Assembly: GCA_018696595.1 (NCBI GenBank)
Contig: JABHQW010000003.1
Span: forward strand, 64,001 to 128,000
DNA: 64,000 nucleotides
From: Candidatus Woesearchaeota archaeon
Lineage (GTDB): Archaea > Nanobdellota > Nanobdellia > Woesearchaeales > GW2011-AR9
Reading direction: 5' to 3'
Positions 1 through 64,000 of the stretch are shown one piece after another. How positions within the stretch are numbered: the first letter of the stretch is position 1; each line of letters opens with the position of its first letter. Both the position numbers and the translations under genes were made by a program. Under the pieces are notes generated by a model. That model was given only the letters and a program-made list of their open reading frames with translations, was not told the origin of the DNA and searched no databases.

Positions 1-56
1 CCTTAAAATATATGACTGTTGGAGAAGTTTGTAAAAGGTTAGGTGGAAAGTTATAA
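1..56 (+). CDS. rpl13: 50S ribosomal protein uL13, C-terminal fragment (window edge)
   Basis: Frame 3 reads LKYMTVGEVCKRLGGKL* (TAA 54-56), resembling the archaeal L13 C-terminus. It lies immediately before uS9, as in the conserved L13-S9-Rpo10 order. Confidence 0.7.
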   Translation, partial: LKYMTVGEVCKRLGGKL

Positions 57-57
57 G

Positions 58-456
58 ATGGCAAATAAAGTTATTCATAATTCCGGAACTCGTAAAAGAG
101 CCGTTGCTCGAGCTACATTAAAGCCTGGAAAAGGTAAAATTGTTGTTAATGGTCAGTTATTAGAAAATTATAGTGACGAAATGTCTCGGTTAAGAATTAA
201 AGAACCATTAGTTTTAGCAGGAAGTATTTCCGGCAAGGTTAATCTTAGTATTAAGGTTAATGGTGGTGGAAATAATGGGCAAGCAGACGCAATCAGACTA
301 GCAATTGCTCGTGTATTTGTTGATTACGATAATAAATTAAAGAAAGTGTTTGATGATTATGACAGATTGTTGTTAGTTGCAGACGTTAGAAGAAAAGAAG
401 CATGTAAACCAAACATGTCTAAAGCTAGAGCTAAAAGACAGAAGTCTTACAGATAG
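58..456 (+). CDS. rps9: 30S ribosomal protein uS9
   Basis: [22 protein letters not shown] and C-terminal RAKRQKSYR motifs. ATG at 58 is preferred over the track's GTG at 43, which overlaps rpl13. Confidence 0.97.
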
Positions 457-470
457 AGGAAACAAAAAAA

Positions 471-668
471 ATGATTATTCCAATTAGATGCCTTTCATGC
501 GGGAAACCCGTTGGCCACTTATATGAAGAATATAAACAGAAACTAGAAAAGGGCGAAGAAGCCAAGAAAGTTTTAGATTCTTTAGGAATAGAAAGATATT
601 GTTGCCGAGGAATCTTCTTAAGTCATGTTGAGTTAATTGACGTTGCTGGCGAGTTTAAGAAAGGATAA
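471..668 (+). CDS. rpo10: DNA-directed RNA polymerase subunit Rpo10 (RpoN)
   Basis: [12 protein letters not shown] and RYCCR zinc-binding motifs; follows uS9. Confidence 0.97.
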
Positions 669-716
669 GTTTTTTTATTTCTTAACTTTTATATATTAAT
701 TATTTCTTTATAGTTT

Positions 717-1652
717 ATGTTTAGATATTCTAAAAATGATGGCTTTAATCCAAACCTAAGTAATTATTTTACAGAAGCAGGAAAAGATGCTTTAGGAATC
801 CTTGCTGGTTTAAATTCTTCTACCTTTAATGTAGCTAGTTTATTAACAGTAGATGCTCCAGAATTTGCTCGTAGAGTTATTAAAAACAGAGTACCATTAA
901 CTCTGATTCATGCTTTAATTGATCGAATCCCAGGTAAAGATTATAATCGTCCTGGGGCAGATCCAGATGCTCCCGTGGTTTTCTTCAGGCATGGATATTG
1001 GACTGGAGCAGCTTCAATGAAAGGTTTTGGTAAAACTTTAGGAAAAGATTTTGGTATTGATAATCATCAATATGATTATACTGATTATTTGCCAGATCTT
1101 GCCGATCGTTTTCTAAATAAAGTTGAAAAAGTTAAAGCTGCAGGAAAAGAGGTTCATGTTATTGCTCACAGTAAAGGCGCTTTGGTTGCTTTATATGCTT
1201 ATCAGCAAAAACCAGAGTTGTTTGATAAGATTGTAACTATGGCTGTTCCTTTTCAAGGTTCAGAGATGGCTGATAAATATTGGTGGGTGACATTACCTTT
1301 CCCCCCTTATATTTCTTTAAGAGAATTCTCTCCAAACAATTTAATTCTGTCAAAGATGAAACGTAAAGGTTTACCTGAAAATGCCCAAATTATAAACTTC
1401 TATACAGATACTGATGAATTCATTAAACCATTTGAAAATGCTAAACTCCCAGAACAAGATAATGTTAACAATATTTTAATTCCTGAAATTAAACATAATG
1501 CTTTTCTTTATGATGCAGTTGTTCAACAGTTTGCAAGGTTTTTCTTGAATGGTTTTCCTTTGGATGATAGGCTATTTGATAGAATTGACTTTCAATTACA
1601 TGGGAAAGAAACAGCCAGGTTGGAAGAGATTGCTGAAGCCAATTGGGTTTAG
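717..1652 (+). CDS. Alpha/beta hydrolase (lipase/esterase-like)
   Basis: VVFFRHG oxyanion region, AHSKG nucleophile elbow, KIVTMAVPFQGS, late His in KHNAF. Confidence 0.75.
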   Translation: MFRYSKNDGFNPNLSNYFTEAGKDALGILAGLNSSTFNVASLLTVDAPEFARRVIKNRVPLTLIHALIDRIPGKDYNRPGADPDAPVVFFRHGYWTGAASMKGFGKTLGKDFGIDNHQYDYTDYLPDLADRFLNKVEKVKAAGKEVHVIAHSKGALVALYAYQQKPELFDKIVTMAVPFQGSEMADKYWWVTLPFPPYISLREFSPNNLILSKMKRKGLPENAQIINFYTDTDEFIKPFENAKLPEQDNVNNILIPEIKHNAFLYDAVVQQFARFFLNGFPLDDRLFDRIDFQLHGKETARLEEIAEANWV

Positions 1653-1733
1653 AAATTATAATCTCATTATTTTGTAAGTATTACTCAAAAGTGATAAAAA
1701 TAAGAAAACTTTATAAATGAGAAGTTCTATTTT

Positions 1734-2981
1734 ATGATTAATTTGGGACATACAACAAAAGTATTGGAAGATGAATATAGAAGAAAAGATTTGTTAGTAG
1801 TTCCTAGTTCTTATCCTGGACTTTTAAAAGCAGTACAAAGAACTTTAAAAGGAATACCTGATGAACTTCCAGCTAAATCTTTGGAAGATAAATTAACTCA
1901 CTTAAGGGTACTTCCTTTATTAGAACAGCTTGATATTCATCGTTATCAATTAGAACATGGAAGTATTTCTCAACAACAAAGTGAAAGACTTAGATTATTA
2001 GAAAAAAAATATCAAAGTCTTGCTAGAACTAAGCCATTACAACAAGTCGTTGCTACAGACTTACAATCATCAAAAACCAGAATGATAAGGTTTAATCCTA
2101 AACGAAGATCTCGTGCTGACTTAAAATATATTTTAACTCAAAACGGAATGTGTTACGCGGATAAAAGGCGTATAAGTGATATTACAAATCACTTTTATGA
2201 TGATAGTATCCTTGGTGGATCAGTAATTCTAACTGTTGAAAAGGGTGCAAAAGGAAAGAAGATTAAGTATGGAGTTGTTGAACGTAGAACAAAACAAAAT
2301 AATCCCATTTTAGCAGTGCTTAAATTATTTCTAGGTGTTGATAAAACAGGAGATGTTGTTTTAACAGCAGACCATTTTAGTGCAGCAAATTATTTTGCAA
2401 AAAGAATAGGTGATTGGGCAAATGATGGAAAAATAGATCTGTTTGCTTATGGCCCAGTAGCATCGTTATATCTTGCTGAGAGACTTGGAGTCAGTAAAGT
2501 TGTTTTCGGTGATAATGAACTAGAAGAGTTTGGTAAGGCTTGTGGTTTGACAGCAAGATCTACTTTCCATAGATTACCAAACGGAAAAAATAGTGGTCCA
2601 GCAGATTCTCGTAAAGTTGGAATTATTTCTCATCCTAATAATCAAGATGGTGTTTGGCAACATTCATTGTATCGAGTTCCTACTGGTAGGCAAGTTATTT
2701 ATGACCTAGAACCATTAAGTATTGACAACTTATTTGACGAGTTTAATCAAGTTCAGGTTGACTTAAGAACAGAAATTAGTAATAAAGGAAAATTAAGAAA
2801 AGGGTACTTAGAAAAGCTTAGGATTGATGAAAGATTTTCTATGATGCGCACCATATTAAGAATAATGGAAGATGCTTATCTAAAAAATAGAAGATTCATG
2901 GTTGCAAAGTCAAGTTATAATTCATCAATAGATCTTATTAAATCTAAAGATAGAGATTTCTCTAGGCCTTACGTAAATTAA
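1734..2981 (+). CDS. Hypothetical protein (415 aa)
   Basis: Long ORF with an upstream TTTATAAA box; no recognisable motif. Confidence 0.6.
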   Translation: MINLGHTTKVLEDEYRRKDLLVVPSSYPGLLKAVQRTLKGIPDELPAKSLEDKLTHLRVLPLLEQLDIHRYQLEHGSISQQQSERLRLLEKKYQSLARTKPLQQVVATDLQSSKTRMIRFNPKRRSRADLKYILTQNGMCYADKRRISDITNHFYDDSILGGSVILTVEKGAKGKKIKYGVVERRTKQNNPILAVLKLFLGVDKTGDVVLTADHFSAANYFAKRIGDWANDGKIDLFAYGPVASLYLAERLGVSKVVFGDNELEEFGKACGLTARSTFHRLPNGKNSGPADSRKVGIISHPNNQDGVWQHSLYRVPTGRQVIYDLEPLSIDNLFDEFNQVQVDLRTEISNKGKLRKGYLEKLRIDERFSMMRTILRIMEDAYLKNRRFMVAKSSYNSSIDLIKSKDRDFSRPYVN

Positions 2982-3028
2982 TCTTCTACTACAATAATCT
3001 TTAAATAATCGCCACTTCTCAACAACAC

Positions 3029-5539
3029 GTGGCAGAGAATATCAATAATATTAATAAAAAGAGTATCTTGGACATAGAGGAACAAAACTTAACTCCAGGT
3101 ATGAAACAATACAGAGATGTAAAAAAACAAAACCCTGACTGTCTAGTTATGCTTAGAATGGGTGATTTCTTTGAAATGTTTTATGAAGATGCTGTTACTG
3201 CAGCCAAAGAACTAGAGATTACACTTACCCAAAGAGGTAAGGGAGAAAAACGTGCTCCCTTAGCTGGAGTGCCTTACCATGCCCTAGAAACTTATCTTGG
3301 CAAACTTGTCAAGAAAGGCCATAAAGTAGCCATTGTAGAGCAATTAGAAGATCCTAAGAAAGCTAAAGGGCTTGTAAAGAGAGGCTTAGTAAGGATTGTC
3401 ACTCCTGGAACTCTGATTGACAGTTCAATGCTGGAAGAAACTGAAAATAATTATATTATGTCTTTAACAAGTTTTGCAGATGACTTTGCTGTTGCTTTTT
3501 GTGATTTATCAACTGGGGAATTCTTTACAACTACGATAGATTCAATGAACTTATTAATTAGCGAGATTGTAAGATTAAATCCTTCTGAATGTGTGATCCC
3601 TGAATCATTAATGGTCAATCAAGAATTAATTAAACAGATAAAAAATAACAATTGTTTCATCAACTCATTAGAAGATTATTATTTCAAGTCTGAAACTTCT
3701 AAAGAAATTATTCTAAACCATTTTAACCTGCCTAGTTTAGACTCTTTTGGACTAGAAGATAAAAAATTAAATTTATCTGTTTCTGGTGCTTTGATGAAAT
3801 ATTTAATTGATACACAAAAAAACACTTTATCTCACATAAAAAAGATTTCTGTAAGTAGTAGAGATAAGATGATTATTGATGCTTCTACGTTAAGAAATTT
3901 AGAACTGACTAAAAACATTAAAGATCACTCTTTGAAAGGAACTTTACTTTCCGTGTTGAACAAAACGGTTACAGCCATGGGTTCAAGATTGTTAAAGAAG
4001 TGGATTAAAGAACCTTTACTAAACAAAAAAGCAATTGAAAATAGATTAAATGCAATTGAAGCGTTAAACAATTCTGTTATTGTTAGGGAAGAAGTTATAA
4101 CTTTACTCAATGAAGTTTATGATTTAGAAAGATTAATCTCAAGAGTGAATTATGGTAATGCTAATCCTCGTGATTTACTTGCTTTAAAACATTCTTTGCA
4201 ACAATTTCCTGAAATCCAAGAAAAATTATCTTCTTTGGATTCGGACTTATTACAAAAGATTGCTGGAATCCCAAGTTTGCAAGAAATAACAACTTTGATT
4301 AATTCTGCAATTAGAGATGAAGCTCCGATTACAATTAGAGAAGGGAATATCATTAAAGGAGATTATAATTCTGAACTTGCTGAATTGTTAGACATAAAAA
4401 CAAACAGTAAGAAATTCTTGCAACAAATTGAAGAACGAGAGAAGAAAAAGACAGGCATCTCGACGTTAAAAATCGGTTTTACAAGAGTGTTTGGCTATTT
4501 TATTGAAGTTACAAAGAAAAATTTGCATTTAGTTCCAGAAACTTATATTCGTAAACAAACAACTGCAAATTCTGAGAGATATATTACAGAAGAATTGAAG
4601 TTGGAAGAAGAGAAAATTCTTGGAGCACAAGAAAAGATTCAGGTGTTAGAATATGATTTGTTTCAAGACTTAATTAAGAAGATTGCTGAGAAGACTTCTG
4701 AGATTCAAGATTCTGCTCAAAAATTAGCAGTGTTAGATGTGGTTTGTTCATTGGCAAAAACAGCAATGGAAAATAATTATTGTAAACCTCAGTTTGTTGA
4801 GGAGAAAGTTATTCAACTTCGTAATAGTAGACACCCAGTTGTTGAAATACTGGAGAGTAAGTTTGTTGCTAATGATATTGTTATGGGGCAAGGCGAGATG
4901 ATGATTGTTACTGGCGCCAACATGTCCGGTAAAAGTACAATGCAAAGACAAGTTGCTTTAATTATTTTAATGGCACAACTGGGTTCATTTGTACCCGCAG
5001 ATGAAGCAGTTCTAGGAATTACCGATAGAATATTTACCAGAGTTGGTGCTTCTGATGACCTTGTTTCTGGTCAGAGTACGTTTATGGTAGAAATGAATGA
5101 AACTGCTTCAATCTTAAATAATGCCACAGAAAATAGTTTAATTATTTTAGATGAGATTGGTCGTGGTACAAGTACTTTTGATGGTGTTTCAATTGCTTGG
5201 AGTGTTGCCGAACATATTTATAATCAAATAAAAGCTAAAACTCTTTTTAGTACACATTATCATGTCATGAATAAATTAGAAGAAAAATTTACTAAGATTA
5301 AAAATTATTATTTAGTTGCTAAAGAAGTCCGTGGTGAGATTGTTTTCTTGTATAAACTAATGGCTGGAGGAAGTGATCAAAGTTTCGGTGTGCACGTTGC
5401 CAAGTTAGCAGGTTTACCTTCTGAAGTTATTTCCCGTGCAGAAGAAATTCAAAGAATCCTTGAGAAGGATGATGAGATGGTTGGTAAGATTAAAGCTAAG
5501 AAGTTGCAAGAACAGATGATACTAAAGAATTTTAAGTGA
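3029..5539 (+). CDS. mutS: DNA mismatch repair protein MutS (MutS1 type)
   Basis: LTPGMKQY, RMGDFFEMF mismatch-binding loop, Walker A GANMSGKST, SGQSTFMVEM, LDEIGRGTST, QSFGVHVAKLAG. Confidence 0.97.
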   Translation: MAENINNINKKSILDIEEQNLTPGMKQYRDVKKQNPDCLVMLRMGDFFEMFYEDAVTAAKELEITLTQRGKGEKRAPLAGVPYHALETYLGKLVKKGHKVAIVEQLEDPKKAKGLVKRGLVRIVTPGTLIDSSMLEETENNYIMSLTSFADDFAVAFCDLSTGEFFTTTIDSMNLLISEIVRLNPSECVIPESLMVNQELIKQIKNNNCFINSLEDYYFKSETSKEIILNHFNLPSLDSFGLEDKKLNLSVSGALMKYLIDTQKNTLSHIKKISVSSRDKMIIDASTLRNLELTKNIKDHSLKGTLLSVLNKTVTAMGSRLLKKWIKEPLLNKKAIENRLNAIEALNNSVIVREEVITLLNEVYDLERLISRVNYGNANPRDLLALKHSLQQFPEIQEKLSSLDSDLLQKIAGIPSLQEITTLINSAIRDEAPITIREGNIIKGDYNSELAELLDIKTNSKKFLQQIEEREKKKTGISTLKIGFTRVFGYFIEVTKKNLHLVPETYIRKQTTANSERYITEELKLEEEKILGAQEKIQVLEYDLFQDLIKKIAEKTSEIQDSAQKLAVLDVVCSLAKTAMENNYCKPQFVEEKVIQLRNSRHPVVEILESKFVANDIVMGQGEMMIVTGANMSGKSTMQRQVALIILMAQLGSFVPADEAVLGITDRIFTRVGASDDLVSGQSTFMVEMNETASILNNATENSLIILDEIGRGTSTFDGVSIAWSVAEHIYNQIKAKTLFSTHYHVMNKLEEKFTKIKNYYLVAKEVRGEIVFLYKLMAGGSDQSFGVHVAKLAGLPSEVISRAEEIQRILEKDDEMVGKIKAKKLQEQMILKNFK

Positions 5540-5618
5540 AATTTTTGTAACTTTAATTCTAACAAATTAAAGTCTTTAGAAAAGTTTTAAATATTCTTTT
5601 CTATTTCTATTACCTAAT

Positions 5619-6110
5619 ATGGTAAAAATAAGAATTGGAACGTTAAAAGACATTTCACAAATAATTGGATTATGGAAAGATTTTATGGAAGAACATGATC
5701 AAGATGTAGCAAAAAGAAACAAGTTACTTAAGGAACAAATTATTAAATCCAAAACGGGAGCCAGTAAATTTAGAACTCATATTATTGAACTTTTAAAAAC
5801 AAAGAAAGGTCGTCTTATTGTTGCAGAAGAGAATGGAATTCTTGTAGGGTATAACTTAGCACAGATTAAGAAAGAAATCCCTGTCTTTAAATTAAAAAGA
5901 TTTGGATTAATTGCCGATCTTTATGTTCAAAAAGAATTTCGTGGTCAAGGGATTGCTACTCAATTCAAAGATGAAGCTGTAAAATGGTTTAAGAGAAATA
6001 AAATCAAGTATATGTCTATTACTGTTTATCCAGATAATCCACATGCATATAAAATTTATCAGAAATGGGGTTTTTCTGATTATAAAATAAATATGCGAAA
6101 AAAGATTTAA
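5619..6110 (+). CDS. GNAT-family N-acetyltransferase
   Basis: DLYVQKEFRGQGIA acetyl-CoA motif A and NPHAYKIYQKWGF motif B. Confidence 0.9.
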   Translation: MVKIRIGTLKDISQIIGLWKDFMEEHDQDVAKRNKLLKEQIIKSKTGASKFRTHIIELLKTKKGRLIVAEENGILVGYNLAQIKKEIPVFKLKRFGLIADLYVQKEFRGQGIATQFKDEAVKWFKRNKIKYMSITVYPDNPHAYKIYQKWGFSDYKINMRKKI

Positions 6111-6150
6111 TTCTTAAAAGAAAGATATAAATAGAACTCTAAAGAAAAGT

Positions 6151-6726
6151 ATGAAGATGAAACGATTACTTACTTATATTCTTGGGACAGTTCTTACATT
6201 AGCACCTAACACTGCTTATGGCGATGATTATCAAATCATTTCATATAAAGCAACTAAGGAACAAGCTTGCTTAGAATTAAAAGTTAAAACAGAACTAGAA
6301 ACTGGTGCTGAAAAAGATGAGCTAATAACTATCTGTGATGGAACGAATGGTGAAAGAGATGACGAAATTGATGATGTTACTTTTAATAATCCTGTGCCTG
6401 AGAATATTGGTGATCTAAACACTTGTATTGGTGTGAATTACCAACAAATTAGAGATAATTTAATTGAGTGTCATGTTAATGTTTTCTTAAATGCAGTATC
6501 GGGTGACACTGGAGAAGTTATTCGTTTTGATACTAAAAAGAGATACATCTCTTTAGAAGCAGAGAATAAAGTTTATCTTTTATACACTAACTCAGAAAAT
6601 AAAACCCATCGGTTTTGTGTTTTAGGAAATGGGTTTGCAGTTTCCATTAAACAAGATCCGTTTACAGAACATCTGGTTAATGATTTGTATGAACGGGCTT
6701 TAGAAATTAGAGATAAAAATAAATAA
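6151..6726 (+). CDS. Hypothetical secreted protein
   Basis: Basic N-terminus and hydrophobic stretch (MKMKRLLTYILGTVLTLAPNTAYG) look like a signal peptide. Confidence 0.6.
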   Translation: MKMKRLLTYILGTVLTLAPNTAYGDDYQIISYKATKEQACLELKVKTELETGAEKDELITICDGTNGERDDEIDDVTFNNPVPENIGDLNTCIGVNYQQIRDNLIECHVNVFLNAVSGDTGEVIRFDTKKRYISLEAENKVYLLYTNSENKTHRFCVLGNGFAVSIKQDPFTEHLVNDLYERALEIRDKNK

Positions 6727-6728
6727 TT

Positions 6729-8978
6729 TTACTTTTTCTTTTCTTCTTTATCTTTTTTAACATCTTTTTTGAATTTATCGTTAGATTCCAAACTTTCTGT
6801 ATATTTACATTTAGGATATCCTGGACAAGCTAAGAAACTACCATAAACAGATTTTCTAAGAATTAAATCTTTGCCACACTTAGGACACTTCTTTTCAATT
6901 TTCTTTTGTTCAATCTTTTCAATCTCTTTCTTTTCTTCATCAGAAGTTTTACTTTTACAATCTTGATTAATACAAACATCTAATGGTCGTTTACCTTTGT
7001 TAATAACTAAAATCATTGGATGACCACAAACTTCACAAACCTTATCCGTATTCTTAATTAGGCCTGTATTAGGAAGATTAAATGTTTTTTTACATTCTGG
7101 ATATTTATCACAAGCAATAAACTTGCCAAATTTTCCTCTTCTCATCATTAATCGGCCTTCTTTACATTCTGTACACTTACCAATGAAGTTTTGGATGTCT
7201 TCTGTTTCTCTTACAGAAGCAAGAATTTCTTTACCAATAACTTTCTCTTTCTTTTTGAAATCAGCTAATAGTTTTGTTAAAAATTTCTTTGCTTTCTCTA
7301 AAACATTTTCTTGTTTTTCTTTTCCTTCACGAATCTTAACCATATCAGCTTCAAAATCAGCAGTTAGTTTTTCATCTACAATTGTGGGTGCATATTTTTC
7401 TAAAACAGTAAGAGTCTCCATGCCATGTTTAGTTACATGGATTTGTACTCCCTCAACATATCCTCTTTGAAATAATCGGTCAAGAATGTCTGCTCGAGTA
7501 GCTTTTGTTCCCAAATTTCTTTTCTCTAATTCTTTAAGGATAGAACTTTGATTAAATCTCTTTGGAGGTTGGGTCTCTTTATCCTCTTTGAAGATCTTTT
7601 TAACATTAACAATTTCTCCTTCTTTTAGATCTGGAAGTGTAATCTCTTCCAATTTCACATAAGGCTTATAGAAAACGTGCCAGTTTTCTTCAACTGTTCT
7701 TGTTCCTTTAGCAATAAATATTTCTGCTTTAACATCTAAAGAAACTTCCATTGTTTCTCTAACAGCAGGTTCTGCAAAAGTTGCCATAAACCTTTTAACA
7801 ATTAAGTCATAAATCTTCTTTTCACGATCTTTTAATTCTCCTGGAACTTGTCCAGTGGGATAAATAGCTGGATGGGCAGGATCCGTTTTTTTACCGTTGT
7901 TTGGTTTTAATGTTCCTTTCTTTAACAGATCTTTACACAATCCGTCGTATTGTGGTTGTTTACTTAAGTCTGTTAGAATCTTCTTAAATCCTAGCTTAGG
8001 ATCTAATTGCTGTGAAGAAGTTCTAGGATAAGAAGTAACTCCTGCTAAATATAATGTTTGAGCAAGGGCCAAAGTTTCTTTCGGTGTAATTCTGAATAAG
8101 TTATATGATTCTGATTGTAAATTTATTAAGTTAAACGGAAACGGTGGGGCTTGATTTCTTTTTGTACGTTTGATTTTAGCAATTTTAGCTTCTTTCTCTC
8201 CTTTAACCACTTTTAAGATTTTTTCCATAACTTTTTTGTCAAAAATCTTATCTTTATTATGTGAAGCTTCAACCTTACTTTTTTTGTAATCACCTTCCAA
8301 CTTAATTAACCAAAACGGTTCAGAAACAAAAGCTTGAATTTCTCTTTCTCTGTCTACAAGTAATTTTAATGCTGGCCCTTGAACTCTTCCTGCAGACATA
8401 ACTTTGAACGCACCAGTAGACTTTACTGCCGCTGTTAATGCCCTACTTAAATTAATTCCGTAATACCAGTCTAGATAATGTCTTGTTTCTCCAGCGAAAG
8501 CTTGGCCCCAATCAAGATGTTTTAATTTATTTTCATAAGATTTAACTAAATCTCCTTTTGTTAAAGTAGAGAACTTCATTCTGTTAGCATCTTTTTTCTT
8601 ACAAGCGTACCTAACAACATTATATCCTATAACTTCTCCTTCTACATCATAGTCGCACGCGACTGTAAATTCATCACATTTCTTTGCTAATGTAGAAATT
8701 GTATCAATATAACCTTTAACATACTTCAAATCTTTATGAGACTTGTAAGAAGCGTCCCATTTAATATCAAAAACTGGATAAGTCCAACCTTTTTTATCTT
8801 TTTCAACTAATCCGTATAAATGACCAACTGCGGAAGTGATGTAAATAACTTTTTTGTTATGAATTACTTCGAAATATGATCCGCCTTTGCTCTTCTTTTG
8901 CACAGGAGCTTTATCTGCTAATGCAGCAGCTACTTTCCTTGCTGAGCTTGGTTTCTCTGTAATTATTAGTTCAGTCAT
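6729..8978 (-). CDS. topA: DNA topoisomerase I (type IA) with C-terminal zinc ribbons
   Basis: LIITEKPS, ACDYDVEGE TOPRIM, SAGRVQGP, active site TSYPRT, three C4 zinc-ribbon repeats. Confidence 0.97.
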   Translation of the reverse strand: MTELIITEKPSSARKVAAALADKAPVQKKSKGGSYFEVIHNKKVIYITSAVGHLYGLVEKDKKGWTYPVFDIKWDASYKSHKDLKYVKGYIDTISTLAKKCDEFTVACDYDVEGEVIGYNVVRYACKKKDANRMKFSTLTKGDLVKSYENKLKHLDWGQAFAGETRHYLDWYYGINLSRALTAAVKSTGAFKVMSAGRVQGPALKLLVDREREIQAFVSEPFWLIKLEGDYKKSKVEASHNKDKIFDKKVMEKILKVVKGEKEAKIAKIKRTKRNQAPPFPFNLINLQSESYNLFRITPKETLALAQTLYLAGVTSYPRTSSQQLDPKLGFKKILTDLSKQPQYDGLCKDLLKKGTLKPNNGKKTDPAHPAIYPTGQVPGELKDREKKIYDLIVKRFMATFAEPAVRETMEVSLDVKAEIFIAKGTRTVEENWHVFYKPYVKLEEITLPDLKEGEIVNVKKIFKEDKETQPPKRFNQSSILKELEKRNLGTKATRADILDRLFQRGYVEGVQIHVTKHGMETLTVLEKYAPTIVDEKLTADFEADMVKIREGKEKQENVLEKAKKFLTKLLADFKKKEKVIGKEILASVRETEDIQNFIGKCTECKEGRLMMRRGKFGKFIACDKYPECKKTFNLPNTGLIKNTDKVCEVCGHPMILVINKGKRPLDVCINQDCKSKTSDEEKKEIEKIEQKKIEKKCPKCGKDLILRKSVYGSFLACPGYPKCKYTESLESNDKFKKDVKKDKEEKKK

Positions 8979-9044
8979 GTTGTATTAGAAAAATTAAGCT
9001 CTTTTAAAAAGGTATGGGAAAATAAAAGAAAAGAAAGAAAAAAA

Positions 9045-10202
9045 CTATTCATACTCTTTATCCCTACTAGAATCTCCGCGGAACTTCTTCTTAACTGCGT
9101 TCTTAGCGTTATCAAACGTTTTTCTCAATGCCGTTTCTAAGTCCCAATCATCTTGGTTAATTGCAATCAGTTGCCCAGGATATTCTAACTTGATGTGTAC
9201 AGAATACTTTTGTCTGCCACCTTTATTGTATGCTTTAAGATGTAGAACTAAGTTCAGTTCGTTATTAATTTTCTTTTGTAACTTCATTGCTTCATTACTA
9301 GCAATTTTCTTAATGTTATATTTTTGATAAGGTTCTAACTGGGCTTTATTTAATCCTACAAACTTAATTGTAAACTTTTTAGGAATTTTTAAATTACCAA
9401 TTTGTCTAAGAATACTTTTTACGGTTAACATTCCAACAAATTTATCATTTTCCATTACTAACAAATCAGAAATTCCTTTCTTAAGCATTAAATCAATTGC
9501 TCTGACTAACGATTCTCCAGTTGTAGTAGTTATTAAATTATAGTTAGTACTGAAATTACTTACAGGAATGTTGTTTAATTTTTGCATCTCTGATTCTGCA
9601 CATTTCGCATTAGCAGCATTATTAAACTTGGCTGAAAAATTTCTTTTTGGTGACCAATTAAGGTAACCTCGTAGAAGATCCTTAAATGTGATTATTCCTG
9701 TAACTTCACCATCTTCAAACAAAGGAACATGATCTATTTTCTCTTGGAACATTATGTTCATTGCTATTACTACTGGGTCTGTCATATTTACTTTTCTTGG
9801 TTTTACTAATTTAATATCTCTTACTTTAGTATCTTTAACTTCTGGAAGTTCTGCAATTAGTTTAGTTAAATCTAATGCGTTAAGCACACCAATTATTTTC
9901 TTATTACTTTCTACTGGAATGTAGCGTAAATCACTTTGATACATTAAGTAAGCAGTCTCAAATAAATCAGCATTTTCGTTAATGATTGGGGTTATTTGTA
10001 CAAAGTTTTTAATTTTAGCTTTACTGACATCAAGTCTTGATTTAAGAAGTTTCTTTTTTTCAATAAGACCCAAATATTTCTTTTTTCTAAAAACAAGTCC
10101 TGTACGTTTCTCAAATGTCTTTAATTTTCCTATTAGTTCAGAAAGAGTTGATTCCTCATCTAAAACCACAAAATCTTCTTTTATTAATGGTTTAATTTCC
10201 AT
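9045..10202 (-). CDS. Tandem CBS domains fused to a C-terminal HPF/RaiA-like domain (putative ribosome hibernation factor)
   Basis: Four CBS-type repeats (e.g. IDHVPLFEDGEVTGIITFKDLL). The C-terminal ~90 aa (YSVHIKLEYPGQLIAINQDDWDLETALRKTFDNAKNAVKK) match the HPF/RaiA strand-helix pattern. Confidence 0.7.
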   Translation of the reverse strand: MEIKPLIKEDFVVLDEESTLSELIGKLKTFEKRTGLVFRKKKYLGLIEKKKLLKSRLDVSKAKIKNFVQITPIINENADLFETAYLMYQSDLRYIPVESNKKIIGVLNALDLTKLIAELPEVKDTKVRDIKLVKPRKVNMTDPVVIAMNIMFQEKIDHVPLFEDGEVTGIITFKDLLRGYLNWSPKRNFSAKFNNAANAKCAESEMQKLNNIPVSNFSTNYNLITTTTGESLVRAIDLMLKKGISDLLVMENDKFVGMLTVKSILRQIGNLKIPKKFTIKFVGLNKAQLEPYQKYNIKKIASNEAMKLQKKINNELNLVLHLKAYNKGGRQKYSVHIKLEYPGQLIAINQDDWDLETALRKTFDNAKNAVKKKFRGDSSRDKEYE

Positions 10203-10303
10203 ATGTCCACCTCAAAATGTTTAATTATAAGTATATCTAATTACTATTTAAACATTGTTAAATAAGGGTGTTTTGAATCAGAAAATTGAGATACTCTTGG
10301 TAA

Positions 10304-10651
10304 TTAGTGCATCTCTTTTTTAGGTGGAGCTTGAAATGTTTCAATATCTCTTTCATTTAATTTATCTCTAATAATATCTGTTAATTGGTAAACCAATCCT
10401 TGATTTATTTCTGGGATACGTTCATTATTAGAAGTTTCCATATTTATTCTCATTCCATTATAAGCAACAAGTTCTAATGAAGATTCTCCTTCTTCAAGTT
10501 TTTGTGCAAAAACCTCTCCAACTTCATCAAAAAAATCTTCTCTATCATTGGTCCCATCATAAATTGCAGTAACATAACTTAAACCAACTAATAATTGATA
10601 GTTTTCATGATTGTCAGGTAATTGTCCAACTAATAATAATGCTTTATCCAT
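10304..10651 (-). CDS. Hypothetical protein
   Basis: 115-aa ORF with an upstream TTTATAAA box. Confidence 0.55.
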   Translation of the reverse strand: MDKALLLVGQLPDNHENYQLLVGLSYVTAIYDGTNDREDFFDEVGEVFAQKLEEGESSLELVAYNGMRINMETSNNERIPEINQGLVYQLTDIIRDKLNERDIETFQAPPKKEMH

Positions 10652-10732
10652 AGAAAATTCGGGAACTCGTTGATTTATAAACTTTTTGTAGAATAACTAC
10701 TCTGGGATAATAACTAAGATCCAACAAACCAA

Positions 10733-10909
10733 TCAAACATCCTTGCCCATTACTGTTCTTCTACCGTTTTCTTTAGCTCTTTTAGCGGCATCAATAATCA
10801 GCTGTTTAACTCTTTCATCTAAACGATCGATAAAGTCTCCAGAAACATTTTCTACTCCTAACTCTGAATCTTTAAGAATTTCTTTAATTTGTGTTCTTAC
10901 TGTTAACAT
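10733..10909 (-). CDS. Small histone-fold protein (DUF1931 / face-to-face histone-like), 58 aa, absent from the ORF track
   Basis: Hand translation gives MLTVRTQIKEILKDSELGVENVSGDFIDRLDERVKQLIIDAAKRAKENGRRTVMGKDV*, with the histone RxTxxxxD motif and NVSGDF loop. A TATA box lies ~25 nt upstream. Confidence 0.88.
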   Translation of the reverse strand: MLTVRTQIKEILKDSELGVENVSGDFIDRLDERVKQLIIDAAKRAKENGRRTVMGKDV

Positions 10910-10961
10910 GTCTTTTTGTAAGAAGGTAAGGTTTATAAATATTTTCTTAATTATTTAATGT

Positions 10962-11312
10962 ATGGAATACCAACATTTAGGTGGCGGAGACTATTTAGTA
11001 AAGATTGATGAAGATAAGATTGAGAGGGTTATAGAAACAATGGCAGAAAAATCTTACTTAACTGCTAAATTAAAAAGAGAATCATTTTCTGGGGATGATT
11101 TAGTTTTAGACGATTTTATAGTTTATTCTTCAGATCACACAAAAGTAATTGGTTTAAACATGGGGTTAATTAATCAGCGTCAATGTTACACAAAATTACA
11201 AAAAATGATTGCTGGTGATGATTTTATTTTTCGTGGTAAGTATTTTGAAAAAGGCGGTCGTGACCCAGAACAATTTTTAGATTCTATTGTTCAAGAAATA
11301 GAAAATAAATAG
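10962..11312 (+). CDS. Hypothetical protein
   Basis: 116-aa ORF divergent from the histone gene, sharing the TTTATAAA promoter region. Confidence 0.55.
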   Translation: MEYQHLGGGDYLVKIDEDKIERVIETMAEKSYLTAKLKRESFSGDDLVLDDFIVYSSDHTKVIGLNMGLINQRQCYTKLQKMIAGDDFIFRGKYFEKGGRDPEQFLDSIVQEIENK

Positions 11313-11385
11313 GTGAGCAGCGCCAATGGAGGCGCATTTTTTCCACTGTTTAGGAAAAAATATAAGGCGCCGTGCCCTGCTCACC
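11312..11385. ncRNA. Unidentified 74-nt GC-rich cloverleaf-like structured element
   Basis: GGTGAGCAG/CTGCTCACC 9-bp closing stem, GCGCC/GGCGC hairpin, ATTTTTTCC/GGAAAAAAT 9-bp hairpin and GGC/GCC mini-hairpin, all intergenic. Confidence 0.5.
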
Positions 11386-11425
11386 ATAGAAAGTAATAAA
11401 TAATATTATATTCTTACATTAAATT

Positions 11426-11827
11426 ATGACTCCCTGTATCTTTTGTAAAATCATAAACAAAGAAATCCCTTGTCATCAGATTTATGAAGATGAAAATTTC
11501 TTAGCTTTTTTAGATGTTTATCCGCATGCGAAAGGACATACTGTAGTTATTCCAAAAGAACATGTTAATTTAATCTCTGAATTAAATAATGAGAAAAGTA
11601 AAGAGTTAATGGTTATTGTAAAGAAAGTAATGAAAATTATTGAAGATAAACTTAATCCTGATGGGTTTAATGTTGGTTGGAATTCTGGCGAAGTAGCAGG
11701 ACAAGTTGTTCCCCACTTACATCTTCATCTTATTCCTCGCTATTCTGGGGATGGTGGCGGAAGTATTCATTCTATTATCAAGAACCCTGGTGATTTATCA
11801 GTAGAAGAAGTAGCTAAACTATTTTAA
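11426..11827 (+). CDS. HIT-family nucleotide hydrolase
   Basis: CIFCKII N-terminus, GHTVVIPK, HLHLHLIPR histidine triad. Confidence 0.95.
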   Translation: MTPCIFCKIINKEIPCHQIYEDENFLAFLDVYPHAKGHTVVIPKEHVNLISELNNEKSKELMVIVKKVMKIIEDKLNPDGFNVGWNSGEVAGQVVPHLHLHLIPRYSGDGGGSIHSIIKNPGDLSVEEVAKLF

Positions 11828-11868
11828 TTCATAAATATTAAATATTTCAACTTCTTTCATTAAATAAA

Positions 11869-12132
11869 TTGGATTCTCTGGCGGCAAGAGTTGTACCAAA
11901 ATTTTACCCGTTTAAGTACCACACTTTAGAAGATATTGCGGGTATGGTTTATGATCATCAGATTGGGTTTGGTCAAGGTGCTGATATTATTGGGGATTTA
12001 CTATCTAAAAGGTATCCAGGCGTCGTTAATTATAGGGATATTCAGGAATCTTTATTTGAGAAATCTAATGACAACAGAGATTATTTCAGAAATATGTATG
12101 ATTTTGGTAAGGCTTTGGAAAGATTAGTCTGA
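11869..12132 (+). CDS. Hypothetical protein
   Basis: 87-aa ORF with TTG start; no motif. Confidence 0.45.
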   Translation: MDSLAARVVPKFYPFKYHTLEDIAGMVYDHQIGFGQGADIIGDLLSKRYPGVVNYRDIQESLFEKSNDNRDYFRNMYDFGKALERLV

Positions 12133-12136
12133 TTTT

Positions 12137-12152
12137 AGGAAATCTTTATAAT
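12137..12152 (+). promoter_or_regulatory. Archaeal BRE/TATA promoter of the tRNA pair
   Basis: AGGAAATC-TTTATAAT, ending 25 nt before the first tRNA base. Confidence 0.7.
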
Positions 12153-12177
12153 ATACTTAGTTATTTTCTCTTTAAAT

Positions 12178-12383
12178 GGCGAAGTAGCTTAACCTGGCAC
12201 GAGAAAGCTCAGCTTTCTGGGCTCCCCTGTGGGGAATTATAGCGCCACGCTCATATATAAATGAGCTATGAGGCATTTATGCTGATGACTAAAGCTTATT
12301 GGGTTACGTGGAGGTTGGGGGCTCAAATATCTCTTAGAGAGACCACAAATCTTTCTAAAGATTTGAGTGTCCCCCCTTCGCCA
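12178..12383 (+). tRNA. trnM: tRNA-Met(CAT), probably elongator, with three introns (D-loop ~12198-12236; 37/38 12256-12305; 59/60 12328-12369)
   Basis: Acceptor GGCGAAG/CTTCGCC+A, anticodon stem CCACG/CGTGG with loop CTCATA|A, T-stem GGGGG/CCCCC. Removing the three inserts gives a 75-nt cloverleaf. BHB helices are CTCA/TGGG (37/38) and CTCA/TGAG (59/60). D-loop intron boundaries are less certain, and Ile2(CAT) is not excluded. Confidence 0.88.
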
Positions 12384-12390
12384 TACTTAA

Positions 12391-12529
12391 GCCAACGTGG
12401 GACAATCTGGTACTCCGCAAGACTGGAACAGATTTTCAATAAGATCTAGCGATCTTGTTTGCTTCGGCATTTCCCGGTTCAAATAGAATCTAAGAATTAT
12501 CTTGGTTCATGAAAGTCCGGGCGTTGGCG
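12391..12529 (+). tRNA. trnS: tRNA-Ser(GGA) with two introns (37/38 12429-12451; 59/60 12484-12515)
   Basis: Acceptor GCCAACG/CGTTGGC+G discriminator, anticodon stem CAAGA/TCTTG, long variable arm TGC-TTCG-GCA, T-arm CCCGG-TTCAAA|T-CCGGG. BHB helices are CTGG/CTAG and TTCA/TGAA. Confidence 0.92.
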
Positions 12530-12530
12530 C

Positions 12531-12550
12531 TTTTCTTTTCTTTTCTTTTT
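12531..12550 (+). terminator. Oligo-T terminator after the tRNA pair
   Basis: TTTTCTTTTCTTTTCTTTTT directly 3' of tRNA-Ser. Confidence 0.6.
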
Positions 12551-12665
12551 CACTCCTTTAAGTAACAGCTATAACCCACCTCTAGTTAATAGTAAACTTA
12601 TTACCACTATGTAATGCTAAAAGATAGAAATCTTTATAAACTATATAAATTCTCAATATAAAATC

Positions 12666-15050
12666 ATGAAAAGATCACTATTAGAACGGTTAGTTGGAGT
12701 AACTAAAGAAACTGTTAGAAATCTTAAGAAACCAGCATCAATGCTTGCATTAGGATTGGCTTTATCTTATGCTGCTCCCGCTTGTAGTTTTACTGTGGAT
12801 AGGCCAGAATTTGTTCCCCAAGATACTCAAGAAGATGTTTACGAAGATCAAAAAGATATCTCTGGTGATAATTCCATTGATGGTTCTGGCGATATAAATC
12901 CTTTTGATAATAAACCAGATTGTGAAAATCCACAGACTTTCTACTTTGATAATGATGGAGATACTTTTGGAGATGCATATGAAACTGAAACATTCTGTTC
13001 AGAGAAAGAAGCTGAAATTAACGGTTTTGTTCCAAATCCTTTAGATTGTGATGATGAAGTAAATTATATTCATCCTGATGCAGAAGAACTTTGTGATGGT
13101 TTTGATAACAATTGTGATTTTAATATCGATGAAGGTTTAGAAATTCTTGCACAATGTTATAAAGATTTTGATGATGATGGTTTTGGCGTTGAAGATGATA
13201 CCTTTGGAACTTGTATGTCAAGTTGTGGTGAAGGTTATGCAAAACATTCCGGTACAAAACCCTTTGATTGTGCAGACGATAATGATAAAGTTTTTCCAGG
13301 AGCAGAAGAAGTTTGTGATTTAATTGATAATAATTGTGAGAATGGAAACAATGAAGGTTTTGAAAATTTAGATTATTATCCAGACGTAGATGGAGATAAT
13401 GCTGGTAATATGTATGCAGAAGCAATTAAGTTCTGTAAAGAACCAACTGCTGAAATGAAACCTGCTGGTATGGAAGATGTTGAATATGTTCCAAATGCAA
13501 CAGATTGTGAAGATGGGGATCCAACTATAAATTTGAATCATCCCGAGATTTGTGACGGAAAAGATAATAATTGTAATGATGAAATTGATGATGGTGCTCC
13601 ATTATTAGATTATTTTAAAGATAATGATGGTGATGGTTACGGAAACGAAGCAGACGGAACTTGGGAAGGTTGTGGTTCAAAGCCGGGTTATGTTACTAAA
13701 GGTGGAGATTGTAATAATGAAAATAATGCAATTCATCCATTTGCAGAAGAAATTTGTAACGGTTTAGACGATGATTGTAATAATTTAATTGACTTAGAAG
13801 ATGGGTTGGCTTCAATTATTTGTTATGTTGACGACGATCAAGATGGATTTGGTTTGTCTGATTACTCTTTAGAAACTTGTGAAACAGAATGCCCTCCGTT
13901 TACATCTAAAACTGCAGGAGATTGTTACGACTTAAGTGATGCAATTCATCCTTTTGCAGAAGAAATTTGTAATACTTTAGATGATAATTGTAATGGTTTA
14001 GTTGACGATGGTTTAGAAGATGTTCAAGCATGTGATGTTTATAATAACAATATGAATGGGTTGCAAACAATTGATTGTAATGCTGAAACTGGTGTTTACG
14101 AACCTACTAGTGAATGTGATGATCCTGATGAATGTGCCCCTCAACCACAATTAAATTTGAAACCTTGTTCAACAGATGTTGGAGTTTGTGAAGAGGGTCA
14201 TGAGAAATATGATTGTGAACAGGACGATGAAGGAAATTATATTGAAGTTCTTGTTGAAGAATGTGATGGAGTTATGCCAGGAGTAGAAGATTTAGGATTA
14301 GAAGGATGTACTGTTGAAGATCTTAATGGTTTAGATGATGATTGTAACGGATTTGTCGACGAAATATGTAATGCTTATATCCCTGCTGGAATATTTAATA
14401 TGGGTTGTAATCCTACTTTTAACATTGGTTGTAATGGAGATAATGCAGATCATGCAGTTATGTTAGATGATTATGAAATTGGGATGCATGAAGTTACTAA
14501 TGCACAATACTTAGCTTGTATTCAAGCTTTAGCTTGTTCAGATTCTGCAGGTGGTTCTAAAGTAAATGATCCCGCTTATGCAAATCATCCAGTAACAAAT
14601 GTAACTTGGCAACAAGCAAAAGATTATTGTGAACACGCCGGTGGGAATTTACCTACAGAAGCACAATGGGAAAAAGCTGCTCGTGGTGAAGATAGCTGGC
14701 AAATGTTTCCTTGGGGAGATAATTTACCAAATTGTAATTTAGTAAATTATAACATGTGTGTGGGCGAAACTACAGAAGTTGACGATTATGAAGATGGCGT
14801 TTCTCCATTTGGTTTGTTTAATATGAGTGGAAATGTTATGGAATGGGTTGGAGATTGGTCTAGTGCTTATCAACAAGGTTTCCAAGAGAATCCTACTGGT
14901 CCAGAAGATGGGGTTCAGAAGGTTGTTCGGAGTTCAAATTATTCAGACAGTGAAGAATTTGTTACAACTTATCAAAGAAATGGTATAGGTCCCAGTATGA
15001 ACAAAGCTTATATTGGTTTACGTTGTGTTACAGAACCAACTGATGAATAA
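12666..15050 (+). CDS. Secreted/anchored protein with Cys/Asp-rich putative metal-binding (MopE-like) repeats and a C-terminal FGE-sulfatase (C-type-lectin fold) domain
   Basis: Signal-like N-terminus; five full repeats and one partial repeat of D.DGDG.G...DC.D....IHP.AEE.C.G.DN.C.G..D; C-terminal HEVTNAQY, HPVTNVTWQQAKDYC, LPTEAQWEKAARG, GLFNMSGNVMEW, IGLRCV. Confidence 0.88.
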   Translation: MKRSLLERLVGVTKETVRNLKKPASMLALGLALSYAAPACSFTVDRPEFVPQDTQEDVYEDQKDISGDNSIDGSGDINPFDNKPDCENPQTFYFDNDGDTFGDAYETETFCSEKEAEINGFVPNPLDCDDEVNYIHPDAEELCDGFDNNCDFNIDEGLEILAQCYKDFDDDGFGVEDDTFGTCMSSCGEGYAKHSGTKPFDCADDNDKVFPGAEEVCDLIDNNCENGNNEGFENLDYYPDVDGDNAGNMYAEAIKFCKEPTAEMKPAGMEDVEYVPNATDCEDGDPTINLNHPEICDGKDNNCNDEIDDGAPLLDYFKDNDGDGYGNEADGTWEGCGSKPGYVTKGGDCNNENNAIHPFAEEICNGLDDDCNNLIDLEDGLASIICYVDDDQDGFGLSDYSLETCETECPPFTSKTAGDCYDLSDAIHPFAEEICNTLDDNCNGLVDDGLEDVQACDVYNNNMNGLQTIDCNAETGVYEPTSECDDPDECAPQPQLNLKPCSTDVGVCEEGHEKYDCEQDDEGNYIEVLVEECDGVMPGVEDLGLEGCTVEDLNGLDDDCNGFVDEICNAYIPAGIFNMGCNPTFNIGCNGDNADHAVMLDDYEIGMHEVTNAQYLACIQALACSDSAGGSKVNDPAYANHPVTNVTWQQAKDYCEHAGGNLPTEAQWEKAARGEDSWQMFPWGDNLPNCNLVNYNMCVGETTEVDDYEDGVSPFGLFNMSGNVMEWVGDWSSAYQQGFQENPTGPEDGVQKVVRSSNYSDSEEFVTTYQRNGIGPSMNKAYIGLRCVTEPTDE

Positions 15051-15122
15051 ATTTCTAAATAATTTTTCTTTTTAAAATAAGTATCTTTATATAAGATAAA
15101 AAAATACTTTTTATTAGTATAT

Positions 15123-18100
15123 ATGTACTTAGACAAAAAAGGGGAAGTTGTAGTAGTAGTTATTATAGCTCTTGCTGTAATTATTTCTAGTTTTTTCGCT
15201 ATAAATCAAATTTCTGATGGTAATATGGTTACTGGGGCAGCAATTGGTTTAGGTAATATTAAAACTCAAGCATCTTGTGGGGATACAATTACTTCTAGCA
15301 CTACTTTAACAGAAAACTTAGGACCTTGCTCAAACTTAGATGGGTTGATAATTGGAGCAAATAATGTTGTTTTAGATTGTGCTGGTTACAAAATTATTGG
15401 AGAAAATGATTTAAATAAATACGGGGTTAAAAACCCTCAATACAATCGAATTACTATCAAGAACTGTTCCATTACAAACTTTTCTATCGGTATCAGTTTT
15501 AGCAGAGACTCATTACTATCAACAATAATCAACAACACTTTATTCACAAACACAGATGGTATTTATATCTTTAATTCAAATACTACAACAATAATAAATA
15601 ACACCATTAAGAATCAAACACAGCACGGTCTTTGGTTAGTTGGAGTTGGAGATGGCTTAATAATAAATAACCTAATAGAAAACAATGGAATTAGTGACTT
15701 AACTACAAAGAACGGAATAAATATAGACTTTGGAGATTATTCTTCAAATTTAACTTTTATTAACAACACACTTTACAACAACTCAATAGCAATAGAAGCA
15801 AGTGTAACAGAGACAAGATTCTATAACAACAAATTCAATTACACGCCAATTATAAATGGTAACGCAGTAACTATCTGGAACACAACATATGATAACACAA
15901 CAAAGAACATTGTCTACGGAATCTCAACCGGTGGTAACTGGTGGCATAATTATACTGGAAACGATACTAACGATGATGGTATTGGAGATGATGCAAACTA
16001 TTCTATTACTGCCACTTACAAAGATGAAAGACCGTTAGTTTCTGTTTATCAATTTACGAAACCTAATAGTGCAGCAACATTCGCCGATAACTTAAACATC
16101 AATAGCACTTTTAACTCAACTAACCCAATGACATCTGGAAGTAACCATTCAACAAGGCAGAATATTACTTTCTTTAATAGTACAACTAGAAATAAATATT
16201 TTACAGTTGAAGCATACTTTAATCAGACAGTTGGCCTAGGTTCTATTAGATTCTATAGGAACCTAACTGCAGAAAATAATGTAGTTGCCATTGCTGTTGA
16301 TATCTCTTCTGCTACTGGAACAGCACCTACACACACCACTTATCTTTTCAATAATAATTCCGGAGATGGGGTTACAGTTTGTTCTTTTGCAGAAACTTTA
16401 ACAGCTACAAATCTTAGTTGTGAAAACCGAACCCAGATAACATCACAAAACATTACAGACGCAGTTTCTATAAAAAACGTTACAGTTAGTTTAGATGGAG
16501 ATTATTACAAGATAGAAAATCTTTCAGGGACAGGTGTTCTTCTAGGATCAAACACTAGCCTAGTTATCTGGGATGAGACCGATACAAACGTACGTTATGG
16601 AGATGCATTAAGAAACCCAGATGCTAACACTTCGTTCTTTGCAAATTATACCAGTTCTTTAGGAACTGCAATTACTAATGGGAATTGTACAATTACTTAT
16701 AATAATGCCTCCGCTTTCCAAATGCCCTATGATTCTGCTAAAGAACTATTTGTTGCTAATGCTAGCAACTTTAGTGGAGGGATTGAAGAATGGAATGTAA
16801 CTTGTTTTGCTTTATACCGCCACACCATGTTCTTAAACGATAGTGTTAACATATCCACTTGTCCCCGTTATGTTAACAATGATTATACATTAACTATTGA
16901 CCACACCGCAACAACTGATTGTTTAATTATTAATGCTAGTAACGTTACAATTAACGGTGCGGGATATTCTATTAATGGAAATGGAACTGGGACAGGGATT
17001 TTGTCAACTGCTTTTAGAAACATAACAATTCAAAACATTAATGTTTTCAATTTTAGTTATGCAGTATTTCTTAATCTTTCAGATAACGTAACAATCAGTA
17101 ACAGCAACTTAACTGAATTTATAAATTATGGTTTACTTTTAACAAATACAAATAATTCTTACTTTTCAGATCTTAATATCACAGGAAACCAAGGAGTTTC
17201 ATCTGCACTTTATGTTCTTTATAATTCCACTAACAATAACTTAACAAATTGTGAACTTTCATCCACTAATCCAGATGTGGCGGCTAATCATCAAGGACAA
17301 TTATATTTACTTAATAGCACTTTTAATCGAAACAATATGCTTGTTACATCTATAGGAAATGTTTTTGTGCAATGGTATTTACAATACAACATTACTGCTG
17401 CCGACGGTTCACCAATCCCTTCTGCTATAGTTAATATTACTTACAATTCTACTATCACAAATTTCTCATTCCCTGTAGATGATGAAAGTTTAACTACAAA
17501 AATTATTGCTACTGAATTCTTTAAAAATTCTACAAATACAACTTATGAAACTCCAACCAGAGCAATCGCTTATGCTTTTGGATTCTTACAAACTATAAAT
17601 TATACAAACTTAACTCAAACTAATTCTACCTTAAAACAAATGAACCTTAGTTTAATTCCTCAAGCACCTAACAACGATTGTGGTACATATACAACTGATA
17701 TTGTTTTCTCAGGTGGAATTACATATGCTAATTCTACTATTTGTATAACTGTAGGTGCCGATAATATTGTCATTAATGGAAATGGATCAGTAATTTATGG
17801 TAATCATAGTTCTACCGCCTATGGACTTTATGCTTTATTGAAAGATAATGTCACGATACACAATCTCACATTAATCAATTTTACTAATTATCAAGTTTAT
17901 TTAGCAGGTTCAAATAATTTCACTTTTTACAATTCTTCATTTCGTGCTAATGACACTAATAATTTAGGATTCTTTTTGTATTATTCAGATGACAATAATA
18001 TTACCAACAATACAATCTTTACAGAAACCACAAATGGTTATGGTTCTTATTCATATCGTTCTCATAGAAACCTTTTTTCCAAAAATAGAATCACAACAAA

Positions 18101-20630
18101 AGGAGCAACTAGTCCGGGGTTATATTTTACTGGCAGATCAAATACTAACTCGGTTTTGAGTAATATTATTAACACCACTGGAGCCAGTTCTAAGAGTATT
18201 CAATTAGATACTTCTCTTAGTAATATTATATCACACAATATAATTTACGCCCCTGGTTCTTCTAGTAGAGGGATAGATTTAACCTCCTCTAATTCTTCAA
18301 CAATATTCAATAATACAATTAACCCAGTAAATAATGGCATGGTAATAAGTTCTTCAGTCTTAAACAACATTTCTAATAACACTTTAAACACTAGTGCAGA
18401 CGGAATAGTTTTTATCGGCGGACAGCAAAACATTGTTGATTTTAATTCAATTAATTCTACTTCAGAAGGATTATTCTTAAGTGGGAGCGATTATGGGAAA
18501 TTTAGAGGAAACAATGTTATTTCTGACGCAGTAGGTGCTTTTTTACAAATCGGTGCGATTGGTAATAACTTTTCCAATAATAACTTTACAGTGAGTTCTT
18601 CTGGAACTTATGGTGTAAGATTTGGTGGCACAGATACCAATAACACCTTTGTCAATGATTATATTAATTCATCTGGCACTTCAGATATTTATAGTGCTGG
18701 AAATGCAGGAGATTACAATTACTTTGTCAATTCTAGTTTCAACAAGAACAGCATAACAGCTGCTGCTCCGGGAAGAATTTATGTTCAATGGTATTTAGAC
18801 CTAACTGTTAAGAACGGTTCTTTAACTGCAATTAATGGCTCTTTAATTAACATTAACAACTCATTGAATGAATTTGAAATTAGTAATCTTTACACAAACA
18901 TTTCAGGACAAATTCCAAGACAAACTTTAACTGAATTCTTTAGAAATAGCACTGGACAATTTAATCAAACTCCACACAATATAACTGCAATTAGGATTAC
19001 TCCAACTCCTGCTTATCGGCTTAATTACACTGTAATTAATCTTTCTCAAACAAACAGTACAGCAGTAACTTTAATTCAAAAATTCAATAGCGACCCTGTT
19101 TTGACTAATCCTGCAATGAATTTAACAGTAGTTTATACTGATACAAATCATATTAATGCGAGTGTAACTTATACTGATGATGATTTGGACTTAGGAAACA
19201 TAACTTTTATTTGGTACGTAAACAATAATGAAATTAAAAGAACGTATAATGTTAGCGTAAATGCAACAGTTGTTGTAAGTAACATTTCTTTAACAGATTA
19301 TAATTATAATAAAGGAGATGTGATAAGAGTTAATGTAACAGCTAATGACACTTACTTAACAGTTATGGTTACTAACACCACAACAATACCAAATAAACCG
19401 CCTGCATTAACAATTCCTATAATCTTACCGGGTCCTGCTTACACGAACAGTACATTGACAACAAACACAACTGTGACGGATGCTGACGGTGACTTAACAC
19501 AGTTATGGTTAGATTGGTATTCTAATAATGCCCTTGTAAAAAGTGAGAATTGGGGTGGTTTAGCTAACGGCACACTAAGAAGTTCTACTTTAGCAAGTTC
19601 TAACTTTGTAAAGAGTAATATTGTTAATGTTACGGTAATTGCTTATGATGGAACCAGTTATAGTACTAGAAACTGGTCTGTTAATTTAAATGTAACAAAT
19701 TCAGTTCCTTTGTACAATTTAACAATTGGAAATTTTAGTATGAGTACTAGTGAAGAAACTACTTTGAATTTAAGCACTTATTTTACTGATGGTGATAGCG
19801 ATACCTTAAATTATACTATTGTTAACGTTTCTATCGTTAGTTTTACAATTAATACTACTACAAAAATCTTAACAATTACTTCTAATAGTACGACTGGAAG
19901 TGTTTCTACTTTTATTAACGCAACAGATGGACAGAATTCCACTGCGGGGGGCAATTTTACAATTACAGTGAGTGCCCCAAGTACATCAACATCAACAAGT
20001 CCTGGTGGTGGAAGGGGGGGCGGTCCACCAAAAGTGATTATTGAAGAAGAAGAAGAGGAAAAGAAACCCGTTGAAACGGATTCTGCATTTACATCTACTT
20101 CTTCAAGTGGTAGTGAATGTCCGCCAGGACAAATCTTAATAAATGGTACCTGTGTAGATATAACCGAAGATCCTTATGAGAATTTTAAGAAACTTGAAGA
20201 AGAATTTGATCAAATGTATCCCACTTCTTTCTCTAAAGTATTAGAAGAACAAGTTGGTATGAGTTGTTTAACTCGATCTCCAAACCCATTGTTTAAGATT
20301 AAGAATGAGAATTACATTCTTGCGTTGGAAGCTTTAGGAAATAAAGAAACCGTTGTAATGTATGAATTACAAGGCAATGTTTTGAAATTAATTTGGTTAG
20401 TTAATGAAAAAGAGGAAAAAGAAATATGTACTGAATTAAATTTTATTAATCAGAAAGAAAAAGAAGTATTATCATCAGTTAATAACATCTTAACTCAAGG
20501 TAACAGCTTGTTTACTGAATTTATATGTTTTAATTCAGAAGTTCAATCAATGATCATTATCCAAGATTATGTTATTTGCGATGAATTAGCTAATCAAGAT
20601 TATTTAATTGAAACAGATTTAATGAAATGA
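15123..20630 (+). CDS. Giant surface glycoprotein/adhesin with parallel beta-helix (NosD/CASH-like) and Ig-like repeats
   Basis: 1835 aa; N-terminal hydrophobic anchor; repeated I.NN.I motifs; very dense N-x-S/T sequons; duplicated VQWYL...TEFF module; STSTSPGGGRGGGPP linker near the C-terminus. Confidence 0.8.
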   Translation: MYLDKKGEVVVVVIIALAVIISSFFAINQISDGNMVTGAAIGLGNIKTQASCGDTITSSTTLTENLGPCSNLDGLIIGANNVVLDCAGYKIIGENDLNKYGVKNPQYNRITIKNCSITNFSIGISFSRDSLLSTIINNTLFTNTDGIYIFNSNTTTIINNTIKNQTQHGLWLVGVGDGLIINNLIENNGISDLTTKNGINIDFGDYSSNLTFINNTLYNNSIAIEASVTETRFYNNKFNYTPIINGNAVTIWNTTYDNTTKNIVYGISTGGNWWHNYTGNDTNDDGIGDDANYSITATYKDERPLVSVYQFTKPNSAATFADNLNINSTFNSTNPMTSGSNHSTRQNITFFNSTTRNKYFTVEAYFNQTVGLGSIRFYRNLTAENNVVAIAVDISSATGTAPTHTTYLFNNNSGDGVTVCSFAETLTATNLSCENRTQITSQNITDAVSIKNVTVSLDGDYYKIENLSGTGVLLGSNTSLVIWDETDTNVRYGDALRNPDANTSFFANYTSSLGTAITNGNCTITYNNASAFQMPYDSAKELFVANASNFSGGIEEWNVTCFALYRHTMFLNDSVNISTCPRYVNNDYTLTIDHTATTDCLIINASNVTINGAGYSINGNGTGTGILSTAFRNITIQNINVFNFSYAVFLNLSDNVTISNSNLTEFINYGLLLTNTNNSYFSDLNITGNQGVSSALYVLYNSTNNNLTNCELSSTNPDVAANHQGQLYLLNSTFNRNNMLVTSIGNVFVQWYLQYNITAADGSPIPSAIVNITYNSTITNFSFPVDDESLTTKIIATEFFKNSTNTTYETPTRAIAYAFGFLQTINYTNLTQTNSTLKQMNLSLIPQAPNNDCGTYTTDIVFSGGITYANSTICITVGADNIVINGNGSVIYGNHSSTAYGLYALLKDNVTIHNLTLINFTNYQVYLAGSNNFTFYNSSFRANDTNNLGFFLYYSDDNNITNNTIFTETTNGYGSYSYRSHRNLFSKNRITTKGATSPGLYFTGRSNTNSVLSNIINTTGASSKSIQLDTSLSNIISHNIIYAPGSSSRGIDLTSSNSSTIFNNTINPVNNGMVISSSVLNNISNNTLNTSADGIVFIGGQQNIVDFNSINSTSEGLFLSGSDYGKFRGNNVISDAVGAFLQIGAIGNNFSNNNFTVSSSGTYGVRFGGTDTNNTFVNDYINSSGTSDIYSAGNAGDYNYFVNSSFNKNSITAAAPGRIYVQWYLDLTVKNGSLTAINGSLININNSLNEFEISNLYTNISGQIPRQTLTEFFRNSTGQFNQTPHNITAIRITPTPAYRLNYTVINLSQTNSTAVTLIQKFNSDPVLTNPAMNLTVVYTDTNHINASVTYTDDDLDLGNITFIWYVNNNEIKRTYNVSVNATVVVSNISLTDYNYNKGDVIRVNVTANDTYLTVMVTNTTTIPNKPPALTIPIILPGPAYTNSTLTTNTTVTDADGDLTQLWLDWYSNNALVKSENWGGLANGTLRSSTLASSNFVKSNIVNVTVIAYDGTSYSTRNWSVNLNVTNSVPLYNLTIGNFSMSTSEETTLNLSTYFTDGDSDTLNYTIVNVSIVSFTINTTTKILTITSNSTTGSVSTFINATDGQNSTAGGNFTITVSAPSTSTSTSPGGGRGGGPPKVIIEEEEEEKKPVETDSAFTSTSSSGSECPPGQILINGTCVDITEDPYENFKKLEEEFDQMYPTSFSKVLEEQVGMSCLTRSPNPLFKIKNENYILALEALGNKETVVMYELQGNVLKLIWLVNEKEEKEICTELNFINQKEKEVLSSVNNILTQGNSLFTEFICFNSEVQSMIIIQDYVICDELANQDYLIETDLMK

Positions 20631-20740
20631 AAACATTTATAATAACAAAAATAATAATAACTAAAAAAGACATAAGAAAACGTTTTACATTTTCTAGAGT
20701 CTTTTTAAAATCAAAAGTCTAAAAAAGAGGTTAATAAGAA

Positions 20741-20962
20741 ATGTTAGTGTTTGGTGTTGATATACCTTTGGTAGAGGTTATCTTTGTATTGTCCATTATC
20801 ATATTCATTCTATTAATAGAAGCTATTGTCGTTATTTCTTTGTTAATTAAACAAATGAACAAGACTAAGAAGCTAACAGGTCTTATTGAAAAACTTTCTA
20901 ATACTATTCTTGAGATTAAAAAGAAAGAAATTGAACAACTTGATAAGTTAAAAAGAAGATAA
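20741..20962 (+). CDS. Small membrane protein
   Basis: Hydrophobic N-terminal helix followed by a basic coiled coil; GAGG SD upstream. Confidence 0.6.
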   Translation: MLVFGVDIPLVEVIFVLSIIIFILLIEAIVVISLLIKQMNKTKKLTGLIEKLSNTILEIKKKEIEQLDKLKRR

Positions 20963-21018
20963 TTTGTTGTTTTTATTCTGATAAATTAAATAAGAAAAAA
21001 AAATTAAAAAGAATAGCC

Positions 21019-21729
21019 CTACTTAGGAGCTTCTTCTTTCTTCTCTTCTGGTGCCAATTCGTTAATAATCGGCATCGGAATTCCTGCTTCTTCCATAGCT
21101 TTTCTTGCTTTTCTATTATCTTTGAACTTACTTAAGATATCTTTAGCTTTGGTTTCGTACTCTGCACGTTTTAGTTCAAGATCTTCTTGAAGTTTTTTCT
21201 GCTCTTCTTCTTGTGCTTTAAGCTCTTCTGCAGTTAATTCTGTTTTTCCAGAAATAATCTTTTCATCGAATCGTCCTTCATCAATCGCTTTTAATGCGTC
21301 TGTTGCGGACATTCCTTCAATCATGATTCCCATTGATTGACAAGTTCCAACAATTTCTTTTGCCCTTGATTTGTTGTTTGCCCCTAATAAAGCGTCTTCT
21401 TTCATCTTAGCAACCTTAATGATCTGTTCGATCTTTAAGTCTGCAACTTTATCAGTTAAAGGATTAGCTGCTCCTTTAGCAATACCTGCTTCTTTCTTAA
21501 TTAAAGCAGCTGCTGGTGGAGTTCCAATTTCGATTGTAAAATCTTTAGTTGAATCATCTATAATAACTTTAACAGGAACTTGCATTCCTTTCAAGTCAGC
21601 AGTTTTTTTGTTGATCTCAGACACAACTTGTCCAATATTTACTCCTGCTGGCCCTAAAGCTGGTCCTAATGGTGGTGCTGCAGTAGCTTTTCCACCTTCA
21701 ATTAATACTTCTATAGTTTGTTTTCCCAT
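21019..21729 (-). CDS. rpl11: 50S ribosomal protein uL11 with a charged C-terminal extension
   Basis: GGKATAAPPLGPALGP, VPVKV and GTCQSMG motifs. True start is probably ATG 21729 (MGKQTIEV), not the track's 21801. Confidence 0.95.
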   Translation of the reverse strand: MGKQTIEVLIEGGKATAAPPLGPALGPAGVNIGQVVSEINKKTADLKGMQVPVKVIIDDSTKDFTIEIGTPPAAALIKKEAGIAKGAANPLTDKVADLKIEQIIKVAKMKEDALLGANNKSRAKEIVGTCQSMGIMIEGMSATDALKAIDEGRFDEKIISGKTELTAEELKAQEEEQKKLQEDLELKRAEYETKAKDILSKFKDNRKARKAMEEAGIPMPIINELAPEEKKEEAPK

Positions 21730-21880
21730 ATAATCTTTACAAAGATTATCATTCAAAGACTGCGGGATGCGTTTACTTCGTAAACTTACCCACAAAGTCA
21801 TGCATCATGATATGATAACCTTTCCCTCCGTGTGTTAGGTGCTTTTATTTCACCCTTGTAATAGTAATGCGTAACTTTGC
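21730..21880 (-). promoter_or_regulatory. Long structured 5' leader (or sRNA) upstream of rpl11
   Basis: TATA at 21897-21904, hairpin 21758-21799, and perfect ATAATCTTT/AAAGATTAT hairpin 21730-21749 abutting the start codon. Confidence 0.45.
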
Positions 21881-21918
21881 TTTAAAGAAGGGATTCATTT
21901 ATAAGGTTTACGCAGAAA

Positions 21919-22494
21919 TTATTCTAATAAATTTCTAATTTCTTGAATTTCTGCTAAGTACTGGGGTTTCATCCCTGGTTGTCTAAAACAAAGCTCATAT
22001 TTATCAACACAAGTTTGATACGTTTTTTCTTCTTTTGTTGGCGGTTTATGAGATGTTAATCTTTGAAAATAGTCAAACCTGGCTTTTGCTACTAAAAAAT
22101 TCTTTTTTCTTCTAGACTTAGCGGCTTGACACATCTCATCTAATAAAACATCTTTTCTTTTTCTAGTTCTTTTTCTATAATCTACTAATTTTTTCTCTAC
22201 TTTTTTACCTGTTCTAACTTCTTCTGCATTATGATAATCTTCATTTAGTTTTTCTGCAATCATTGCTAAATTTGGTTTTCCTGCATTTGTTCCAGATTGA
22301 TATCTAAATTCAGACATTCTTGTATATTCGAAAGCATCTTTTATTTCATCATCACTCCAAACATTTTTCCCTTGGACTCTAGCAGACTCTCTTCCTGCTT
22401 CCGCTACTCCATTTGTCTGAAACTCTTCTGAAAATATACCTGTTTCATTCTCTAAAGTACTAAGTCCGCCCATAACTCGATGATCTATGCTCAT
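21919..22494 (-). CDS. Hypothetical protein, possible Myb/SANT-like HTH
   Basis: WSDDEI...IAEKLN...VRT..KV.KKL pattern; otherwise unrecognised. Confidence 0.5.
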   Translation of the reverse strand: MSIDHRVMGGLSTLENETGIFSEEFQTNGVAEAGRESARVQGKNVWSDDEIKDAFEYTRMSEFRYQSGTNAGKPNLAMIAEKLNEDYHNAEEVRTGKKVEKKLVDYRKRTRKRKDVLLDEMCQAAKSRRKKNFLVAKARFDYFQRLTSHKPPTKEEKTYQTCVDKYELCFRQPGMKPQYLAEIQEIRNLLE

Positions 22495-22586
22495 AATTAT
22501 ATCTTTTACCTATTTGTTTTATAAGTCTTTTGTTATTCCTTAGTTACTACAAACAATAATAAACTAAATTACTTTAATTGATCTTA

Positions 22587-23249
22587 ATGAAACTTAAAAT
22601 TTACCTATTCAGACACGGACAAACGTATTATAACAAGAAGCATATTTTTACTGGCTGGAAAGATTCTAAATTAACCGCTAAAGGAGTCAAAGATGCCAAG
22701 AAAGTTGCTCAGAAGCTCAAAAAAATGCATATAGACATTGCTTATCGTTCACATTTATCTCGTTCCAAAGATACTTTGAAGCATGTTCTTAAATTTCACC
22801 CTGAATGTAAAGAAATAATTGAAGATGATAGAATGATTGAACGTTCTTATGGAAAATTACAAGGTAAATCACACAAAAGTTTTATTGAGAAAGAAGGAAA
22901 AGATAGTTATCAGACTTTATTACATTGGCATAAAATCGATCATTTAGAAGGAAAAGAAAAAAAAGAGTTTATTAAAAAAATGGGTGAAGCAGAATTAAAA
23001 ATTGTACGTAGAAGTTATAACGTTGCTCCTCCCGGTGGAGAATCAGTAAAAATGGTTGAAAAACGAGTAAATTCTTTCATTAAAGACCTCTTAAAAAAGA
23101 TGAAAAAAGAAAAAATTAACGTCGCGATTTCTGCTCATGGTAATTCTATGCGTCCATTTAGAAAATATTTTGAGAAGTTAAGTAAAGAACAAATGATGGA
23201 ATTAGAGAATCCCTGGGATGATTACTTTGAATATACTGTTAATGTTTAA
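22587..23249 (+). CDS. gpmA: Histidine phosphatase / cofactor-dependent phosphoglycerate mutase
   Basis: FRHGQT, FTGWKD, ERSYGKLQG, PPGGES, SAHGNSMR. ATG 22587 is preferred to TTG 22578. Confidence 0.85.
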   Translation: MKLKIYLFRHGQTYYNKKHIFTGWKDSKLTAKGVKDAKKVAQKLKKMHIDIAYRSHLSRSKDTLKHVLKFHPECKEIIEDDRMIERSYGKLQGKSHKSFIEKEGKDSYQTLLHWHKIDHLEGKEKKEFIKKMGEAELKIVRRSYNVAPPGGESVKMVEKRVNSFIKDLLKKMKKEKINVAISAHGNSMRPFRKYFEKLSKEQMMELENPWDDYFEYTVNV

Positions 23250-23297
23250 AAAATCATATCCCATAAATCCAAAAATAATATAAACTCTTTCTATCCC

Positions 23298-23720
23298 ATG
23301 AATAAAATGAGAGATACATCAAAACACCCACATGATAAAACATTAAAAGAACATCCACAAAACGATTTAGAAGAAAAATTGGTTAGGGTGCCAATATTAG
23401 GACAACCTAACTTAAAAGAAGAATTAATGTTGATTTTATATTCAGAAGATTTCTCTAAAAATGTTATTGGCCCAGATGAACCAAGTGAACCCCAATTAAA
23501 TTATTTCACTGGATTTGATACTTTTAACGAGTTCAATGAAAAAACGGGATGGGGAAAATATGAATCAACAGTTACACAGAGACACACTCTCAGAAGCTTT
23601 GGATCAGATCAAAATGCAGCTAAAGCATCATACGATAATCTTTGTTCAATGGTAGAATCTAATCAAGTTTACTTTGTTGACAAAGGTGGTTGTAAATTAG
23701 TAACTGATTTAAGCAAATAA
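23298..23720 (+). CDS. Hypothetical protein
   Basis: 140-aa ORF; no motif. Confidence 0.5.
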   Translation: MNKMRDTSKHPHDKTLKEHPQNDLEEKLVRVPILGQPNLKEELMLILYSEDFSKNVIGPDEPSEPQLNYFTGFDTFNEFNEKTGWGKYESTVTQRHTLRSFGSDQNAAKASYDNLCSMVESNQVYFVDKGGCKLVTDLSK

Positions 23721-23734
23721 TCATTTTTCCAAAA

Positions 23735-24094
23735 TCAAGAAATAGTGGTCTGCAATTTTCTCTTTGGTTTCTTAACCTCTTTAAAATACTCTTTCACGTT
23801 GTTAAATTGTTTAACTTCTTTATTAATTTTATCAATGATTTTTACACCTTTTTCAGTAAGTTTGATCTTTCTATTATGATACTCGATCAATTTTTTATCC
23901 TCTAAAGTTTCCAAGTTCTTATATAACGCTCGTTCCTGTTTTCCCATGATTCTCGACGATAAAAGCAACTCGATAAACGCTATTTTACTTGTTCTTAATT
24001 TTAAATGTTTCTCAGAAAGTGGTTGATTTAACGACTTGTAAAATTGTCCTAAAGAGTACAAGATTAGCCGTTGAGTTTTAGTGATTTTAATCAT
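23735..24094 (-). CDS. Winged-helix DNA-binding protein
   Basis: ALYKNLETLEDKKLIEY...IKLTEKG recognition helix and wing. Start is uncertain (track gives 24160). Confidence 0.65.
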   Translation of the reverse strand: MIKITKTQRLILYSLGQFYKSLNQPLSEKHLKLRTSKIAFIELLLSSRIMGKQERALYKNLETLEDKKLIEYHNRKIKLTEKGVKIIDKINKEVKQFNNVKEYFKEVKKPKRKLQTTIS

Positions 24095-24203
24095 TTTTAG
24101 AGTAAAAGACGTTGAAATATAAAAAGATTTAGAGGCTAGATTAGAAATGTTTAAAAACAACTAAAAAATAACTTAATTATCAATTTAAAAAAGGTGATAA
24201 TAA

Positions 24204-24911
24204 ATGAAATTAACTTTAACTAAAAAACCAAAAAATACTATCATTATAGAAGGATTTCCTGGATTCGGATTAATTGGAACAATTGCAATTGAATATTTAA
24301 TGGACCATTTGGAAACTGAAAAAATTGGCGTTGTAGAAATGGAAGAAATTCCAGCCATGATTGCTATTCATCAAAATAAAGTTGTTGAACCAATCTCTAT
24401 CCATTACAATAAGCAATATAACTTAGTTTTAATCCATGCAATTAATGTTGGTAAAAATTTGGGTTGGAAGCTTGCAGAGATGGTTGCTGAACTAGCCAAA
24501 CAAATTAGTGCAAAACAAATAATTTCTTTAGAAGGAGTAGGTTCACCAAATCCTGATTCTGGAAGAGTTTTCTATTACTCGACGACTAACGGAAATACTA
24601 ATAAGAAATTAGAAGACACCGCTAAACCTTTAATGGAGGGTATTATTGTTGGTGCTACTGGGGCATTATTGGCCAAAAGCATGAACATTCCAATTTTAGC
24701 ACTGTTTGCAGAAGCTAAGTCTGGATTGCCTGATAGTAAAGCTGCTGCTGAAATTATTAAGGCATTAGATGCTTATACTGGTTTAAAGGTTGATCCTAAG
24801 CCATTAATGAAACAAGCAGCAATGTTTGAAAACAAACTTAAGACAATTATTGAGAAAGGTCAAAAAGCAGAAGACACTCATCAAAAAAAGAAATTAAGTT
24901 ATGTGGGTTAA
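24204..24911 (+). CDS. Proteasome assembly chaperone (PAC2 family)
   Basis: IIEGFPGFGLIGTIA, IISLEG, GIIVGATG, PDSKAAA, LKVDPKPL; GGTGA SD. Confidence 0.9.
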   Translation: MKLTLTKKPKNTIIIEGFPGFGLIGTIAIEYLMDHLETEKIGVVEMEEIPAMIAIHQNKVVEPISIHYNKQYNLVLIHAINVGKNLGWKLAEMVAELAKQISAKQIISLEGVGSPNPDSGRVFYYSTTNGNTNKKLEDTAKPLMEGIIVGATGALLAKSMNIPILALFAEAKSGLPDSKAAAEIIKALDAYTGLKVDPKPLMKQAAMFENKLKTIIEKGQKAEDTHQKKKLSYVG

Positions 24912-24915
24912 GAAT

Positions 24916-25176
24916 ATGGCAAAGAAAGCAGAACAACCAAAAGTAAAAAAGATTGAAGCCCCTAAACAAGAGAAACATAGTTACTTTCCTAAGTTCTTAA
25001 TTTTTTTTAGTTTGATTGTAATTGCTTTTGCGTTAAACAATTTCTTTAAGTGGTATACTCTTCCAGATTATGTTGTATCTATTGTGTTATTTTTATCTGG
25101 ATTATGGATGTTTAAGATTGGCTTAGAGAAAGGTATGTATAGAAGAAGAAAAGAAGTTGTTAAAAAATATCTTTAA
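24916..25176 (+). CDS. Small two-TM membrane protein
   Basis: Two hydrophobic segments; follows PAC2. Confidence 0.6.
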   Translation: MAKKAEQPKVKKIEAPKQEKHSYFPKFLIFFSLIVIAFALNNFFKWYTLPDYVVSIVLFLSGLWMFKIGLEKGMYRRRKEVVKKYL

Positions 25177-25526
25177 ATTTTCTATTTTTTTCATTCTTTA
25201 TTTTTTAGTTATTAATTGAATCTTTTTGTTATTTAAGTTTTAGTGTTTGCTTGTTGCTTTTGTTGTTTTTTGTGCTTAAAGATTGTAAGCAAGAGAGAAA
25301 TAAAACATTTAAGCAGAAACTAAAGTTTTTAGAATCCGGTAGATGGTATATTTTACAAGAAAAAATATTTTTTAGCACAATTTCTTTTCTAAAACTTTTA
25401 AGCAATTATTGAACTTTCTATGGGGGAAGTTACACCGACATTTTCCTAAAAAATACCAAAAAACGAAGCCCTTATTTCTTTCCAAAGGCCGGCTTATTTT
25501 GGCTAAATGTGGTGAAAGTCGCTAAA

Positions 25527-25588
25527 CGTAACACTTTATACAGAATGTTACGAAAAAAGTAATAAAATATGCCCAAAACGTAACATTT
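25527..25588. repeat. 10-6-10 inverted repeat plus a third arm copy upstream of the tyrosine recombinase (candidate core site/operator)
   Basis: CGTAACACTT-TATACA-GAATGTTACG at 25527-25552 and CGTAACATTT at 25579-25588. Confidence 0.55.
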
Positions 25589-25615
25589 AAATAATCTATT
25601 ACCTTTTCTTCGTAG

Positions 25616-26236
25616 ATGAATGAAAAAGTGGTGAAGAAAGGACATAGCAGAAGCCAGTTTCATCTTTCTGAAGAACAGATTAAACAATTGATAAAACACG
25701 CAGACAAACTAAGAGACAAAGTAATTATCAAACTTCTTGCGTATTGTGGATTGAGACGTTTTGAGTTAGCAAAGATAAAAATTTCTGATGTTAATTTAGA
25801 AACTAACAAAATTAGCATTCGCGGCAAGAAGAACATTGATCGACTCGCTACCATGTTTTCTGATCAACTTGTTGAAGACTTAAAAATTTACATGCAATAT
25901 GTGTTAAACAACGCGAAGCAAGGTTATTTGTTCCCAGCAGTTTCTAGTTTGAATGATAAAGAACATATTACGCCCACCCAGATTAATCGAATTGTTGCTA
26001 AAGCTGGCCATAGAGCACAATTAAACAACCCAATTCCCGAATTAAAGAACATTAACCCCCACATCTTACGTCACAGTTGCGCCCGTATATTGAAAGATAG
26101 GGGACTTAGTTTAGAGGTAGTTCAGCGTGTTTTGGGGCATTTATCCTTTAAAACAACTATGGATTTGTATGGGACTAAGAGTATTTCTGAAATGGACGAT
26201 GAATTAAAAGAAAAAGCAGGCGATTTATTTGACTGA
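25616..26236 (+). CDS. Tyrosine recombinase, catalytic domain only (206 aa)
   Basis: RDKVIIKLLAYCGLRRFEL (catalytic R), IRGK, HILRHS (H-x-x-R), LGH and TTMDLY (catalytic Y). Confidence 0.93.
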   Translation: MNEKVVKKGHSRSQFHLSEEQIKQLIKHADKLRDKVIIKLLAYCGLRRFELAKIKISDVNLETNKISIRGKKNIDRLATMFSDQLVEDLKIYMQYVLNNAKQGYLFPAVSSLNDKEHITPTQINRIVAKAGHRAQLNNPIPELKNINPHILRHSCARILKDRGLSLEVVQRVLGHLSFKTTMDLYGTKSISEMDDELKEKAGDLFD

Positions 26237-26390
26237 AATTTTATTCTTAAACATTTATGATTTGATTAAAGGTTTCTAGAACAATTGTTTTTGATTTTCT
26301 TTTGTAGTTTCTGGTTGGTTTTTAGTGTGAAGTTCTTAGTATTTGATTAAATATTGATTTACTAAAACATCTAATCAGAAACAGCAAGTT

Positions 26391-27113
26391 TCATTGTTGG
26401 AAATAGTCTGGAAAATTTGTAAAAACCCCATCCACTGCTAAAAGTTTTAATCTTTTGATATCTTTCTTAGAATTAACAGTCCAGACATTTACTTTTAGTT
26501 TGTTTTTATGTAGAAATTTAATCATGCCTTTAGTTGCTAAGGGCAAAGATAAATTCACTTCATTAACATTGGCATCTTTTGCTCTTTTTAAAATCAGTTT
26601 TTTAGTTATTGGTAAAATTAATACACGAGAAATATCAAATAAAATTTGTCCAAAATCAGTTACTGTTGACCAATATATCAAAGCTGTTTTAATCCCCTTT
26701 TTCTTAGCCCCTAACAAGCTTTCTTTATGATTAGAAGACATAACAGTTTGTTTAACAAAACGTTCTTTAACAATGATTTCTGCTACTTTCTTAGCAGAGT
26801 TCATTTTTTTTATTTCAACATTTAATTTACATTTATTTCTACAAACTTTAATAACTTCTTCTAATGTTGGAATCTTTTCTCCTTTTCCTGCATTTAGTTT
26901 TCTTAGTTCTTTTAATGTTAGATCTTTTACTTGACCTTTACCATTAGTTGTTTTACTAACATCAGAATAATGAAGAATTACCACCCGATTATCTTTAGTT
27001 AGATAAGCATCACATTCAACCATATCAACATTTAATTCAATTGCTTTTCTAAAAGACCTGAGTGTATTCCCTGGTTCGTATCCACAAGCACCACGATGAC
27101 CTATCTTAAGCAT
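26391..27113 (-). CDS. Glycerophosphodiester phosphodiesterase (GDPD/UgpQ-like)
   Basis: IGHRGA, GNTL, ECDAYLTKD..VVILH, KIPTLEE, LNVEIK, VWTVN, VFTNFP. Confidence 0.93.
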   Translation of the reverse strand: MLKIGHRGACGYEPGNTLRSFRKAIELNVDMVECDAYLTKDNRVVILHYSDVSKTTNGKGQVKDLTLKELRKLNAGKGEKIPTLEEVIKVCRNKCKLNVEIKKMNSAKKVAEIIVKERFVKQTVMSSNHKESLLGAKKKGIKTALIYWSTVTDFGQILFDISRVLILPITKKLILKRAKDANVNEVNLSLPLATKGMIKFLHKNKLKVNVWTVNSKKDIKRLKLLAVDGVFTNFPDYFQQ

Positions 27114-27143
27114 GTTTGAAAGAATGTTTTAGAAGTTATAAAT

Positions 27144-28511
27144 CTATTTATTCAGCTTCTTCTCTAATCGTATAATCTTATCTTCCCTTAAATCTAACTT
27201 TTCACCAAGCTTATCATTCTCATGGCTAAGCTTGATTATTTCCTTTTGTTTTTCTTTACTTTCTGCTTCGGTTTTCTTAATAGAATATTCTTTTCTTTCA
27301 ATTTCTCCGTTTAGATCTAGGATTTCTTTATCCAACTCTTTAATTTCCTGCTCTTGTTTCTGATTAGTTTCTTCTAAAGCTTTGTAGCGATCTTTTTCCT
27401 TCTGAATTCGTTTAAGTTCTTTGTTAAAATAATCAGAACGTTCTTCTTCATCAAAGTTACTTTCTATTTTCTTGTATTCAGATCTATCTTTAACCGGAGT
27501 AATTTGAATTTTTTCAGTTTCATCTTTTGAAGAGAACAAGTAGTAACCCAATCCTGCAGTTTTTAATTTTTGAAAATTAACTTTAGGAATCCTTAATTGT
27601 TTTGATAAAAATACTGCGTCTTTGTCTAAAGATTCTTGAAATGCGATAATTGTTCCTGCATTAGCTAAGATTGTTTCTGAGAAGTCTGTAGGTCGCTGTG
27701 ATGCAAGAATAATACCTACTCCGTATTTCCTAGACTCTCTAAGTAATAATTCAACAGGGGAACCAGGATACATCATCCTATGTGCTTCATCAATAATAAC
27801 GTACAACCAATAATCTTCACACTTTCCTTTGATGTACAGGAAGTTGATTAATTTTTTTAGTAATAAGTCTGCCACTAATGCTTTAACTTCATCTGTAGGG
27901 AAATCTAATAGTTCTATTACACTTAGATTTTTTATGATGGTGTCTAATGATAAAGAAGTACCATCTGCTTCCATGAACAGATCAACATCGAAAAGAACTG
28001 ATATTTTTGCTAATAGTTTAGATACACCTTGATTTCTTATTGGCGTATCAAAGATAATATCTCTGAAAAATGAGAATGGTAATAATTCAATAGTTCCGTC
28101 ATTTGCTTTTTTAATATCTTTAATACCTGACTTTAAATAAAACGCTTTAATCGCTTCCCTAATAATAGCTTCTTGTACATCTCCTAGAGAGAAGACACTA
28201 GCAATCATTTTAGAAACTTTATAACAAACATCTAATGGTTTTTCATTAATCTGCACTTCTAAAGGATGTAATGTAGCTTTATCTATTTGTACTAAATTAT
28301 CTGCGAAAACTTTGAAATCGTTATGAAAGTCTAGAATTAATGATTTTATCTTATGTTGCTTTAGTTCTAACATAATCGCTTTTAGAGTTTCCGTCTTCCC
28401 TGATCCAGACCCACCTACTGTGATTAGGTGTGGGTTCTTTTCTTCCTTAGGATTCCAGAATACTTTGGTTTTGTTAGACGTTCCTAGGTATACATTCAGA
28501 TCTTTAGCCAT
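27144..28511 (-). CDS. HerA/FtsK/VirB4-like ATPase with C-terminal coiled coil
   Basis: NPHLITVGGSGSGKT Walker A, VIIDEAHR Walker B, LRESRKYGVGIILASQRP. Confidence 0.85.
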   Translation of the reverse strand: MAKDLNVYLGTSNKTKVFWNPKEEKNPHLITVGGSGSGKTETLKAIMLELKQHKIKSLILDFHNDFKVFADNLVQIDKATLHPLEVQINEKPLDVCYKVSKMIASVFSLGDVQEAIIREAIKAFYLKSGIKDIKKANDGTIELLPFSFFRDIIFDTPIRNQGVSKLLAKISVLFDVDLFMEADGTSLSLDTIIKNLSVIELLDFPTDEVKALVADLLLKKLINFLYIKGKCEDYWLYVIIDEAHRMMYPGSPVELLLRESRKYGVGIILASQRPTDFSETILANAGTIIAFQESLDKDAVFLSKQLRIPKVNFQKLKTAGLGYYLFSSKDETEKIQITPVKDRSEYKKIESNFDEEERSDYFNKELKRIQKEKDRYKALEETNQKQEQEIKELDKEILDLNGEIERKEYSIKKTEAESKEKQKEIIKLSHENDKLGEKLDLREDKIIRLEKKLNK

Positions 28512-28553
28512 TTTAGCTATATACTCGAATAGTGGGGTTTAAGAATGTTTTGG

Positions 28554-28808
28554 TTATTCCTTGATTTTAATATAGTCGCATTTTGTACAAAGAAGAGTAA
28601 ATTTATTATCTTTCATTCCATGATGTAAACCTTTCTTTTTGCATTTGGGACAAATCCCATCCCCCGCTAAAAGAAATACTGCCCGTCTGGAATCATAATT
28701 TTGTTCTTTTGGTTTCATACCTTTTTCCCAACTAGAACCACAATCATTACACACAGTATATTTTCCTTCTTTTCTTAAGTTTTCACCTTTACATTCAGTA
28801 CATTTCAT
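28554..28808 (-). CDS. Small double zinc-ribbon protein
   Basis: Four CxxC pairs (CTEC, CNDC, CPKC, CTKC). Confidence 0.7.
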   Translation of the reverse strand: MKCTECKGENLRKEGKYTVCNDCGSSWEKGMKPKEQNYDSRRAVFLLAGDGICPKCKKKGLHHGMKDNKFTLLCTKCDYIKIKE

Positions 28809-28878
28809 ATGATGGGTAAGAAAGATTTAGTTTATAAATTATTTGTAGTTAACTAAGCAAAAGTCTAAGTAAACACAA

Positions 28879-28903
28879 TATTAAAATTTCTTCAGAAGCT
28901 TCT
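28879..28903 (+). repeat. 25-bp direct repeat, copy 1
   Basis: TATTAAAATTTCTTCAGAAGCTTCT; one mismatch to copy 2; ends in the palindrome AGAAGCTTCT. Confidence 0.75.
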
Positions 28904-28980
28904 GTGGCATCTTGTTTTAAGGTGGATCTATAAGAATTTCAACAGAAATAATTATAAGTAATAGCTAACATCCAATAATT

Positions 28981-29334
28981 ATGGCAAGAAGATTTTGGGA
29001 TGGTCCAGTTGTACAAGCAACTGAAGAGGAAATAAAGGCTATTAATGAAGGAAAGGTGGGATTATTTACAATTGGAAAAATTAACAGAAATGACAAAACC
29101 ATTCACAATTTTAAGATTCCTCCAGCCAAACTAAGACATAATTATTATAACACAGATTGTGGAATTAAAGTTAAAGATATTGTTGAAGATTATCCTGGTA
29201 ATCAAAGACTAAATTGTCAGGTTTGTATGTGGGGAAAAGATTGGAAAAAGACTCGATTTAAGAGACATATGGGATTTCCGAAGATGTTTTTTAAACAACT
29301 TATTTTCTATTGTAAAAGCATTCTCCGAAAATAA
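28981..29334 (+). CDS. Hypothetical protein between the direct repeats
   Basis: 117-aa ORF containing H, C and CQVC possible metal ligands. Confidence 0.5.
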   Translation: MARRFWDGPVVQATEEEIKAINEGKVGLFTIGKINRNDKTIHNFKIPPAKLRHNYYNTDCGIKVKDIVEDYPGNQRLNCQVCMWGKDWKKTRFKRHMGFPKMFFKQLIFYCKSILRK

Positions 29335-29365
29335 TTGAAAGTCTATCAGATGCAGAGTTACTAGT

Positions 29366-29390
29366 TATTATAATTTCTTCAGAAGCTTCT
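29366..29390 (+). repeat. 25-bp direct repeat, copy 2
   Basis: TATTATAATTTCTTCAGAAGCTTCT. Confidence 0.75.
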
Positions 29391-29545
29391 TTGTGTCTCG
29401 GAAACAGTTGGAGCTAGGTTTAGAAGGGAGTGTTAGTTTGTTTTTTTAGAATATAGAAGAAAGTGTTAGATTTAACTATTTTAGAGGGAAAACTTTTAAA
29501 TAATTGATATAATCAGCTATATGTAATTCATAATTTCTTTAAAAA

Positions 29546-32377
29546 ATGGAAAAAGTTACAGAAAAAATAAACAGAACTCATCCCTTACTTGAAGAGCTAA
29601 GTGAAAAACAACAAGGCGCAGTTCTAAATCAAAATAATAGATTGCTTGTTTTAGCCGGCGCTGGTTCTGGTAAAACAAAAACTTTAATTCAAAGGATTAT
29701 ATATCTTATGTTTGAAAGTCAAGTTAAATCAAAAAATATTCTTGCAATTACATTTACAAAAAATGCAGCAAATGAAATGACTGATCGATTAATTTTAGCT
29801 GCTGATAATTCGGGTAATTATCGAAAAATAATCTTTAATAAAAAAGTATCTAAAGCACAAAAAGATAACACAAGACAAGAATATCTTAGAAAGTATCCTT
29901 GGATTAGAAATATTACTGTAAAGACTTTTCATAGTTTATGTTATTCTATTATGAGAAATCATGGAAATCCTGAATTTGATAATAAATTCAAGTTATTAAT
30001 TGATAAAATTGACGAAGAAGATATTGAAAATAGGCATAAAGCGAAAGAAACACAAAGTGAAATAATTAAAGATATAATTGTAAAAAAATGTGAAGACATT
30101 GAATTCTTGTTAACTCTTAAAAGATATATTCTTGATTTTTATGTAGATAAATTAAAAACTTATCAAAACAAACCTGGTTTTGTTGATTATAAAAAACCTT
30201 TTACAACTTTAAAAGGTGAGAAAGTTAGATCAAAATCTGAAAGATATATTGCTGATTGGTGTTATAGGCATAATATTGATTATGTCTATGAACCTACAAT
30301 CAATCTAAAAGATTTTGATTTTAGGCCAGATTTTTTTATTCCAGAGATTAATACTTATATTGAACATGTTAGTAATTTAAGCAAAGGGATGAAAAATAAA
30401 GAAGAACAATTTAAGTTAACAAATCATACTTTATTCAAAACTTACGAACATATGACACTTGATATAAATAAATTCTACGAAGCTCTTGACAGAATCGTTT
30501 TTGGAAAAATTGATAAGAAAATATCAAGAATGACTGCATTAAGATTCGAAGAAGAATTTAGTGGTTATCACGATAAATTAATTCCTTATACACATTATGT
30601 AAAAAGTGCAATTGATAAAATTAAAGTCTCTAATTACAACATTACGGAAATAATGAAAACTGCTTCAGGAAACCCCCATGACCGGGTTAAAGTATTTTAC
30701 GAATTATTCCAACCTATTTTTGAAGAATATACTAAGTATTGTACTAAAATGTCTTACTTAGATTTTAATGATTTATTAATTAGATCAGTCCAACTTTTGA
30801 ATAATAATAAAGAAGTAAAAACATATTATCAAAAGTTATTCCAACATGTTTTAGTGGATGAGTTCCAAGATGTAAATAACATTCAAGTTCAACTATTAAA
30901 TGAACTTATTAACGGAGGAACTCAGTTGTTTTGTGTGGGAGATGATTGGCAAAGTATATACGGTTTTAGAGGTTCTGAAGTTGAATACATTGTTAATTTT
31001 AAAAAATATTTTCCTGGTTCTGAGATTGTTAAGTTAAATATTAATTATAGAAGTAATGACGTTATTGTAAATGCAAGTAATGAAGTTATTAAAAAAAACA
31101 AATTTAAATTAGATAAAGAAATTAGGTCATTAAACTCATCTGGGAAAAAAATATATCTTTATTGTTCAAAGCGTGAAGAAGAAGATGGTGTTGAAACAGT
31201 TGTTAAAAAAGTTAAACAACTTTATGAAGCAGGTTATAGTAGAGAAGATATTTTAATACTTTATAGAAGAAGTGGAATATATGGGCCTTACTTCCAAAGA
31301 TTTAGAGAATTAGGCATTAAAGTTCAAGCTAAAACCATACATGCTTCAAAAGGCCTAGAAGCAAAAATTGTTTTCATCATAGGTCTTAAAGATGGGTGGG
31401 GCGGATTTCCAAATGTTTGGGAAGATGACCTTATTTTTCAAATTATTAAGAAAACCAACTATGAGTTATTAATGGAAGAAGAAAGAAGACTTTTCTATGT
31501 TGCATTAACTAGAGCAAAAGATGAATTATTTCTAATTTCAGAACAGGGAAATGAATCTATTTTTGTTGAAGATATACCTGGCGAATTTGTTGACAGAGAA
31601 AACTTTCTAATATTAAACATAGAAAAACCTAAAACAAACATTTGTAAATCATGTAATGAAGAATTAAAAATAATCTTTAATTACTGCCCACATTGTGGAA
31701 AAGAAATTATTGAAGAGATTGATAAAAAAGTAGAAACTAAAACGTTTAATACTAAAAAGTTAAAAGAAATCAAACAAGAACACCCTATGGCTTATGAATT
31801 ATGGGATGAAAAACAAGAAGAAATGTTAATAGAATTATTTGACAAGAAAAAGTCTGTTTCCGAGATTTCTGAGATGATGCAAAGAAAACCAGGAGGGATA
31901 AAAGCTAGATTAATAAAATTAGGCTTAATAGAATCCAATAACTCAGAATTAAAAACTGTGAAAAATAAGATTGTAAATGATTTAACTAAAGTAGAATTTA
32001 ATGAAGATGGAAGTTTAAAATTACCACAAAATATTCTTGCAATGAAAGAAAATGAGAAAAACAGTATTATTCTCAGAAGAGTTCAAATCAATACAAATAA
32101 TCCGGCAATAGCTAATTTGAGAATTGAGTTTCCAGAAGAAATTAAAAATCCAAATAAAATAACCTCTTATTATAATGAAATTAAAGATAGAAAATATCCA
32201 TCTGTAGACCACATTATTAAACAAACTGATAAGAAAACATTTATTATTGAAGTGAATCAAGGAACCACATTTATGTACTCTTTACTGGATCATTTACTTG
32301 AATGTTTTAAATCTAAACTTGAGATAGAAAATAACGTTGTCGTAAAAGGTACTTGGGACAAATTTGATTCTGATTAA
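29546..32377 (+). CDS. UvrD/REP SF1 helicase with inserted PD-(D/E)xK-like nuclease, zinc ribbon and Myb-like HTH
   Basis: LAGAGSGKT, ITFTKNAA, VDEFQD, VGDDWQSIYGFRGS, NYRS, TIHASKGLE, EERRLFYVALTRAK; insert RSKSERYIAD..YVYEP..RPDFFI..YIEH; CKSC/CPHC. Confidence 0.92.
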   Translation: MEKVTEKINRTHPLLEELSEKQQGAVLNQNNRLLVLAGAGSGKTKTLIQRIIYLMFESQVKSKNILAITFTKNAANEMTDRLILAADNSGNYRKIIFNKKVSKAQKDNTRQEYLRKYPWIRNITVKTFHSLCYSIMRNHGNPEFDNKFKLLIDKIDEEDIENRHKAKETQSEIIKDIIVKKCEDIEFLLTLKRYILDFYVDKLKTYQNKPGFVDYKKPFTTLKGEKVRSKSERYIADWCYRHNIDYVYEPTINLKDFDFRPDFFIPEINTYIEHVSNLSKGMKNKEEQFKLTNHTLFKTYEHMTLDINKFYEALDRIVFGKIDKKISRMTALRFEEEFSGYHDKLIPYTHYVKSAIDKIKVSNYNITEIMKTASGNPHDRVKVFYELFQPIFEEYTKYCTKMSYLDFNDLLIRSVQLLNNNKEVKTYYQKLFQHVLVDEFQDVNNIQVQLLNELINGGTQLFCVGDDWQSIYGFRGSEVEYIVNFKKYFPGSEIVKLNINYRSNDVIVNASNEVIKKNKFKLDKEIRSLNSSGKKIYLYCSKREEEDGVETVVKKVKQLYEAGYSREDILILYRRSGIYGPYFQRFRELGIKVQAKTIHASKGLEAKIVFIIGLKDGWGGFPNVWEDDLIFQIIKKTNYELLMEEERRLFYVALTRAKDELFLISEQGNESIFVEDIPGEFVDRENFLILNIEKPKTNICKSCNEELKIIFNYCPHCGKEIIEEIDKKVETKTFNTKKLKEIKQEHPMAYELWDEKQEEMLIELFDKKKSVSEISEMMQRKPGGIKARLIKLGLIESNNSELKTVKNKIVNDLTKVEFNEDGSLKLPQNILAMKENEKNSIILRRVQINTNNPAIANLRIEFPEEIKNPNKITSYYNEIKDRKYPSVDHIIKQTDKKTFIIEVNQGTTFMYSLLDHLLECFKSKLEIENNVVVKGTWDKFDSD

Positions 32378-32449
32378 ACTAGGCCATTTATTCCAATAAG
32401 AATATTTCTATCAACAAATTATTTAAATAAGAATATTCTCCCTCTTAAT

Positions 32450-32803
32450 ATGAACCAAAAATTATACGAACAAGCAAAAAAGAATATCATTAAAGAAAGA
32501 GAAGAAGATCTTAAAGAAGAGATCAAAGAAGAGTACAAAGCTTTACTCTTTGAATCACAGAAACTTGTTGCTGATAAAGAAATGATGCTTCATTTGAAAT
32601 CGTTGTTAAAGAAAGCAAAGAAGTTGCCTGTTAGATCTATGGGAGAGAACTATTCTGTAAACCATCTCAAAGGAAAGATTATGACGATGATTGAGGAAGG
32701 GAAGTATCATAAGAGAGAGTTGAGAGAGATTGAAGGGAGAGTCGAAGAGAAGTTGAATCCGAAAGAGAATGTGAATGTTGTGATGAAAGGGATTGTTGGA
32801 TAG
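32450..32803 (+). CDS. Hypothetical helical protein
   Basis: 117-aa charged ORF with its own TATA box. Confidence 0.55.
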   Translation: MNQKLYEQAKKNIIKEREEDLKEEIKEEYKALLFESQKLVADKEMMLHLKSLLKKAKKLPVRSMGENYSVNHLKGKIMTMIEEGKYHKRELREIEGRVEEKLNPKENVNVVMKGIVG

Positions 32804-32847
32804 AAAAGTATAAATAAATCAAGTAAGAGAGATTCTTTAAAGAAATT

Positions 32848-33855
32848 TTATTGATTCAAAGTTTTATCAATTAACTTTTCTCCCCAAAAGATCTTATCAT
32901 AATGAAATCTAATAAACTCATCATTTATATCTGTTCTTTCATAAACTAAATCTTTATCATTATAATTGTTATTTGGATCACTATGTATTATTTTCTTAGT
33001 CACTGGATTTATCGCTATAGACCCGTAATCAAATTCAGCATGATGATATGGACAGAGAATTATTATATTCTCTTTTACGTCTGGACCATTGTACTCGCCA
33101 CCAAGAGGTTTCAAGTGATGCCCTTCTGCATAATATTTAGAGTTTTCCAACAATATTCTTTTTCCACAAACTTGACATTTCCAATTAAAATTAGATTTTA
33201 TTCCCCTTACAAGAGCTGTATCTCTAACAATCCTTGAAGTTATAACCTCAATTCTTCCAGGACTGGTGTAATCCGGATAGGGGGGTTCGTTCACAGTAGG
33301 AACTTGAGAGTTCTCATTTCTAAATTGTACAATGAAATTAAGGCTTTCTGAGAAATCATCAAAGAGATCATATAATACAGGAGGAACTTTTGCAAAATAT
33401 TTTTGAGATACTCGCAAATCTCCCCCAGTGGGATATTCAACATAGAACATGCCTTCTTTATTTTCATGTAATATTTCTCTAAGTGAAGAATTATATTCTC
33501 TGAAGAAAGATCCAATAGTTGGAGGGGAGATTAAATTATTAAATTGACCAAGATTAATTCTTTGATAAGGAGACATGTTTGTCCATCTTTCGGGCCTAGG
33601 TGGTTCATCAATGGTTTGAATTAATGGTGTCACAACCATAGAAACGCCAGCCCAAACATATCCCTCATCAGACTTTAATAAATGAATAATGATATCACCA
33701 ACTTGAACCTCTTTCATGATTTTCCATGCTTCTGAACCGCCCCTGTCTTTTACCGGACTCCACAAGCAACTCCCAAATTCCCACCCAGAACCACCGTGAG
33801 CTGGATTTGTAATTTCAAGGAATACAGATTGGCCTTCTTTTAATTTAGGTAACAT
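32848..33855 (-). CDS. HNH endonuclease with N-terminal EVE/PUA-like domain (candidate modification-dependent restriction enzyme)
   Basis: C-terminal CQVC...AEGHHLKPLG..GPDVKENIIILCPYHHAEFD; N-terminal W..MKEVQVGDIIIH PUA-like signature. Confidence 0.8.
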   Translation of the reverse strand: MLPKLKEGQSVFLEITNPAHGGSGWEFGSCLWSPVKDRGGSEAWKIMKEVQVGDIIIHLLKSDEGYVWAGVSMVVTPLIQTIDEPPRPERWTNMSPYQRINLGQFNNLISPPTIGSFFREYNSSLREILHENKEGMFYVEYPTGGDLRVSQKYFAKVPPVLYDLFDDFSESLNFIVQFRNENSQVPTVNEPPYPDYTSPGRIEVITSRIVRDTALVRGIKSNFNWKCQVCGKRILLENSKYYAEGHHLKPLGGEYNGPDVKENIIILCPYHHAEFDYGSIAINPVTKKIIHSDPNNNYNDKDLVYERTDINDEFIRFHYDKIFWGEKLIDKTLNQ

Positions 33856-33941
33856 AGAATTAAATAATGAGCACTGATATATATTATTTATGTTTTAATA
33901 TATTCTTTAGAAGCATTTGTGAGATCTAGTTTTTAGTGTAT

Positions 33942-34238
33942 TTATTTTGACAACAAATACTTTTTATCTCCAACCTTTTGAAACACTAATTGATCTATAG
34001 GTTTTAAGTTAATTTTATTCTTTAAATCCTGATTTAACTTGATAATATGAGATTTAAATTTAGTTTTTAGATAACAGGTGTATTCAATATTATCAAATAT
34101 AAAAGTTAATTCACAATCTTCATGAGGAAAATGTTTTTTGTTACTTTCTCCCACCCGTAACTGTCCTTTTTCTCTATCGATACGAGTGATATGGTTATCT
34201 TTACCCTCCGTATCAGGGATATAAAATGGTTGAGTCAT
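33942..34238 (-). CDS. Small protein, possible B3/EcoRII-N-like DNA-binding pseudobarrel
   Basis: IT..D..KGQLRV....K.HFP...L.P.DQLVF.K pattern; weak assignment. Confidence 0.4.
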   Translation of the reverse strand: MTQPFYIPDTEGKDNHITRIDREKGQLRVGESNKKHFPHEDCELTFIFDNIEYTCYLKTKFKSHIIKLNQDLKNKINLKPIDQLVFQKVGDKKYLLSK

Positions 34239-34370
34239 ATTTTAAAAAGTATTTTAAGTTTATATAAATCTTCCGACCATCGTAAATAAGTGATGAGATA
34301 TGAATCAATGATATTTAGAAATTAAAAAAACATCAATAAGTTTTTATAAAAGTAACCAAAATAGAATAAA

Positions 34371-35789
34371 ATGTCATTAAATGTACTTGAAGATCTTAAA
34401 GAAGTTTACAAATTAATATATAAATTGCTAATTTTTCCTGAATCTGATTGGAAAACTAAGATTTATGCTTCTACAGCTATGGCTTATCTCATAAATCCTT
34501 ATGATGTTATTCCCGAAGCAGAAAAAGGAAGTGAAGGTTATATTGATGATTTATATCTTTGTTTGTTAGTTTTAAAAGATTTGTCATTGTATAGAAAGGA
34601 TCTTATTGAAATAGCCAATGATAATAGATTAGATATTCAAGAATTTGTTGAACAAAAATTGATTATTTGTAAAAACGAGTTATGCGAAAAAACTAAACTG
34701 ATTGAAAAAGTTTCTGGTTATGATTCTCTGGAAAGATTTGATATTAGAAATTCACAAGTAGATTCCAAAATATCATCACAACTTGAACAGAACTCAACAA
34801 TTCTAGGAACAATTGCATTCTTTTATGATGAACTTTTAAATGTTCAAAAAACCTATGAAGAAAGAAGAGGTATGAACAAAAGAGGACCCCCTATAAGAAA
34901 AGGTTTAGGAAGAAAGATGGATCTTCCTTATGCATACCACCACACATTCTTAGAATTAAAAGAATCTAATCTTTTTTTTGATCTTAATAGGGTCTGTTTA
35001 CAATTTAACAAAAGTGAAGAATTAAAGCTTAAGATTGATTCTAATAATTCAACAGAAGATTTATTTATGAATTACGAGGACAACTTAAAAAATTTTAATG
35101 AAGATGTAGAATATTATAAAATCATTAAATTTGCTCATCCATTATTTAAAACATTATGTAATATTTCTAATGACTCCGATTGTAGTTGGCAAATCAAACA
35201 TGAAATCAATTCAGCGTTGGCTTATTTTTCATTAGTTGATGATGTTATTGATGACACTATAGAGTCTGGTCTTGGTTATGTTGATGATATTTTTGTTGCA
35301 TCATTTGTTTTATTTGATATTGCTGAAAAAGATTTTCATCTTTTAAACAGAAATTTAGACTCTGGTTTAAGTATTACAACAATTAAAAACTTATTTGAAA
35401 GATCAAGTGAAATTATTGATAATGATTTGAGTCAAATAATTAATTTACTAGGTTTAAGGGGATTAATGTCATTTTTTGATTTAAATCAACCAAATAACAC
35501 TAATGTTTGTATTATTTCCAATCATGGTTCTAATTATAAAAAGATTTTGAATAGTTTAATTAAGCTATATTTTGTTCCAGAACTTAGTTTTGACAAGAAA
35601 TCAAACATATCAGAATACATTAAAGAAATTAATAAAAGTTTATCTGGAGATCAATTATTAAAATTAAATAAGTTTATTGAAATAGCAGAAAACAGTTGTT
35701 ATAATAAAAACATACAACAAGAATTTGAAAACAAAGAACATGAAGAGATCAGATTATTAATACTTAAACATAAAATATTATCAAGCTAA
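34371..35789 (+). CDS. Tandem DUF1232/YkvA-like domain protein with conserved C-terminal tail
   Basis: Two copies of A.AY.....D.I.....G..GY.DD (AMAYLINPYDVIPEAEKGSEGYIDD; ALAYFSLVDDVIDDTIESGLGYVDD). Stop is 1 nt before the pbeA start. Confidence 0.75.
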   Translation: MSLNVLEDLKEVYKLIYKLLIFPESDWKTKIYASTAMAYLINPYDVIPEAEKGSEGYIDDLYLCLLVLKDLSLYRKDLIEIANDNRLDIQEFVEQKLIICKNELCEKTKLIEKVSGYDSLERFDIRNSQVDSKISSQLEQNSTILGTIAFFYDELLNVQKTYEERRGMNKRGPPIRKGLGRKMDLPYAYHHTFLELKESNLFFDLNRVCLQFNKSEELKLKIDSNNSTEDLFMNYEDNLKNFNEDVEYYKIIKFAHPLFKTLCNISNDSDCSWQIKHEINSALAYFSLVDDVIDDTIESGLGYVDDIFVASFVLFDIAEKDFHLLNRNLDSGLSITTIKNLFERSSEIIDNDLSQIINLLGLRGLMSFFDLNQPNNTNVCIISNHGSNYKKILNSLIKLYFVPELSFDKKSNISEYIKEINKSLSGDQLLKLNKFIEIAENSCYNKNIQQEFENKEHEEIRLLILKHKILSS

Positions 35790-35790
35790 A

Positions 35791-37917
35791 ATGGAAAACA
35801 AATCGTTTAAAGAAATAGATGAACAAATTAAAGACACTTACTATAATTCAGAAGACAATCCCATTAAAAATTTTATGATTCCTGTTCTAAAGTGTTCTAA
35901 AATATATCGCCGCGAAACATACAGTTTTAATGCAGCTATATTTTCTTTGATTAGTGATGCTTTAGTTGATGTGTTTGAAAATGATTGTAAAATCCAGTAT
36001 ATTGTTGGCATGGAAATTAACGAAAAACATGAATTAGCAATTGAAAAAGGACTAGAAGATGAAGTAGGTCTTATTGAAAAACATTTAATTAATGATTTTG
36101 GGGACATTGAAAAATTTGTTGAAAAATTAAATAGTAAATATGAAAAAGAAAAAATAGAGAATAGGTTAAGAATGCTTAGTCTGATGATCTCAAAAGGAAT
36201 TTTAGAGATTAAAGTAGGATTTAAATGTAAAAGGGGAAAACCATTAGACCCTCGTTGGGCAAAATTCCACCCCAAAGTTATGATTTTTACTGATTTTGAA
36301 GGAAACTCAATTGTTACAAATGGATCACCTAATGAGAGCGAAGGTGGTGGAGACCGTAATGAAGAAGCATTTGATGTATTCAAAAGTTGGGACATTGGAT
36401 CCAAAAAATGGTTTGATAGACATTGGGCAAAGTTTGATGAATTTTGGGATAATACTAAGGAAAACGTAAAGACTATTGAAGTAAGTAAATTAATTGAAAG
36501 TAATGTTCTTAGAAAATATAGAAGTAGATCCAAAACTAAAGGAGAAATGATCAATATTGAAAAAGATTTAAACAAGCTGTTGGAAATGGAAAAAAAGGTG
36601 GATCAAACTGAAGAAAATATCCCTAAAGAATCAGGAGAGATAGAATTACGACATTACCAAAATGAGATTATTGATAATTGGTTTAAAGAAGACTCTAAAG
36701 GAATTTATGCACTTTGTACAGGAGCAGGTAAAAGTATTACTGCTATTCGCACTATTAAAAGATTATTGAAAAATCATCCTAAAACCATTACAATTATTGT
36801 TGCACCATATATCCCCCTTTGTGAACAATGGATACAAGTTTTAAAAACTGAGAATATAACCCCATTAATGGCATATAAGTCAATGGAATTATGGTATAAA
36901 TCATTAAAACATAAATTACTTTCATTTCAAATGGGTGGAACTGATTCGATATTTATTATCACAACAAATAAAACATACTCTAGTGATGAATTTCAAAATT
37001 TATTGAATAATTATTGGAAAAATTGTTTTTTAATAATCGATGAGTGCCATCATTTTGCTAGTACAACATACAGATCAACATTAAATGAGAGAATACAATT
37101 TAGGCTAGGTCTTTCAGCAACCCCGGAAAATGAGATGGACAGAGAGGGAAACATGGTGTTATATCGTTTTTTTAAGAAAAATATACCTCCTGAATATTCT
37201 TTAAAAGATGCTATCATTGAAGGTTACTTAAACAGATATGATTATTATCCAATAATTAATGAACTTGATGATCAAGAAAATGAAAATTTTGAGGAAATAA
37301 CTTTAAGAATATTAGCTGCTAAAAAAGATGGTGACTTTAAAAAAGTTGAAACCATATCTAAAGAAAGAGATGTTCTAATAGATACTTCGAAAACAAAAAT
37401 CCCAAATCTTTCAAGACTATTAGATCAGATTGAAGATTTATCACATTCGTTAATTTATTGTTCTGGAACTAAACAATTAGAACAAGTTTCAAGACTATTA
37501 AAGGAAAAAGGAATAAATTTTGGAAAAATTACTTCTGATGAAACCGCAAAAGAAAGATATAATATGATCGATCAATTTAAAAAAGGATTTATTAAACTTC
37601 TTTTGAGCATAAGAATACTTGATGAAGGTATAGATATTCCAGCAATTAAAACTGCAATGATATTAAAAAGTTCAGCAAGATCTCGACAAGCAATTCAGAG
37701 AAGGGGAAGATGTTTAAGATTATTAAAAGATGAATTTGGAGAGATAATTGATAAAAATGCTAGAATTTACGACTTTGTCACTTTGCCAAGGTCAAAATTA
37801 GATGTGGTTAAAGAATCATATGGTCTTGAAATAAAACGAATAATGGAATTCGTAACTTTATCAAACAATTCAAAAGAAGCAGAAAAGATTATAAAAGATC
37901 ACTTCCCTTATGTTTAA
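35791..37917 (+). CDS. pbeA: PbeA-like: PLD-type nuclease fused to SF2 DEAD/DEAH helicase
   Basis: FHPKVMIFTD + GSPN PLD motif; LRHYQ, CTGAGKS, IIDECHH, GLSATP, LDEGIDIP, QRRGRCLR; first gene of a four-gene block before dnd. Confidence 0.8.
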   Translation: MENKSFKEIDEQIKDTYYNSEDNPIKNFMIPVLKCSKIYRRETYSFNAAIFSLISDALVDVFENDCKIQYIVGMEINEKHELAIEKGLEDEVGLIEKHLINDFGDIEKFVEKLNSKYEKEKIENRLRMLSLMISKGILEIKVGFKCKRGKPLDPRWAKFHPKVMIFTDFEGNSIVTNGSPNESEGGGDRNEEAFDVFKSWDIGSKKWFDRHWAKFDEFWDNTKENVKTIEVSKLIESNVLRKYRSRSKTKGEMINIEKDLNKLLEMEKKVDQTEENIPKESGEIELRHYQNEIIDNWFKEDSKGIYALCTGAGKSITAIRTIKRLLKNHPKTITIIVAPYIPLCEQWIQVLKTENITPLMAYKSMELWYKSLKHKLLSFQMGGTDSIFIITTNKTYSSDEFQNLLNNYWKNCFLIIDECHHFASTTYRSTLNERIQFRLGLSATPENEMDREGNMVLYRFFKKNIPPEYSLKDAIIEGYLNRYDYYPIINELDDQENENFEEITLRILAAKKDGDFKKVETISKERDVLIDTSKTKIPNLSRLLDQIEDLSHSLIYCSGTKQLEQVSRLLKEKGINFGKITSDETAKERYNMIDQFKKGFIKLLLSIRILDEGIDIPAIKTAMILKSSARSRQAIQRRGRCLRLLKDEFGEIIDKNARIYDFVTLPRSKLDVVKESYGLEIKRIMEFVTLSNNSKEAEKIIKDHFPYV

Positions 37918-37922
37918 ATAAA

Positions 37923-38093
37923 ATGAAAGAAATTAAAAACATATTAGAGAATATGAAATGTCCTGAGGAGAATCAGATTTTACTTATTGAAACACTTAAG
38001 AGTTGTAAATATCATAGATCTGATAAGAATAATAAAGAAATAATCTTACAAATATATTCTACACTTAATAAATTGATGAAAAATGAAAATTAA
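37923..38093 (+). CDS. pbeB: PbeB-like small protein (56 aa), absent from the ORF track
   Basis: Hand translation MKEIKNILENMKCPEENQILLIETLKSCKYHRSDKNNKEIILQIYSTLNKLMKNEN*. It fills the pbeA-pbeC gap and overlaps the pbeC start by 11 nt. Assignment is positional only. Confidence 0.6.
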   Translation: MKEIKNILENMKCPEENQILLIETLKSCKYHRSDKNNKEIILQIYSTLNKLMKNEN

Positions 38094-40101
38094 AGAAATG
38101 AAATTGAAGAATTTCAAAGCATATCGTAATGAAGAACTAAAATTCAGTACAGATAAGGAAAAAAATGTCACATTAATTTATGGTGTTAATGGAGCGGGTA
38201 AAACTTCTTTTTTTCAGGCATTGAATTGGGGTTTATATGGGTATGATGTGATTGGTACAAACAACACAATCTCCTCAATGAAAACAATTGCAGGAAAATA
38301 TTTATTGGATGAATTATCTGAAGGAGAAACTGAAGAAGTAAAAATTGAAATTCAATTTGAAAACGATGGATATGATTATACATTAACAAGGATTGCACAT
38401 TTTATTAAAAAAAATAATGAGCTTTCTTACTTAATGAAAAATGATTTCCTGAGTTTGTACTATGTCTCTGATATGGGTAAACCAAGTATGATTAAAAATG
38501 ACTCATTGGATCAAGAACAAAAAATATCAAGAATCATAAACAACGTTCTTCCTTTCGGTTCTAGAGAGTACTTTTTATTTGATGGTGAAAATTTAGCTAA
38601 TTACTCAGAAGCCAATAAACACCAATGTCTCGAAATTAAAAATGCAATTAGACAAGTATTAGGGTTAGATGACTTTGATATTGCTATTAAAAATATAAAA
38701 GCGGTTAATGATCAATTAAGAAAAGATTTCGAGAAAAAAGAATGTTCTGAAAAGATAAATGACACCAATAATGTGATTGGAGATTACCAGGAAAGACAAA
38801 CAAAAATTAGCAAAGAAGTAATTTCTCAGAGATATTTATTAAAAGAAAAGAATACTGAATTTACAAAAAATGAAGATTTATTGAAATCTTTTCATCAAGA
38901 AATAGAAAAAATAGAAAAAAGAAGTGAAATTGAAAAAGAAATTGAATCAATTAAAATTACACTTTCCTTAAATTTAAAAGAATTAAGGTCTGTTTTGACT
39001 CAAGGTTATATGTGTTATTCAGAATCAATCCAAACAGAATGTTTTAATTTGCTAACATCATGGAGAAAACAAAATAAATTTCCAACTAAATATTATAATC
39101 TTGATTTTGTAAAAAATATTATCCAAAATAAAAAATGTTTTTTTTGGGATTTTGAAGAAAATAGTGAAGAACATAAATTCTTTTTAAAAGAAGAAGAAAA
39201 ATTACAAAATTGGGGACATAATATTCAAAATGATCTAACTGATTTTTATGGTAAAGTTTCTTCATTAAAAATAGGATCAAAAAGTTTAATTAAAGATATA
39301 AGTGAACAACATAAAGTATATGTACAAACTGAAACAAAATTTAGAGAACATATTCTTGCTCACGAGGAAATTAACAAAGAAATAAAATCCAAAATAACCG
39401 ATAAAGAAATTCAAGAATGTAATAATAAAAGAGAAATCATTCAAAATGAGATTCTTAAAGTTAGTACAAACATTAAATCACTTACTGAACAATCTATACT
39501 TTTTGAAGAAGAGATTAGAAAAGCAAATTCCCTCTTAAACTCTATGAAAAGTAAAACTGTAGAGGGAAAGAAAATTCAAGATAAAAAGAAATTAATAACT
39601 GAATCAATTTATTGGTTAAAACAATTATATGAACACTATTCTCAAATTAAACGACAAGAAGTTGAGAAACACATGCAAGACTTATTTAGAAATATTCTTT
39701 GGAAAAAACAACACTACCAGGATGCTAAACTAACCTCAGATTATAAATTAACATTACCTGACAAATGGGGAGATGCCGGAGAAGATCTGGTTTCAAAAGG
39801 AGAAGGCCAAGTATTAATATTAAGTTTTGTGGCAGCATTAGCAAAGTCTACAAATGATGAAGCACCATTTATTATTGATACTCCTTTTGCAAGAATTTCA
39901 ATAGAACCTACAATTAATATTGCAAAATTCTTACCAGAGCAAGTTTCACAATTAGTTCTTTTTGTTACTGATAAAGAATTAACTACCGAATCTGAAAGAT
40001 TATTTACTGAAAAAACCCAATATGTTTGGACAATAAAGTTTAATGAGGAAAATTCAGAAACAAATATTATAAATGGCAAACAAGTCAAAACAGAATATTA
40101 A
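38083..40101 (+). CDS. pbeC: PbeC-like SMC/Rad50-type ATPase
   Basis: GVNGAGKT, FLFDGE, long coiled coil, signature VSKGE, Walker B FIIDTPFARIS. Confidence 0.8.
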   Translation: MKIKEMKLKNFKAYRNEELKFSTDKEKNVTLIYGVNGAGKTSFFQALNWGLYGYDVIGTNNTISSMKTIAGKYLLDELSEGETEEVKIEIQFENDGYDYTLTRIAHFIKKNNELSYLMKNDFLSLYYVSDMGKPSMIKNDSLDQEQKISRIINNVLPFGSREYFLFDGENLANYSEANKHQCLEIKNAIRQVLGLDDFDIAIKNIKAVNDQLRKDFEKKECSEKINDTNNVIGDYQERQTKISKEVISQRYLLKEKNTEFTKNEDLLKSFHQEIEKIEKRSEIEKEIESIKITLSLNLKELRSVLTQGYMCYSESIQTECFNLLTSWRKQNKFPTKYYNLDFVKNIIQNKKCFFWDFEENSEEHKFFLKEEEKLQNWGHNIQNDLTDFYGKVSSLKIGSKSLIKDISEQHKVYVQTETKFREHILAHEEINKEIKSKITDKEIQECNNKREIIQNEILKVSTNIKSLTEQSILFEEEIRKANSLLNSMKSKTVEGKKIQDKKKLITESIYWLKQLYEHYSQIKRQEVEKHMQDLFRNILWKKQHYQDAKLTSDYKLTLPDKWGDAGEDLVSKGEGQVLILSFVAALAKSTNDEAPFIIDTPFARISIEPTINIAKFLPEQVSQLVLFVTDKELTTESERLFTEKTQYVWTIKFNEENSETNIINGKQVKTEY

Positions 40102-40108
40102 ATAGAAG

Positions 40109-40549
40109 ATGAATCAATCAAGAAACCCACCCATCCACATTAATGAAAAGTTTAATATGAGATATAGTCTTTACTCTAATCCACAACACAAAAGAAACAC
40201 TGATGAAAAGGAGTTATTATTTTTCTCTAGGATGGTTGATTTATTTATGTTAGCTACAATTCATGGCTTTAAAGAAGGATTAAGAATTCCCTTTGAAAAA
40301 CCAAGTGAAAAAACTGATATTTTCAAATGGAGCAATTTTAAAGACGAAGATTTGACAATTATTAAATCAATAGGATTATTAGAGCTTATTAGAATTGGAA
40401 ATGAGGATCCGAACATTATTAATGATAAATCAAGAATGGTTGAAATAATTCAAGAATATGCTAATGGGGGATTTCAAGATTTAATGGAAATATTAGAAGA
40501 GAACCCTGACTTTGAAGGAAATTTCATTTCATTAATACTAACAAAATAA
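40109..40549 (+). CDS. pbeD: PbeD-like protein
   Basis: Helical 146-aa ORF (F....DLFMLA...G, IQEYANGG) in fourth position of the block; assignment mainly positional. Confidence 0.6.
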   Translation: MNQSRNPPIHINEKFNMRYSLYSNPQHKRNTDEKELLFFSRMVDLFMLATIHGFKEGLRIPFEKPSEKTDIFKWSNFKDEDLTIIKSIGLLELIRIGNEDPNIINDKSRMVEIIQEYANGGFQDLMEILEENPDFEGNFISLILTK

Positions 40550-40669
40550 TTTAGTAACTCAAATAAACCACTAATTGGATTACGTTTAATCCGTTCAAAA
40601 GGAAGTCTATTTTATTCACTTGGAAGTTAAACTGAAAGTTTATATATCATTTAATTCTTAGAACTTTTT

Positions 40670-41779
40670 ATGGTGATAAAAAAAGAGGTTAGTTCAAATG
40701 CTTTCTCATTTACTGCATTAAGAGGCATTCAGTCTGGAAGAGAATATTATGTTGCAATGTGTCCATTAAGATTAATTCCTAGAATATTCTTATTTAACGA
40801 AATGGAAATCCCCCCCCATATGAGGGCACAAAGAACTCTTAATAAAGCAAGAGTTCCTGAAATGGCTTCATATATGATTAAAAATAATGATTATATTTTT
40901 TCATCTATTACTGCATCTATAGATGGAGAGATTCTATTTGAACCGATTGAGGATACTGGTCATAAATCTAAAATGGGAACTCTGAGCGTTCCTATGAGTG
41001 CTAGATTTTTAATTAATGATGGGCAGCATAGAAGAGCAGCAATAGAAAAAGCTTTAGCAGAGAAGCCAGAATTAGGTTCTGAAACAATCTCTGTAGTGTT
41101 CTTCCTTGATGCTGGATTGAAACGTAGCCAACAAATGTTTGCAGATCTTAATAAAAATGCGGTAAAACCTACAACTTCATTAAATATTTTATATAATCAT
41201 AGAGATGAGTTTTCAAGATCCATTATTTCACAATTAAATAATATACCTATTTTTGGAAATCAGTTAACTGAATTAGAAAAAACATCTATTTCAAATAGAG
41301 CCAAAAAGGTTTTCACTCTAAATAGTATTTATCATTCAACAAAATCATTTTTAGGTAAAAAAGAAAAAACCCCAGTTATATCTAATGATGAAAAGAAATT
41401 GGTTTCTGAGTTTTGGAATGAAGTTCATAATAATATTTCTGAATGGCAAGATGTTGTTAATGATAAGATCACTCCTTATGGATTGAGACAAGATTATGTT
41501 CATGTTTCCGGTGTTGTTCTTCATGCTATAGGTAGAATGGGTCATAAACTAATAAAAGATTATCCCAATAATTGGAAAATAAAACTAAAAAATCTTCAAC
41601 AAATTGATTGGAAAAAATCAAATCCCATTTGGGAAGGAAGAGCCATGCAAAATGGAAGATTAAGTAAAGTAAATACCAATTTGATTTTAACAAGTAATTA
41701 TCTTAAACAGCAAATGGAAGTTCCATTAAGTAAAGCAGAGATTGAAATTGAAAAAATAATAACAGGCGGATCAAAATAG
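40670..41779 (+). CDS. dndB: DNA sulfur modification protein DndB (DGQHR domain)
   Basis: RAQRTLNKARV, FSSITAS, LINDGQHRRAAI, QQMFADLN; own TTTATATA promoter. Confidence 0.9.
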   Translation: MVIKKEVSSNAFSFTALRGIQSGREYYVAMCPLRLIPRIFLFNEMEIPPHMRAQRTLNKARVPEMASYMIKNNDYIFSSITASIDGEILFEPIEDTGHKSKMGTLSVPMSARFLINDGQHRRAAIEKALAEKPELGSETISVVFFLDAGLKRSQQMFADLNKNAVKPTTSLNILYNHRDEFSRSIISQLNNIPIFGNQLTELEKTSISNRAKKVFTLNSIYHSTKSFLGKKEKTPVISNDEKKLVSEFWNEVHNNISEWQDVVNDKITPYGLRQDYVHVSGVVLHAIGRMGHKLIKDYPNNWKIKLKNLQQIDWKKSNPIWEGRAMQNGRLSKVNTNLILTSNYLKQQMEVPLSKAEIEIEKIITGGSK

Positions 41780-43179
41780 TTAAAGAATCTATATTTAAAA
41801 GTAGAAAATTAAAAGACATTCACAAAGAGATACAAACGGTTTATTTAAGTGATGATAGACCTTGGGTTATTGGATTTAGTGGAGGAAAAGATTCTACAGT
41901 TATTTTACAACTAATTTGGTATGCATTATCCGAATTACCAAAAAATAAATTAAAAAAAACTATACATGTTATTTCTTCAAATACTTTAGTAGAATCACCT
42001 ATTTTAATTAATTATGTTGGAAAGATTCATAAGTTGATCAATAGCAAAGCAAAAGAGCAAGGGATTCCAATTACTGCCACACACATTTTTCCCAAAGTAG
42101 AAGACACTTTTTGGGTTAATTTAATTGGAAAAGGTTATCCTGCACCAACAAGAATGTTTAGATGGTGTACAGAAAGGTTAAAAATTAAACCCGCTGATGA
42201 GTTTATTTTTAATACAGTAAGTAAGTATGGTGAAGCAATCGTTGTTTTAGGAGTTCGTAAAGAGGAAAGTACTTCAAGAGAACAAAGTATGAATACTTAT
42301 AAAATTCAAGGTTCTTTGTTATCAAAGCATTCAAAATTCTCACAGGCGTATGTTTATACCCCCATTGAAGAATTTACTGTGGATGATGTTTGGTCATATT
42401 TATTACAAAAAAAGTCTCCTTGGGGAGCTAATAATAGGGAACTATTAACAATGTATTCTGATAAGAATAGTGGAGAATGTCCATTAGTAGTAGATAATAC
42501 TTCTCCTAGTTGTGGTGGGTCTAGATTTGGTTGTTGGACTTGTACATTGGTTAAAAAAGATAAATCAATGGATAATCTAATCTCTAGTGGTGAAAAATGG
42601 ATGCAACCTTTGTCTGATTTTAGAGTTAAACTATATGAAACAACAGATCCTGAAAAAAAGTATAAATTTAGAGATTTTAAGAGTAGAAGAGGTTTTGTAA
42701 GGTTAAAAAATGATGGAAGCGGAAAAATTGCTAGAGGCCCATACAAATTCTCTTATTGTAAGGAATTGTTATTAGAATTATTAAAAATTCAAATGAAATT
42801 TAATGAACAAGGGATTGATTTTCAGGTAATTAATGAAAATGAGATTCATGAAATTAGGAAAATTTGGCGTAATGAAAGAAATGATTGGGAAGACTCAATT
42901 CCAAAAATGTATGAATCAGTATTAGGGAAAAGCCTTAATTGGGTTCAAGATGATTTCGGGGAATTTTCGGTTTCTGAAAGAGAATTATTGAAAAGAATCT
43001 GTGAAAAAAATAATGTCTCAACAGATCTAATATTAGAATTATTAGATGTAGAAAAACAATTCCAAGGAATGACCCGTAGAGCAAATATTTATGCCAAACT
43101 AGGATCGACATTAAAAAAAGAATGGAGGTCTGAAGAAGAATTTTTAGATTCTTTAAAAAAGAAAAATGAAAATAAATGA
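41776..43179 (+). CDS. dndC: DndC (PAPS-reductase-like sulfurtransferase); probable non-canonical ATA start
   Basis: The frame is open from 41752 and contains RPWVIGFSGGKDST upstream of the track's TTG 42034. Also GYPAP..RWCT..LKI, GVRKEES.SR, RFGCWTCT and GPY. Confidence 0.9.
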   Translation: MVKESIFKSRKLKDIHKEIQTVYLSDDRPWVIGFSGGKDSTVILQLIWYALSELPKNKLKKTIHVISSNTLVESPILINYVGKIHKLINSKAKEQGIPITATHIFPKVEDTFWVNLIGKGYPAPTRMFRWCTERLKIKPADEFIFNTVSKYGEAIVVLGVRKEESTSREQSMNTYKIQGSLLSKHSKFSQAYVYTPIEEFTVDDVWSYLLQKKSPWGANNRELLTMYSDKNSGECPLVVDNTSPSCGGSRFGCWTCTLVKKDKSMDNLISSGEKWMQPLSDFRVKLYETTDPEKKYKFRDFKSRRGFVRLKNDGSGKIARGPYKFSYCKELLLELLKIQMKFNEQGIDFQVINENEIHEIRKIWRNERNDWEDSIPKMYESVLGKSLNWVQDDFGEFSVSERELLKRICEKNNVSTDLILELLDVEKQFQGMTRRANIYAKLGSTLKKEWRSEEEFLDSLKKKNENK

Positions 43180-45130
43180 AGTTAAATTAAATAATTATGG
43201 CCTGTATCATGGCACTCAAACTTTTGATCTTAGAACTACTGGTTCTAAAAATATAATCCTAATTGGTGGAGAGAATGGGCATGGTAAAACAACTTTATTT
43301 GATGCCATAAAACTCGCACTATATGGAAAGAAGTCCGCAGATTTTAGTTTAACTAATCAAGAATATCAAGAATTATTATTCAGTAAAATTCATGACTCTG
43401 CTAGTGTTGAATCGGCAGATCATGCTGGAATAGAAGTGGAATTTGAACATTCAGTTCTAGGAGAAATTAATAAATATCGAATTAAGCGATTTTGGAATGT
43501 ACGTAACAATAAAATTATTGAAGATTTTGAAGTTTCCCAGAATGGAAAAACTCTGGATGATTTCTCTTTTGAACAATGGGAAGATTTTATTAATGACTTA
43601 ATTCCTCAAGGATTGGCAAAATTATTCTTTTTTGATGGAGAAAAAATACAAAATTTAGCAGAAGATAAAAATAATCAATATTTATCTGATGCATTTAAAA
43701 GTTTATTAGGTATAGATTTAATTGAAAAATTAAAAGCTGACCTTAGAATATATTTAATTCGGAATACAAACGGGAAAGAATCTTCTGACATTGAAAAAGA
43801 AGTAACTAAATTAAATAAAAATAAAATCATTTTATCAAAACAAATTGATGGTATAGACTCAAATATTGAGAAAAATGATTTATTTTTGAAAAAAAACATC
43901 AAACAAATAAAATATCTTGAGAATGCACTCTCTGTAAAAGGGGGGAATTTTGCTCGTGATCGTGATTCTTTGAAACAAAAATCAAACGAATTGGATGTTA
44001 AAATTAATTTTTGTGAAGAAAAAATACGTTCAATGTGTAATGAACAATTACCTTTTATTTTTTCTCCAAAATTAAATTTATCTCTTTTAACTAGATTAAA
44101 AGTTGAAAGAGAGTCAAAACACAACCAAATTGCTTTTGATAAGGTGATCTCTGCCATAAAAGAAATAAAAAATGAATTAGTTAGCAGTAAGAAAAATGAT
44201 AAATCAGTTTTGAATATTTTGGATAACAAAATTAAAAGCTTCAATATTGAAGGAGACCAAAATGAAGTTCACAAAATATCAGATAGTCACTTTTTTAGAC
44301 TTACAAATTTAATTGGAACAGATATTGATGAAACCAAAAAAGGATTTATTAATTTAGTTAAGGACCACGAACAATTAACTTATAAAAAAACAAAATTAGT
44401 AAAACAATTAGGAATTGTCCCTGATGAATTGGATCTAAAGCCTTACTTTGAAAAATTAGGTAAGTGTAATAAAAAATTAGGAGAATTTAATTCATTTAAA
44501 AAACAGTTGTTAGAAAAGAAAAAAACTTTTGATTTCAAAATAAATCAGTTAGAAAGAGACATTGATAAAAAAATTGATATGATCAGGACAATTAATAAGA
44601 AAGATGAAATTATCCAATCAATAAGCAAGGTAGAATCTGTTTTAACTGAATATCATGGTAAATTGCATGATTTTAAAATGAAAGAATTTTCTAAATATTT
44701 TCTTATGTGTTTTGATAGTATATCTAAGAAGAAGAACATTTTTTCAAAAGTAGAATTAGATCCTAAAACATTTAATGTTTATTTATGGAAATATAGTAAT
44801 AATAAGAGGATCTCAAAGAATCAACTTTCTACAGGAGAAAAACAATTATATGCTATTGCTGTTTTATGGACATTAATAAAAATATCTCAAAGACCTCTTC
44901 CTTTTATTATTGATACTCCCTTAGCCAGACTTGATGTTAAAAATAGGAATAATATTGTCAATAATTTTTTTCCCAATGCAAGTCATCAAATCATTATCCT
45001 CTCAACAGATACTGAAATTGATCAGAATTATCATGGTATTCTGAAAAATAAAATTTCAAGAGAGATGGTTTTAGATTTTAATGATGAGAAAACAAGAATA
45101 ATTCCTGGTTATTTTTGGGGTGAAAAATGA
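43166..45130 (+). CDS. dndD: DndD (SMC-like ATPase)
   Basis: GGENGHGKTTL, LALYG, FFFDGEKI, LSTGEKQL, IIDTPLARLD, QIIILSTDTEI. Confidence 0.93.
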   Translation: MKINEVKLNNYGLYHGTQTFDLRTTGSKNIILIGGENGHGKTTLFDAIKLALYGKKSADFSLTNQEYQELLFSKIHDSASVESADHAGIEVEFEHSVLGEINKYRIKRFWNVRNNKIIEDFEVSQNGKTLDDFSFEQWEDFINDLIPQGLAKLFFFDGEKIQNLAEDKNNQYLSDAFKSLLGIDLIEKLKADLRIYLIRNTNGKESSDIEKEVTKLNKNKIILSKQIDGIDSNIEKNDLFLKKNIKQIKYLENALSVKGGNFARDRDSLKQKSNELDVKINFCEEKIRSMCNEQLPFIFSPKLNLSLLTRLKVERESKHNQIAFDKVISAIKEIKNELVSSKKNDKSVLNILDNKIKSFNIEGDQNEVHKISDSHFFRLTNLIGTDIDETKKGFINLVKDHEQLTYKKTKLVKQLGIVPDELDLKPYFEKLGKCNKKLGEFNSFKKQLLEKKKTFDFKINQLERDIDKKIDMIRTINKKDEIIQSISKVESVLTEYHGKLHDFKMKEFSKYFLMCFDSISKKKNIFSKVELDPKTFNVYLWKYSNNKRISKNQLSTGEKQLYAIAVLWTLIKISQRPLPFIIDTPLARLDVKNRNNIVNNFFPNASHQIIILSTDTEIDQNYHGILKNKISREMVLDFNDEKTRIIPGYFWGEK

Positions 45131-45492
45131 ATGACTTTACTAGAATGAGAATATCTAATGATGCTACTTTCAAATTACGCTCTTTAAAACAAAGAACAGG
45201 ATTAACTCCAAATTTATTGTGTAGGGTTGGTTTATGTTTCTCATTGGAAAATGACCTACAAAATGATCTGGTTCCCTTAGATGAAGATGGGCAAGAGTTT
45301 AATCGTCAAACTTTATTGGGTGAAAATGACTTATTTTTTATTTCACTCATTAAGGAAAAATGTGCTTTAATGGGATTAGATTCTGAAAAAGATTTTATGC
45401 AACAATTTAAGTATCATTTGAATAATGGGATTTTAGTCTTACATGGAAGGGTTAAAAGTTTAACTGATTTAACAAACCTTATTGAAAAATGA
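45127..45492 (+). CDS. dndE: DndE
   Basis: RTGLTPNLLCR..LCFSL, GQEFNRQTLLGE; ATGA overlap with dndD. Confidence 0.9.
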   Translation: MNDFTRMRISNDATFKLRSLKQRTGLTPNLLCRVGLCFSLENDLQNDLVPLDEDGQEFNRQTLLGENDLFFISLIKEKCALMGLDSEKDFMQQFKYHLNNGILVLHGRVKSLTDLTNLIEK

Positions 45493-46607
45493 AAATAATC
45501 TATTGTGATAATAACTCCACTACTCAAGTAGATAAGAAAGTACTAAATGAAATGTTGCCTTACTTTTGTGAGAAATTTGGTAATGCTTCTAGTATTGACC
45601 ATGTTTATGGAAATGAATTATTACCTGAGATCAAGAAAGCAAGAGAGTCTATTGCTAAAGTAATTAATTGTGATTTTGATGAAATTATATTCACTAGTGG
45701 TGCTACTGAATCTAATAATTTGGCAATTATGGGCACAGTTGAGCAGTTAAAAGAAAAAGGAAATCATATTGTTACTTCTTCAATTGAACATAAATCAATT
45801 TTGAATGTTTGTCAAGAATTAGAAAAAAGAGGTTTTCAAGTTACTTATGTTTCTCCTGACAAGAGCGGAGTGTTGAAATCTGAAGATATTAAGTCTGCAA
45901 TTACTGATCAAACTATATTGATTTCGATTATGGGTGCCAATAATGAAATTGGCACTATTCAACCTATCAAAGAAATTGGCATTATTGCTAAAGAAAAAGG
46001 AATTGTATTTCATACTGATTCTGCACAAGCTTTTGGAAAAATTTCTTTAGATGTAAATAATATTGATTTAATGTCAATATCATCGCATAAAGTGTATGGT
46101 CCTAAAGGAATTGGTGCTTTATTTATTAGAAGAGGAGTAAAAATAAAACCTATCATTTTTGGTGGTGGCCAAGAAGGAAAGATACGACCAGGCACCTATA
46201 ATGTTCCAAGCATAGTTGGTTTTGGAAAAGCAAGTGAATTAGTTTCATTAAAGAATCAAGAATTAATTAAAAATTTAACTATGAATTTATATGATCGTTT
46301 GTCTGAACATGTCCAACTAAATGGAGATCTAAATAATCGTATTCCTGGAAATCTAAATTTGTTTGTTGAGGATGTTGATTCAAAAGCTTTAATTAATGAA
46401 GTAAAGACAAGTCTTGCAATTTCTGCAGGTTCCGCTTGTAATAGTGATGAAGTAACTCCTTCTCATGTTATTCTAGCTTTAGGATATGATGATAATAGAG
46501 CATATAGTAGTATTAGAATTGGATTAGGAAGATTTACAACGGAAGAAGAAATAAATAAAGTGGTAAATGTTTTAATTCCAGCAATTAAGAAACTGAGAAA
46601 TTTATAA
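45489..46607 (+). CDS. dndA: Cysteine desulfurase DndA/IscS
   Basis: YCDNNSTT, FTSGATESNN, SSIEHKS, HTDSAQ, SSHKVYGPKG (PLP lysine), SAGSAC catalytic Cys; ATGA overlap with dndE. Confidence 0.92.
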   Translation: MKIIYCDNNSTTQVDKKVLNEMLPYFCEKFGNASSIDHVYGNELLPEIKKARESIAKVINCDFDEIIFTSGATESNNLAIMGTVEQLKEKGNHIVTSSIEHKSILNVCQELEKRGFQVTYVSPDKSGVLKSEDIKSAITDQTILISIMGANNEIGTIQPIKEIGIIAKEKGIVFHTDSAQAFGKISLDVNNIDLMSISSHKVYGPKGIGALFIRRGVKIKPIIFGGGQEGKIRPGTYNVPSIVGFGKASELVSLKNQELIKNLTMNLYDRLSEHVQLNGDLNNRIPGNLNLFVEDVDSKALINEVKTSLAISAGSACNSDEVTPSHVILALGYDDNRAYSSIRIGLGRFTTEEEINKVVNVLIPAIKKLRNL

Positions 46608-46623
46608 ATATAAATTATAAAAT

Positions 46624-46998
46624 TTAATAATCATTCCCCAAAATCTTGTGTTTAAGCAATAATAATCTGATCTCATGATTCTCCTGATTCTCAAGTTTTC
46701 TTTTAATATTCTCACTTAAGTTTTTCCCGCTTTTATCAATTACTTCTTTAATAATACTAAACACTTTCCGTGATCTATCAATTAAGGGGAATATTGATTC
46801 TACTTCTTCATGTGTCATCCTTCCTAGACGGCATATGGAATACTCTCCATTACCTTGTTTAAATTCTTTAATTATTTGTAACTTTGGATTCCCTTTGTTA
46901 TAAGAATATATTACTATTCTAAATTTAGTTTTTCCTATGTTCACAGATTCTGAGAATAATTCAAGATCTAAATTAACATCATATCCAAATTTAGTCAT
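46624..46998 (-). CDS. PC4/YdbC-like ssDNA-binding-fold protein with conserved C-terminal tail
   Basis: D..LFSESV...K.RIVIYSYNKGNPKLQI......GEY...RLGRMT.EE pattern. ATG 46998 forms an ATGA overlap with the upstream stop (track start 47058 is likely too long). Confidence 0.65.
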   Translation of the reverse strand: MTKFGYDVNLDLELFSESVNIGKTKFRIVIYSYNKGNPKLQIIKEFKQGNGEYSICRLGRMTHEEVESIFPLIDRSRKVFSIIKEVIDKSGKNLSENIKRKLENQENHEIRLLLLKHKILGNDY

Positions 46999-48413
46999 TT
47001 CACCAACTCCCTCAACGCTTCTACAATCCAGATCATACCTTCGGTATCTAACTCGCAATACTTAAGCAGATCATCACGGACATCTTCACCGCCGTTGAGC
47101 ATCTTTACAAATAACAAAGAAGCAGTATCGCCATCAGAGATTTCTAAATGAGAATAATCTTTACCAACAATCGCAGGTAAGACTTTCTTTAAAGAAGCTG
47201 AACCTTTCTGTTTAAGATTGTAATAATGAAATTGTCTGAAAGGAACAATTAAATCAACCACTCTACTAACTACGCCCTCAACCCAATCTTTATATTCAGG
47301 AAATACTAAACCTAACTCTCGTAACCGACCAATCTCAAAAGATTGATTATATGTTACAATAGTTCCAGAAGAACCTAAAACTTCTTTCAAAGCTTTAAGA
47401 AATTCTAAGCGACAATCTAATTTAGAACCTAAAAACTCATAATGCTTATCATTAACATGTAAAGACCATTGAAACGGAATTTGTTGGTATGGTTTAGTTC
47501 CATCTAAAATAGGAACAGCTGACCGAAAAGTTTCGAAATCTAAATAGTATAGTTCACCTTTCAAAGTATTAAGAAACTTTTCAATCTCTTCTTTATTTAC
47601 ATGAACTTTTCCATTAATCTCACATTGATGTTGAATACCTTGTTTATCAGATAATTTAAACTCAGAAGGAATGTCTTTCAATTCTAAAATTCCATCTTCA
47701 TATAACTGAAAACTTTTCTTCCCACCACGAGATAAATCAAAAACACTTGAAGAAGGTAAAAATCCCCAACATCCATCTTCTAAAGGACAATCGTAAGGGT
47801 CAGCACAATCTGACGAAATCTTTACAGTAGGACAAACATTAGATCTCATTACTTTAAGCATTTCATCAATCTTTTCTTTAATTCCTGTAACTTCACTAAC
47901 TAAAGAAGTAATATCTTCTTTAACAAAGAACTTTACAGGGTCTATCTCTCCATCTTTAACAAACTTATTATTAACATGCATTAAAAAACAATTCTTAATT
48001 TTCAAACCACATAAAGAATAAACATATTTCTGAAATGCAACATCTTGAATATTAATTTTTTTAACAGAAGCGCCAGATTTAACTTCAATAATGTCCCAAC
48101 CATCTTCATTAGGAACAAGAACGTCTGCCCGAGAATAAACTTCTCCATCTGAATAGGCTGCTTCGAATAAAGGTTTGCCTTCAGACAATAGTTTTCTTGA
48201 ATTAATCAAACTTCCTTTAAAATCAGCTTCAGGGATATCAATGCCTTCTGGAAACATTTTCTTTGCTAACTGACCAACGATATGACCTTGATCAAACTTA
48301 TGTTTAGTAGCTAAATCATGTTCAGGAATTTTATCTTTCTCATGCAAATCTATCCAGAAGTACTTTAAACATTGTAGTCCGACTAAGTATCTTGATTTTG
48401 TTAATAATGCCAT
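46995..48413 (-). CDS. DUF2779-type protein (Cas4-like PD-(D/E)xK N-terminus + RNase-H-like C-terminus)
   Basis: LTKSRYLVGLQC, RADVL..WDIIEVKS, DVAFQ.Y, YYLDFET..YQQIPFQWS, YN.SFE, SLKKVLP, YCELDT. Confidence 0.82.
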   Translation of the reverse strand: MALLTKSRYLVGLQCLKYFWIDLHEKDKIPEHDLATKHKFDQGHIVGQLAKKMFPEGIDIPEADFKGSLINSRKLLSEGKPLFEAAYSDGEVYSRADVLVPNEDGWDIIEVKSGASVKKINIQDVAFQKYVYSLCGLKIKNCFLMHVNNKFVKDGEIDPVKFFVKEDITSLVSEVTGIKEKIDEMLKVMRSNVCPTVKISSDCADPYDCPLEDGCWGFLPSSSVFDLSRGGKKSFQLYEDGILELKDIPSEFKLSDKQGIQHQCEINGKVHVNKEEIEKFLNTLKGELYYLDFETFRSAVPILDGTKPYQQIPFQWSLHVNDKHYEFLGSKLDCRLEFLKALKEVLGSSGTIVTYNQSFEIGRLRELGLVFPEYKDWVEGVVSRVVDLIVPFRQFHYYNLKQKGSASLKKVLPAIVGKDYSHLEISDGDTASLLFVKMLNGGEDVRDDLLKYCELDTEGMIWIVEALRELVK

Positions 48414-48476
48414 TTTATACTAAAATATAAGCTACATTAAAAATTTAACTAAAACATCGCCCCAAAACACCACTAA

Positions 48477-50189
48477 CTATTCTAAGCCAAATTTTCTTAA
48501 CCTACTTCTTATAGCACCCGGTTGTCGTTTTAGAATTCTAGCAATTTCATCAACTGAAACAGATAGTTCAAATAACCTTCTTAATCTATCATCATCATCT
48601 ACGCCCCAAGAAGCATAAGCATTTGGAGATGTTTCTTGTATTTGTTCTATTCTTTTATGATAATCAGTTTTAATATTTACTTTCTCACTCTCAGTTGTAT
48701 GATCATTAATTACATCTAAAAATGCTTCTCCATAATCACTTAACTTGTTATGACCAACACCTTTAATTTGTAAAAATTCTGCATTATTCTTTGGCAAGTA
48801 TGAAACCATCTCTCTTAAAGAAACATCTCCAAACACAATGTAAGGAGGACAATTTTTTCTTCTGGCAATTTTCAATCTTAAAGCTCTTAACTTCTGAAAT
48901 AAACCAGTATCTACCCCAGAGACTACTATTTTCTTAGAAACTGTTCTTCCCTTAGAGACCACTTCAGAAACCCCAGAAACAACTTTTATCCCAAGACCGC
49001 CTTTACAGATATCACACCCGTTACAATTATTCCCAGAATATGACTCCCCTAAATATTCTAAAATGCTCTTTCTCCGACATAATGAACTTTCACAAAAACT
49101 CATCATTCTGTTCAACTTGTTTAATGCAGTACTTTTCATTAAAGGATTATAAATATTTTTAAGAAAAAATTTATGTTTTATAATATCGCCTCTTGAATAA
49201 AATAAAACACAATCACTGGAAAGTCCATCACGTCCTGCTCTACCAATCTCTTGATAATATCCTTCTAGTGATTTTGAAAACGTATGATGGATTACTAATC
49301 GCACGTCAGGCTTGTCTATCCCCATCCCAAAAGCAATTGTAGCTACAATTATATTTACTTCATCTTTGATAAATAGATCTTGATTCTTCTGTCTTAATTC
49401 ACTAGAAAGACCTGCATGGTATGGTAAGGCGTTAAATCCACCCTCCCTTAACTGTTTAGCAACTTTCATTGTATCTTTACGAGAAAAACAATAAATGATT
49501 GTAGGTTCACCCTGATGTTTTTTTACCAAACCCAATATTTTGTTAAAAGTCTTCTTTTTCTCAGTAACAATTATGTTTAAATTTTCTCTATCAAAACTTG
49601 AAATAAATGTTTGTGGATTTACTAATGCTAATTGTTTTAGAATATCTTCTCTAACTTTTAATGTGGCAGTTGCTGTTAAAGCAATGATGGGCGTTTCAGG
49701 AAATAAAGTTTTGAATAATTTTAAATTTCCATAATCTTTACGAAAGTCATGTCCCCATTCAGAAATACAATGTGCTTCATCAATTGCTATTAAACTGATG
49801 TTAAGTGTTAATAAAAATCTTTTAAATTTTTCTAATGCTAATCTTTCAGGAGCAACATAAAGAATTTTAACATCATTCTGTTTAATTCTTTCTTTAATCT
49901 CTTCAATTTCACTATAAGAAAGAGTAGAATTAATAAATTCTGCTTTAATTCCATTTGCTTTTAAGTTATCAACTTGATCTTTCATTAAAGAAATCAAAGG
50001 TGAAACTACAATGGTAAGTCCTTCAAGTTGAATAGCAGGTATTTGATAACAAATTGACTTCCCTCCACCAGTTGGCATTAGAACCAGTGAATCTTTCTTT
50101 TGTAGAACACGATTAATAATATCTAATTGTAATGGTCTAAATTTATCATAACCAAAATGTTTTTTTAATAATAATTCCATACTTGACAA
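48477..50189 (-). CDS. recQ: RecQ helicase with HRDC and terminal Myb-like HTH
   Basis: MPTGGGKS, SPLISLMKDQV, IDEAHCISEWGHDFR, ALTATAT, YHAGL, TIAFGMGIDKPDVR, YYQEIGRAGRDG, CRR, HRDC (PPYIVFGDVSLREM). Confidence 0.95.
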   Translation of the reverse strand: MSSMELLLKKHFGYDKFRPLQLDIINRVLQKKDSLVLMPTGGGKSICYQIPAIQLEGLTIVVSPLISLMKDQVDNLKANGIKAEFINSTLSYSEIEEIKERIKQNDVKILYVAPERLALEKFKRFLLTLNISLIAIDEAHCISEWGHDFRKDYGNLKLFKTLFPETPIIALTATATLKVREDILKQLALVNPQTFISSFDRENLNIIVTEKKKTFNKILGLVKKHQGEPTIIYCFSRKDTMKVAKQLREGGFNALPYHAGLSSELRQKNQDLFIKDEVNIIVATIAFGMGIDKPDVRLVIHHTFSKSLEGYYQEIGRAGRDGLSSDCVLFYSRGDIIKHKFFLKNIYNPLMKSTALNKLNRMMSFCESSLCRRKSILEYLGESYSGNNCNGCDICKGGLGIKVVSGVSEVVSKGRTVSKKIVVSGVDTGLFQKLRALRLKIARRKNCPPYIVFGDVSLREMVSYLPKNNAEFLQIKGVGHNKLSDYGEAFLDVINDHTTESEKVNIKTDYHKRIEQIQETSPNAYASWGVDDDDRLRRLFELSVSVDEIARILKRQPGAIRSRLRKFGLE

Positions 50190-50320
50190 AATTTTAAATT
50201 TAAAGATATATAAGTTTTGTTATTCCTTCAGAATCTTCCCAACCTGCTAGTTTCATGGCAACCAAACATATATTCCCCATTACAAAAGTAATTATAAACA
50301 ATTAAGCAATAACTCATCCC

Positions 50321-50650
50321 ATGTCCAAAACAAATGAACAAAAATTGGTAGATCGGTTAAACCAAGACTTAGAACCTGGAAAATTCATACAACTAGAAGG
50401 AAAAGTTGCTTTTGGCCCATTAGGTGAAGAAAACAAAGTTGATATTGGTGCCCCAGGAACATTGATATATGTTGGACATTTTAGAATTTCTTCAAGTGGA
50501 GACAATCACAGATTAAACTTTAACGGTGGATATTTTGATTTTCATCATGGAAGAGATGCACAAGTTCATGAAAAACAAATTCATATTCCCATCGACAATC
50601 CAGAAAATTATGGGTTAGATTTATTCGGTCTAAGAAAAATCCAATATTAA
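50321..50650 (+). CDS. Hypothetical protein
   Basis: 109-aa ORF with upstream TTATAAA. Confidence 0.5.
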   Translation: MSKTNEQKLVDRLNQDLEPGKFIQLEGKVAFGPLGEENKVDIGAPGTLIYVGHFRISSSGDNHRLNFNGGYFDFHHGRDAQVHEKQIHIPIDNPENYGLDLFGLRKIQY

Positions 50651-50659
50651 AAAGTTAAA

Positions 50660-51199
50660 TTAAACAAGTTCTCTTTTCAGAATCTTATGAGCATTATTGA
50701 TTGCTTTAAACTTCTCTGTACTACCACCAGAAACGTCAGGATGAGCACTCTTAGCCATTTGTTTATAGTTTTGACTAATTAGTTCCAAGTCATTACAATC
50801 TTCTTCAACACCAAGTAATTCACGAGCTTCTTTACGTTTTTCTTCAACATCATCTTCTTCATAAAAGTCAACAGTAAATTGTTCAGGTCTCTTCTCTTCA
50901 TTCAGAATTAAGTTAACTTCAGATTCAATTACTTTTAACACAACATAAAGATTATCAACATACTTCCTGGAACGATTGTAACTGTAATAAAGATGTTGTC
51001 CTTCTAAATACCAAGAAGCTGAAGCTCGTCCTCTTCTAAAAGCCATTGGTGGTAATTCTACATTAATATCATCTTCAGGAATACCAATTTTCTTAAGTAA
51101 AGTAATAATACTATTTTTGAATTGTAATGCTCTTCTGTCGAAGGAATCTCTAATTAAAGGTTCTTTGAATTCATGTCCTTTAACTGTAATGTTAGCCAT
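50660..51199 (-). CDS. Protein with C-terminal DnaJ (J) domain
   Basis: ARELLGV...YKQMAKSAHPD..GGS.EKFKAINNAH; ATG 51199 preferred. Confidence 0.85.
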   Translation of the reverse strand: MANITVKGHEFKEPLIRDSFDRRALQFKNSIITLLKKIGIPEDDINVELPPMAFRRGRASASWYLEGQHLYYSYNRSRKYVDNLYVVLKVIESEVNLILNEEKRPEQFTVDFYEEDDVEEKRKEARELLGVEEDCNDLELISQNYKQMAKSAHPDVSGGSTEKFKAINNAHKILKRELV

Positions 51200-51302
51200 T
51201 CCTAGCAAAATCAGTTGTTTGTTTATAAAGTTATACCAAAGATATGCTAATATGAAACCCTCACCATTGCCATCAGGTCAAAATTCCTGCGAAATAATCT
51301 TT

Positions 51303-51345
51303 TAGTGCGTTACGGGGGGTTGTCCCTTACGGGGACGTAGCACTA
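51303..51345. ncRNA. GC-rich intergenic hairpin with C-rich bulge (related to 57323-57357)
   Basis: TAGTGC/GCACTA, TACG/CGTA and CCC-GTAA-GGG (minus strand) stems. Confidence 0.45.
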
Positions 51346-51453
51346 TAAAAACAAACTTAAAGAATTTTGAAGGCAAAAAAAGAGGGATTCATATTAGTAT
51401 TAAAGATAACAATAAACAATAACAAATATAAACAACAAACATTTAATTTCCTC

Positions 51454-51741
51454 ATGGAAACTAAACAATGGTTTGTTTACATCTTAGAATGTCATAACGA
51501 TTCTCTTTATACAGGTATCACTAACGATTTAGAGAAACGTATGCTCACTCATAAAAGTGGCAAAGGAAGTAAATATGTTCGTGCAAAAGGTTTCAAAAAA
51601 TTATTACATGCAATTTCTACAACAAACAAAAGTGAAGCAGCTAAGATGGAATATCAAATTAAGCAATTAGAACGAAACGACAAGATTACTTTCTTTATGA
51701 AACACCCAGATTTATTAAATAATCAATCAAAAGAGAATTAA
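51454..51741 (+). CDS. GIY-YIG nuclease (YhbQ/UPF0213-like)
   Basis: WFVYILEC..SLYTGITNDLEKR..H..GKGSKY, A.K.E..IK; ATG 51454 preferred to TTG 51367. Confidence 0.9.
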   Translation: METKQWFVYILECHNDSLYTGITNDLEKRMLTHKSGKGSKYVRAKGFKKLLHAISTTNKSEAAKMEYQIKQLERNDKITFFMKHPDLLNNQSKEN

Positions 51742-51877
51742 AAAATTCTATCTCTGTTAAAACAAAGAAGTTAGAAATACTATTTTTTATGAAATTTAAT
51801 AGAAACTTAATATTTACTTACTAAATAGTGGTTACATTATAGGAACATTTATAAACCCTATATCATTCAAAGAGGTT

Positions 51878-52516
51878 ATGAAAGATTTTAACGATTACTT
51901 GTTACATGTTAAAGAAATGCGAAAGATATTAGCTTCAGAAGAAACTCAACAATTGACTAGAGAAATCCGTTCTAAAGGTAACAAACCAAGATATGTACCC
52001 TCATTTGAATTACCTATATACCCTACGCATGATAATCAGTTGTTATTTACTGATTTGAATGTTGAGGATCTTACATGTATGATGGAAAATTTAGGGTTTA
52101 AGGTTTCTGGAGAAAGGACTTCTGAAAATTCTCGTTGGGATTGGCATACTAAAGGATTATTCAAACAATATTCAATGAGATATGGGGAACAGGGAATTTC
52201 CGCAGCAGTTGGTTATGACCCTGCTACAATCTATTTCGCATCTTTAGACAAAGAAGTGGTTGAAACAACAATAGGGTTAAAAGTTGAATCACCAGAAGTA
52301 GAATTCTTAGGCAAAAGACTTACTCCAGATAATGAACCTCGACTAATTACATCAATACCATTATCCTCATTTGTAACGTTACACCCAAACGATGCAACAC
52401 CTCAGCAAAGTGAAGATGTAGTAATTAAGCTTCTTGAACAAACTGTGGAAAGAAATGCAAATGGTTTTTATGGTGGGTTTAAGTCACAGCGTGGTGTACT
52501 TCATCAAGTTAAATAA
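51878..52516 (+). CDS. Hypothetical protein
   Basis: 212-aa ORF with TATA box and GAGG SD. Confidence 0.55.
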   Translation: MKDFNDYLLHVKEMRKILASEETQQLTREIRSKGNKPRYVPSFELPIYPTHDNQLLFTDLNVEDLTCMMENLGFKVSGERTSENSRWDWHTKGLFKQYSMRYGEQGISAAVGYDPATIYFASLDKEVVETTIGLKVESPEVEFLGKRLTPDNEPRLITSIPLSSFVTLHPNDATPQQSEDVVIKLLEQTVERNANGFYGGFKSQRGVLHQVK

Positions 52517-52558
52517 AGAAAATATAACTTTGTAAACTAATTTCCAAACTGTCATTTT

Positions 52559-54103
52559 CTAAAACTTCTCTAAACTCAACTGTCCTTTCCGAGTCATCTT
52601 AGGTATTTCTCGAACTTCCATTCCAACTTGCTTATGAACATCAACAGCAAGTTTCACACCAATCATTTGTGCTAAACTAGTCAGATCTGTTTTCTTTACA
52701 TCACCAAGATCTTTTATGCCATTAAGAACCATCTTTCTAGCACGAACTCTACCAACGCCCTTCAATTTCAATAAAGGTAACAGATCGGCTTTAACACCGC
52801 TTTTAACACGAATACGAAGTTTATGTAATTCGTTCAATAAATATTTATCATTAGAAGAAACTCTTACTAATTCGGAAGAAGCATAAAACAACCAATTAGC
52901 AACTTCTATCTTAACTCGAATTTCTCCAGGTCGAATATCAAAATTCTCTAACAAAAAATCTTCATTAGTTTCATTAATCCATGCTTCAAAAAACAAGGAA
53001 GTTTTAATTGAATTAATGAATTCATCATATTCTAAATCGAAAGCAGACGGTTCTTCTTTTAATAATTGGTCATAGTTTTTAACTAAACCTTCCTGAATTT
53101 TATCTTGTTCTTTCGCTTTAACCCTTAACAGAGGTCGCATTTCTAAAGTGTGTGAAATCATTTGTAATAAAGAAAATTCATTTTTCTCAGAAGAAAAATT
53201 TGCTAAACAATCTAAAATGTGTCTTGCTGTTAATGGATCTAGATAAAGTTGAGAAACTCTTTTACCAAGCAAAGTTGGTTTCAGTTTCCTAATTTCCTTC
53301 TTACCCTGGTCTAAATCATTAGCAGAAACAAAATCATCTTTAACTCCGCTTTCACCAAAAACTTTAACAAATCCCCATTCATCCAAAAGACCTAACATTT
53401 TTTCCATAATCATTTCCAGTTTTGCAAAATCTTTAAACTGAGATGCCCAGAAAGTTCTTGAAAAGAATTCTTTCATTGATTTGTCATCAGTGATTATTCC
53501 AGAAGAAATTAACGATAATAAATAAGTTCTTAACACCGGTTCAACAGCAAGTTTAGAATAAATATCTTCAGGTTCACCTAAAACATATCTTTCATGAATT
53601 TCATCTTTTTCTTTATCAGTTCTGGCAATTGTAATTGCTTGACCTTCTTTTTCAAATTCAGGGCGACCAGCTCTGCCAGCCATTTGCATATATTCTAAAA
53701 CAGGAATCCAATCCATACCCCAACGACCAGAATACCTTTTTAGAGATTTGATGATTACTCTGTAAGCTGGTAATGAAAGTCCAGCAGCCAAAGTCGGAGT
53801 AGCACAAACAATTTTAATTTTTCCAGATCGAAATTCGTCTTCAACCAGATCTTTCTGTTTTTGCATTAATCCAGCATGATGGAAAGCAACCCCTTTTCTA
53901 ATACAATGAGATAATCTTCGACATTGTTTCGTTGGCGAAGAAGCTGCTTTCAAAACTACTTCTTCCATTTCCGGATGTTGAAAACTTGTTAATTTAGAAA
54001 TATCTTCAGCAGTCTTTTCTGCAGAAGCTCTAGATGCAACAAAAACTATTGCTTGCTTATTCTTTTGCATAGTTTCTACTGCTAATTTCTGAATATCATC
54101 CAT
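52559..54103 (-). CDS. Hel308/Ski2-like helicase, C-terminal half only
   Basis: QAIVFVASR, VAFHHAGL, ATPTLAAGLSLPA, QMAGRAGRP, ratchet helix and HhH (LKGVGRVRAR). Motifs I-III are absent. Confidence 0.85.
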   Translation of the reverse strand: MDDIQKLAVETMQKNKQAIVFVASRASAEKTAEDISKLTSFQHPEMEEVVLKAASSPTKQCRRLSHCIRKGVAFHHAGLMQKQKDLVEDEFRSGKIKIVCATPTLAAGLSLPAYRVIIKSLKRYSGRWGMDWIPVLEYMQMAGRAGRPEFEKEGQAITIARTDKEKDEIHERYVLGEPEDIYSKLAVEPVLRTYLLSLISSGIITDDKSMKEFFSRTFWASQFKDFAKLEMIMEKMLGLLDEWGFVKVFGESGVKDDFVSANDLDQGKKEIRKLKPTLLGKRVSQLYLDPLTARHILDCLANFSSEKNEFSLLQMISHTLEMRPLLRVKAKEQDKIQEGLVKNYDQLLKEEPSAFDLEYDEFINSIKTSLFFEAWINETNEDFLLENFDIRPGEIRVKIEVANWLFYASSELVRVSSNDKYLLNELHKLRIRVKSGVKADLLPLLKLKGVGRVRARKMVLNGIKDLGDVKKTDLTSLAQMIGVKLAVDVHKQVGMEVREIPKMTRKGQLSLEKF

Positions 54104-54166
54104 TTATAGCTAGGATAGAAGGGAATATATTAAGTTAATGGTTAGAAAAGAAAAAAAGAAAAAAAA

Positions 54167-55288
54167 TCAAATTCTTACCTTAACCTTGTAACCTTTAGAC
54201 CTTAAATCAGTAATCAACTCTTCAGGCCCACGTGCATCCCCCAGTTCGTTTTGCATACATACTGCAGCTTTGTAATTACCACCAACCCCTGGTCTTGCTG
54301 CCAAATCTTCGATGTTAATCATTGGCCGCAAGATATCTCTTAACTCAGTCCGTTCTCTATTGGTTACAATGATCCTCGTTTCAGGCAAAGCCAAACGAAT
54401 TATCCCATGATAAGCAATGTAACTAAGATCATCTACAGGATTTGGTGTAGCAAAACAATGGTTAGGTATTTTTTGATGCCTAGGTATTGAAATACTTTGA
54501 GGAAACTTTCCTGAAATCTCTTTGATATGATATGCATGAGCAATTAAAGATAAAATCTCATAATCATGCCCGCCATCGTTACAATTCAATCCCAACAATG
54601 TTCCAATACCCACTTCATCAAAACCTGCTTCTAATGCTCTTTCTTGTGCATTAACCCGAAACTCAAAATTCTTTTTAGGTCCTGAAGGATGATGACCACC
54701 ATATGTTACAGGATCGTAAGATTCTTGAAATACCCTAAATTGTAACTGATGATCAATTCCTGCCCTGATCTTTTGGAAATCACTAACACTCATCGGTGCA
54801 ACATTAAAGTTAATCCGTTCAAGTTTCCCTAAACAATCACTTCTCTTAGCAATATTTCCAGCCATTACTAAAAATTCTGGTGTTACAACTCTTGGATCTT
54901 CTCCTGCAAGAATACAAATTTCTGCTGGTCCGTACTTTAACACTTGATCAAAGTCTTGTTCCATTTCTTTTGCTGTCAAAACACTTCTTTCTTGAGGAAG
55001 TTCTTGATTATGGCCACAGTAGTTACAACTATTGATACAAAAGTCTGATAAATAACTTACAGCATAGAAATCAATCTCTTTAGCATACATCTTTTCATTA
55101 AGCTTTTTTGCTTTTTCCATAATCTCTGCAAAAAATAAAGCTTTATGTTTTAAGACTGCAGCAAGTTCTTCTACCATAAAGATTCCATCTTGAGCTTTTT
55201 CAGTTATTCTGTCAACAGAAACATTCTCAACATTGGCACTATCAAGAATTTTAGGCAATCCCACAAGTTTATCAACTAAACTAACCAT
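54167..55288 (-). CDS. ThiH/HydG/NosL-family radical SAM enzyme (aromatic amino-acid lyase clade)
   Basis: YLSDFCINSCNYCG (CxxxCxxC), FQESY..Y..H..GPK, VGIGTLLGL, ISIPR, IRLALP...I...RE. ATG 55288 overlaps the upstream stop by 8 nt. Confidence 0.85.
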   Translation of the reverse strand: MVSLVDKLVGLPKILDSANVENVSVDRITEKAQDGIFMVEELAAVLKHKALFFAEIMEKAKKLNEKMYAKEIDFYAVSYLSDFCINSCNYCGHNQELPQERSVLTAKEMEQDFDQVLKYGPAEICILAGEDPRVVTPEFLVMAGNIAKRSDCLGKLERINFNVAPMSVSDFQKIRAGIDHQLQFRVFQESYDPVTYGGHHPSGPKKNFEFRVNAQERALEAGFDEVGIGTLLGLNCNDGGHDYEILSLIAHAYHIKEISGKFPQSISIPRHQKIPNHCFATPNPVDDLSYIAYHGIIRLALPETRIIVTNRERTELRDILRPMINIEDLAARPGVGGNYKAAVCMQNELGDARGPEELITDLRSKGYKVKVRI

Positions 55289-56234
55289 CTTCAATCACCT
55301 TAAATTCCTGATGAAACTTTTTTGGATCTTTAATATCAAGAAACTCACCACCATTGTACGGAGTTATGGGTTCATTTACATCCTGGAAGAAAACGTCTGT
55401 GTAAACAATGAAACCATCCAAGTCTGATTCTACTTTCATTGGCGTAACAAAATCTCTTTCAAATCTTCTTACTTGAGATTTCCCATCACTGTAAACATTT
55501 GCTCCAGGAAGATCAACCACTAAGTGATCAATCTTATTAGTCCTTAGTGCCTCTACTAAATTCTGAAAAATCCCTGGCATTCTTGTTCCAAAATTTGGCC
55601 CACGGGTATGAAACTCCATTAAATCTCTACCCAAAAAGTAATTGATCCCAGTAACTATGTCTTTAGGAGTTTTCTCAAACATTGCTGAATCAAAAGTGTA
55701 AACTAGTTTCTCATCTTTTTTGATTACAACCCCAAAATCTTGTTGTACATGACAACTCATGTAATGTAATGCGTCATGACCTACAATCTTGTCAAGAATG
55801 TTTGTCTCAGTAATTATCCCTTGCTCGTTAAAAACAAAGTAACCCCTCTCTGGAATGGTCACTTTAAGATTTCCTTGAACCGCTTCATCTTTCTCAACTA
55901 TTGCATTTTCATGCAAAAGTGCCAATGACGTTGCAGTTATTACTGAATCCCTACTTTGTTTATCTTTCTCAAATTGTCCAACACTAAATTCTAATTTCTC
56001 CCCTAACATTTCAGAAAGTTTTAAAGCATACTCAACATCAGAAGACAACCTAACAGGAGTAATTGGTGTTGGTGTTAAAGGTACAACTAATCCTCCATTT
56101 ACTGTATCCTCTAAACTTCTTTCCAATGCAGATATACTTGCATGTGGGTTATGAATTACATTTAAGTATAGTGCACTGACATTCTTTTCAGCAGGTAATT
56201 CATTAATTTTAATAGTCCTAAATCTATTTGACAT
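55281..56234 (-). CDS. Hypothetical protein (317 aa) coupled to the radical SAM gene
   Basis: GGAGG SD 9 nt before ATG 56234; no family recognised. Confidence 0.7.
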   Translation of the reverse strand: MSNRFRTIKINELPAEKNVSALYLNVIHNPHASISALERSLEDTVNGGLVVPLTPTPITPVRLSSDVEYALKLSEMLGEKLEFSVGQFEKDKQSRDSVITATSLALLHENAIVEKDEAVQGNLKVTIPERGYFVFNEQGIITETNILDKIVGHDALHYMSCHVQQDFGVVIKKDEKLVYTFDSAMFEKTPKDIVTGINYFLGRDLMEFHTRGPNFGTRMPGIFQNLVEALRTNKIDHLVVDLPGANVYSDGKSQVRRFERDFVTPMKVESDLDGFIVYTDVFFQDVNEPITPYNGGEFLDIKDPKKFHQEFKVIEDG

Positions 56235-56364
56235 TTTATTATTCCTCCAAATCTGTTTTGTTAATTTATTTATTTCAAGAACCAACAACCAATTTTCTTT
56301 TTCCTTTTTGTTAAAAAGTTTAGCTTCTTAATTAAGTAAAAAATTATAAGGGCTGATTAAATAA

Positions 56365-56430
56365 TCACCAATAGAAATAGTTAAAACTAACACAATTGTC
56401 CTCGACAAAATTGTTTAGTTTAGTTTTCAT
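56365..56430 (-). CDS. Candidate 21-aa aromatic-rich leader/precursor peptide MKTKLNNFVEDNCVSFNYFYW
   Basis: The ATG lies 22 nt downstream of a BRE-TATA. Five of the last six residues are F/Y/W. The stop is embedded in a hairpin followed by T6. Confidence 0.55.
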   Translation of the reverse strand: MKTKLNNFVEDNCVSFNYFYW

Positions 56431-56452
56431 TATAGGTAGGAATGTAAAAGAA

Positions 56453-56467
56453 TATAAAAACTTTTCT
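56453..56467 (-). promoter_or_regulatory. BRE/TATA promoter of the uORF-hypothetical-radical SAM operon
   Basis: AGAAAAG-TTTTTATA on the minus strand. Confidence 0.65.
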
Positions 56468-56508
56468 ATAAAAAAATCAAAAAAAACACGGAAAAAGAAA
56501 GAAAAAAA

Positions 56509-57036
56509 CTATTTCTTTTTAGGTGGATAACTTTTCTTAGGAGAATAATTCTTCTTAGCGGGTGACTTAAACACAAACCAGTCTTCTTTAGTTATCGGAT
56601 GAAAGTAGTCCGCTTCATTAATTAGAATTCTAGCAGTTGTTTCTCTAACAGCAGCAATCTCTACACGAACACCTTCAGATTTTAGATGAGTAACTAAATC
56701 AACATAATCTGAATCGCCAGACATAATAATAATTGTATCAACTTTAGAAGCTAATTGTGTGGCTTTAATAGATAACGGAATGTCTGCAGATTTGTGACAA
56801 GGTACAACAGAACCGTAATATTGGTTATGTAATCTCTCTGCTAACTTATCAGAAATATTTTTTCCTTCCCGGAAATAGATTAATCTATTTAACCCTCTCT
56901 CATTAAGTAACTTAGGAATTAGTTTGTCAAAATTCACCATTGCGCTAGTGTTTTTAGCAATGTCATGAATACTTCTTTCTACATTATTACCATCACAAAG
57001 AATTGCTACGGACTGATTAATTTGAATTTTTGTCAT
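56509..57036 (-). CDS. NYN (LabA/DUF88) PIN-fold nuclease
   Basis: VAILCDGNNV, KSAD..L, MSGDSDY..LV..LK..G..V; GAGGTGG SD. Confidence 0.9.
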   Translation of the reverse strand: MTKIQINQSVAILCDGNNVERSIHDIAKNTSAMVNFDKLIPKLLNERGLNRLIYFREGKNISDKLAERLHNQYYGSVVPCHKSADIPLSIKATQLASKVDTIIIMSGDSDYVDLVTHLKSEGVRVEIAAVRETTARILINEADYFHPITKEDWFVFKSPAKKNYSPKKSYPPKKK

Positions 57037-57061
57037 AATTACCACCTCAACTTAAAAAAAA

Positions 57062-57208
57062 TTATTTCTTTTCTTCTTTTTCTTTCTCTTTCTGATACTT
57101 CACGTAATTTTTCTTACACTTATCACAAATAACTGGCTGTCTACTCTCAACAGCTACCCAAACGTCTTTACAAACTCTACATTTCTTCTTAAACTTTAAT
57201 TTTGCCAT
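57062..57208 (-). CDS. Small zinc-finger protein (48 aa), absent from the ORF track
   Basis: Hand translation MAKLKFKKKCRVCKDVWVAVESRQPVICDKCKKNYVKYQKEKEKEEKK* with two CxxC; TATA ~22 nt upstream. Confidence 0.7.
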   Translation of the reverse strand: MAKLKFKKKCRVCKDVWVAVESRQPVICDKCKKNYVKYQKEKEKEEKK

Positions 57209-57283
57209 ATATCTATTAATTTATTCCTTTATATAAGTCTTTGTGTTTATATAATCAATTAATACAAACATCAACGTAAATTT

Positions 57284-57403
57284 TGAATAGCACAGGTTCG
57301 CTTCTCCTATGTATAATAAGAATGCGGTCCCCCCCGTAAGGGGCACCACCCACCGCACACAAATGTTTGTTCTATTAGAACGCTCACAAATTGGTGCTAT
57401 TCA
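57284..57403. ncRNA. Unidentified 120-nt structured RNA candidate
   Basis: Perfect 10-bp closing stem TGAATAGCAC/GTGCTATTCA enclosing three hairpins; TTTATATA ~30 nt upstream on the plus strand. Confidence 0.55.
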
Positions 57404-57531
57404 TTAAAGTCTTCTGTTTATAATTTAGAAGTTAACACATAGTTTTATAAAAGAAAGACGTATTTTAGGTGTATCAATACAAGTATGAGTACCAGTATGA
57501 GTATTATTTAATTTAGGAGGAAAACATCAAA

Positions 57532-57726
57532 ATGGAAGGAACAATCAAATGGTTTGACACCACAAAAGGATTTGGTTTCATTCACTGCGAAGAAGAAGGA
57601 AAAGACTTTTTTGTCCATCATAGCGCTTTGCCAGAAGGAATGCAATTAAATGAAGGAGATAAAGTTACTTTTGACCCAGTCGAAACCGAAAAAGGCGTTC
57701 AAGCACAAAACGTTAAACTAGTTTAA
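57532..57726 (+). CDS. cspA: Cold-shock protein (CSD)
   Basis: GTIKWF, KGFGFI (RNP1), DFFVHHS (RNP2), QAQNV; AGGAGG SD. Confidence 0.95.
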   Translation: MEGTIKWFDTTKGFGFIHCEEEGKDFFVHHSALPEGMQLNEGDKVTFDPVETEKGVQAQNVKLV

Positions 57727-57816
57727 TCATTATTATAATTCAATTATAATTCTAATTATTCAAATTTCTTTTTTTTATCTTTTTTTCTCAACTTCTAGAA
57801 ATACTTAATGCATCAT

Positions 57817-58200
57817 CTAATCAAAATATTCAACATCATCAGTTGTTATTTCAATAACTTTTCTTTCTTTTCTAAAAGTACTTGTTTGGTTAGAAAAAGT
57901 TGGTTTGGGTTTATCCTCAAGAACATCTTCAATCTTATTTTTGGTAGTAATAGTTTTAATTTCCAAAGCCTTACTTTGATTAACGTTACCACAATTGATA
58001 CAATTAAAATAAGTTCCAAATTTACCTGCACGAGGTTCTAACCAAGAGCCGCAAGTACACTTAAAGTCTTGTAAAACACTTTTAGTGTGCATTCTACAAA
58101 CATCTATTCCTTGCTCATTCTTTTGCGTGGCAACACCATTACAGAAAGGGCACATTGCTCTTTTATAATTACCATAACTTTTCTTCGCTTTGAATCCCAT
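57817..58200 (-). CDS. Multi-cysteine zinc-ribbon protein
   Basis: CPFC, CRMH, CTC, and GKFGTYFNCINC resembling topoisomerase C4 ribbons; the ATG reads on the minus strand at 58200. Confidence 0.65.
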   Translation of the reverse strand: MGFKAKKSYGNYKRAMCPFCNGVATQKNEQGIDVCRMHTKSVLQDFKCTCGSWLEPRAGKFGTYFNCINCGNVNQSKALEIKTITTKNKIEDVLEDKPKPTFSNQTSTFRKERKVIEITTDDVEYFD

Positions 58201-58242
58201 TAAAGAAATAAAAAAATTATGCTTTATATTATTAACGGTTTA

Positions 58243-59346
58243 TTATTTTTCTTGATCTAACAATTTGCTTAACAAACGATAACGATTATTTTTCCAAGGA
58301 GCATCTTTAGGACCACGAACAAAAGGATTCACCCAATTCTTTACCACTCCATCATTAGTGTGATATCTTTGAAAGTGACCACGAACAATTTCTCTATAAT
58401 CCATCGTTCTTGGTTCAATATCATCAGTTTTAGGATAAGTAGTAGTTCTTTTAATATCAATCCAATGAACTGGTTTTAATTGCCTTAATGGCTCTTTTCC
58501 TTTTTTTACTCTTCTTCTATTTATCCTAGTTACATCTGTTCTGGACTTCTTAACAATCGTAATATTATGTGCATTAATATAATCAATTATATTAACACAA
58601 AGATCTATTAATTTAAAATAAGGTTCTTCTTCTATCATTAAGTCTAATTTTACACCAGAACATTCAGTTACACAGAAATCCATACCTCTCCCTTTCTTTA
58701 AATCTTCACCTACAAAACTAAGATGATAAGGTAAATCAAATCGATTCATACCTTCAAAAAATAATCCTGCATAAAATAAATCATTGTTCACTATTTTTTC
58801 TAGAAGTTCCCTTTTCATTTCATCGTCTTCAACATCTGGATCAGACATTAACACATTAGTAACTGGACAAATATCTTCCATTTTTCCAAAAAGAATTCCT
58901 TTTAATGGTGCTTCTACACCTTTTTGCATTTCAAAAGGAACAGCTTCATTCAATTCAAAAAACATTACGTCAAAAGGCAAATAATCTAAAGCATCATAAT
59001 TTGTTTGTGGTTGTTCTAAAAAATACAAGCTATCCACAACAGCGCCATTTAGAAGTATTAATTTTGAAGAATCTAAAGAAGAACTTAAATCTTTTCTTAA
59101 TCTTGCTTCATATTCCAAATCAGGTTGCCCTTCAATTTTTACAGGTGAACGTTTACTATGTTCAGATTCTTTTCTAGGTGTATCTTCTGTAGGCTCTTCA
59201 CTATACCAATTAATCAGATCATCTAATAACATACGTTTTGCTTTTGACATAAAGTCAAAATCTATTTTTCTTTTATAAACCTTACGCCCATTAACTACTG
59301 AAAGATAACGATTATCAATTAAAACAGTAATCTTTATATCTACCAA
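58243..59346 (-). CDS. Hypothetical protein with C-terminal RGH-motif segment
   Basis: 367-aa ORF ending VRGHFQRYH...NWVNPFVRG. Confidence 0.6.
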   Translation of the reverse strand: MVDIKITVLIDNRYLSVVNGRKVYKRKIDFDFMSKAKRMLLDDLINWYSEEPTEDTPRKESEHSKRSPVKIEGQPDLEYEARLRKDLSSSLDSSKLILLNGAVVDSLYFLEQPQTNYDALDYLPFDVMFFELNEAVPFEMQKGVEAPLKGILFGKMEDICPVTNVLMSDPDVEDDEMKRELLEKIVNNDLFYAGLFFEGMNRFDLPYHLSFVGEDLKKGRGMDFCVTECSGVKLDLMIEEEPYFKLIDLCVNIIDYINAHNITIVKKSRTDVTRINRRRVKKGKEPLRQLKPVHWIDIKRTTTYPKTDDIEPRTMDYREIVRGHFQRYHTNDGVVKNWVNPFVRGPKDAPWKNNRYRLLSKLLDQEK

Positions 59347-59363
59347 ACAAATTTCTAACTAAC

Positions 59364-60071
59364 ATGGAAAGAGTTCAAAAGATATTATCCAATCGAGGCT
59401 TTTGTTCAAGAAGGAAAGCAGAACAGTTAATTAAAGAAGGAAGAGTTAAAGTTAATGGTAAAACTATCTCGATTGGCGATCAGGCTACAAACAAAAGTAA
59501 GATTACAGTAGATAATGATCCAATCGATAAGCCGAGAAGGATTTATTTAATGTTTAACAAACCTAATAAATGTATAACTGCTTTAACAGATCCAGAATTA
59601 CCAACAGTAATGGAATATATTGACATTCCTGAAAGAGTTTTTCCAGTAGGAAGATTAGATTATAACACCACTGGATTACTTTTATTAACAAATGATGGAG
59701 ATTTTGCTAACAGAGTTATGCATCCTCGAAATGAAGTCAAGAAAACTTATCAAGTTAAATTAACTTCAACTATTACAGATGATCAACTTAGACAAGCTCG
59801 TGAAGGGATTGATTTAAGAGATGGTACAACTAGACCGGCAAGAATTAAAAAGTACGATAGAACATTCTTCGACATCGTTATCCATGAAGGAAAGAATCAA
59901 ATCATTAAAAGAATGTTTAAGAAAATGGGTTTCAGAGTTAAATCTTTGAAACGGGTTGCTATTGGAAGATTAACTTTAGGAAAATTAAAGCCCGGTGAAT
60001 TCAAAGAGTTAACTAAAAAAGAAATTGATCGAATCTTTGTTAAAATTGTAATCCCAAAAGTAAAAAGATAA
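59364..60071 (+). CDS. RsuA/RluB-family pseudouridine synthase with S4 domain
   Basis: ERVQKILS..G.CSRRKAE, FNKP, FPVGRLDYNTTGLLLLTNDG, EGKNQIIKRM. Confidence 0.93.
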   Translation: MERVQKILSNRGFCSRRKAEQLIKEGRVKVNGKTISIGDQATNKSKITVDNDPIDKPRRIYLMFNKPNKCITALTDPELPTVMEYIDIPERVFPVGRLDYNTTGLLLLTNDGDFANRVMHPRNEVKKTYQVKLTSTITDDQLRQAREGIDLRDGTTRPARIKKYDRTFFDIVIHEGKNQIIKRMFKKMGFRVKSLKRVAIGRLTLGKLKPGEFKELTKKEIDRIFVKIVIPKVKR

Positions 60072-60087
60072 AGTAATAGAGTCTTTA

Positions 60088-60453
60088 TTAAGGGTTAGTT
60101 GTTCTTCCATTAATTGATCTTAATGCATCTTCTAACTGACGGACATATACAAGTTTAAGATTTTTATCAAACAAGTTCTTTATGTCTGTTGGAGTTGGAC
60201 CTCCTCCTCTACTAATTGCTATAAAGTAACTCCAAGGTTGTTCTTCTTTTAATTGACGAACATCATCAAATCCAACATTAGATAAATGTAAAACATACAG
60301 ATCATAATCTCTTGGAAGACGATCTACCCTCAGTTGATGAGAAACCCTTAGTTCAATTGGAATATTGGTCTCATCAGAAGCTAACCTTAATGATCCCGCA
60401 ATCTTTTCTCCAACTCTAGAAGAATCTACCAGATATACTTTCTTCTCACCCAT
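60088..60453 (-). CDS. Possible atypical receiver (CheY-like) domain protein
   Basis: KVYLVDS, YDLYVLH and FIAIS align to receiver strands 1, 3 and 4; weak assignment. Confidence 0.4.
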   Translation of the reverse strand: MGEKKVYLVDSSRVGEKIAGSLRLASDETNIPIELRVSHQLRVDRLPRDYDLYVLHLSNVGFDDVRQLKEEQPWSYFIAISRGGGPTPTDIKNLFDKNLKLVYVRQLEDALRSINGRTTNP

Positions 60454-60455
60454 TA

Positions 60456-61805
60456 CTAATCACTTCTTCGAGTCATTTCTCTAGAACGGTATTGAGAACC
60501 ACCAGATGAAGATGAGTTACTTCTACTTCTGGAACGATTGTATCCACCGCTTCCACCACGACTTCCGCCACGTCCACCATAACCTCTTCCAGCATGATGA
60601 CCGTGTTGGTTTCGATGTCCACGAGTATCTCGATGACCACTAAACCTTCTTCGATTACCGCCATCAGAACTTTCTCGAGGACGAGCATCAAAACTTAACT
60701 TAGGAAAGTCAGGAGCTTCAATTTCGCTGATTTCTAAATCAAATCTGTCAAAGATATTGTTAAAAACTTCATAATCTCGATCACTAAGTAAAGTTATTGC
60801 TTTACCTTGTTCTCCAGCACGAGCAGTTCTACCAATTCTGTGAACATACTCTTGTGGGTCTTTGGACAAGTCATAATTAAAAACGTGTGTTACGCCTTTA
60901 ATATCTAACCCACGAGCAGCAACAGCAGAAGCAACTAAAACATTTAACTTATCTTTGTTAAATCTTTCAATAACATTTAACCGTTTATTCTGACTCATTT
61001 TACCGTGAATCATTTCTGCTTTAATACCTTGTGCTTTCAAGTTAGGTGTTAACATTTCTACTGTTGAACGAGATGAACAGAAAATCATTACTCGATCAGT
61101 TTCTTCCGACTTAATCAAATGTACTAACAAAGAGAACTTTTGATTATGTGGAATATTGTAATAATGTTGCTCCAAAAATTCTTGCTTAACATGTTTGTCT
61201 GCTTCAGCTACAACAGGATTTTTCATGTGAGTTTTCTTAATATGTTCAATCTCATTAGAAATTGTTGCACCGAACAATAAAATCTGTCTTCCTTCAGGAG
61301 TTTCAGATAAAATCAGTTCAATATCTTCAACAAAACCCATTTCTACCATCTTATCTGCTTCATCTAAAACAAAACAGTTTACATTAGAAAAATTAACATT
61401 TCTTCTATTTAAATGGTCTAATAATCTTCCAGGTGTAGAGACAACAATGTCTGCTTTTCTCATTTCTCTAACTTGCGGATCTAAAGCAACTCCACCGTAA
61501 ACAGTAGCAATGTTACATCTTTTATACTTAGAAAATTTCTTTAATTCATTAGCAATTTGTACCGCCAATTCTCTAACTGGTGATAAAATTACAACTTGTA
61601 ATCCTTGTCCAGGTTTTACGTTATCAATTACAGGAACTCCAAAAGCTACTGTTTTTCCTGATCCAGTGTAAGACATTCCAATAACATCTTTTCCTTCCAA
61701 GATTAATGGGATTGCCATCTCTTGAATTTTTGTAGGGTTAACAACACCTTGTTCTTCCAACGCTTTGCTAACTTCTGTACTTACTTTTATATCTTTAAAT
61801 AACAT
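60456..61805 (-). CDS. DEAD-box RNA helicase (CshA/DeaD-like) with RG-rich tail
   Basis: TGSGKT, SPVRELA, TPGRLLD, LDEAD, GAT, ARGLDI, YVHRIGRTAR, Gly/Arg/Ser tail. Confidence 0.95.
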   Translation of the reverse strand: MLFKDIKVSTEVSKALEEQGVVNPTKIQEMAIPLILEGKDVIGMSYTGSGKTVAFGVPVIDNVKPGQGLQVVILSPVRELAVQIANELKKFSKYKRCNIATVYGGVALDPQVREMRKADIVVSTPGRLLDHLNRRNVNFSNVNCFVLDEADKMVEMGFVEDIELILSETPEGRQILLFGATISNEIEHIKKTHMKNPVVAEADKHVKQEFLEQHYYNIPHNQKFSLLVHLIKSEETDRVMIFCSSRSTVEMLTPNLKAQGIKAEMIHGKMSQNKRLNVIERFNKDKLNVLVASAVAARGLDIKGVTHVFNYDLSKDPQEYVHRIGRTARAGEQGKAITLLSDRDYEVFNNIFDRFDLEISEIEAPDFPKLSFDARPRESSDGGNRRRFSGHRDTRGHRNQHGHHAGRGYGGRGGSRGGSGGYNRSRSRSNSSSSGGSQYRSREMTRRSD

Positions 61806-62128
61806 TTTATTTATTTCTCCTTGAACAAACTCTAATTTACTTAACCTTTTAGTTTAAATAATTTGAAACAGAATGAGTATAAAATACGAGTATAAACTCT
61901 CTGCTTCCGCCTATTCAATAATACTATTTATTTAAACGGGGAGTTTATAAATGTTTGCAAATAAAATCCTATTTTTAACTTAATTCTTATCTCAGGTAAT
62001 AAGTCATTAATATTGGATTTATGTCAAAAAACCAAAAAAACAATCATTTGTGCCACAGCCTTTTTATATGAAAATAAGATTAGTTAATAATCATTAAATG
62101 AAGAAATATTAATTATGGAGGAATAAAT

Positions 62129-62518
62129 ATGATTGAAAAAGTAAGGTTGGCATCAGGAGGAACTGCTGTTTCTCCATTATACGTCCAGAGAGATGAACAA
62201 GGTTATCGGGCAGGATTAAGACCGGAGGATGTTAACGGTATTCCTGCAGAAAATACGGTTTATCAAATGTTCCTTGCAGAAAGAAGAAGGATGTCAGGAT
62301 ATGATACGGGTCATTCCAGAATGGGATTAGATCAATTAACTGATTTTATATTAGGTGGAAGATCCCCACAAGGACTAATGGAATTAATTGCAGAAACTAT
62401 GGTGGAAGTTACATCCAAATTAGAAAAACCAGAAGAAGAATTAGAAAAGTGGGAAATAGTAGATTATACACTTGGAACCCTACTAACGAAGCAATACAAA
62501 CCAGAATTATTAAATTAA
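62129..62518 (+). CDS. Hypothetical protein
   Basis: 129-aa ORF with GGAGG SD. Confidence 0.55.
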   Translation: MIEKVRLASGGTAVSPLYVQRDEQGYRAGLRPEDVNGIPAENTVYQMFLAERRRMSGYDTGHSRMGLDQLTDFILGGRSPQGLMELIAETMVEVTSKLEKPEEELEKWEIVDYTLGTLLTKQYKPELLN

Positions 62519-62521
62519 TTT

Positions 62522-63157
62522 TTATTTCTTTATTTCTCTTAGTGCATGATGCGCTTCAACAAGATTCTTTTCTTCAACATATACCAAAATGTCTGGCATA
62601 CTAATTATTGTTTCAAAAATATTAATATCTCTTGTAGCCAATTCCGAAGTAATTCTAGAAATCACACCTTTAACTTTAGTAAAATCAGCTGGAAAATGTA
62701 ATCTTATTTCAGAAAGGTTATCATTAACACTAAGAATATCTGCTAGCCTAAATAAATCTAACTTCTTTTTAAGATCCTTTTTATTAATAATTAATGATAA
62801 AAATTCTTTTCCCTTAACAATCCTAAAATTATCTTTAAGAATCTTTTTATTTAAGAAATCTTCACAAACCTCTTTAAATGATCGATCCTTTAATGTAATC
62901 CTAGCAACATTATCTTTAGTAAAGATAGACATATTTTGAAAAACTTTATCTGCTTTACTAGAACCAAGAATAGAAAACTCATCTAGGTCAAATCTCCTAA
63001 TTGCACTAATAACTGCATCTAAAGAATAAGCCAAACCATATTCGCTTATTAAGTATTTAGCTAAAGAACGAATATTAATTATTTCCCGTTTCAACGATTT
63101 CTGAATGGAAATATGTTTGTTGATGATGTTATGAACTTCTTGATTAACAGATTTCAT
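62522..63157 (-). CDS. HTH + ACT-domain regulator-like protein
   Basis: N-terminal INIRSLAKYL..AVISAIRR; C-terminal GVISRITSELATRDINIFE ACT signature. Confidence 0.75.
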   Translation of the reverse strand: MKSVNQEVHNIINKHISIQKSLKREIINIRSLAKYLISEYGLAYSLDAVISAIRRFDLDEFSILGSSKADKVFQNMSIFTKDNVARITLKDRSFKEVCEDFLNKKILKDNFRIVKGKEFLSLIINKKDLKKKLDLFRLADILSVNDNLSEIRLHFPADFTKVKGVISRITSELATRDINIFETIISMPDILVYVEEKNLVEAHHALREIKK

Positions 63158-63220
63158 ATATTTAAGAAATATTTTAATGTTTAAAAATCTTTATATATCT
63201 TACAAAAACTAACAACACTT

Positions 63221-64000
63221 ATGAAACAAACAATCCTAAAAACTCTTAAACAAAACTTACAATATCAAGAAGGTGAGAAAGTAGCAATTATTTATCAAGA
63301 ATGGGATGATTCCTTTGATAATTCTTTAAAACAAAACTTTGACAATTCTAAAATAGTTTCAGAAGAAATGTATAAAGTATTCAAAGAAAATAATATTAAT
63401 ACAAAATTGCTTTCTTACATTCCAGAAGAAGCTAGAAGTGGTGTTGATGCACCTAAAGAAATCTATGAAAAAGCAAAAGACAAAGACATAATCTTCATGC
63501 CAACAGTATTCTCTTTAACACATACAGATTTTACCAATAAACAAAAAGAAAGAGGAGCAAGACTTGCCAGCATGCCCAAATTCGCTTTAGATTGGTTTGA
63601 GACTTCTGGACCAATGGACGTCAATATGAAAAAGATAATTGCTCTAACAAAAGAATATAGTGATAAAATGAGAAACTCTTCTTCTGTTACAATTAAAGCA
63701 GCAGAAACAGAGATTGTAATTGAGATTAATAATAATTTAGTTCATGAGAGTAATGGTATCATTCCAAAAGGTGAATGTGGGAATCTTCCTGGAGCAGAAT
63801 CTTTCTGTGTTCCCAAAAATGCTAACGGTTATTTCACTATTTTCAAGGGTTGGGGTGGACCTTTTCCTTTAGAACATAACATAAGGTTCATTGTAGAAGA
63901 TTGTAAGATTATCAGATTAGAATGTTCTAACGAAAAATACTTAGAGAAAGTTAAACCCTTAATCTTTAAAGAAAAAAACTTTAATGTCTTAGCAGAGTTT
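63221..64000 (+). CDS. Aminopeptidase (M29/thermophilic leucyl type), truncated by the window end
   Basis: Hand translation includes GEKVAII, FSLTHT, GARLASMP and GNLPGAESF; the frame stays open to the edge. Confidence 0.8.
   Translation, partial: MKQTILKTLKQNLQYQEGEKVAIIYQEWDDSFDNSLKQNFDNSKIVSEEMYKVFKENNINTKLLSYIPEEARSGVDAPKEIYEKAKDKDIIFMPTVFSLTHTDFTNKQKERGARLASMPKFALDWFETSGPMDVNMKKIIALTKEYSDKMRNSSSVTIKAAETEIVIEINNNLVHESNGIIPKGECGNLPGAESFCVPKNANGYFTIFKGWGGPFPLEHNIRFIVEDCKIIRLECSNEKYLEKVKPLIFKEKNFNVLAEF

Follow-up and report, generated by a model that had tools for sequence, protein, structure and literature searches.

Closest Described Systems and Gene Content of the Locus

The PbeABCD system, which is coupled to DndBCDEA and also classified as CxC-ABC-ATPase/DndE-anchored (Xiong et al. 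2019, PMC6459918; Krishnan et al. 2024, PMC10853773), was reported in its original study to arrest replication without DNA cleavage (PMC6459918), while a subsequent study based on sequences made the case for PbeA-mediated cleavage (PMC10853773). For the YkvA/DUF1232 family (PF06803), we found no functional study in the literature. The C-terminal tails of bacterial SSB and phage T7 gp2.5 tether ssDNA binders to helicases and nucleases; tails of this kind (E. coli SSB-Ct, T7 gp2.5, T4 gp32) are short, disordered and attached to OB folds. In turn, PUR/PC4 folds form dimers through their C-terminal helix and act as dimers.

We analyzed a window, i.e., a whole stretch of 64,000 nucleotides of contig JABHQW010000003.1, in which PbeA and PbeC, with ORFs in the PbeB and PbeD positions, are encoded in the canonical order beside dndBCDEA, as in the described systems. 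It departs from them in that a tandem-DUF1232 gene is coupled before pbeA, here and in at least 9 other archaeal loci; this gene is often preceded by one encoding a PD-(D/E)xK/Cas4-like nuclease, and in the lineage of the window a PC4-like protein carries the DUF1232 tail. Moreover, the ABC ATPase of the known system has a CxC zinc hook at the apex of its coiled coil, and no literal C-x-C motif was found in the PbeC of the window, in which the cysteines nearest the mid-point are 311, 320 and 352. The genes of the locus are:

34371..35789, plus strand: tandem-DUF1232 (YkvA-like) protein, 472 aa; first pbe operon gene and native carrier of the module
35791..37917, plus strand: PbeA, HKD/PLD-like nuclease fused to an SF2 helicase (PADLOC PbeA, 557 bits)
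37923..38093, plus strand: small protein in the PbeB position, 56 aa (ORF between pbeA and pbeC)
38083..40101, plus strand: PbeC, DndD-like ABC ATPase (PADLOC PbeC, 254 bits)
40109..40549, plus strand: protein in the PbeD position, 146 aa (conserved position, weak matches)
40670..46607, plus strand: dndB, dndC, dndD, dndE and dndA, phosphorothioate modification (Pfam matches for all five)
46624..46998, minus strand: protein of predicted PUR/PC4 fold with the grafted module, 124 aa (AF2 pLDDT 86.5)
46995..48413, minus strand: DUF2779 protein with an N-terminal Cas4-like PD-(D/E)xK region (Pfam DUF2779, 132 bits; weak PADLOC Cas4)

PbeA matches ResIII and Helicase_C, and weakly PLDc_2 (E 2e-4, below the cut-off), with a single HxK at residue 160. 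The protein in the PbeB position, which is occupied by ORFs of 54–77 aa in related loci, has no family or model match, and that in the PbeD position scores weakly with TIGR04062 dnd_assoc_4 (38.6 bits against a cut-off of 74) and PADLOC PbeD (E 0.006). The Pfam matches of the dnd genes are DndB (437 bits), PAPS_reduct with Sp-DndD, AAA_23/SMC_N, DndE (90.7 bits) and Aminotran_5 (261 bits); DndC, when read from its first standard start codon, does not cover the N-terminus of the PAPS_reduct profile. An ATGA overlap couples the gene of the PC4-like protein to that of the DUF2779/Cas4-like protein. The original prediction had the DUF1232 and PC4-like genes converging on the pbe-dnd block from either side, each coupled to its own operon. 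This layout is as described, except that the DUF1232 gene has no separate operon and itself heads the pbe operon, with 1 nt between its stop codon and the pbeA start (TAA-A-ATG). An island that extends from ~28.6 to ~50.6 kb of the window, and whose boundaries lie well outside both tails, is absent from a congener.

Two Unrelated Proteins Share a C-Terminal Module

The DUF1232 ORF (34371-35789, plus strand) ends in ...ENKEHEEIRLLILKHKIL-SS, and the PC4-like ORF (46624-47058, minus strand; the ATG at 46998 is the likely true start, giving 124 aa) in ...ENQENHEIRLLLLKHKIL-GNDY. The segments that the two proteins have in common are:

35727-35780, plus strand: 18-aa core tail of the DUF1232 protein
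46639-46692, minus strand: 18-aa core tail of the PC4-like protein
35661..35786, plus strand: C-terminal module of the DUF1232 protein, last 42 aa (alignment of the family)
46627..46752, minus strand: grafted C-terminal module of the PC4-like protein, residues 83-124 (begins where the paralogs stop)

The core tails had been predicted to be identical at 14 of 18 positions, with different synonymous codons at 7 of the 14, and both counts were borne out; at the DNA level, 40 of 54 nucleotides are identical (74%). We found that the similarity extends beyond the core to 28 aa, and loosely to 40. BLASTP of the two carriers aligned 28 aa with a pairwise E of 2e-7 (identity at 16 positions, similarity at 25) and gave no alignment outside the tail, which agrees with the expectation that the rest of the proteins is unrelated, one being all-helical and YkvA-like and the other a predicted PUR/PC4 fold of four strands plus a helix. 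When the complete 1.19-Mb genome was translated in six frames (15,222 ORFs), a profile made exclusively from DUF1232-family tails recognized the PC4-like ORF at E 1.5e-8, with the runner-up at 0.37, and a motif scan of the whole genome did not find a third copy of the tail. A single portable C-terminal module is therefore present in two homologous copies.

This module is a helix-loop-helix of ~40 residues, the last helix being acidic in its first half and then Leu-rich and basic (LLLLKHKIL). In the AF2 model of the DUF1232 protein it runs from the last part of helix 426-442 through a loop into helix 448-471, and its pLDDT is ~80–90 in both monomer models. Synonymous change between the copies has reached saturation, and thus they are not a DNA repeat. 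For the DUF1232 module, dN/dS is ~0.09, compared to 0.33 in the neighboring 130 codons. For the PC4-like module it is 0.056 relative to the ortholog of a sister lineage (L001; of the differences across 42 codons, 15 are synonymous and 9 non-synonymous), while the core of the same protein reaches 0.17. In both copies, purifying selection acts at the peptide level, in line with what had been deduced from the synonymous codons.

A profile search of 1.84 billion (1.84e9) representative proteins returned 9 matches at E <= 1e-3, all belonging to the DUF1232 or PC4-like carrier families or to a fragment of one; the tag is thus not widespread and is linked to Pbe/Dnd, as had been proposed. No third carrier family was detected in the genome or in any related locus fetched, and scanning IMG/VR with either the module or the PC4-like alignment gave no relatives, so that neither a viral source nor a viral mimic was found. 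As for known terminal motifs, an HbYX-type proteasome-docking tail (...NDY), a PIP box and a MIM motif were rejected, the endings varying across carriers (SS, GNDY, GEL, ESS). In one co-occurring pair from a single metagenome (L030/L031; n = 1 pair), there is one matching E-to-D change in the tails and one unmatched K-to-E change.

The DUF1232 Protein Is the Native Carrier

The first repeat of the DUF1232 protein matches the 37-residue Pfam profile (PF06803) at residues 30-65 with 36.4 bits, against a gathering cut-off of 23. Its AF2 model (pLDDT 80.5) is all helical, and residues 41-367 contain a core that superposes on the model of a 142-aa YkvA cluster (TM 0.84 over 137 aa, rmsd 1.9); a Foldseek search of the model against PDB gave no match below E 0.1. 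In contrast to YkvA/DUF1232 proteins, two units lie in one chain, followed by a helical C-terminal region of ~100 aa which ends in the module, and there is no predicted transmembrane segment in the tandem protein. The suggestion that it is membrane-associated is therefore not supported: the Kyte-Doolittle mean over 19 residues peaks at 1.46, within a stretch that has three Asp, and the hydropathy is not transmembrane-like. Upstream of pbeA in related genomes, the DUF1232 units occur as single proteins of 280–314 aa or as a pair of 274 and 238 aa.

The motif terminates all full-length DUF1232 homologs, down to ~35% identity; tandem-DUF1232 proteins normally have the module as their C-terminus. 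In 10 of 13 distinct contexts, the carrier gene immediately precedes pbeA, the two overlapping or being separated by no more than 1 nt, and this adjacency is kept even in loci in which dnd is inverted or mostly missing. The PbeA proteins adjoining tail-bearing DUF1232 proteins have a common N-terminal signature and an 11-residue insert. The DUF1232 family is the first, translationally coupled gene in a distinct archaeal pbeABCD clade, within which co-inheritance of the PbeA clade and the tail is indistinguishable from functional coupling. Two DUF1232 members with no Pbe neighbor (SecDF-X-Lon context) reach module scores of 8.5 and 13.7 bits, compared to 27.9 and 31.3 bits for two equally diverged Pbe-linked members outside the profile, a comparison of two against two. 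Relatives lacking a Pbe neighbor keep the last helix in a degenerate form, and for this reason the ancestral role of the helix need not be Pbe-specific.

The text of one key Pbe paper has no mention of DUF1232, YkvA, PC4, Cas4 or DUF2779 (PMC10853773), and in that of the other neither "DUF" nor "accessory" occurs (PMC6459918). In these two papers we found neither an earlier description of DUF1232 as a fifth gene of the Pbe operon nor such a tag, in agreement with the original prediction that the tag is absent from described systems; the fifth gene appears to be previously undescribed.

A Protein of Predicted PUR/PC4 Fold Acquired the Module

The AF2 model of the PC4-like protein consists of four strands and helix 63-88. 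The closest structures in PDB are PUR-alpha repeats, on which 66 aa superpose with Z 7.4 and rmsd 1.8, and the PC4 homolog of phage T5; Foldseek gives a probability of 0.89–0.98 against T5 PC4 and Borrelia Pur-alpha, and the nearest ESM Atlas clusters carry PF02229 PC4. With the structures of Whirly-like PUR-alpha/PC4 proteins, which bind single-stranded nucleic acids (human PURA 8chu, Borrelia Pur-alpha 3nm7, T5 PC4 homolog 4bg7), it has in common the beta-beta-beta-beta-alpha core, residues 10-81. It differs from them in having no Pfam sequence match, even at E 10, in a Z below 8, and in a 44-aa C-terminal extension that neither these structures nor its own paralogs possess. A JGI metagenome scan with the PC4-like alignment gave no relatives.

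The same genome encodes tail-less housekeeping paralogs of 78 aa, which also occur in 33 of 58 related genera. They end exactly at the residue where the module begins, which indicates that the module was grafted onto the PC4-like protein. In the lineage of the window, the module was copied from the DUF1232 Pbe gene onto a small putative DNA binder of predicted PUR/PC4 fold. Taken jointly, the homology of the tails, the graft, the selection, the rarity and the Pbe linkage can be given high confidence.

The sample of PC4-like carriers is very small, with three distinct lineages. In one other metagenome both carriers co-occur, as 88% and 84% orthologs with the same gene junctions, and the motif is kept in P0005, a 70%-identical PC4-like homolog. 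P0005 is the third PC4-like carrier, and the next gene starts two bases past its stop (one base between). When this neighbor was sought with the first 113 aa of PbeA, the sole match was a 124-aa fragment, which is unrelated and lies on a different contig. In a congener (G002) whose dndDEA are 95% identical, the PC4-like slot is filled by an unrelated 141-aa gene; its product, which ends in ...LLLIKQK..., was rejected as a third carrier because it scores negatively against the module profile. The PC4-like carrier is an optional, lineage-restricted add-on. This layer is dispensable, since it is absent from the congener and the haloarchaeal four-gene Pbe cassette functions without such a protein (PMC6459918).

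Possible Role of the Module

We favor the reading that the module is probably a docking piece, i.e., a protein-protein interaction element which would attach its carrier to the Pbe machinery; recruitment of both carriers to a common partner is plausible. Among candidate partners, the co-inherited PbeA nuclease-helicase would rank first, the Cas4-like nuclease, which recurs beside both carriers, second, and module-module pairing third. The graft would plug a putative single-stranded-nucleic-acid binder into the site of the DUF1232 subunit, an action that may be likened to that of the SSB and T7 gp2.5 C-terminal tails. As in SSB-Ct, gp2.5 and gp32, an acidic-then-hydrophobic C-terminal peptide is found on a small putative nucleic-acid binder whose gene neighbors those of helicases and nucleases (PbeA, RecQ, Cas4-like). 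Unlike these tails, the module is a predicted structured helix-loop-helix of ~40 aa, has no sequence similarity to them, and is also present on a non-DNA-binding protein. As a whole, the picture of a portable module native to DUF1232, grafted onto the PC4-like protein, selected, and having a docking role is, in our judgment, evenly balanced.

The module may instead be a self-contained folding or self-association element (e.g., a four-helix bundle in homodimers), kept by the PC4-like protein for dimerization, with no third partner or Pbe-specific role. Since its pLDDT is high in both monomer models, the folded hairpin could be just structural or self-associating; the dimerization of PUR/PC4 folds via the C-terminal helix speaks for such a role, as does a diverged last helix that is recognizable in DUF1232 relatives outside Pbe loci. 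Yet, good conservation of the motif is confined to Pbe-linked members, the housekeeping PC4-like paralogs of 33 of the 58 genera do without the module, and the sole acquirer outside the DUF1232 family sits in the same defense island. We regard this alternative as less likely than the docking role.

We consider it improbable that the PC4-like tail is a neutral relic of fusion or recombination, e.g., of insertion of the PC4-like gene into a second copy of the nuclease-DUF1232 operon. In L001, the PC4-like gene follows a gene for a Pbe-type PDDEXK_1 nuclease, which is 43% identical to one upstream of DUF1232-PbeA elsewhere, and between the two lies a 172-aa protein with a weak resemblance to the central part of DUF1232-family proteins (hhalign probability 55%; HMM 14.8 bits), a layout that could be the scar of such an insertion. 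A relic is difficult to reconcile with a module dN/dS of 0.056, below that of the protein core, at saturated synonymous change, and with retention of the motif in P0005. Finally, a DNA-level origin of the similarity (terminal inverted repeats flanking a mobile island, a site of recombination or a common regulatory element) is extremely improbable: the copies are inverted, bracket the pbe-dnd block and have an exact run of 15 nt in common, but by rough estimate such an inverted match is about what chance would give in 64 kb of AT-rich DNA, nucleotide identity is limited to 40 of 54 positions, synonymous sites are saturated, related loci carry a single copy with no inverted partner, and, in place of the near-identical DNA at element boundaries typical of terminal inverted repeats, the identity is 74% and the edges of the congener-missing island lie well outside the tails.

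Implications for Archaeal Phosphorothioate Defense

Returning to the docking piece, we tentatively propose that this hairpin might represent an undescribed accessory layer of archaeal phosphorothioate defense, in which the DUF1232 protein, joined in some lineages by the PC4-like putative ssDNA binder, would dock on PbeA or on the Cas4-like nuclease and couple the sensing of ssDNA replication intermediates to the Pbe block. In practice, work on the carriers is limited by their origin from uncultured small-genome archaea. For DUF1232/YkvA, a widespread family of no known function, Pbe would be the first functional context. As to how PbeABCD stops viruses, on which the two published accounts disagree, the coupled DUF1232 gene and the rare, selected module provide concrete, testable components.

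A C-Terminal Module Shared by Two Unrelated Proteins

We found that two unrelated folds, both encoded in one Pbe-Dnd island, have a portable, selected and extremely rare C-terminal module in common. Its carriers are a tandem-DUF1232 (YkvA-like) protein and a protein of the PUR/PC4 fold, referred to here as PC4-like:

34371-35789 (+), ORF of the DUF1232 carrier, 472-aa product ending ...ENKEHEEIRLLILKHKILSS
46624-47058 (-), PC4-like ORF, product ending ...ENQENHEIRLLLLKHKILGNDY
35727-35780, 18-residue core tail of the DUF1232 carrier
46639-46692, 18-residue core tail of the PC4-like carrier

In agreement with the original prediction, 14 of the 18 core residues are identical and seven of these 14 use different codons, while 40 of 54 nucleotides match. 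In a BLASTP comparison of the pair, the alignment is longer, covering 28 residues (16 identical, 25 similar, E 2e-7), and none is obtained outside this tail. The two proteins are otherwise unrelated, as had been proposed; a looser likeness over ~40 residues is seen in the multiple alignment. As a control for chance, a profile made of DUF1232-family tails only was run against the complete six-frame ORF set of the 1.19-Mb genome, 15,222 sequences. It retrieved the PC4-like ORF with E 1.5e-8, the next-best ORF scoring 0.37, and no third module copy was found in this genome.

The original prediction had called for a profile search with the tails. Among 1.84 billion representative proteins (42-position module profile, E <= 1e-3), there were nine matches, each a member of the DUF1232 family, a tailed PC4-like protein or, once, a 69-aa piece of a DUF1232-family protein, which confines the module to the two carrier families. 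The other ORFs of the fetched loci do not bear it, and none was found on viral contigs.

dN/dS of the module and of neighboring parts of the carrier genes
PC4-like gene, window vs orthologue of a sister lineage (L001), module (42 codons; 15 synonymous, 9 non-synonymous differences): 0.056
PC4-like gene, same pair, core: 0.17
DUF1232 gene, window vs related locus L030, module: about 0.09
DUF1232 gene, same pair, preceding 130 codons: 0.33

Synonymous sites are saturated between the two module copies of the window. The module peptide is thus the conserved entity, the graft is old, and neither a DNA-level repeat nor a gene conversion of recent date can have produced the shared tails. Combined with the low module dN/dS in both genes, this bears out the earlier proposal of selection on the peptide.

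Organization of the Pbe-Dnd Locus

Gene identities in the locus were taken from PADLOC, Pfam and NCBIfam:

35791-37917, PbeA
56-aa ORF in the PbeB position
38083-40101, PbeC
40109-40549, PbeD (weak match)
DndB, DndC, DndD, DndE and DndA, ending at 46607

The ATG of pbeA lies one base after the stop of the DUF1232 gene, which thus opens the pbe operon instead of forming a unit by itself. Each carrier gene had been assigned to an operon of its own; this holds solely for the PC4-like gene, which most likely starts from the ATG at 46998 (46624-46998, 124 aa); this codon forms an ATGA overlap with the stop of the DUF2779/Cas4-like gene and is preceded by a GGAG-type tract. RecQ is encoded next after the DUF2779/Cas4-like gene.

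Several genes of the locus show peculiarities of their own. PbeC gives a strong PADLOC match and is devoid of a literal CxC motif, its cysteines closest to the coiled-coil middle being residues 311, 320 and 352. In DndC (41752-43179), the first standard start is a TTG at 42034 and the match to the PAPS_reduct profile does not begin before position 73; the protein would lack its N-terminal nucleotide-binding part if no non-standard start codon further upstream is used. Just upstream of the operon, an HNH nuclease (32848-33855 (-)) weakly matches the NCBIfam 'phosphorothioated DNA-binding restriction endonuclease' over the HNH region only, at 41.9 bits, below cut-off.

Collinearity of the window with contig C65 of a congeneric genome (G001) ends at about 28.56 kb and resumes at about 50.6 kb. 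The roughly 22-kb stretch in between (window about 28556-50645), which comprises UvrD, HNH, DUF1232-pbe-dnd, the PC4-like gene, DUF2779 and RecQ, is missing from G001, so that the entire block behaves as an island. RecQ and DUF2779 homologues are located elsewhere in G001. The G+C content of the pbe-dnd core is lower (25-29% vs 30-35%).

The UvrD-like (29546-32377 (+)) and RecQ (48477-50189 (-)) helicases, on opposite island flanks, represent a second protein pair with a common piece. It is 67 aa long (39% identity, E 2e-11 for the pair), internal in UvrD (residues 728-794) and C-terminal in RecQ (residues 503-569); tblastn of each copy against the genome (E <= 1) gave self matches only.

The DUF1232 Carrier Is an Upstream Gene of a Pbe Clade

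We retrieved 17 homologues of the DUF1232 carrier. Full-length ones, down to about 35% identity, all end in FIE, a loop with an invariant Asn, an acidic stretch and LLLLK[HY][KE]IL, followed by 2-4 variable residues. Of 13 distinct genomic contexts, 10 have the gene immediately before a PbeA-type gene, the two overlapping or separated by no more than 1 nt, which makes it integral to a Pbe clade as the upstream gene. These 10 contexts are the window, the contigs of homologues P0008, P0010 and P0019, and the related loci L023 (a Methanofastidiosum MAG), L024 (dnd inverted), L025 (only a PAPS-reductase gene nearby), L029 (a MAG labelled Thermoplasmatales), L030 and L054. Among the exceptions, homologue P0007 has a 189-aa gene in between, and the other two are relatives in a SecDF-X-Lon housekeeping context with a degenerate tail, ...RKLLELRQKLLTT. 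The module profile gives this unlinked pair 8.5 and 13.7 bits, vs 27.9 and 31.3 bits for two similarly diverged Pbe-linked proteins outside the profile, which is suggestive, on two proteins against two, of better retention of the module in Pbe-linked members.

In three further PbeA-bearing genomes of the window's order, this slot is filled by shorter proteins with a single DUF1232 (280-314 aa long, or two of 274 + 238 aa), usually with a PDDEXK_1/Cas4-like nuclease just before, while three others have no DUF1232 neighbor. PbeA thus has in this family a recurrent yet optional partner. The order PDDEXK_1/Cas4-like nuclease, DUF1232 protein, PbeA recurs in several archaeal genomes (L033, L034, L035, L025 and the P0010 contig); in L035, of the related genome G138, the DUF1232 part consists of two genes (274 and 238 aa), with a zinc ribbon in the first. 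PbeA proteins beside tail-bearing DUF1232 proteins have in common an N-terminal signature and an 11-residue insert, which shows co-inheritance of this PbeA clade with the tail-bearing DUF1232 and is not proof of contact.

The AF2 model of the DUF1232 carrier (pLDDT 80.5) is all helical, and the module begins in the final part of helix 426-442 and continues through a loop into helix 448-471. A YkvA cluster model of 142 aa can be superposed on residues 41-367 (TM 0.84), which makes the C-terminal 100 or so residues an appendage on a YkvA-like core; the model has no fold match in the PDB. The protein had been regarded as probably membrane-associated, a view not retained here as its sequence has no transmembrane-like segment.

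Origin of the Tailed PC4-Like Protein

In its AF2 model (pLDDT 86.5), the PC4-like carrier has four strands, a long helix (63-88) and helices 96-103 and 105-116. The closest structural counterparts of residues 10-81 are PUR-alpha repeats (Z 7.4, rmsd 1.8 over 66 aa), with weaker matches to the phage T5 PC4 homologue and Borrelia Pur-alpha. Its ESM Atlas neighbors bear PF02229 and it has no Pfam sequence match; 'PC4-like' seems reasonable as a fold-level label.

Tail-less core paralogues of 77-78 aa occur in the window's own genome (contig C5) and across 33 of 58 related genera. Because they end exactly at the residue where the module starts, the PC4-like carrier is a duplicate of a housekeeping-type protein to which the module was added. 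The 77-78-aa PUR/PC4-fold protein (C5:97389-97619 and loci L010-L016) belongs to no Pfam family and looks like an uncharacterised housekeeping nucleic-acid binder of these small-genome archaea.

Tailed forms are very rare, being found in near-identical strains and as homologues P0004 (84%) and P0005 (70%, contig ERZ24794666); in 401 genomes sampled from the phylum, none occurred outside the window's own genome. The P0004 gene is convergent on dndA, with a 172-aa gene and a PDDEXK_1 nuclease before it. In L001, the 172-aa protein (1519-2037) is encoded between the PDDEXK_1 nuclease and the tailed PC4-like gene. It weakly resembles the middle of the tandem-DUF1232 family, after the second DUF1232 motif (hhalign probability 55%, HMM 14.8 bits), and could be what is left of a disrupted DUF1232 gene. 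The nuclease of L001 shares 43% identity with that upstream of DUF1232-PbeA in another genome. These two likenesses weakly hint that the tailed PC4-like gene was born by insertion into a second nuclease-DUF1232 unit.

In congener G002, whose dndD-E-A genes are 95% identical, an unrelated gene occupies the slot, so the PC4-like carrier is dispensable, and the dndA-side end of the island is a variable accessory slot. The G002 gene (locus L057, G002:C77, 3207-3632) encodes a very basic 141-aa protein between a PDDEXK_1 nuclease and dndA.

Possible Role of the Module

Our key claim, a docking role and its partner, is what we infer from these data. The main alternative is a purely structural or self-association role, with which both the confidently modelled hairpin and the survival of a degenerate module outside Pbe loci would be compatible. 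For a module that links its carrier to the Pbe machinery, the first-ranked candidate partner would be PbeA, the sole invariant neighbor. The Cas4-like/PDDEXK nuclease would rank second; its gene precedes the tail-bearing gene, either directly or with a single gene between them, in the window, L001, P0010, L025 and P0019. Third would come the other module copy.

SSB-type proteins bear C-terminal docking tails. These may be the nearest functional analogy to the module, although it stands outside their class. We found no functional literature on DUF1232. The locus belongs to the Dnd-coupled PbeABCD/CxC-ATPase-anchored family (PMC6459918; PMC10853773). When the text was searched, DUF1232, YkvA, PC4, Cas4 and DUF2779 were all absent from PMC10853773, and there was neither 'DUF' nor 'accessory' in PMC6459918. 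As a real, rare and selected element, the module offers a testable way into the mechanism of this defence.
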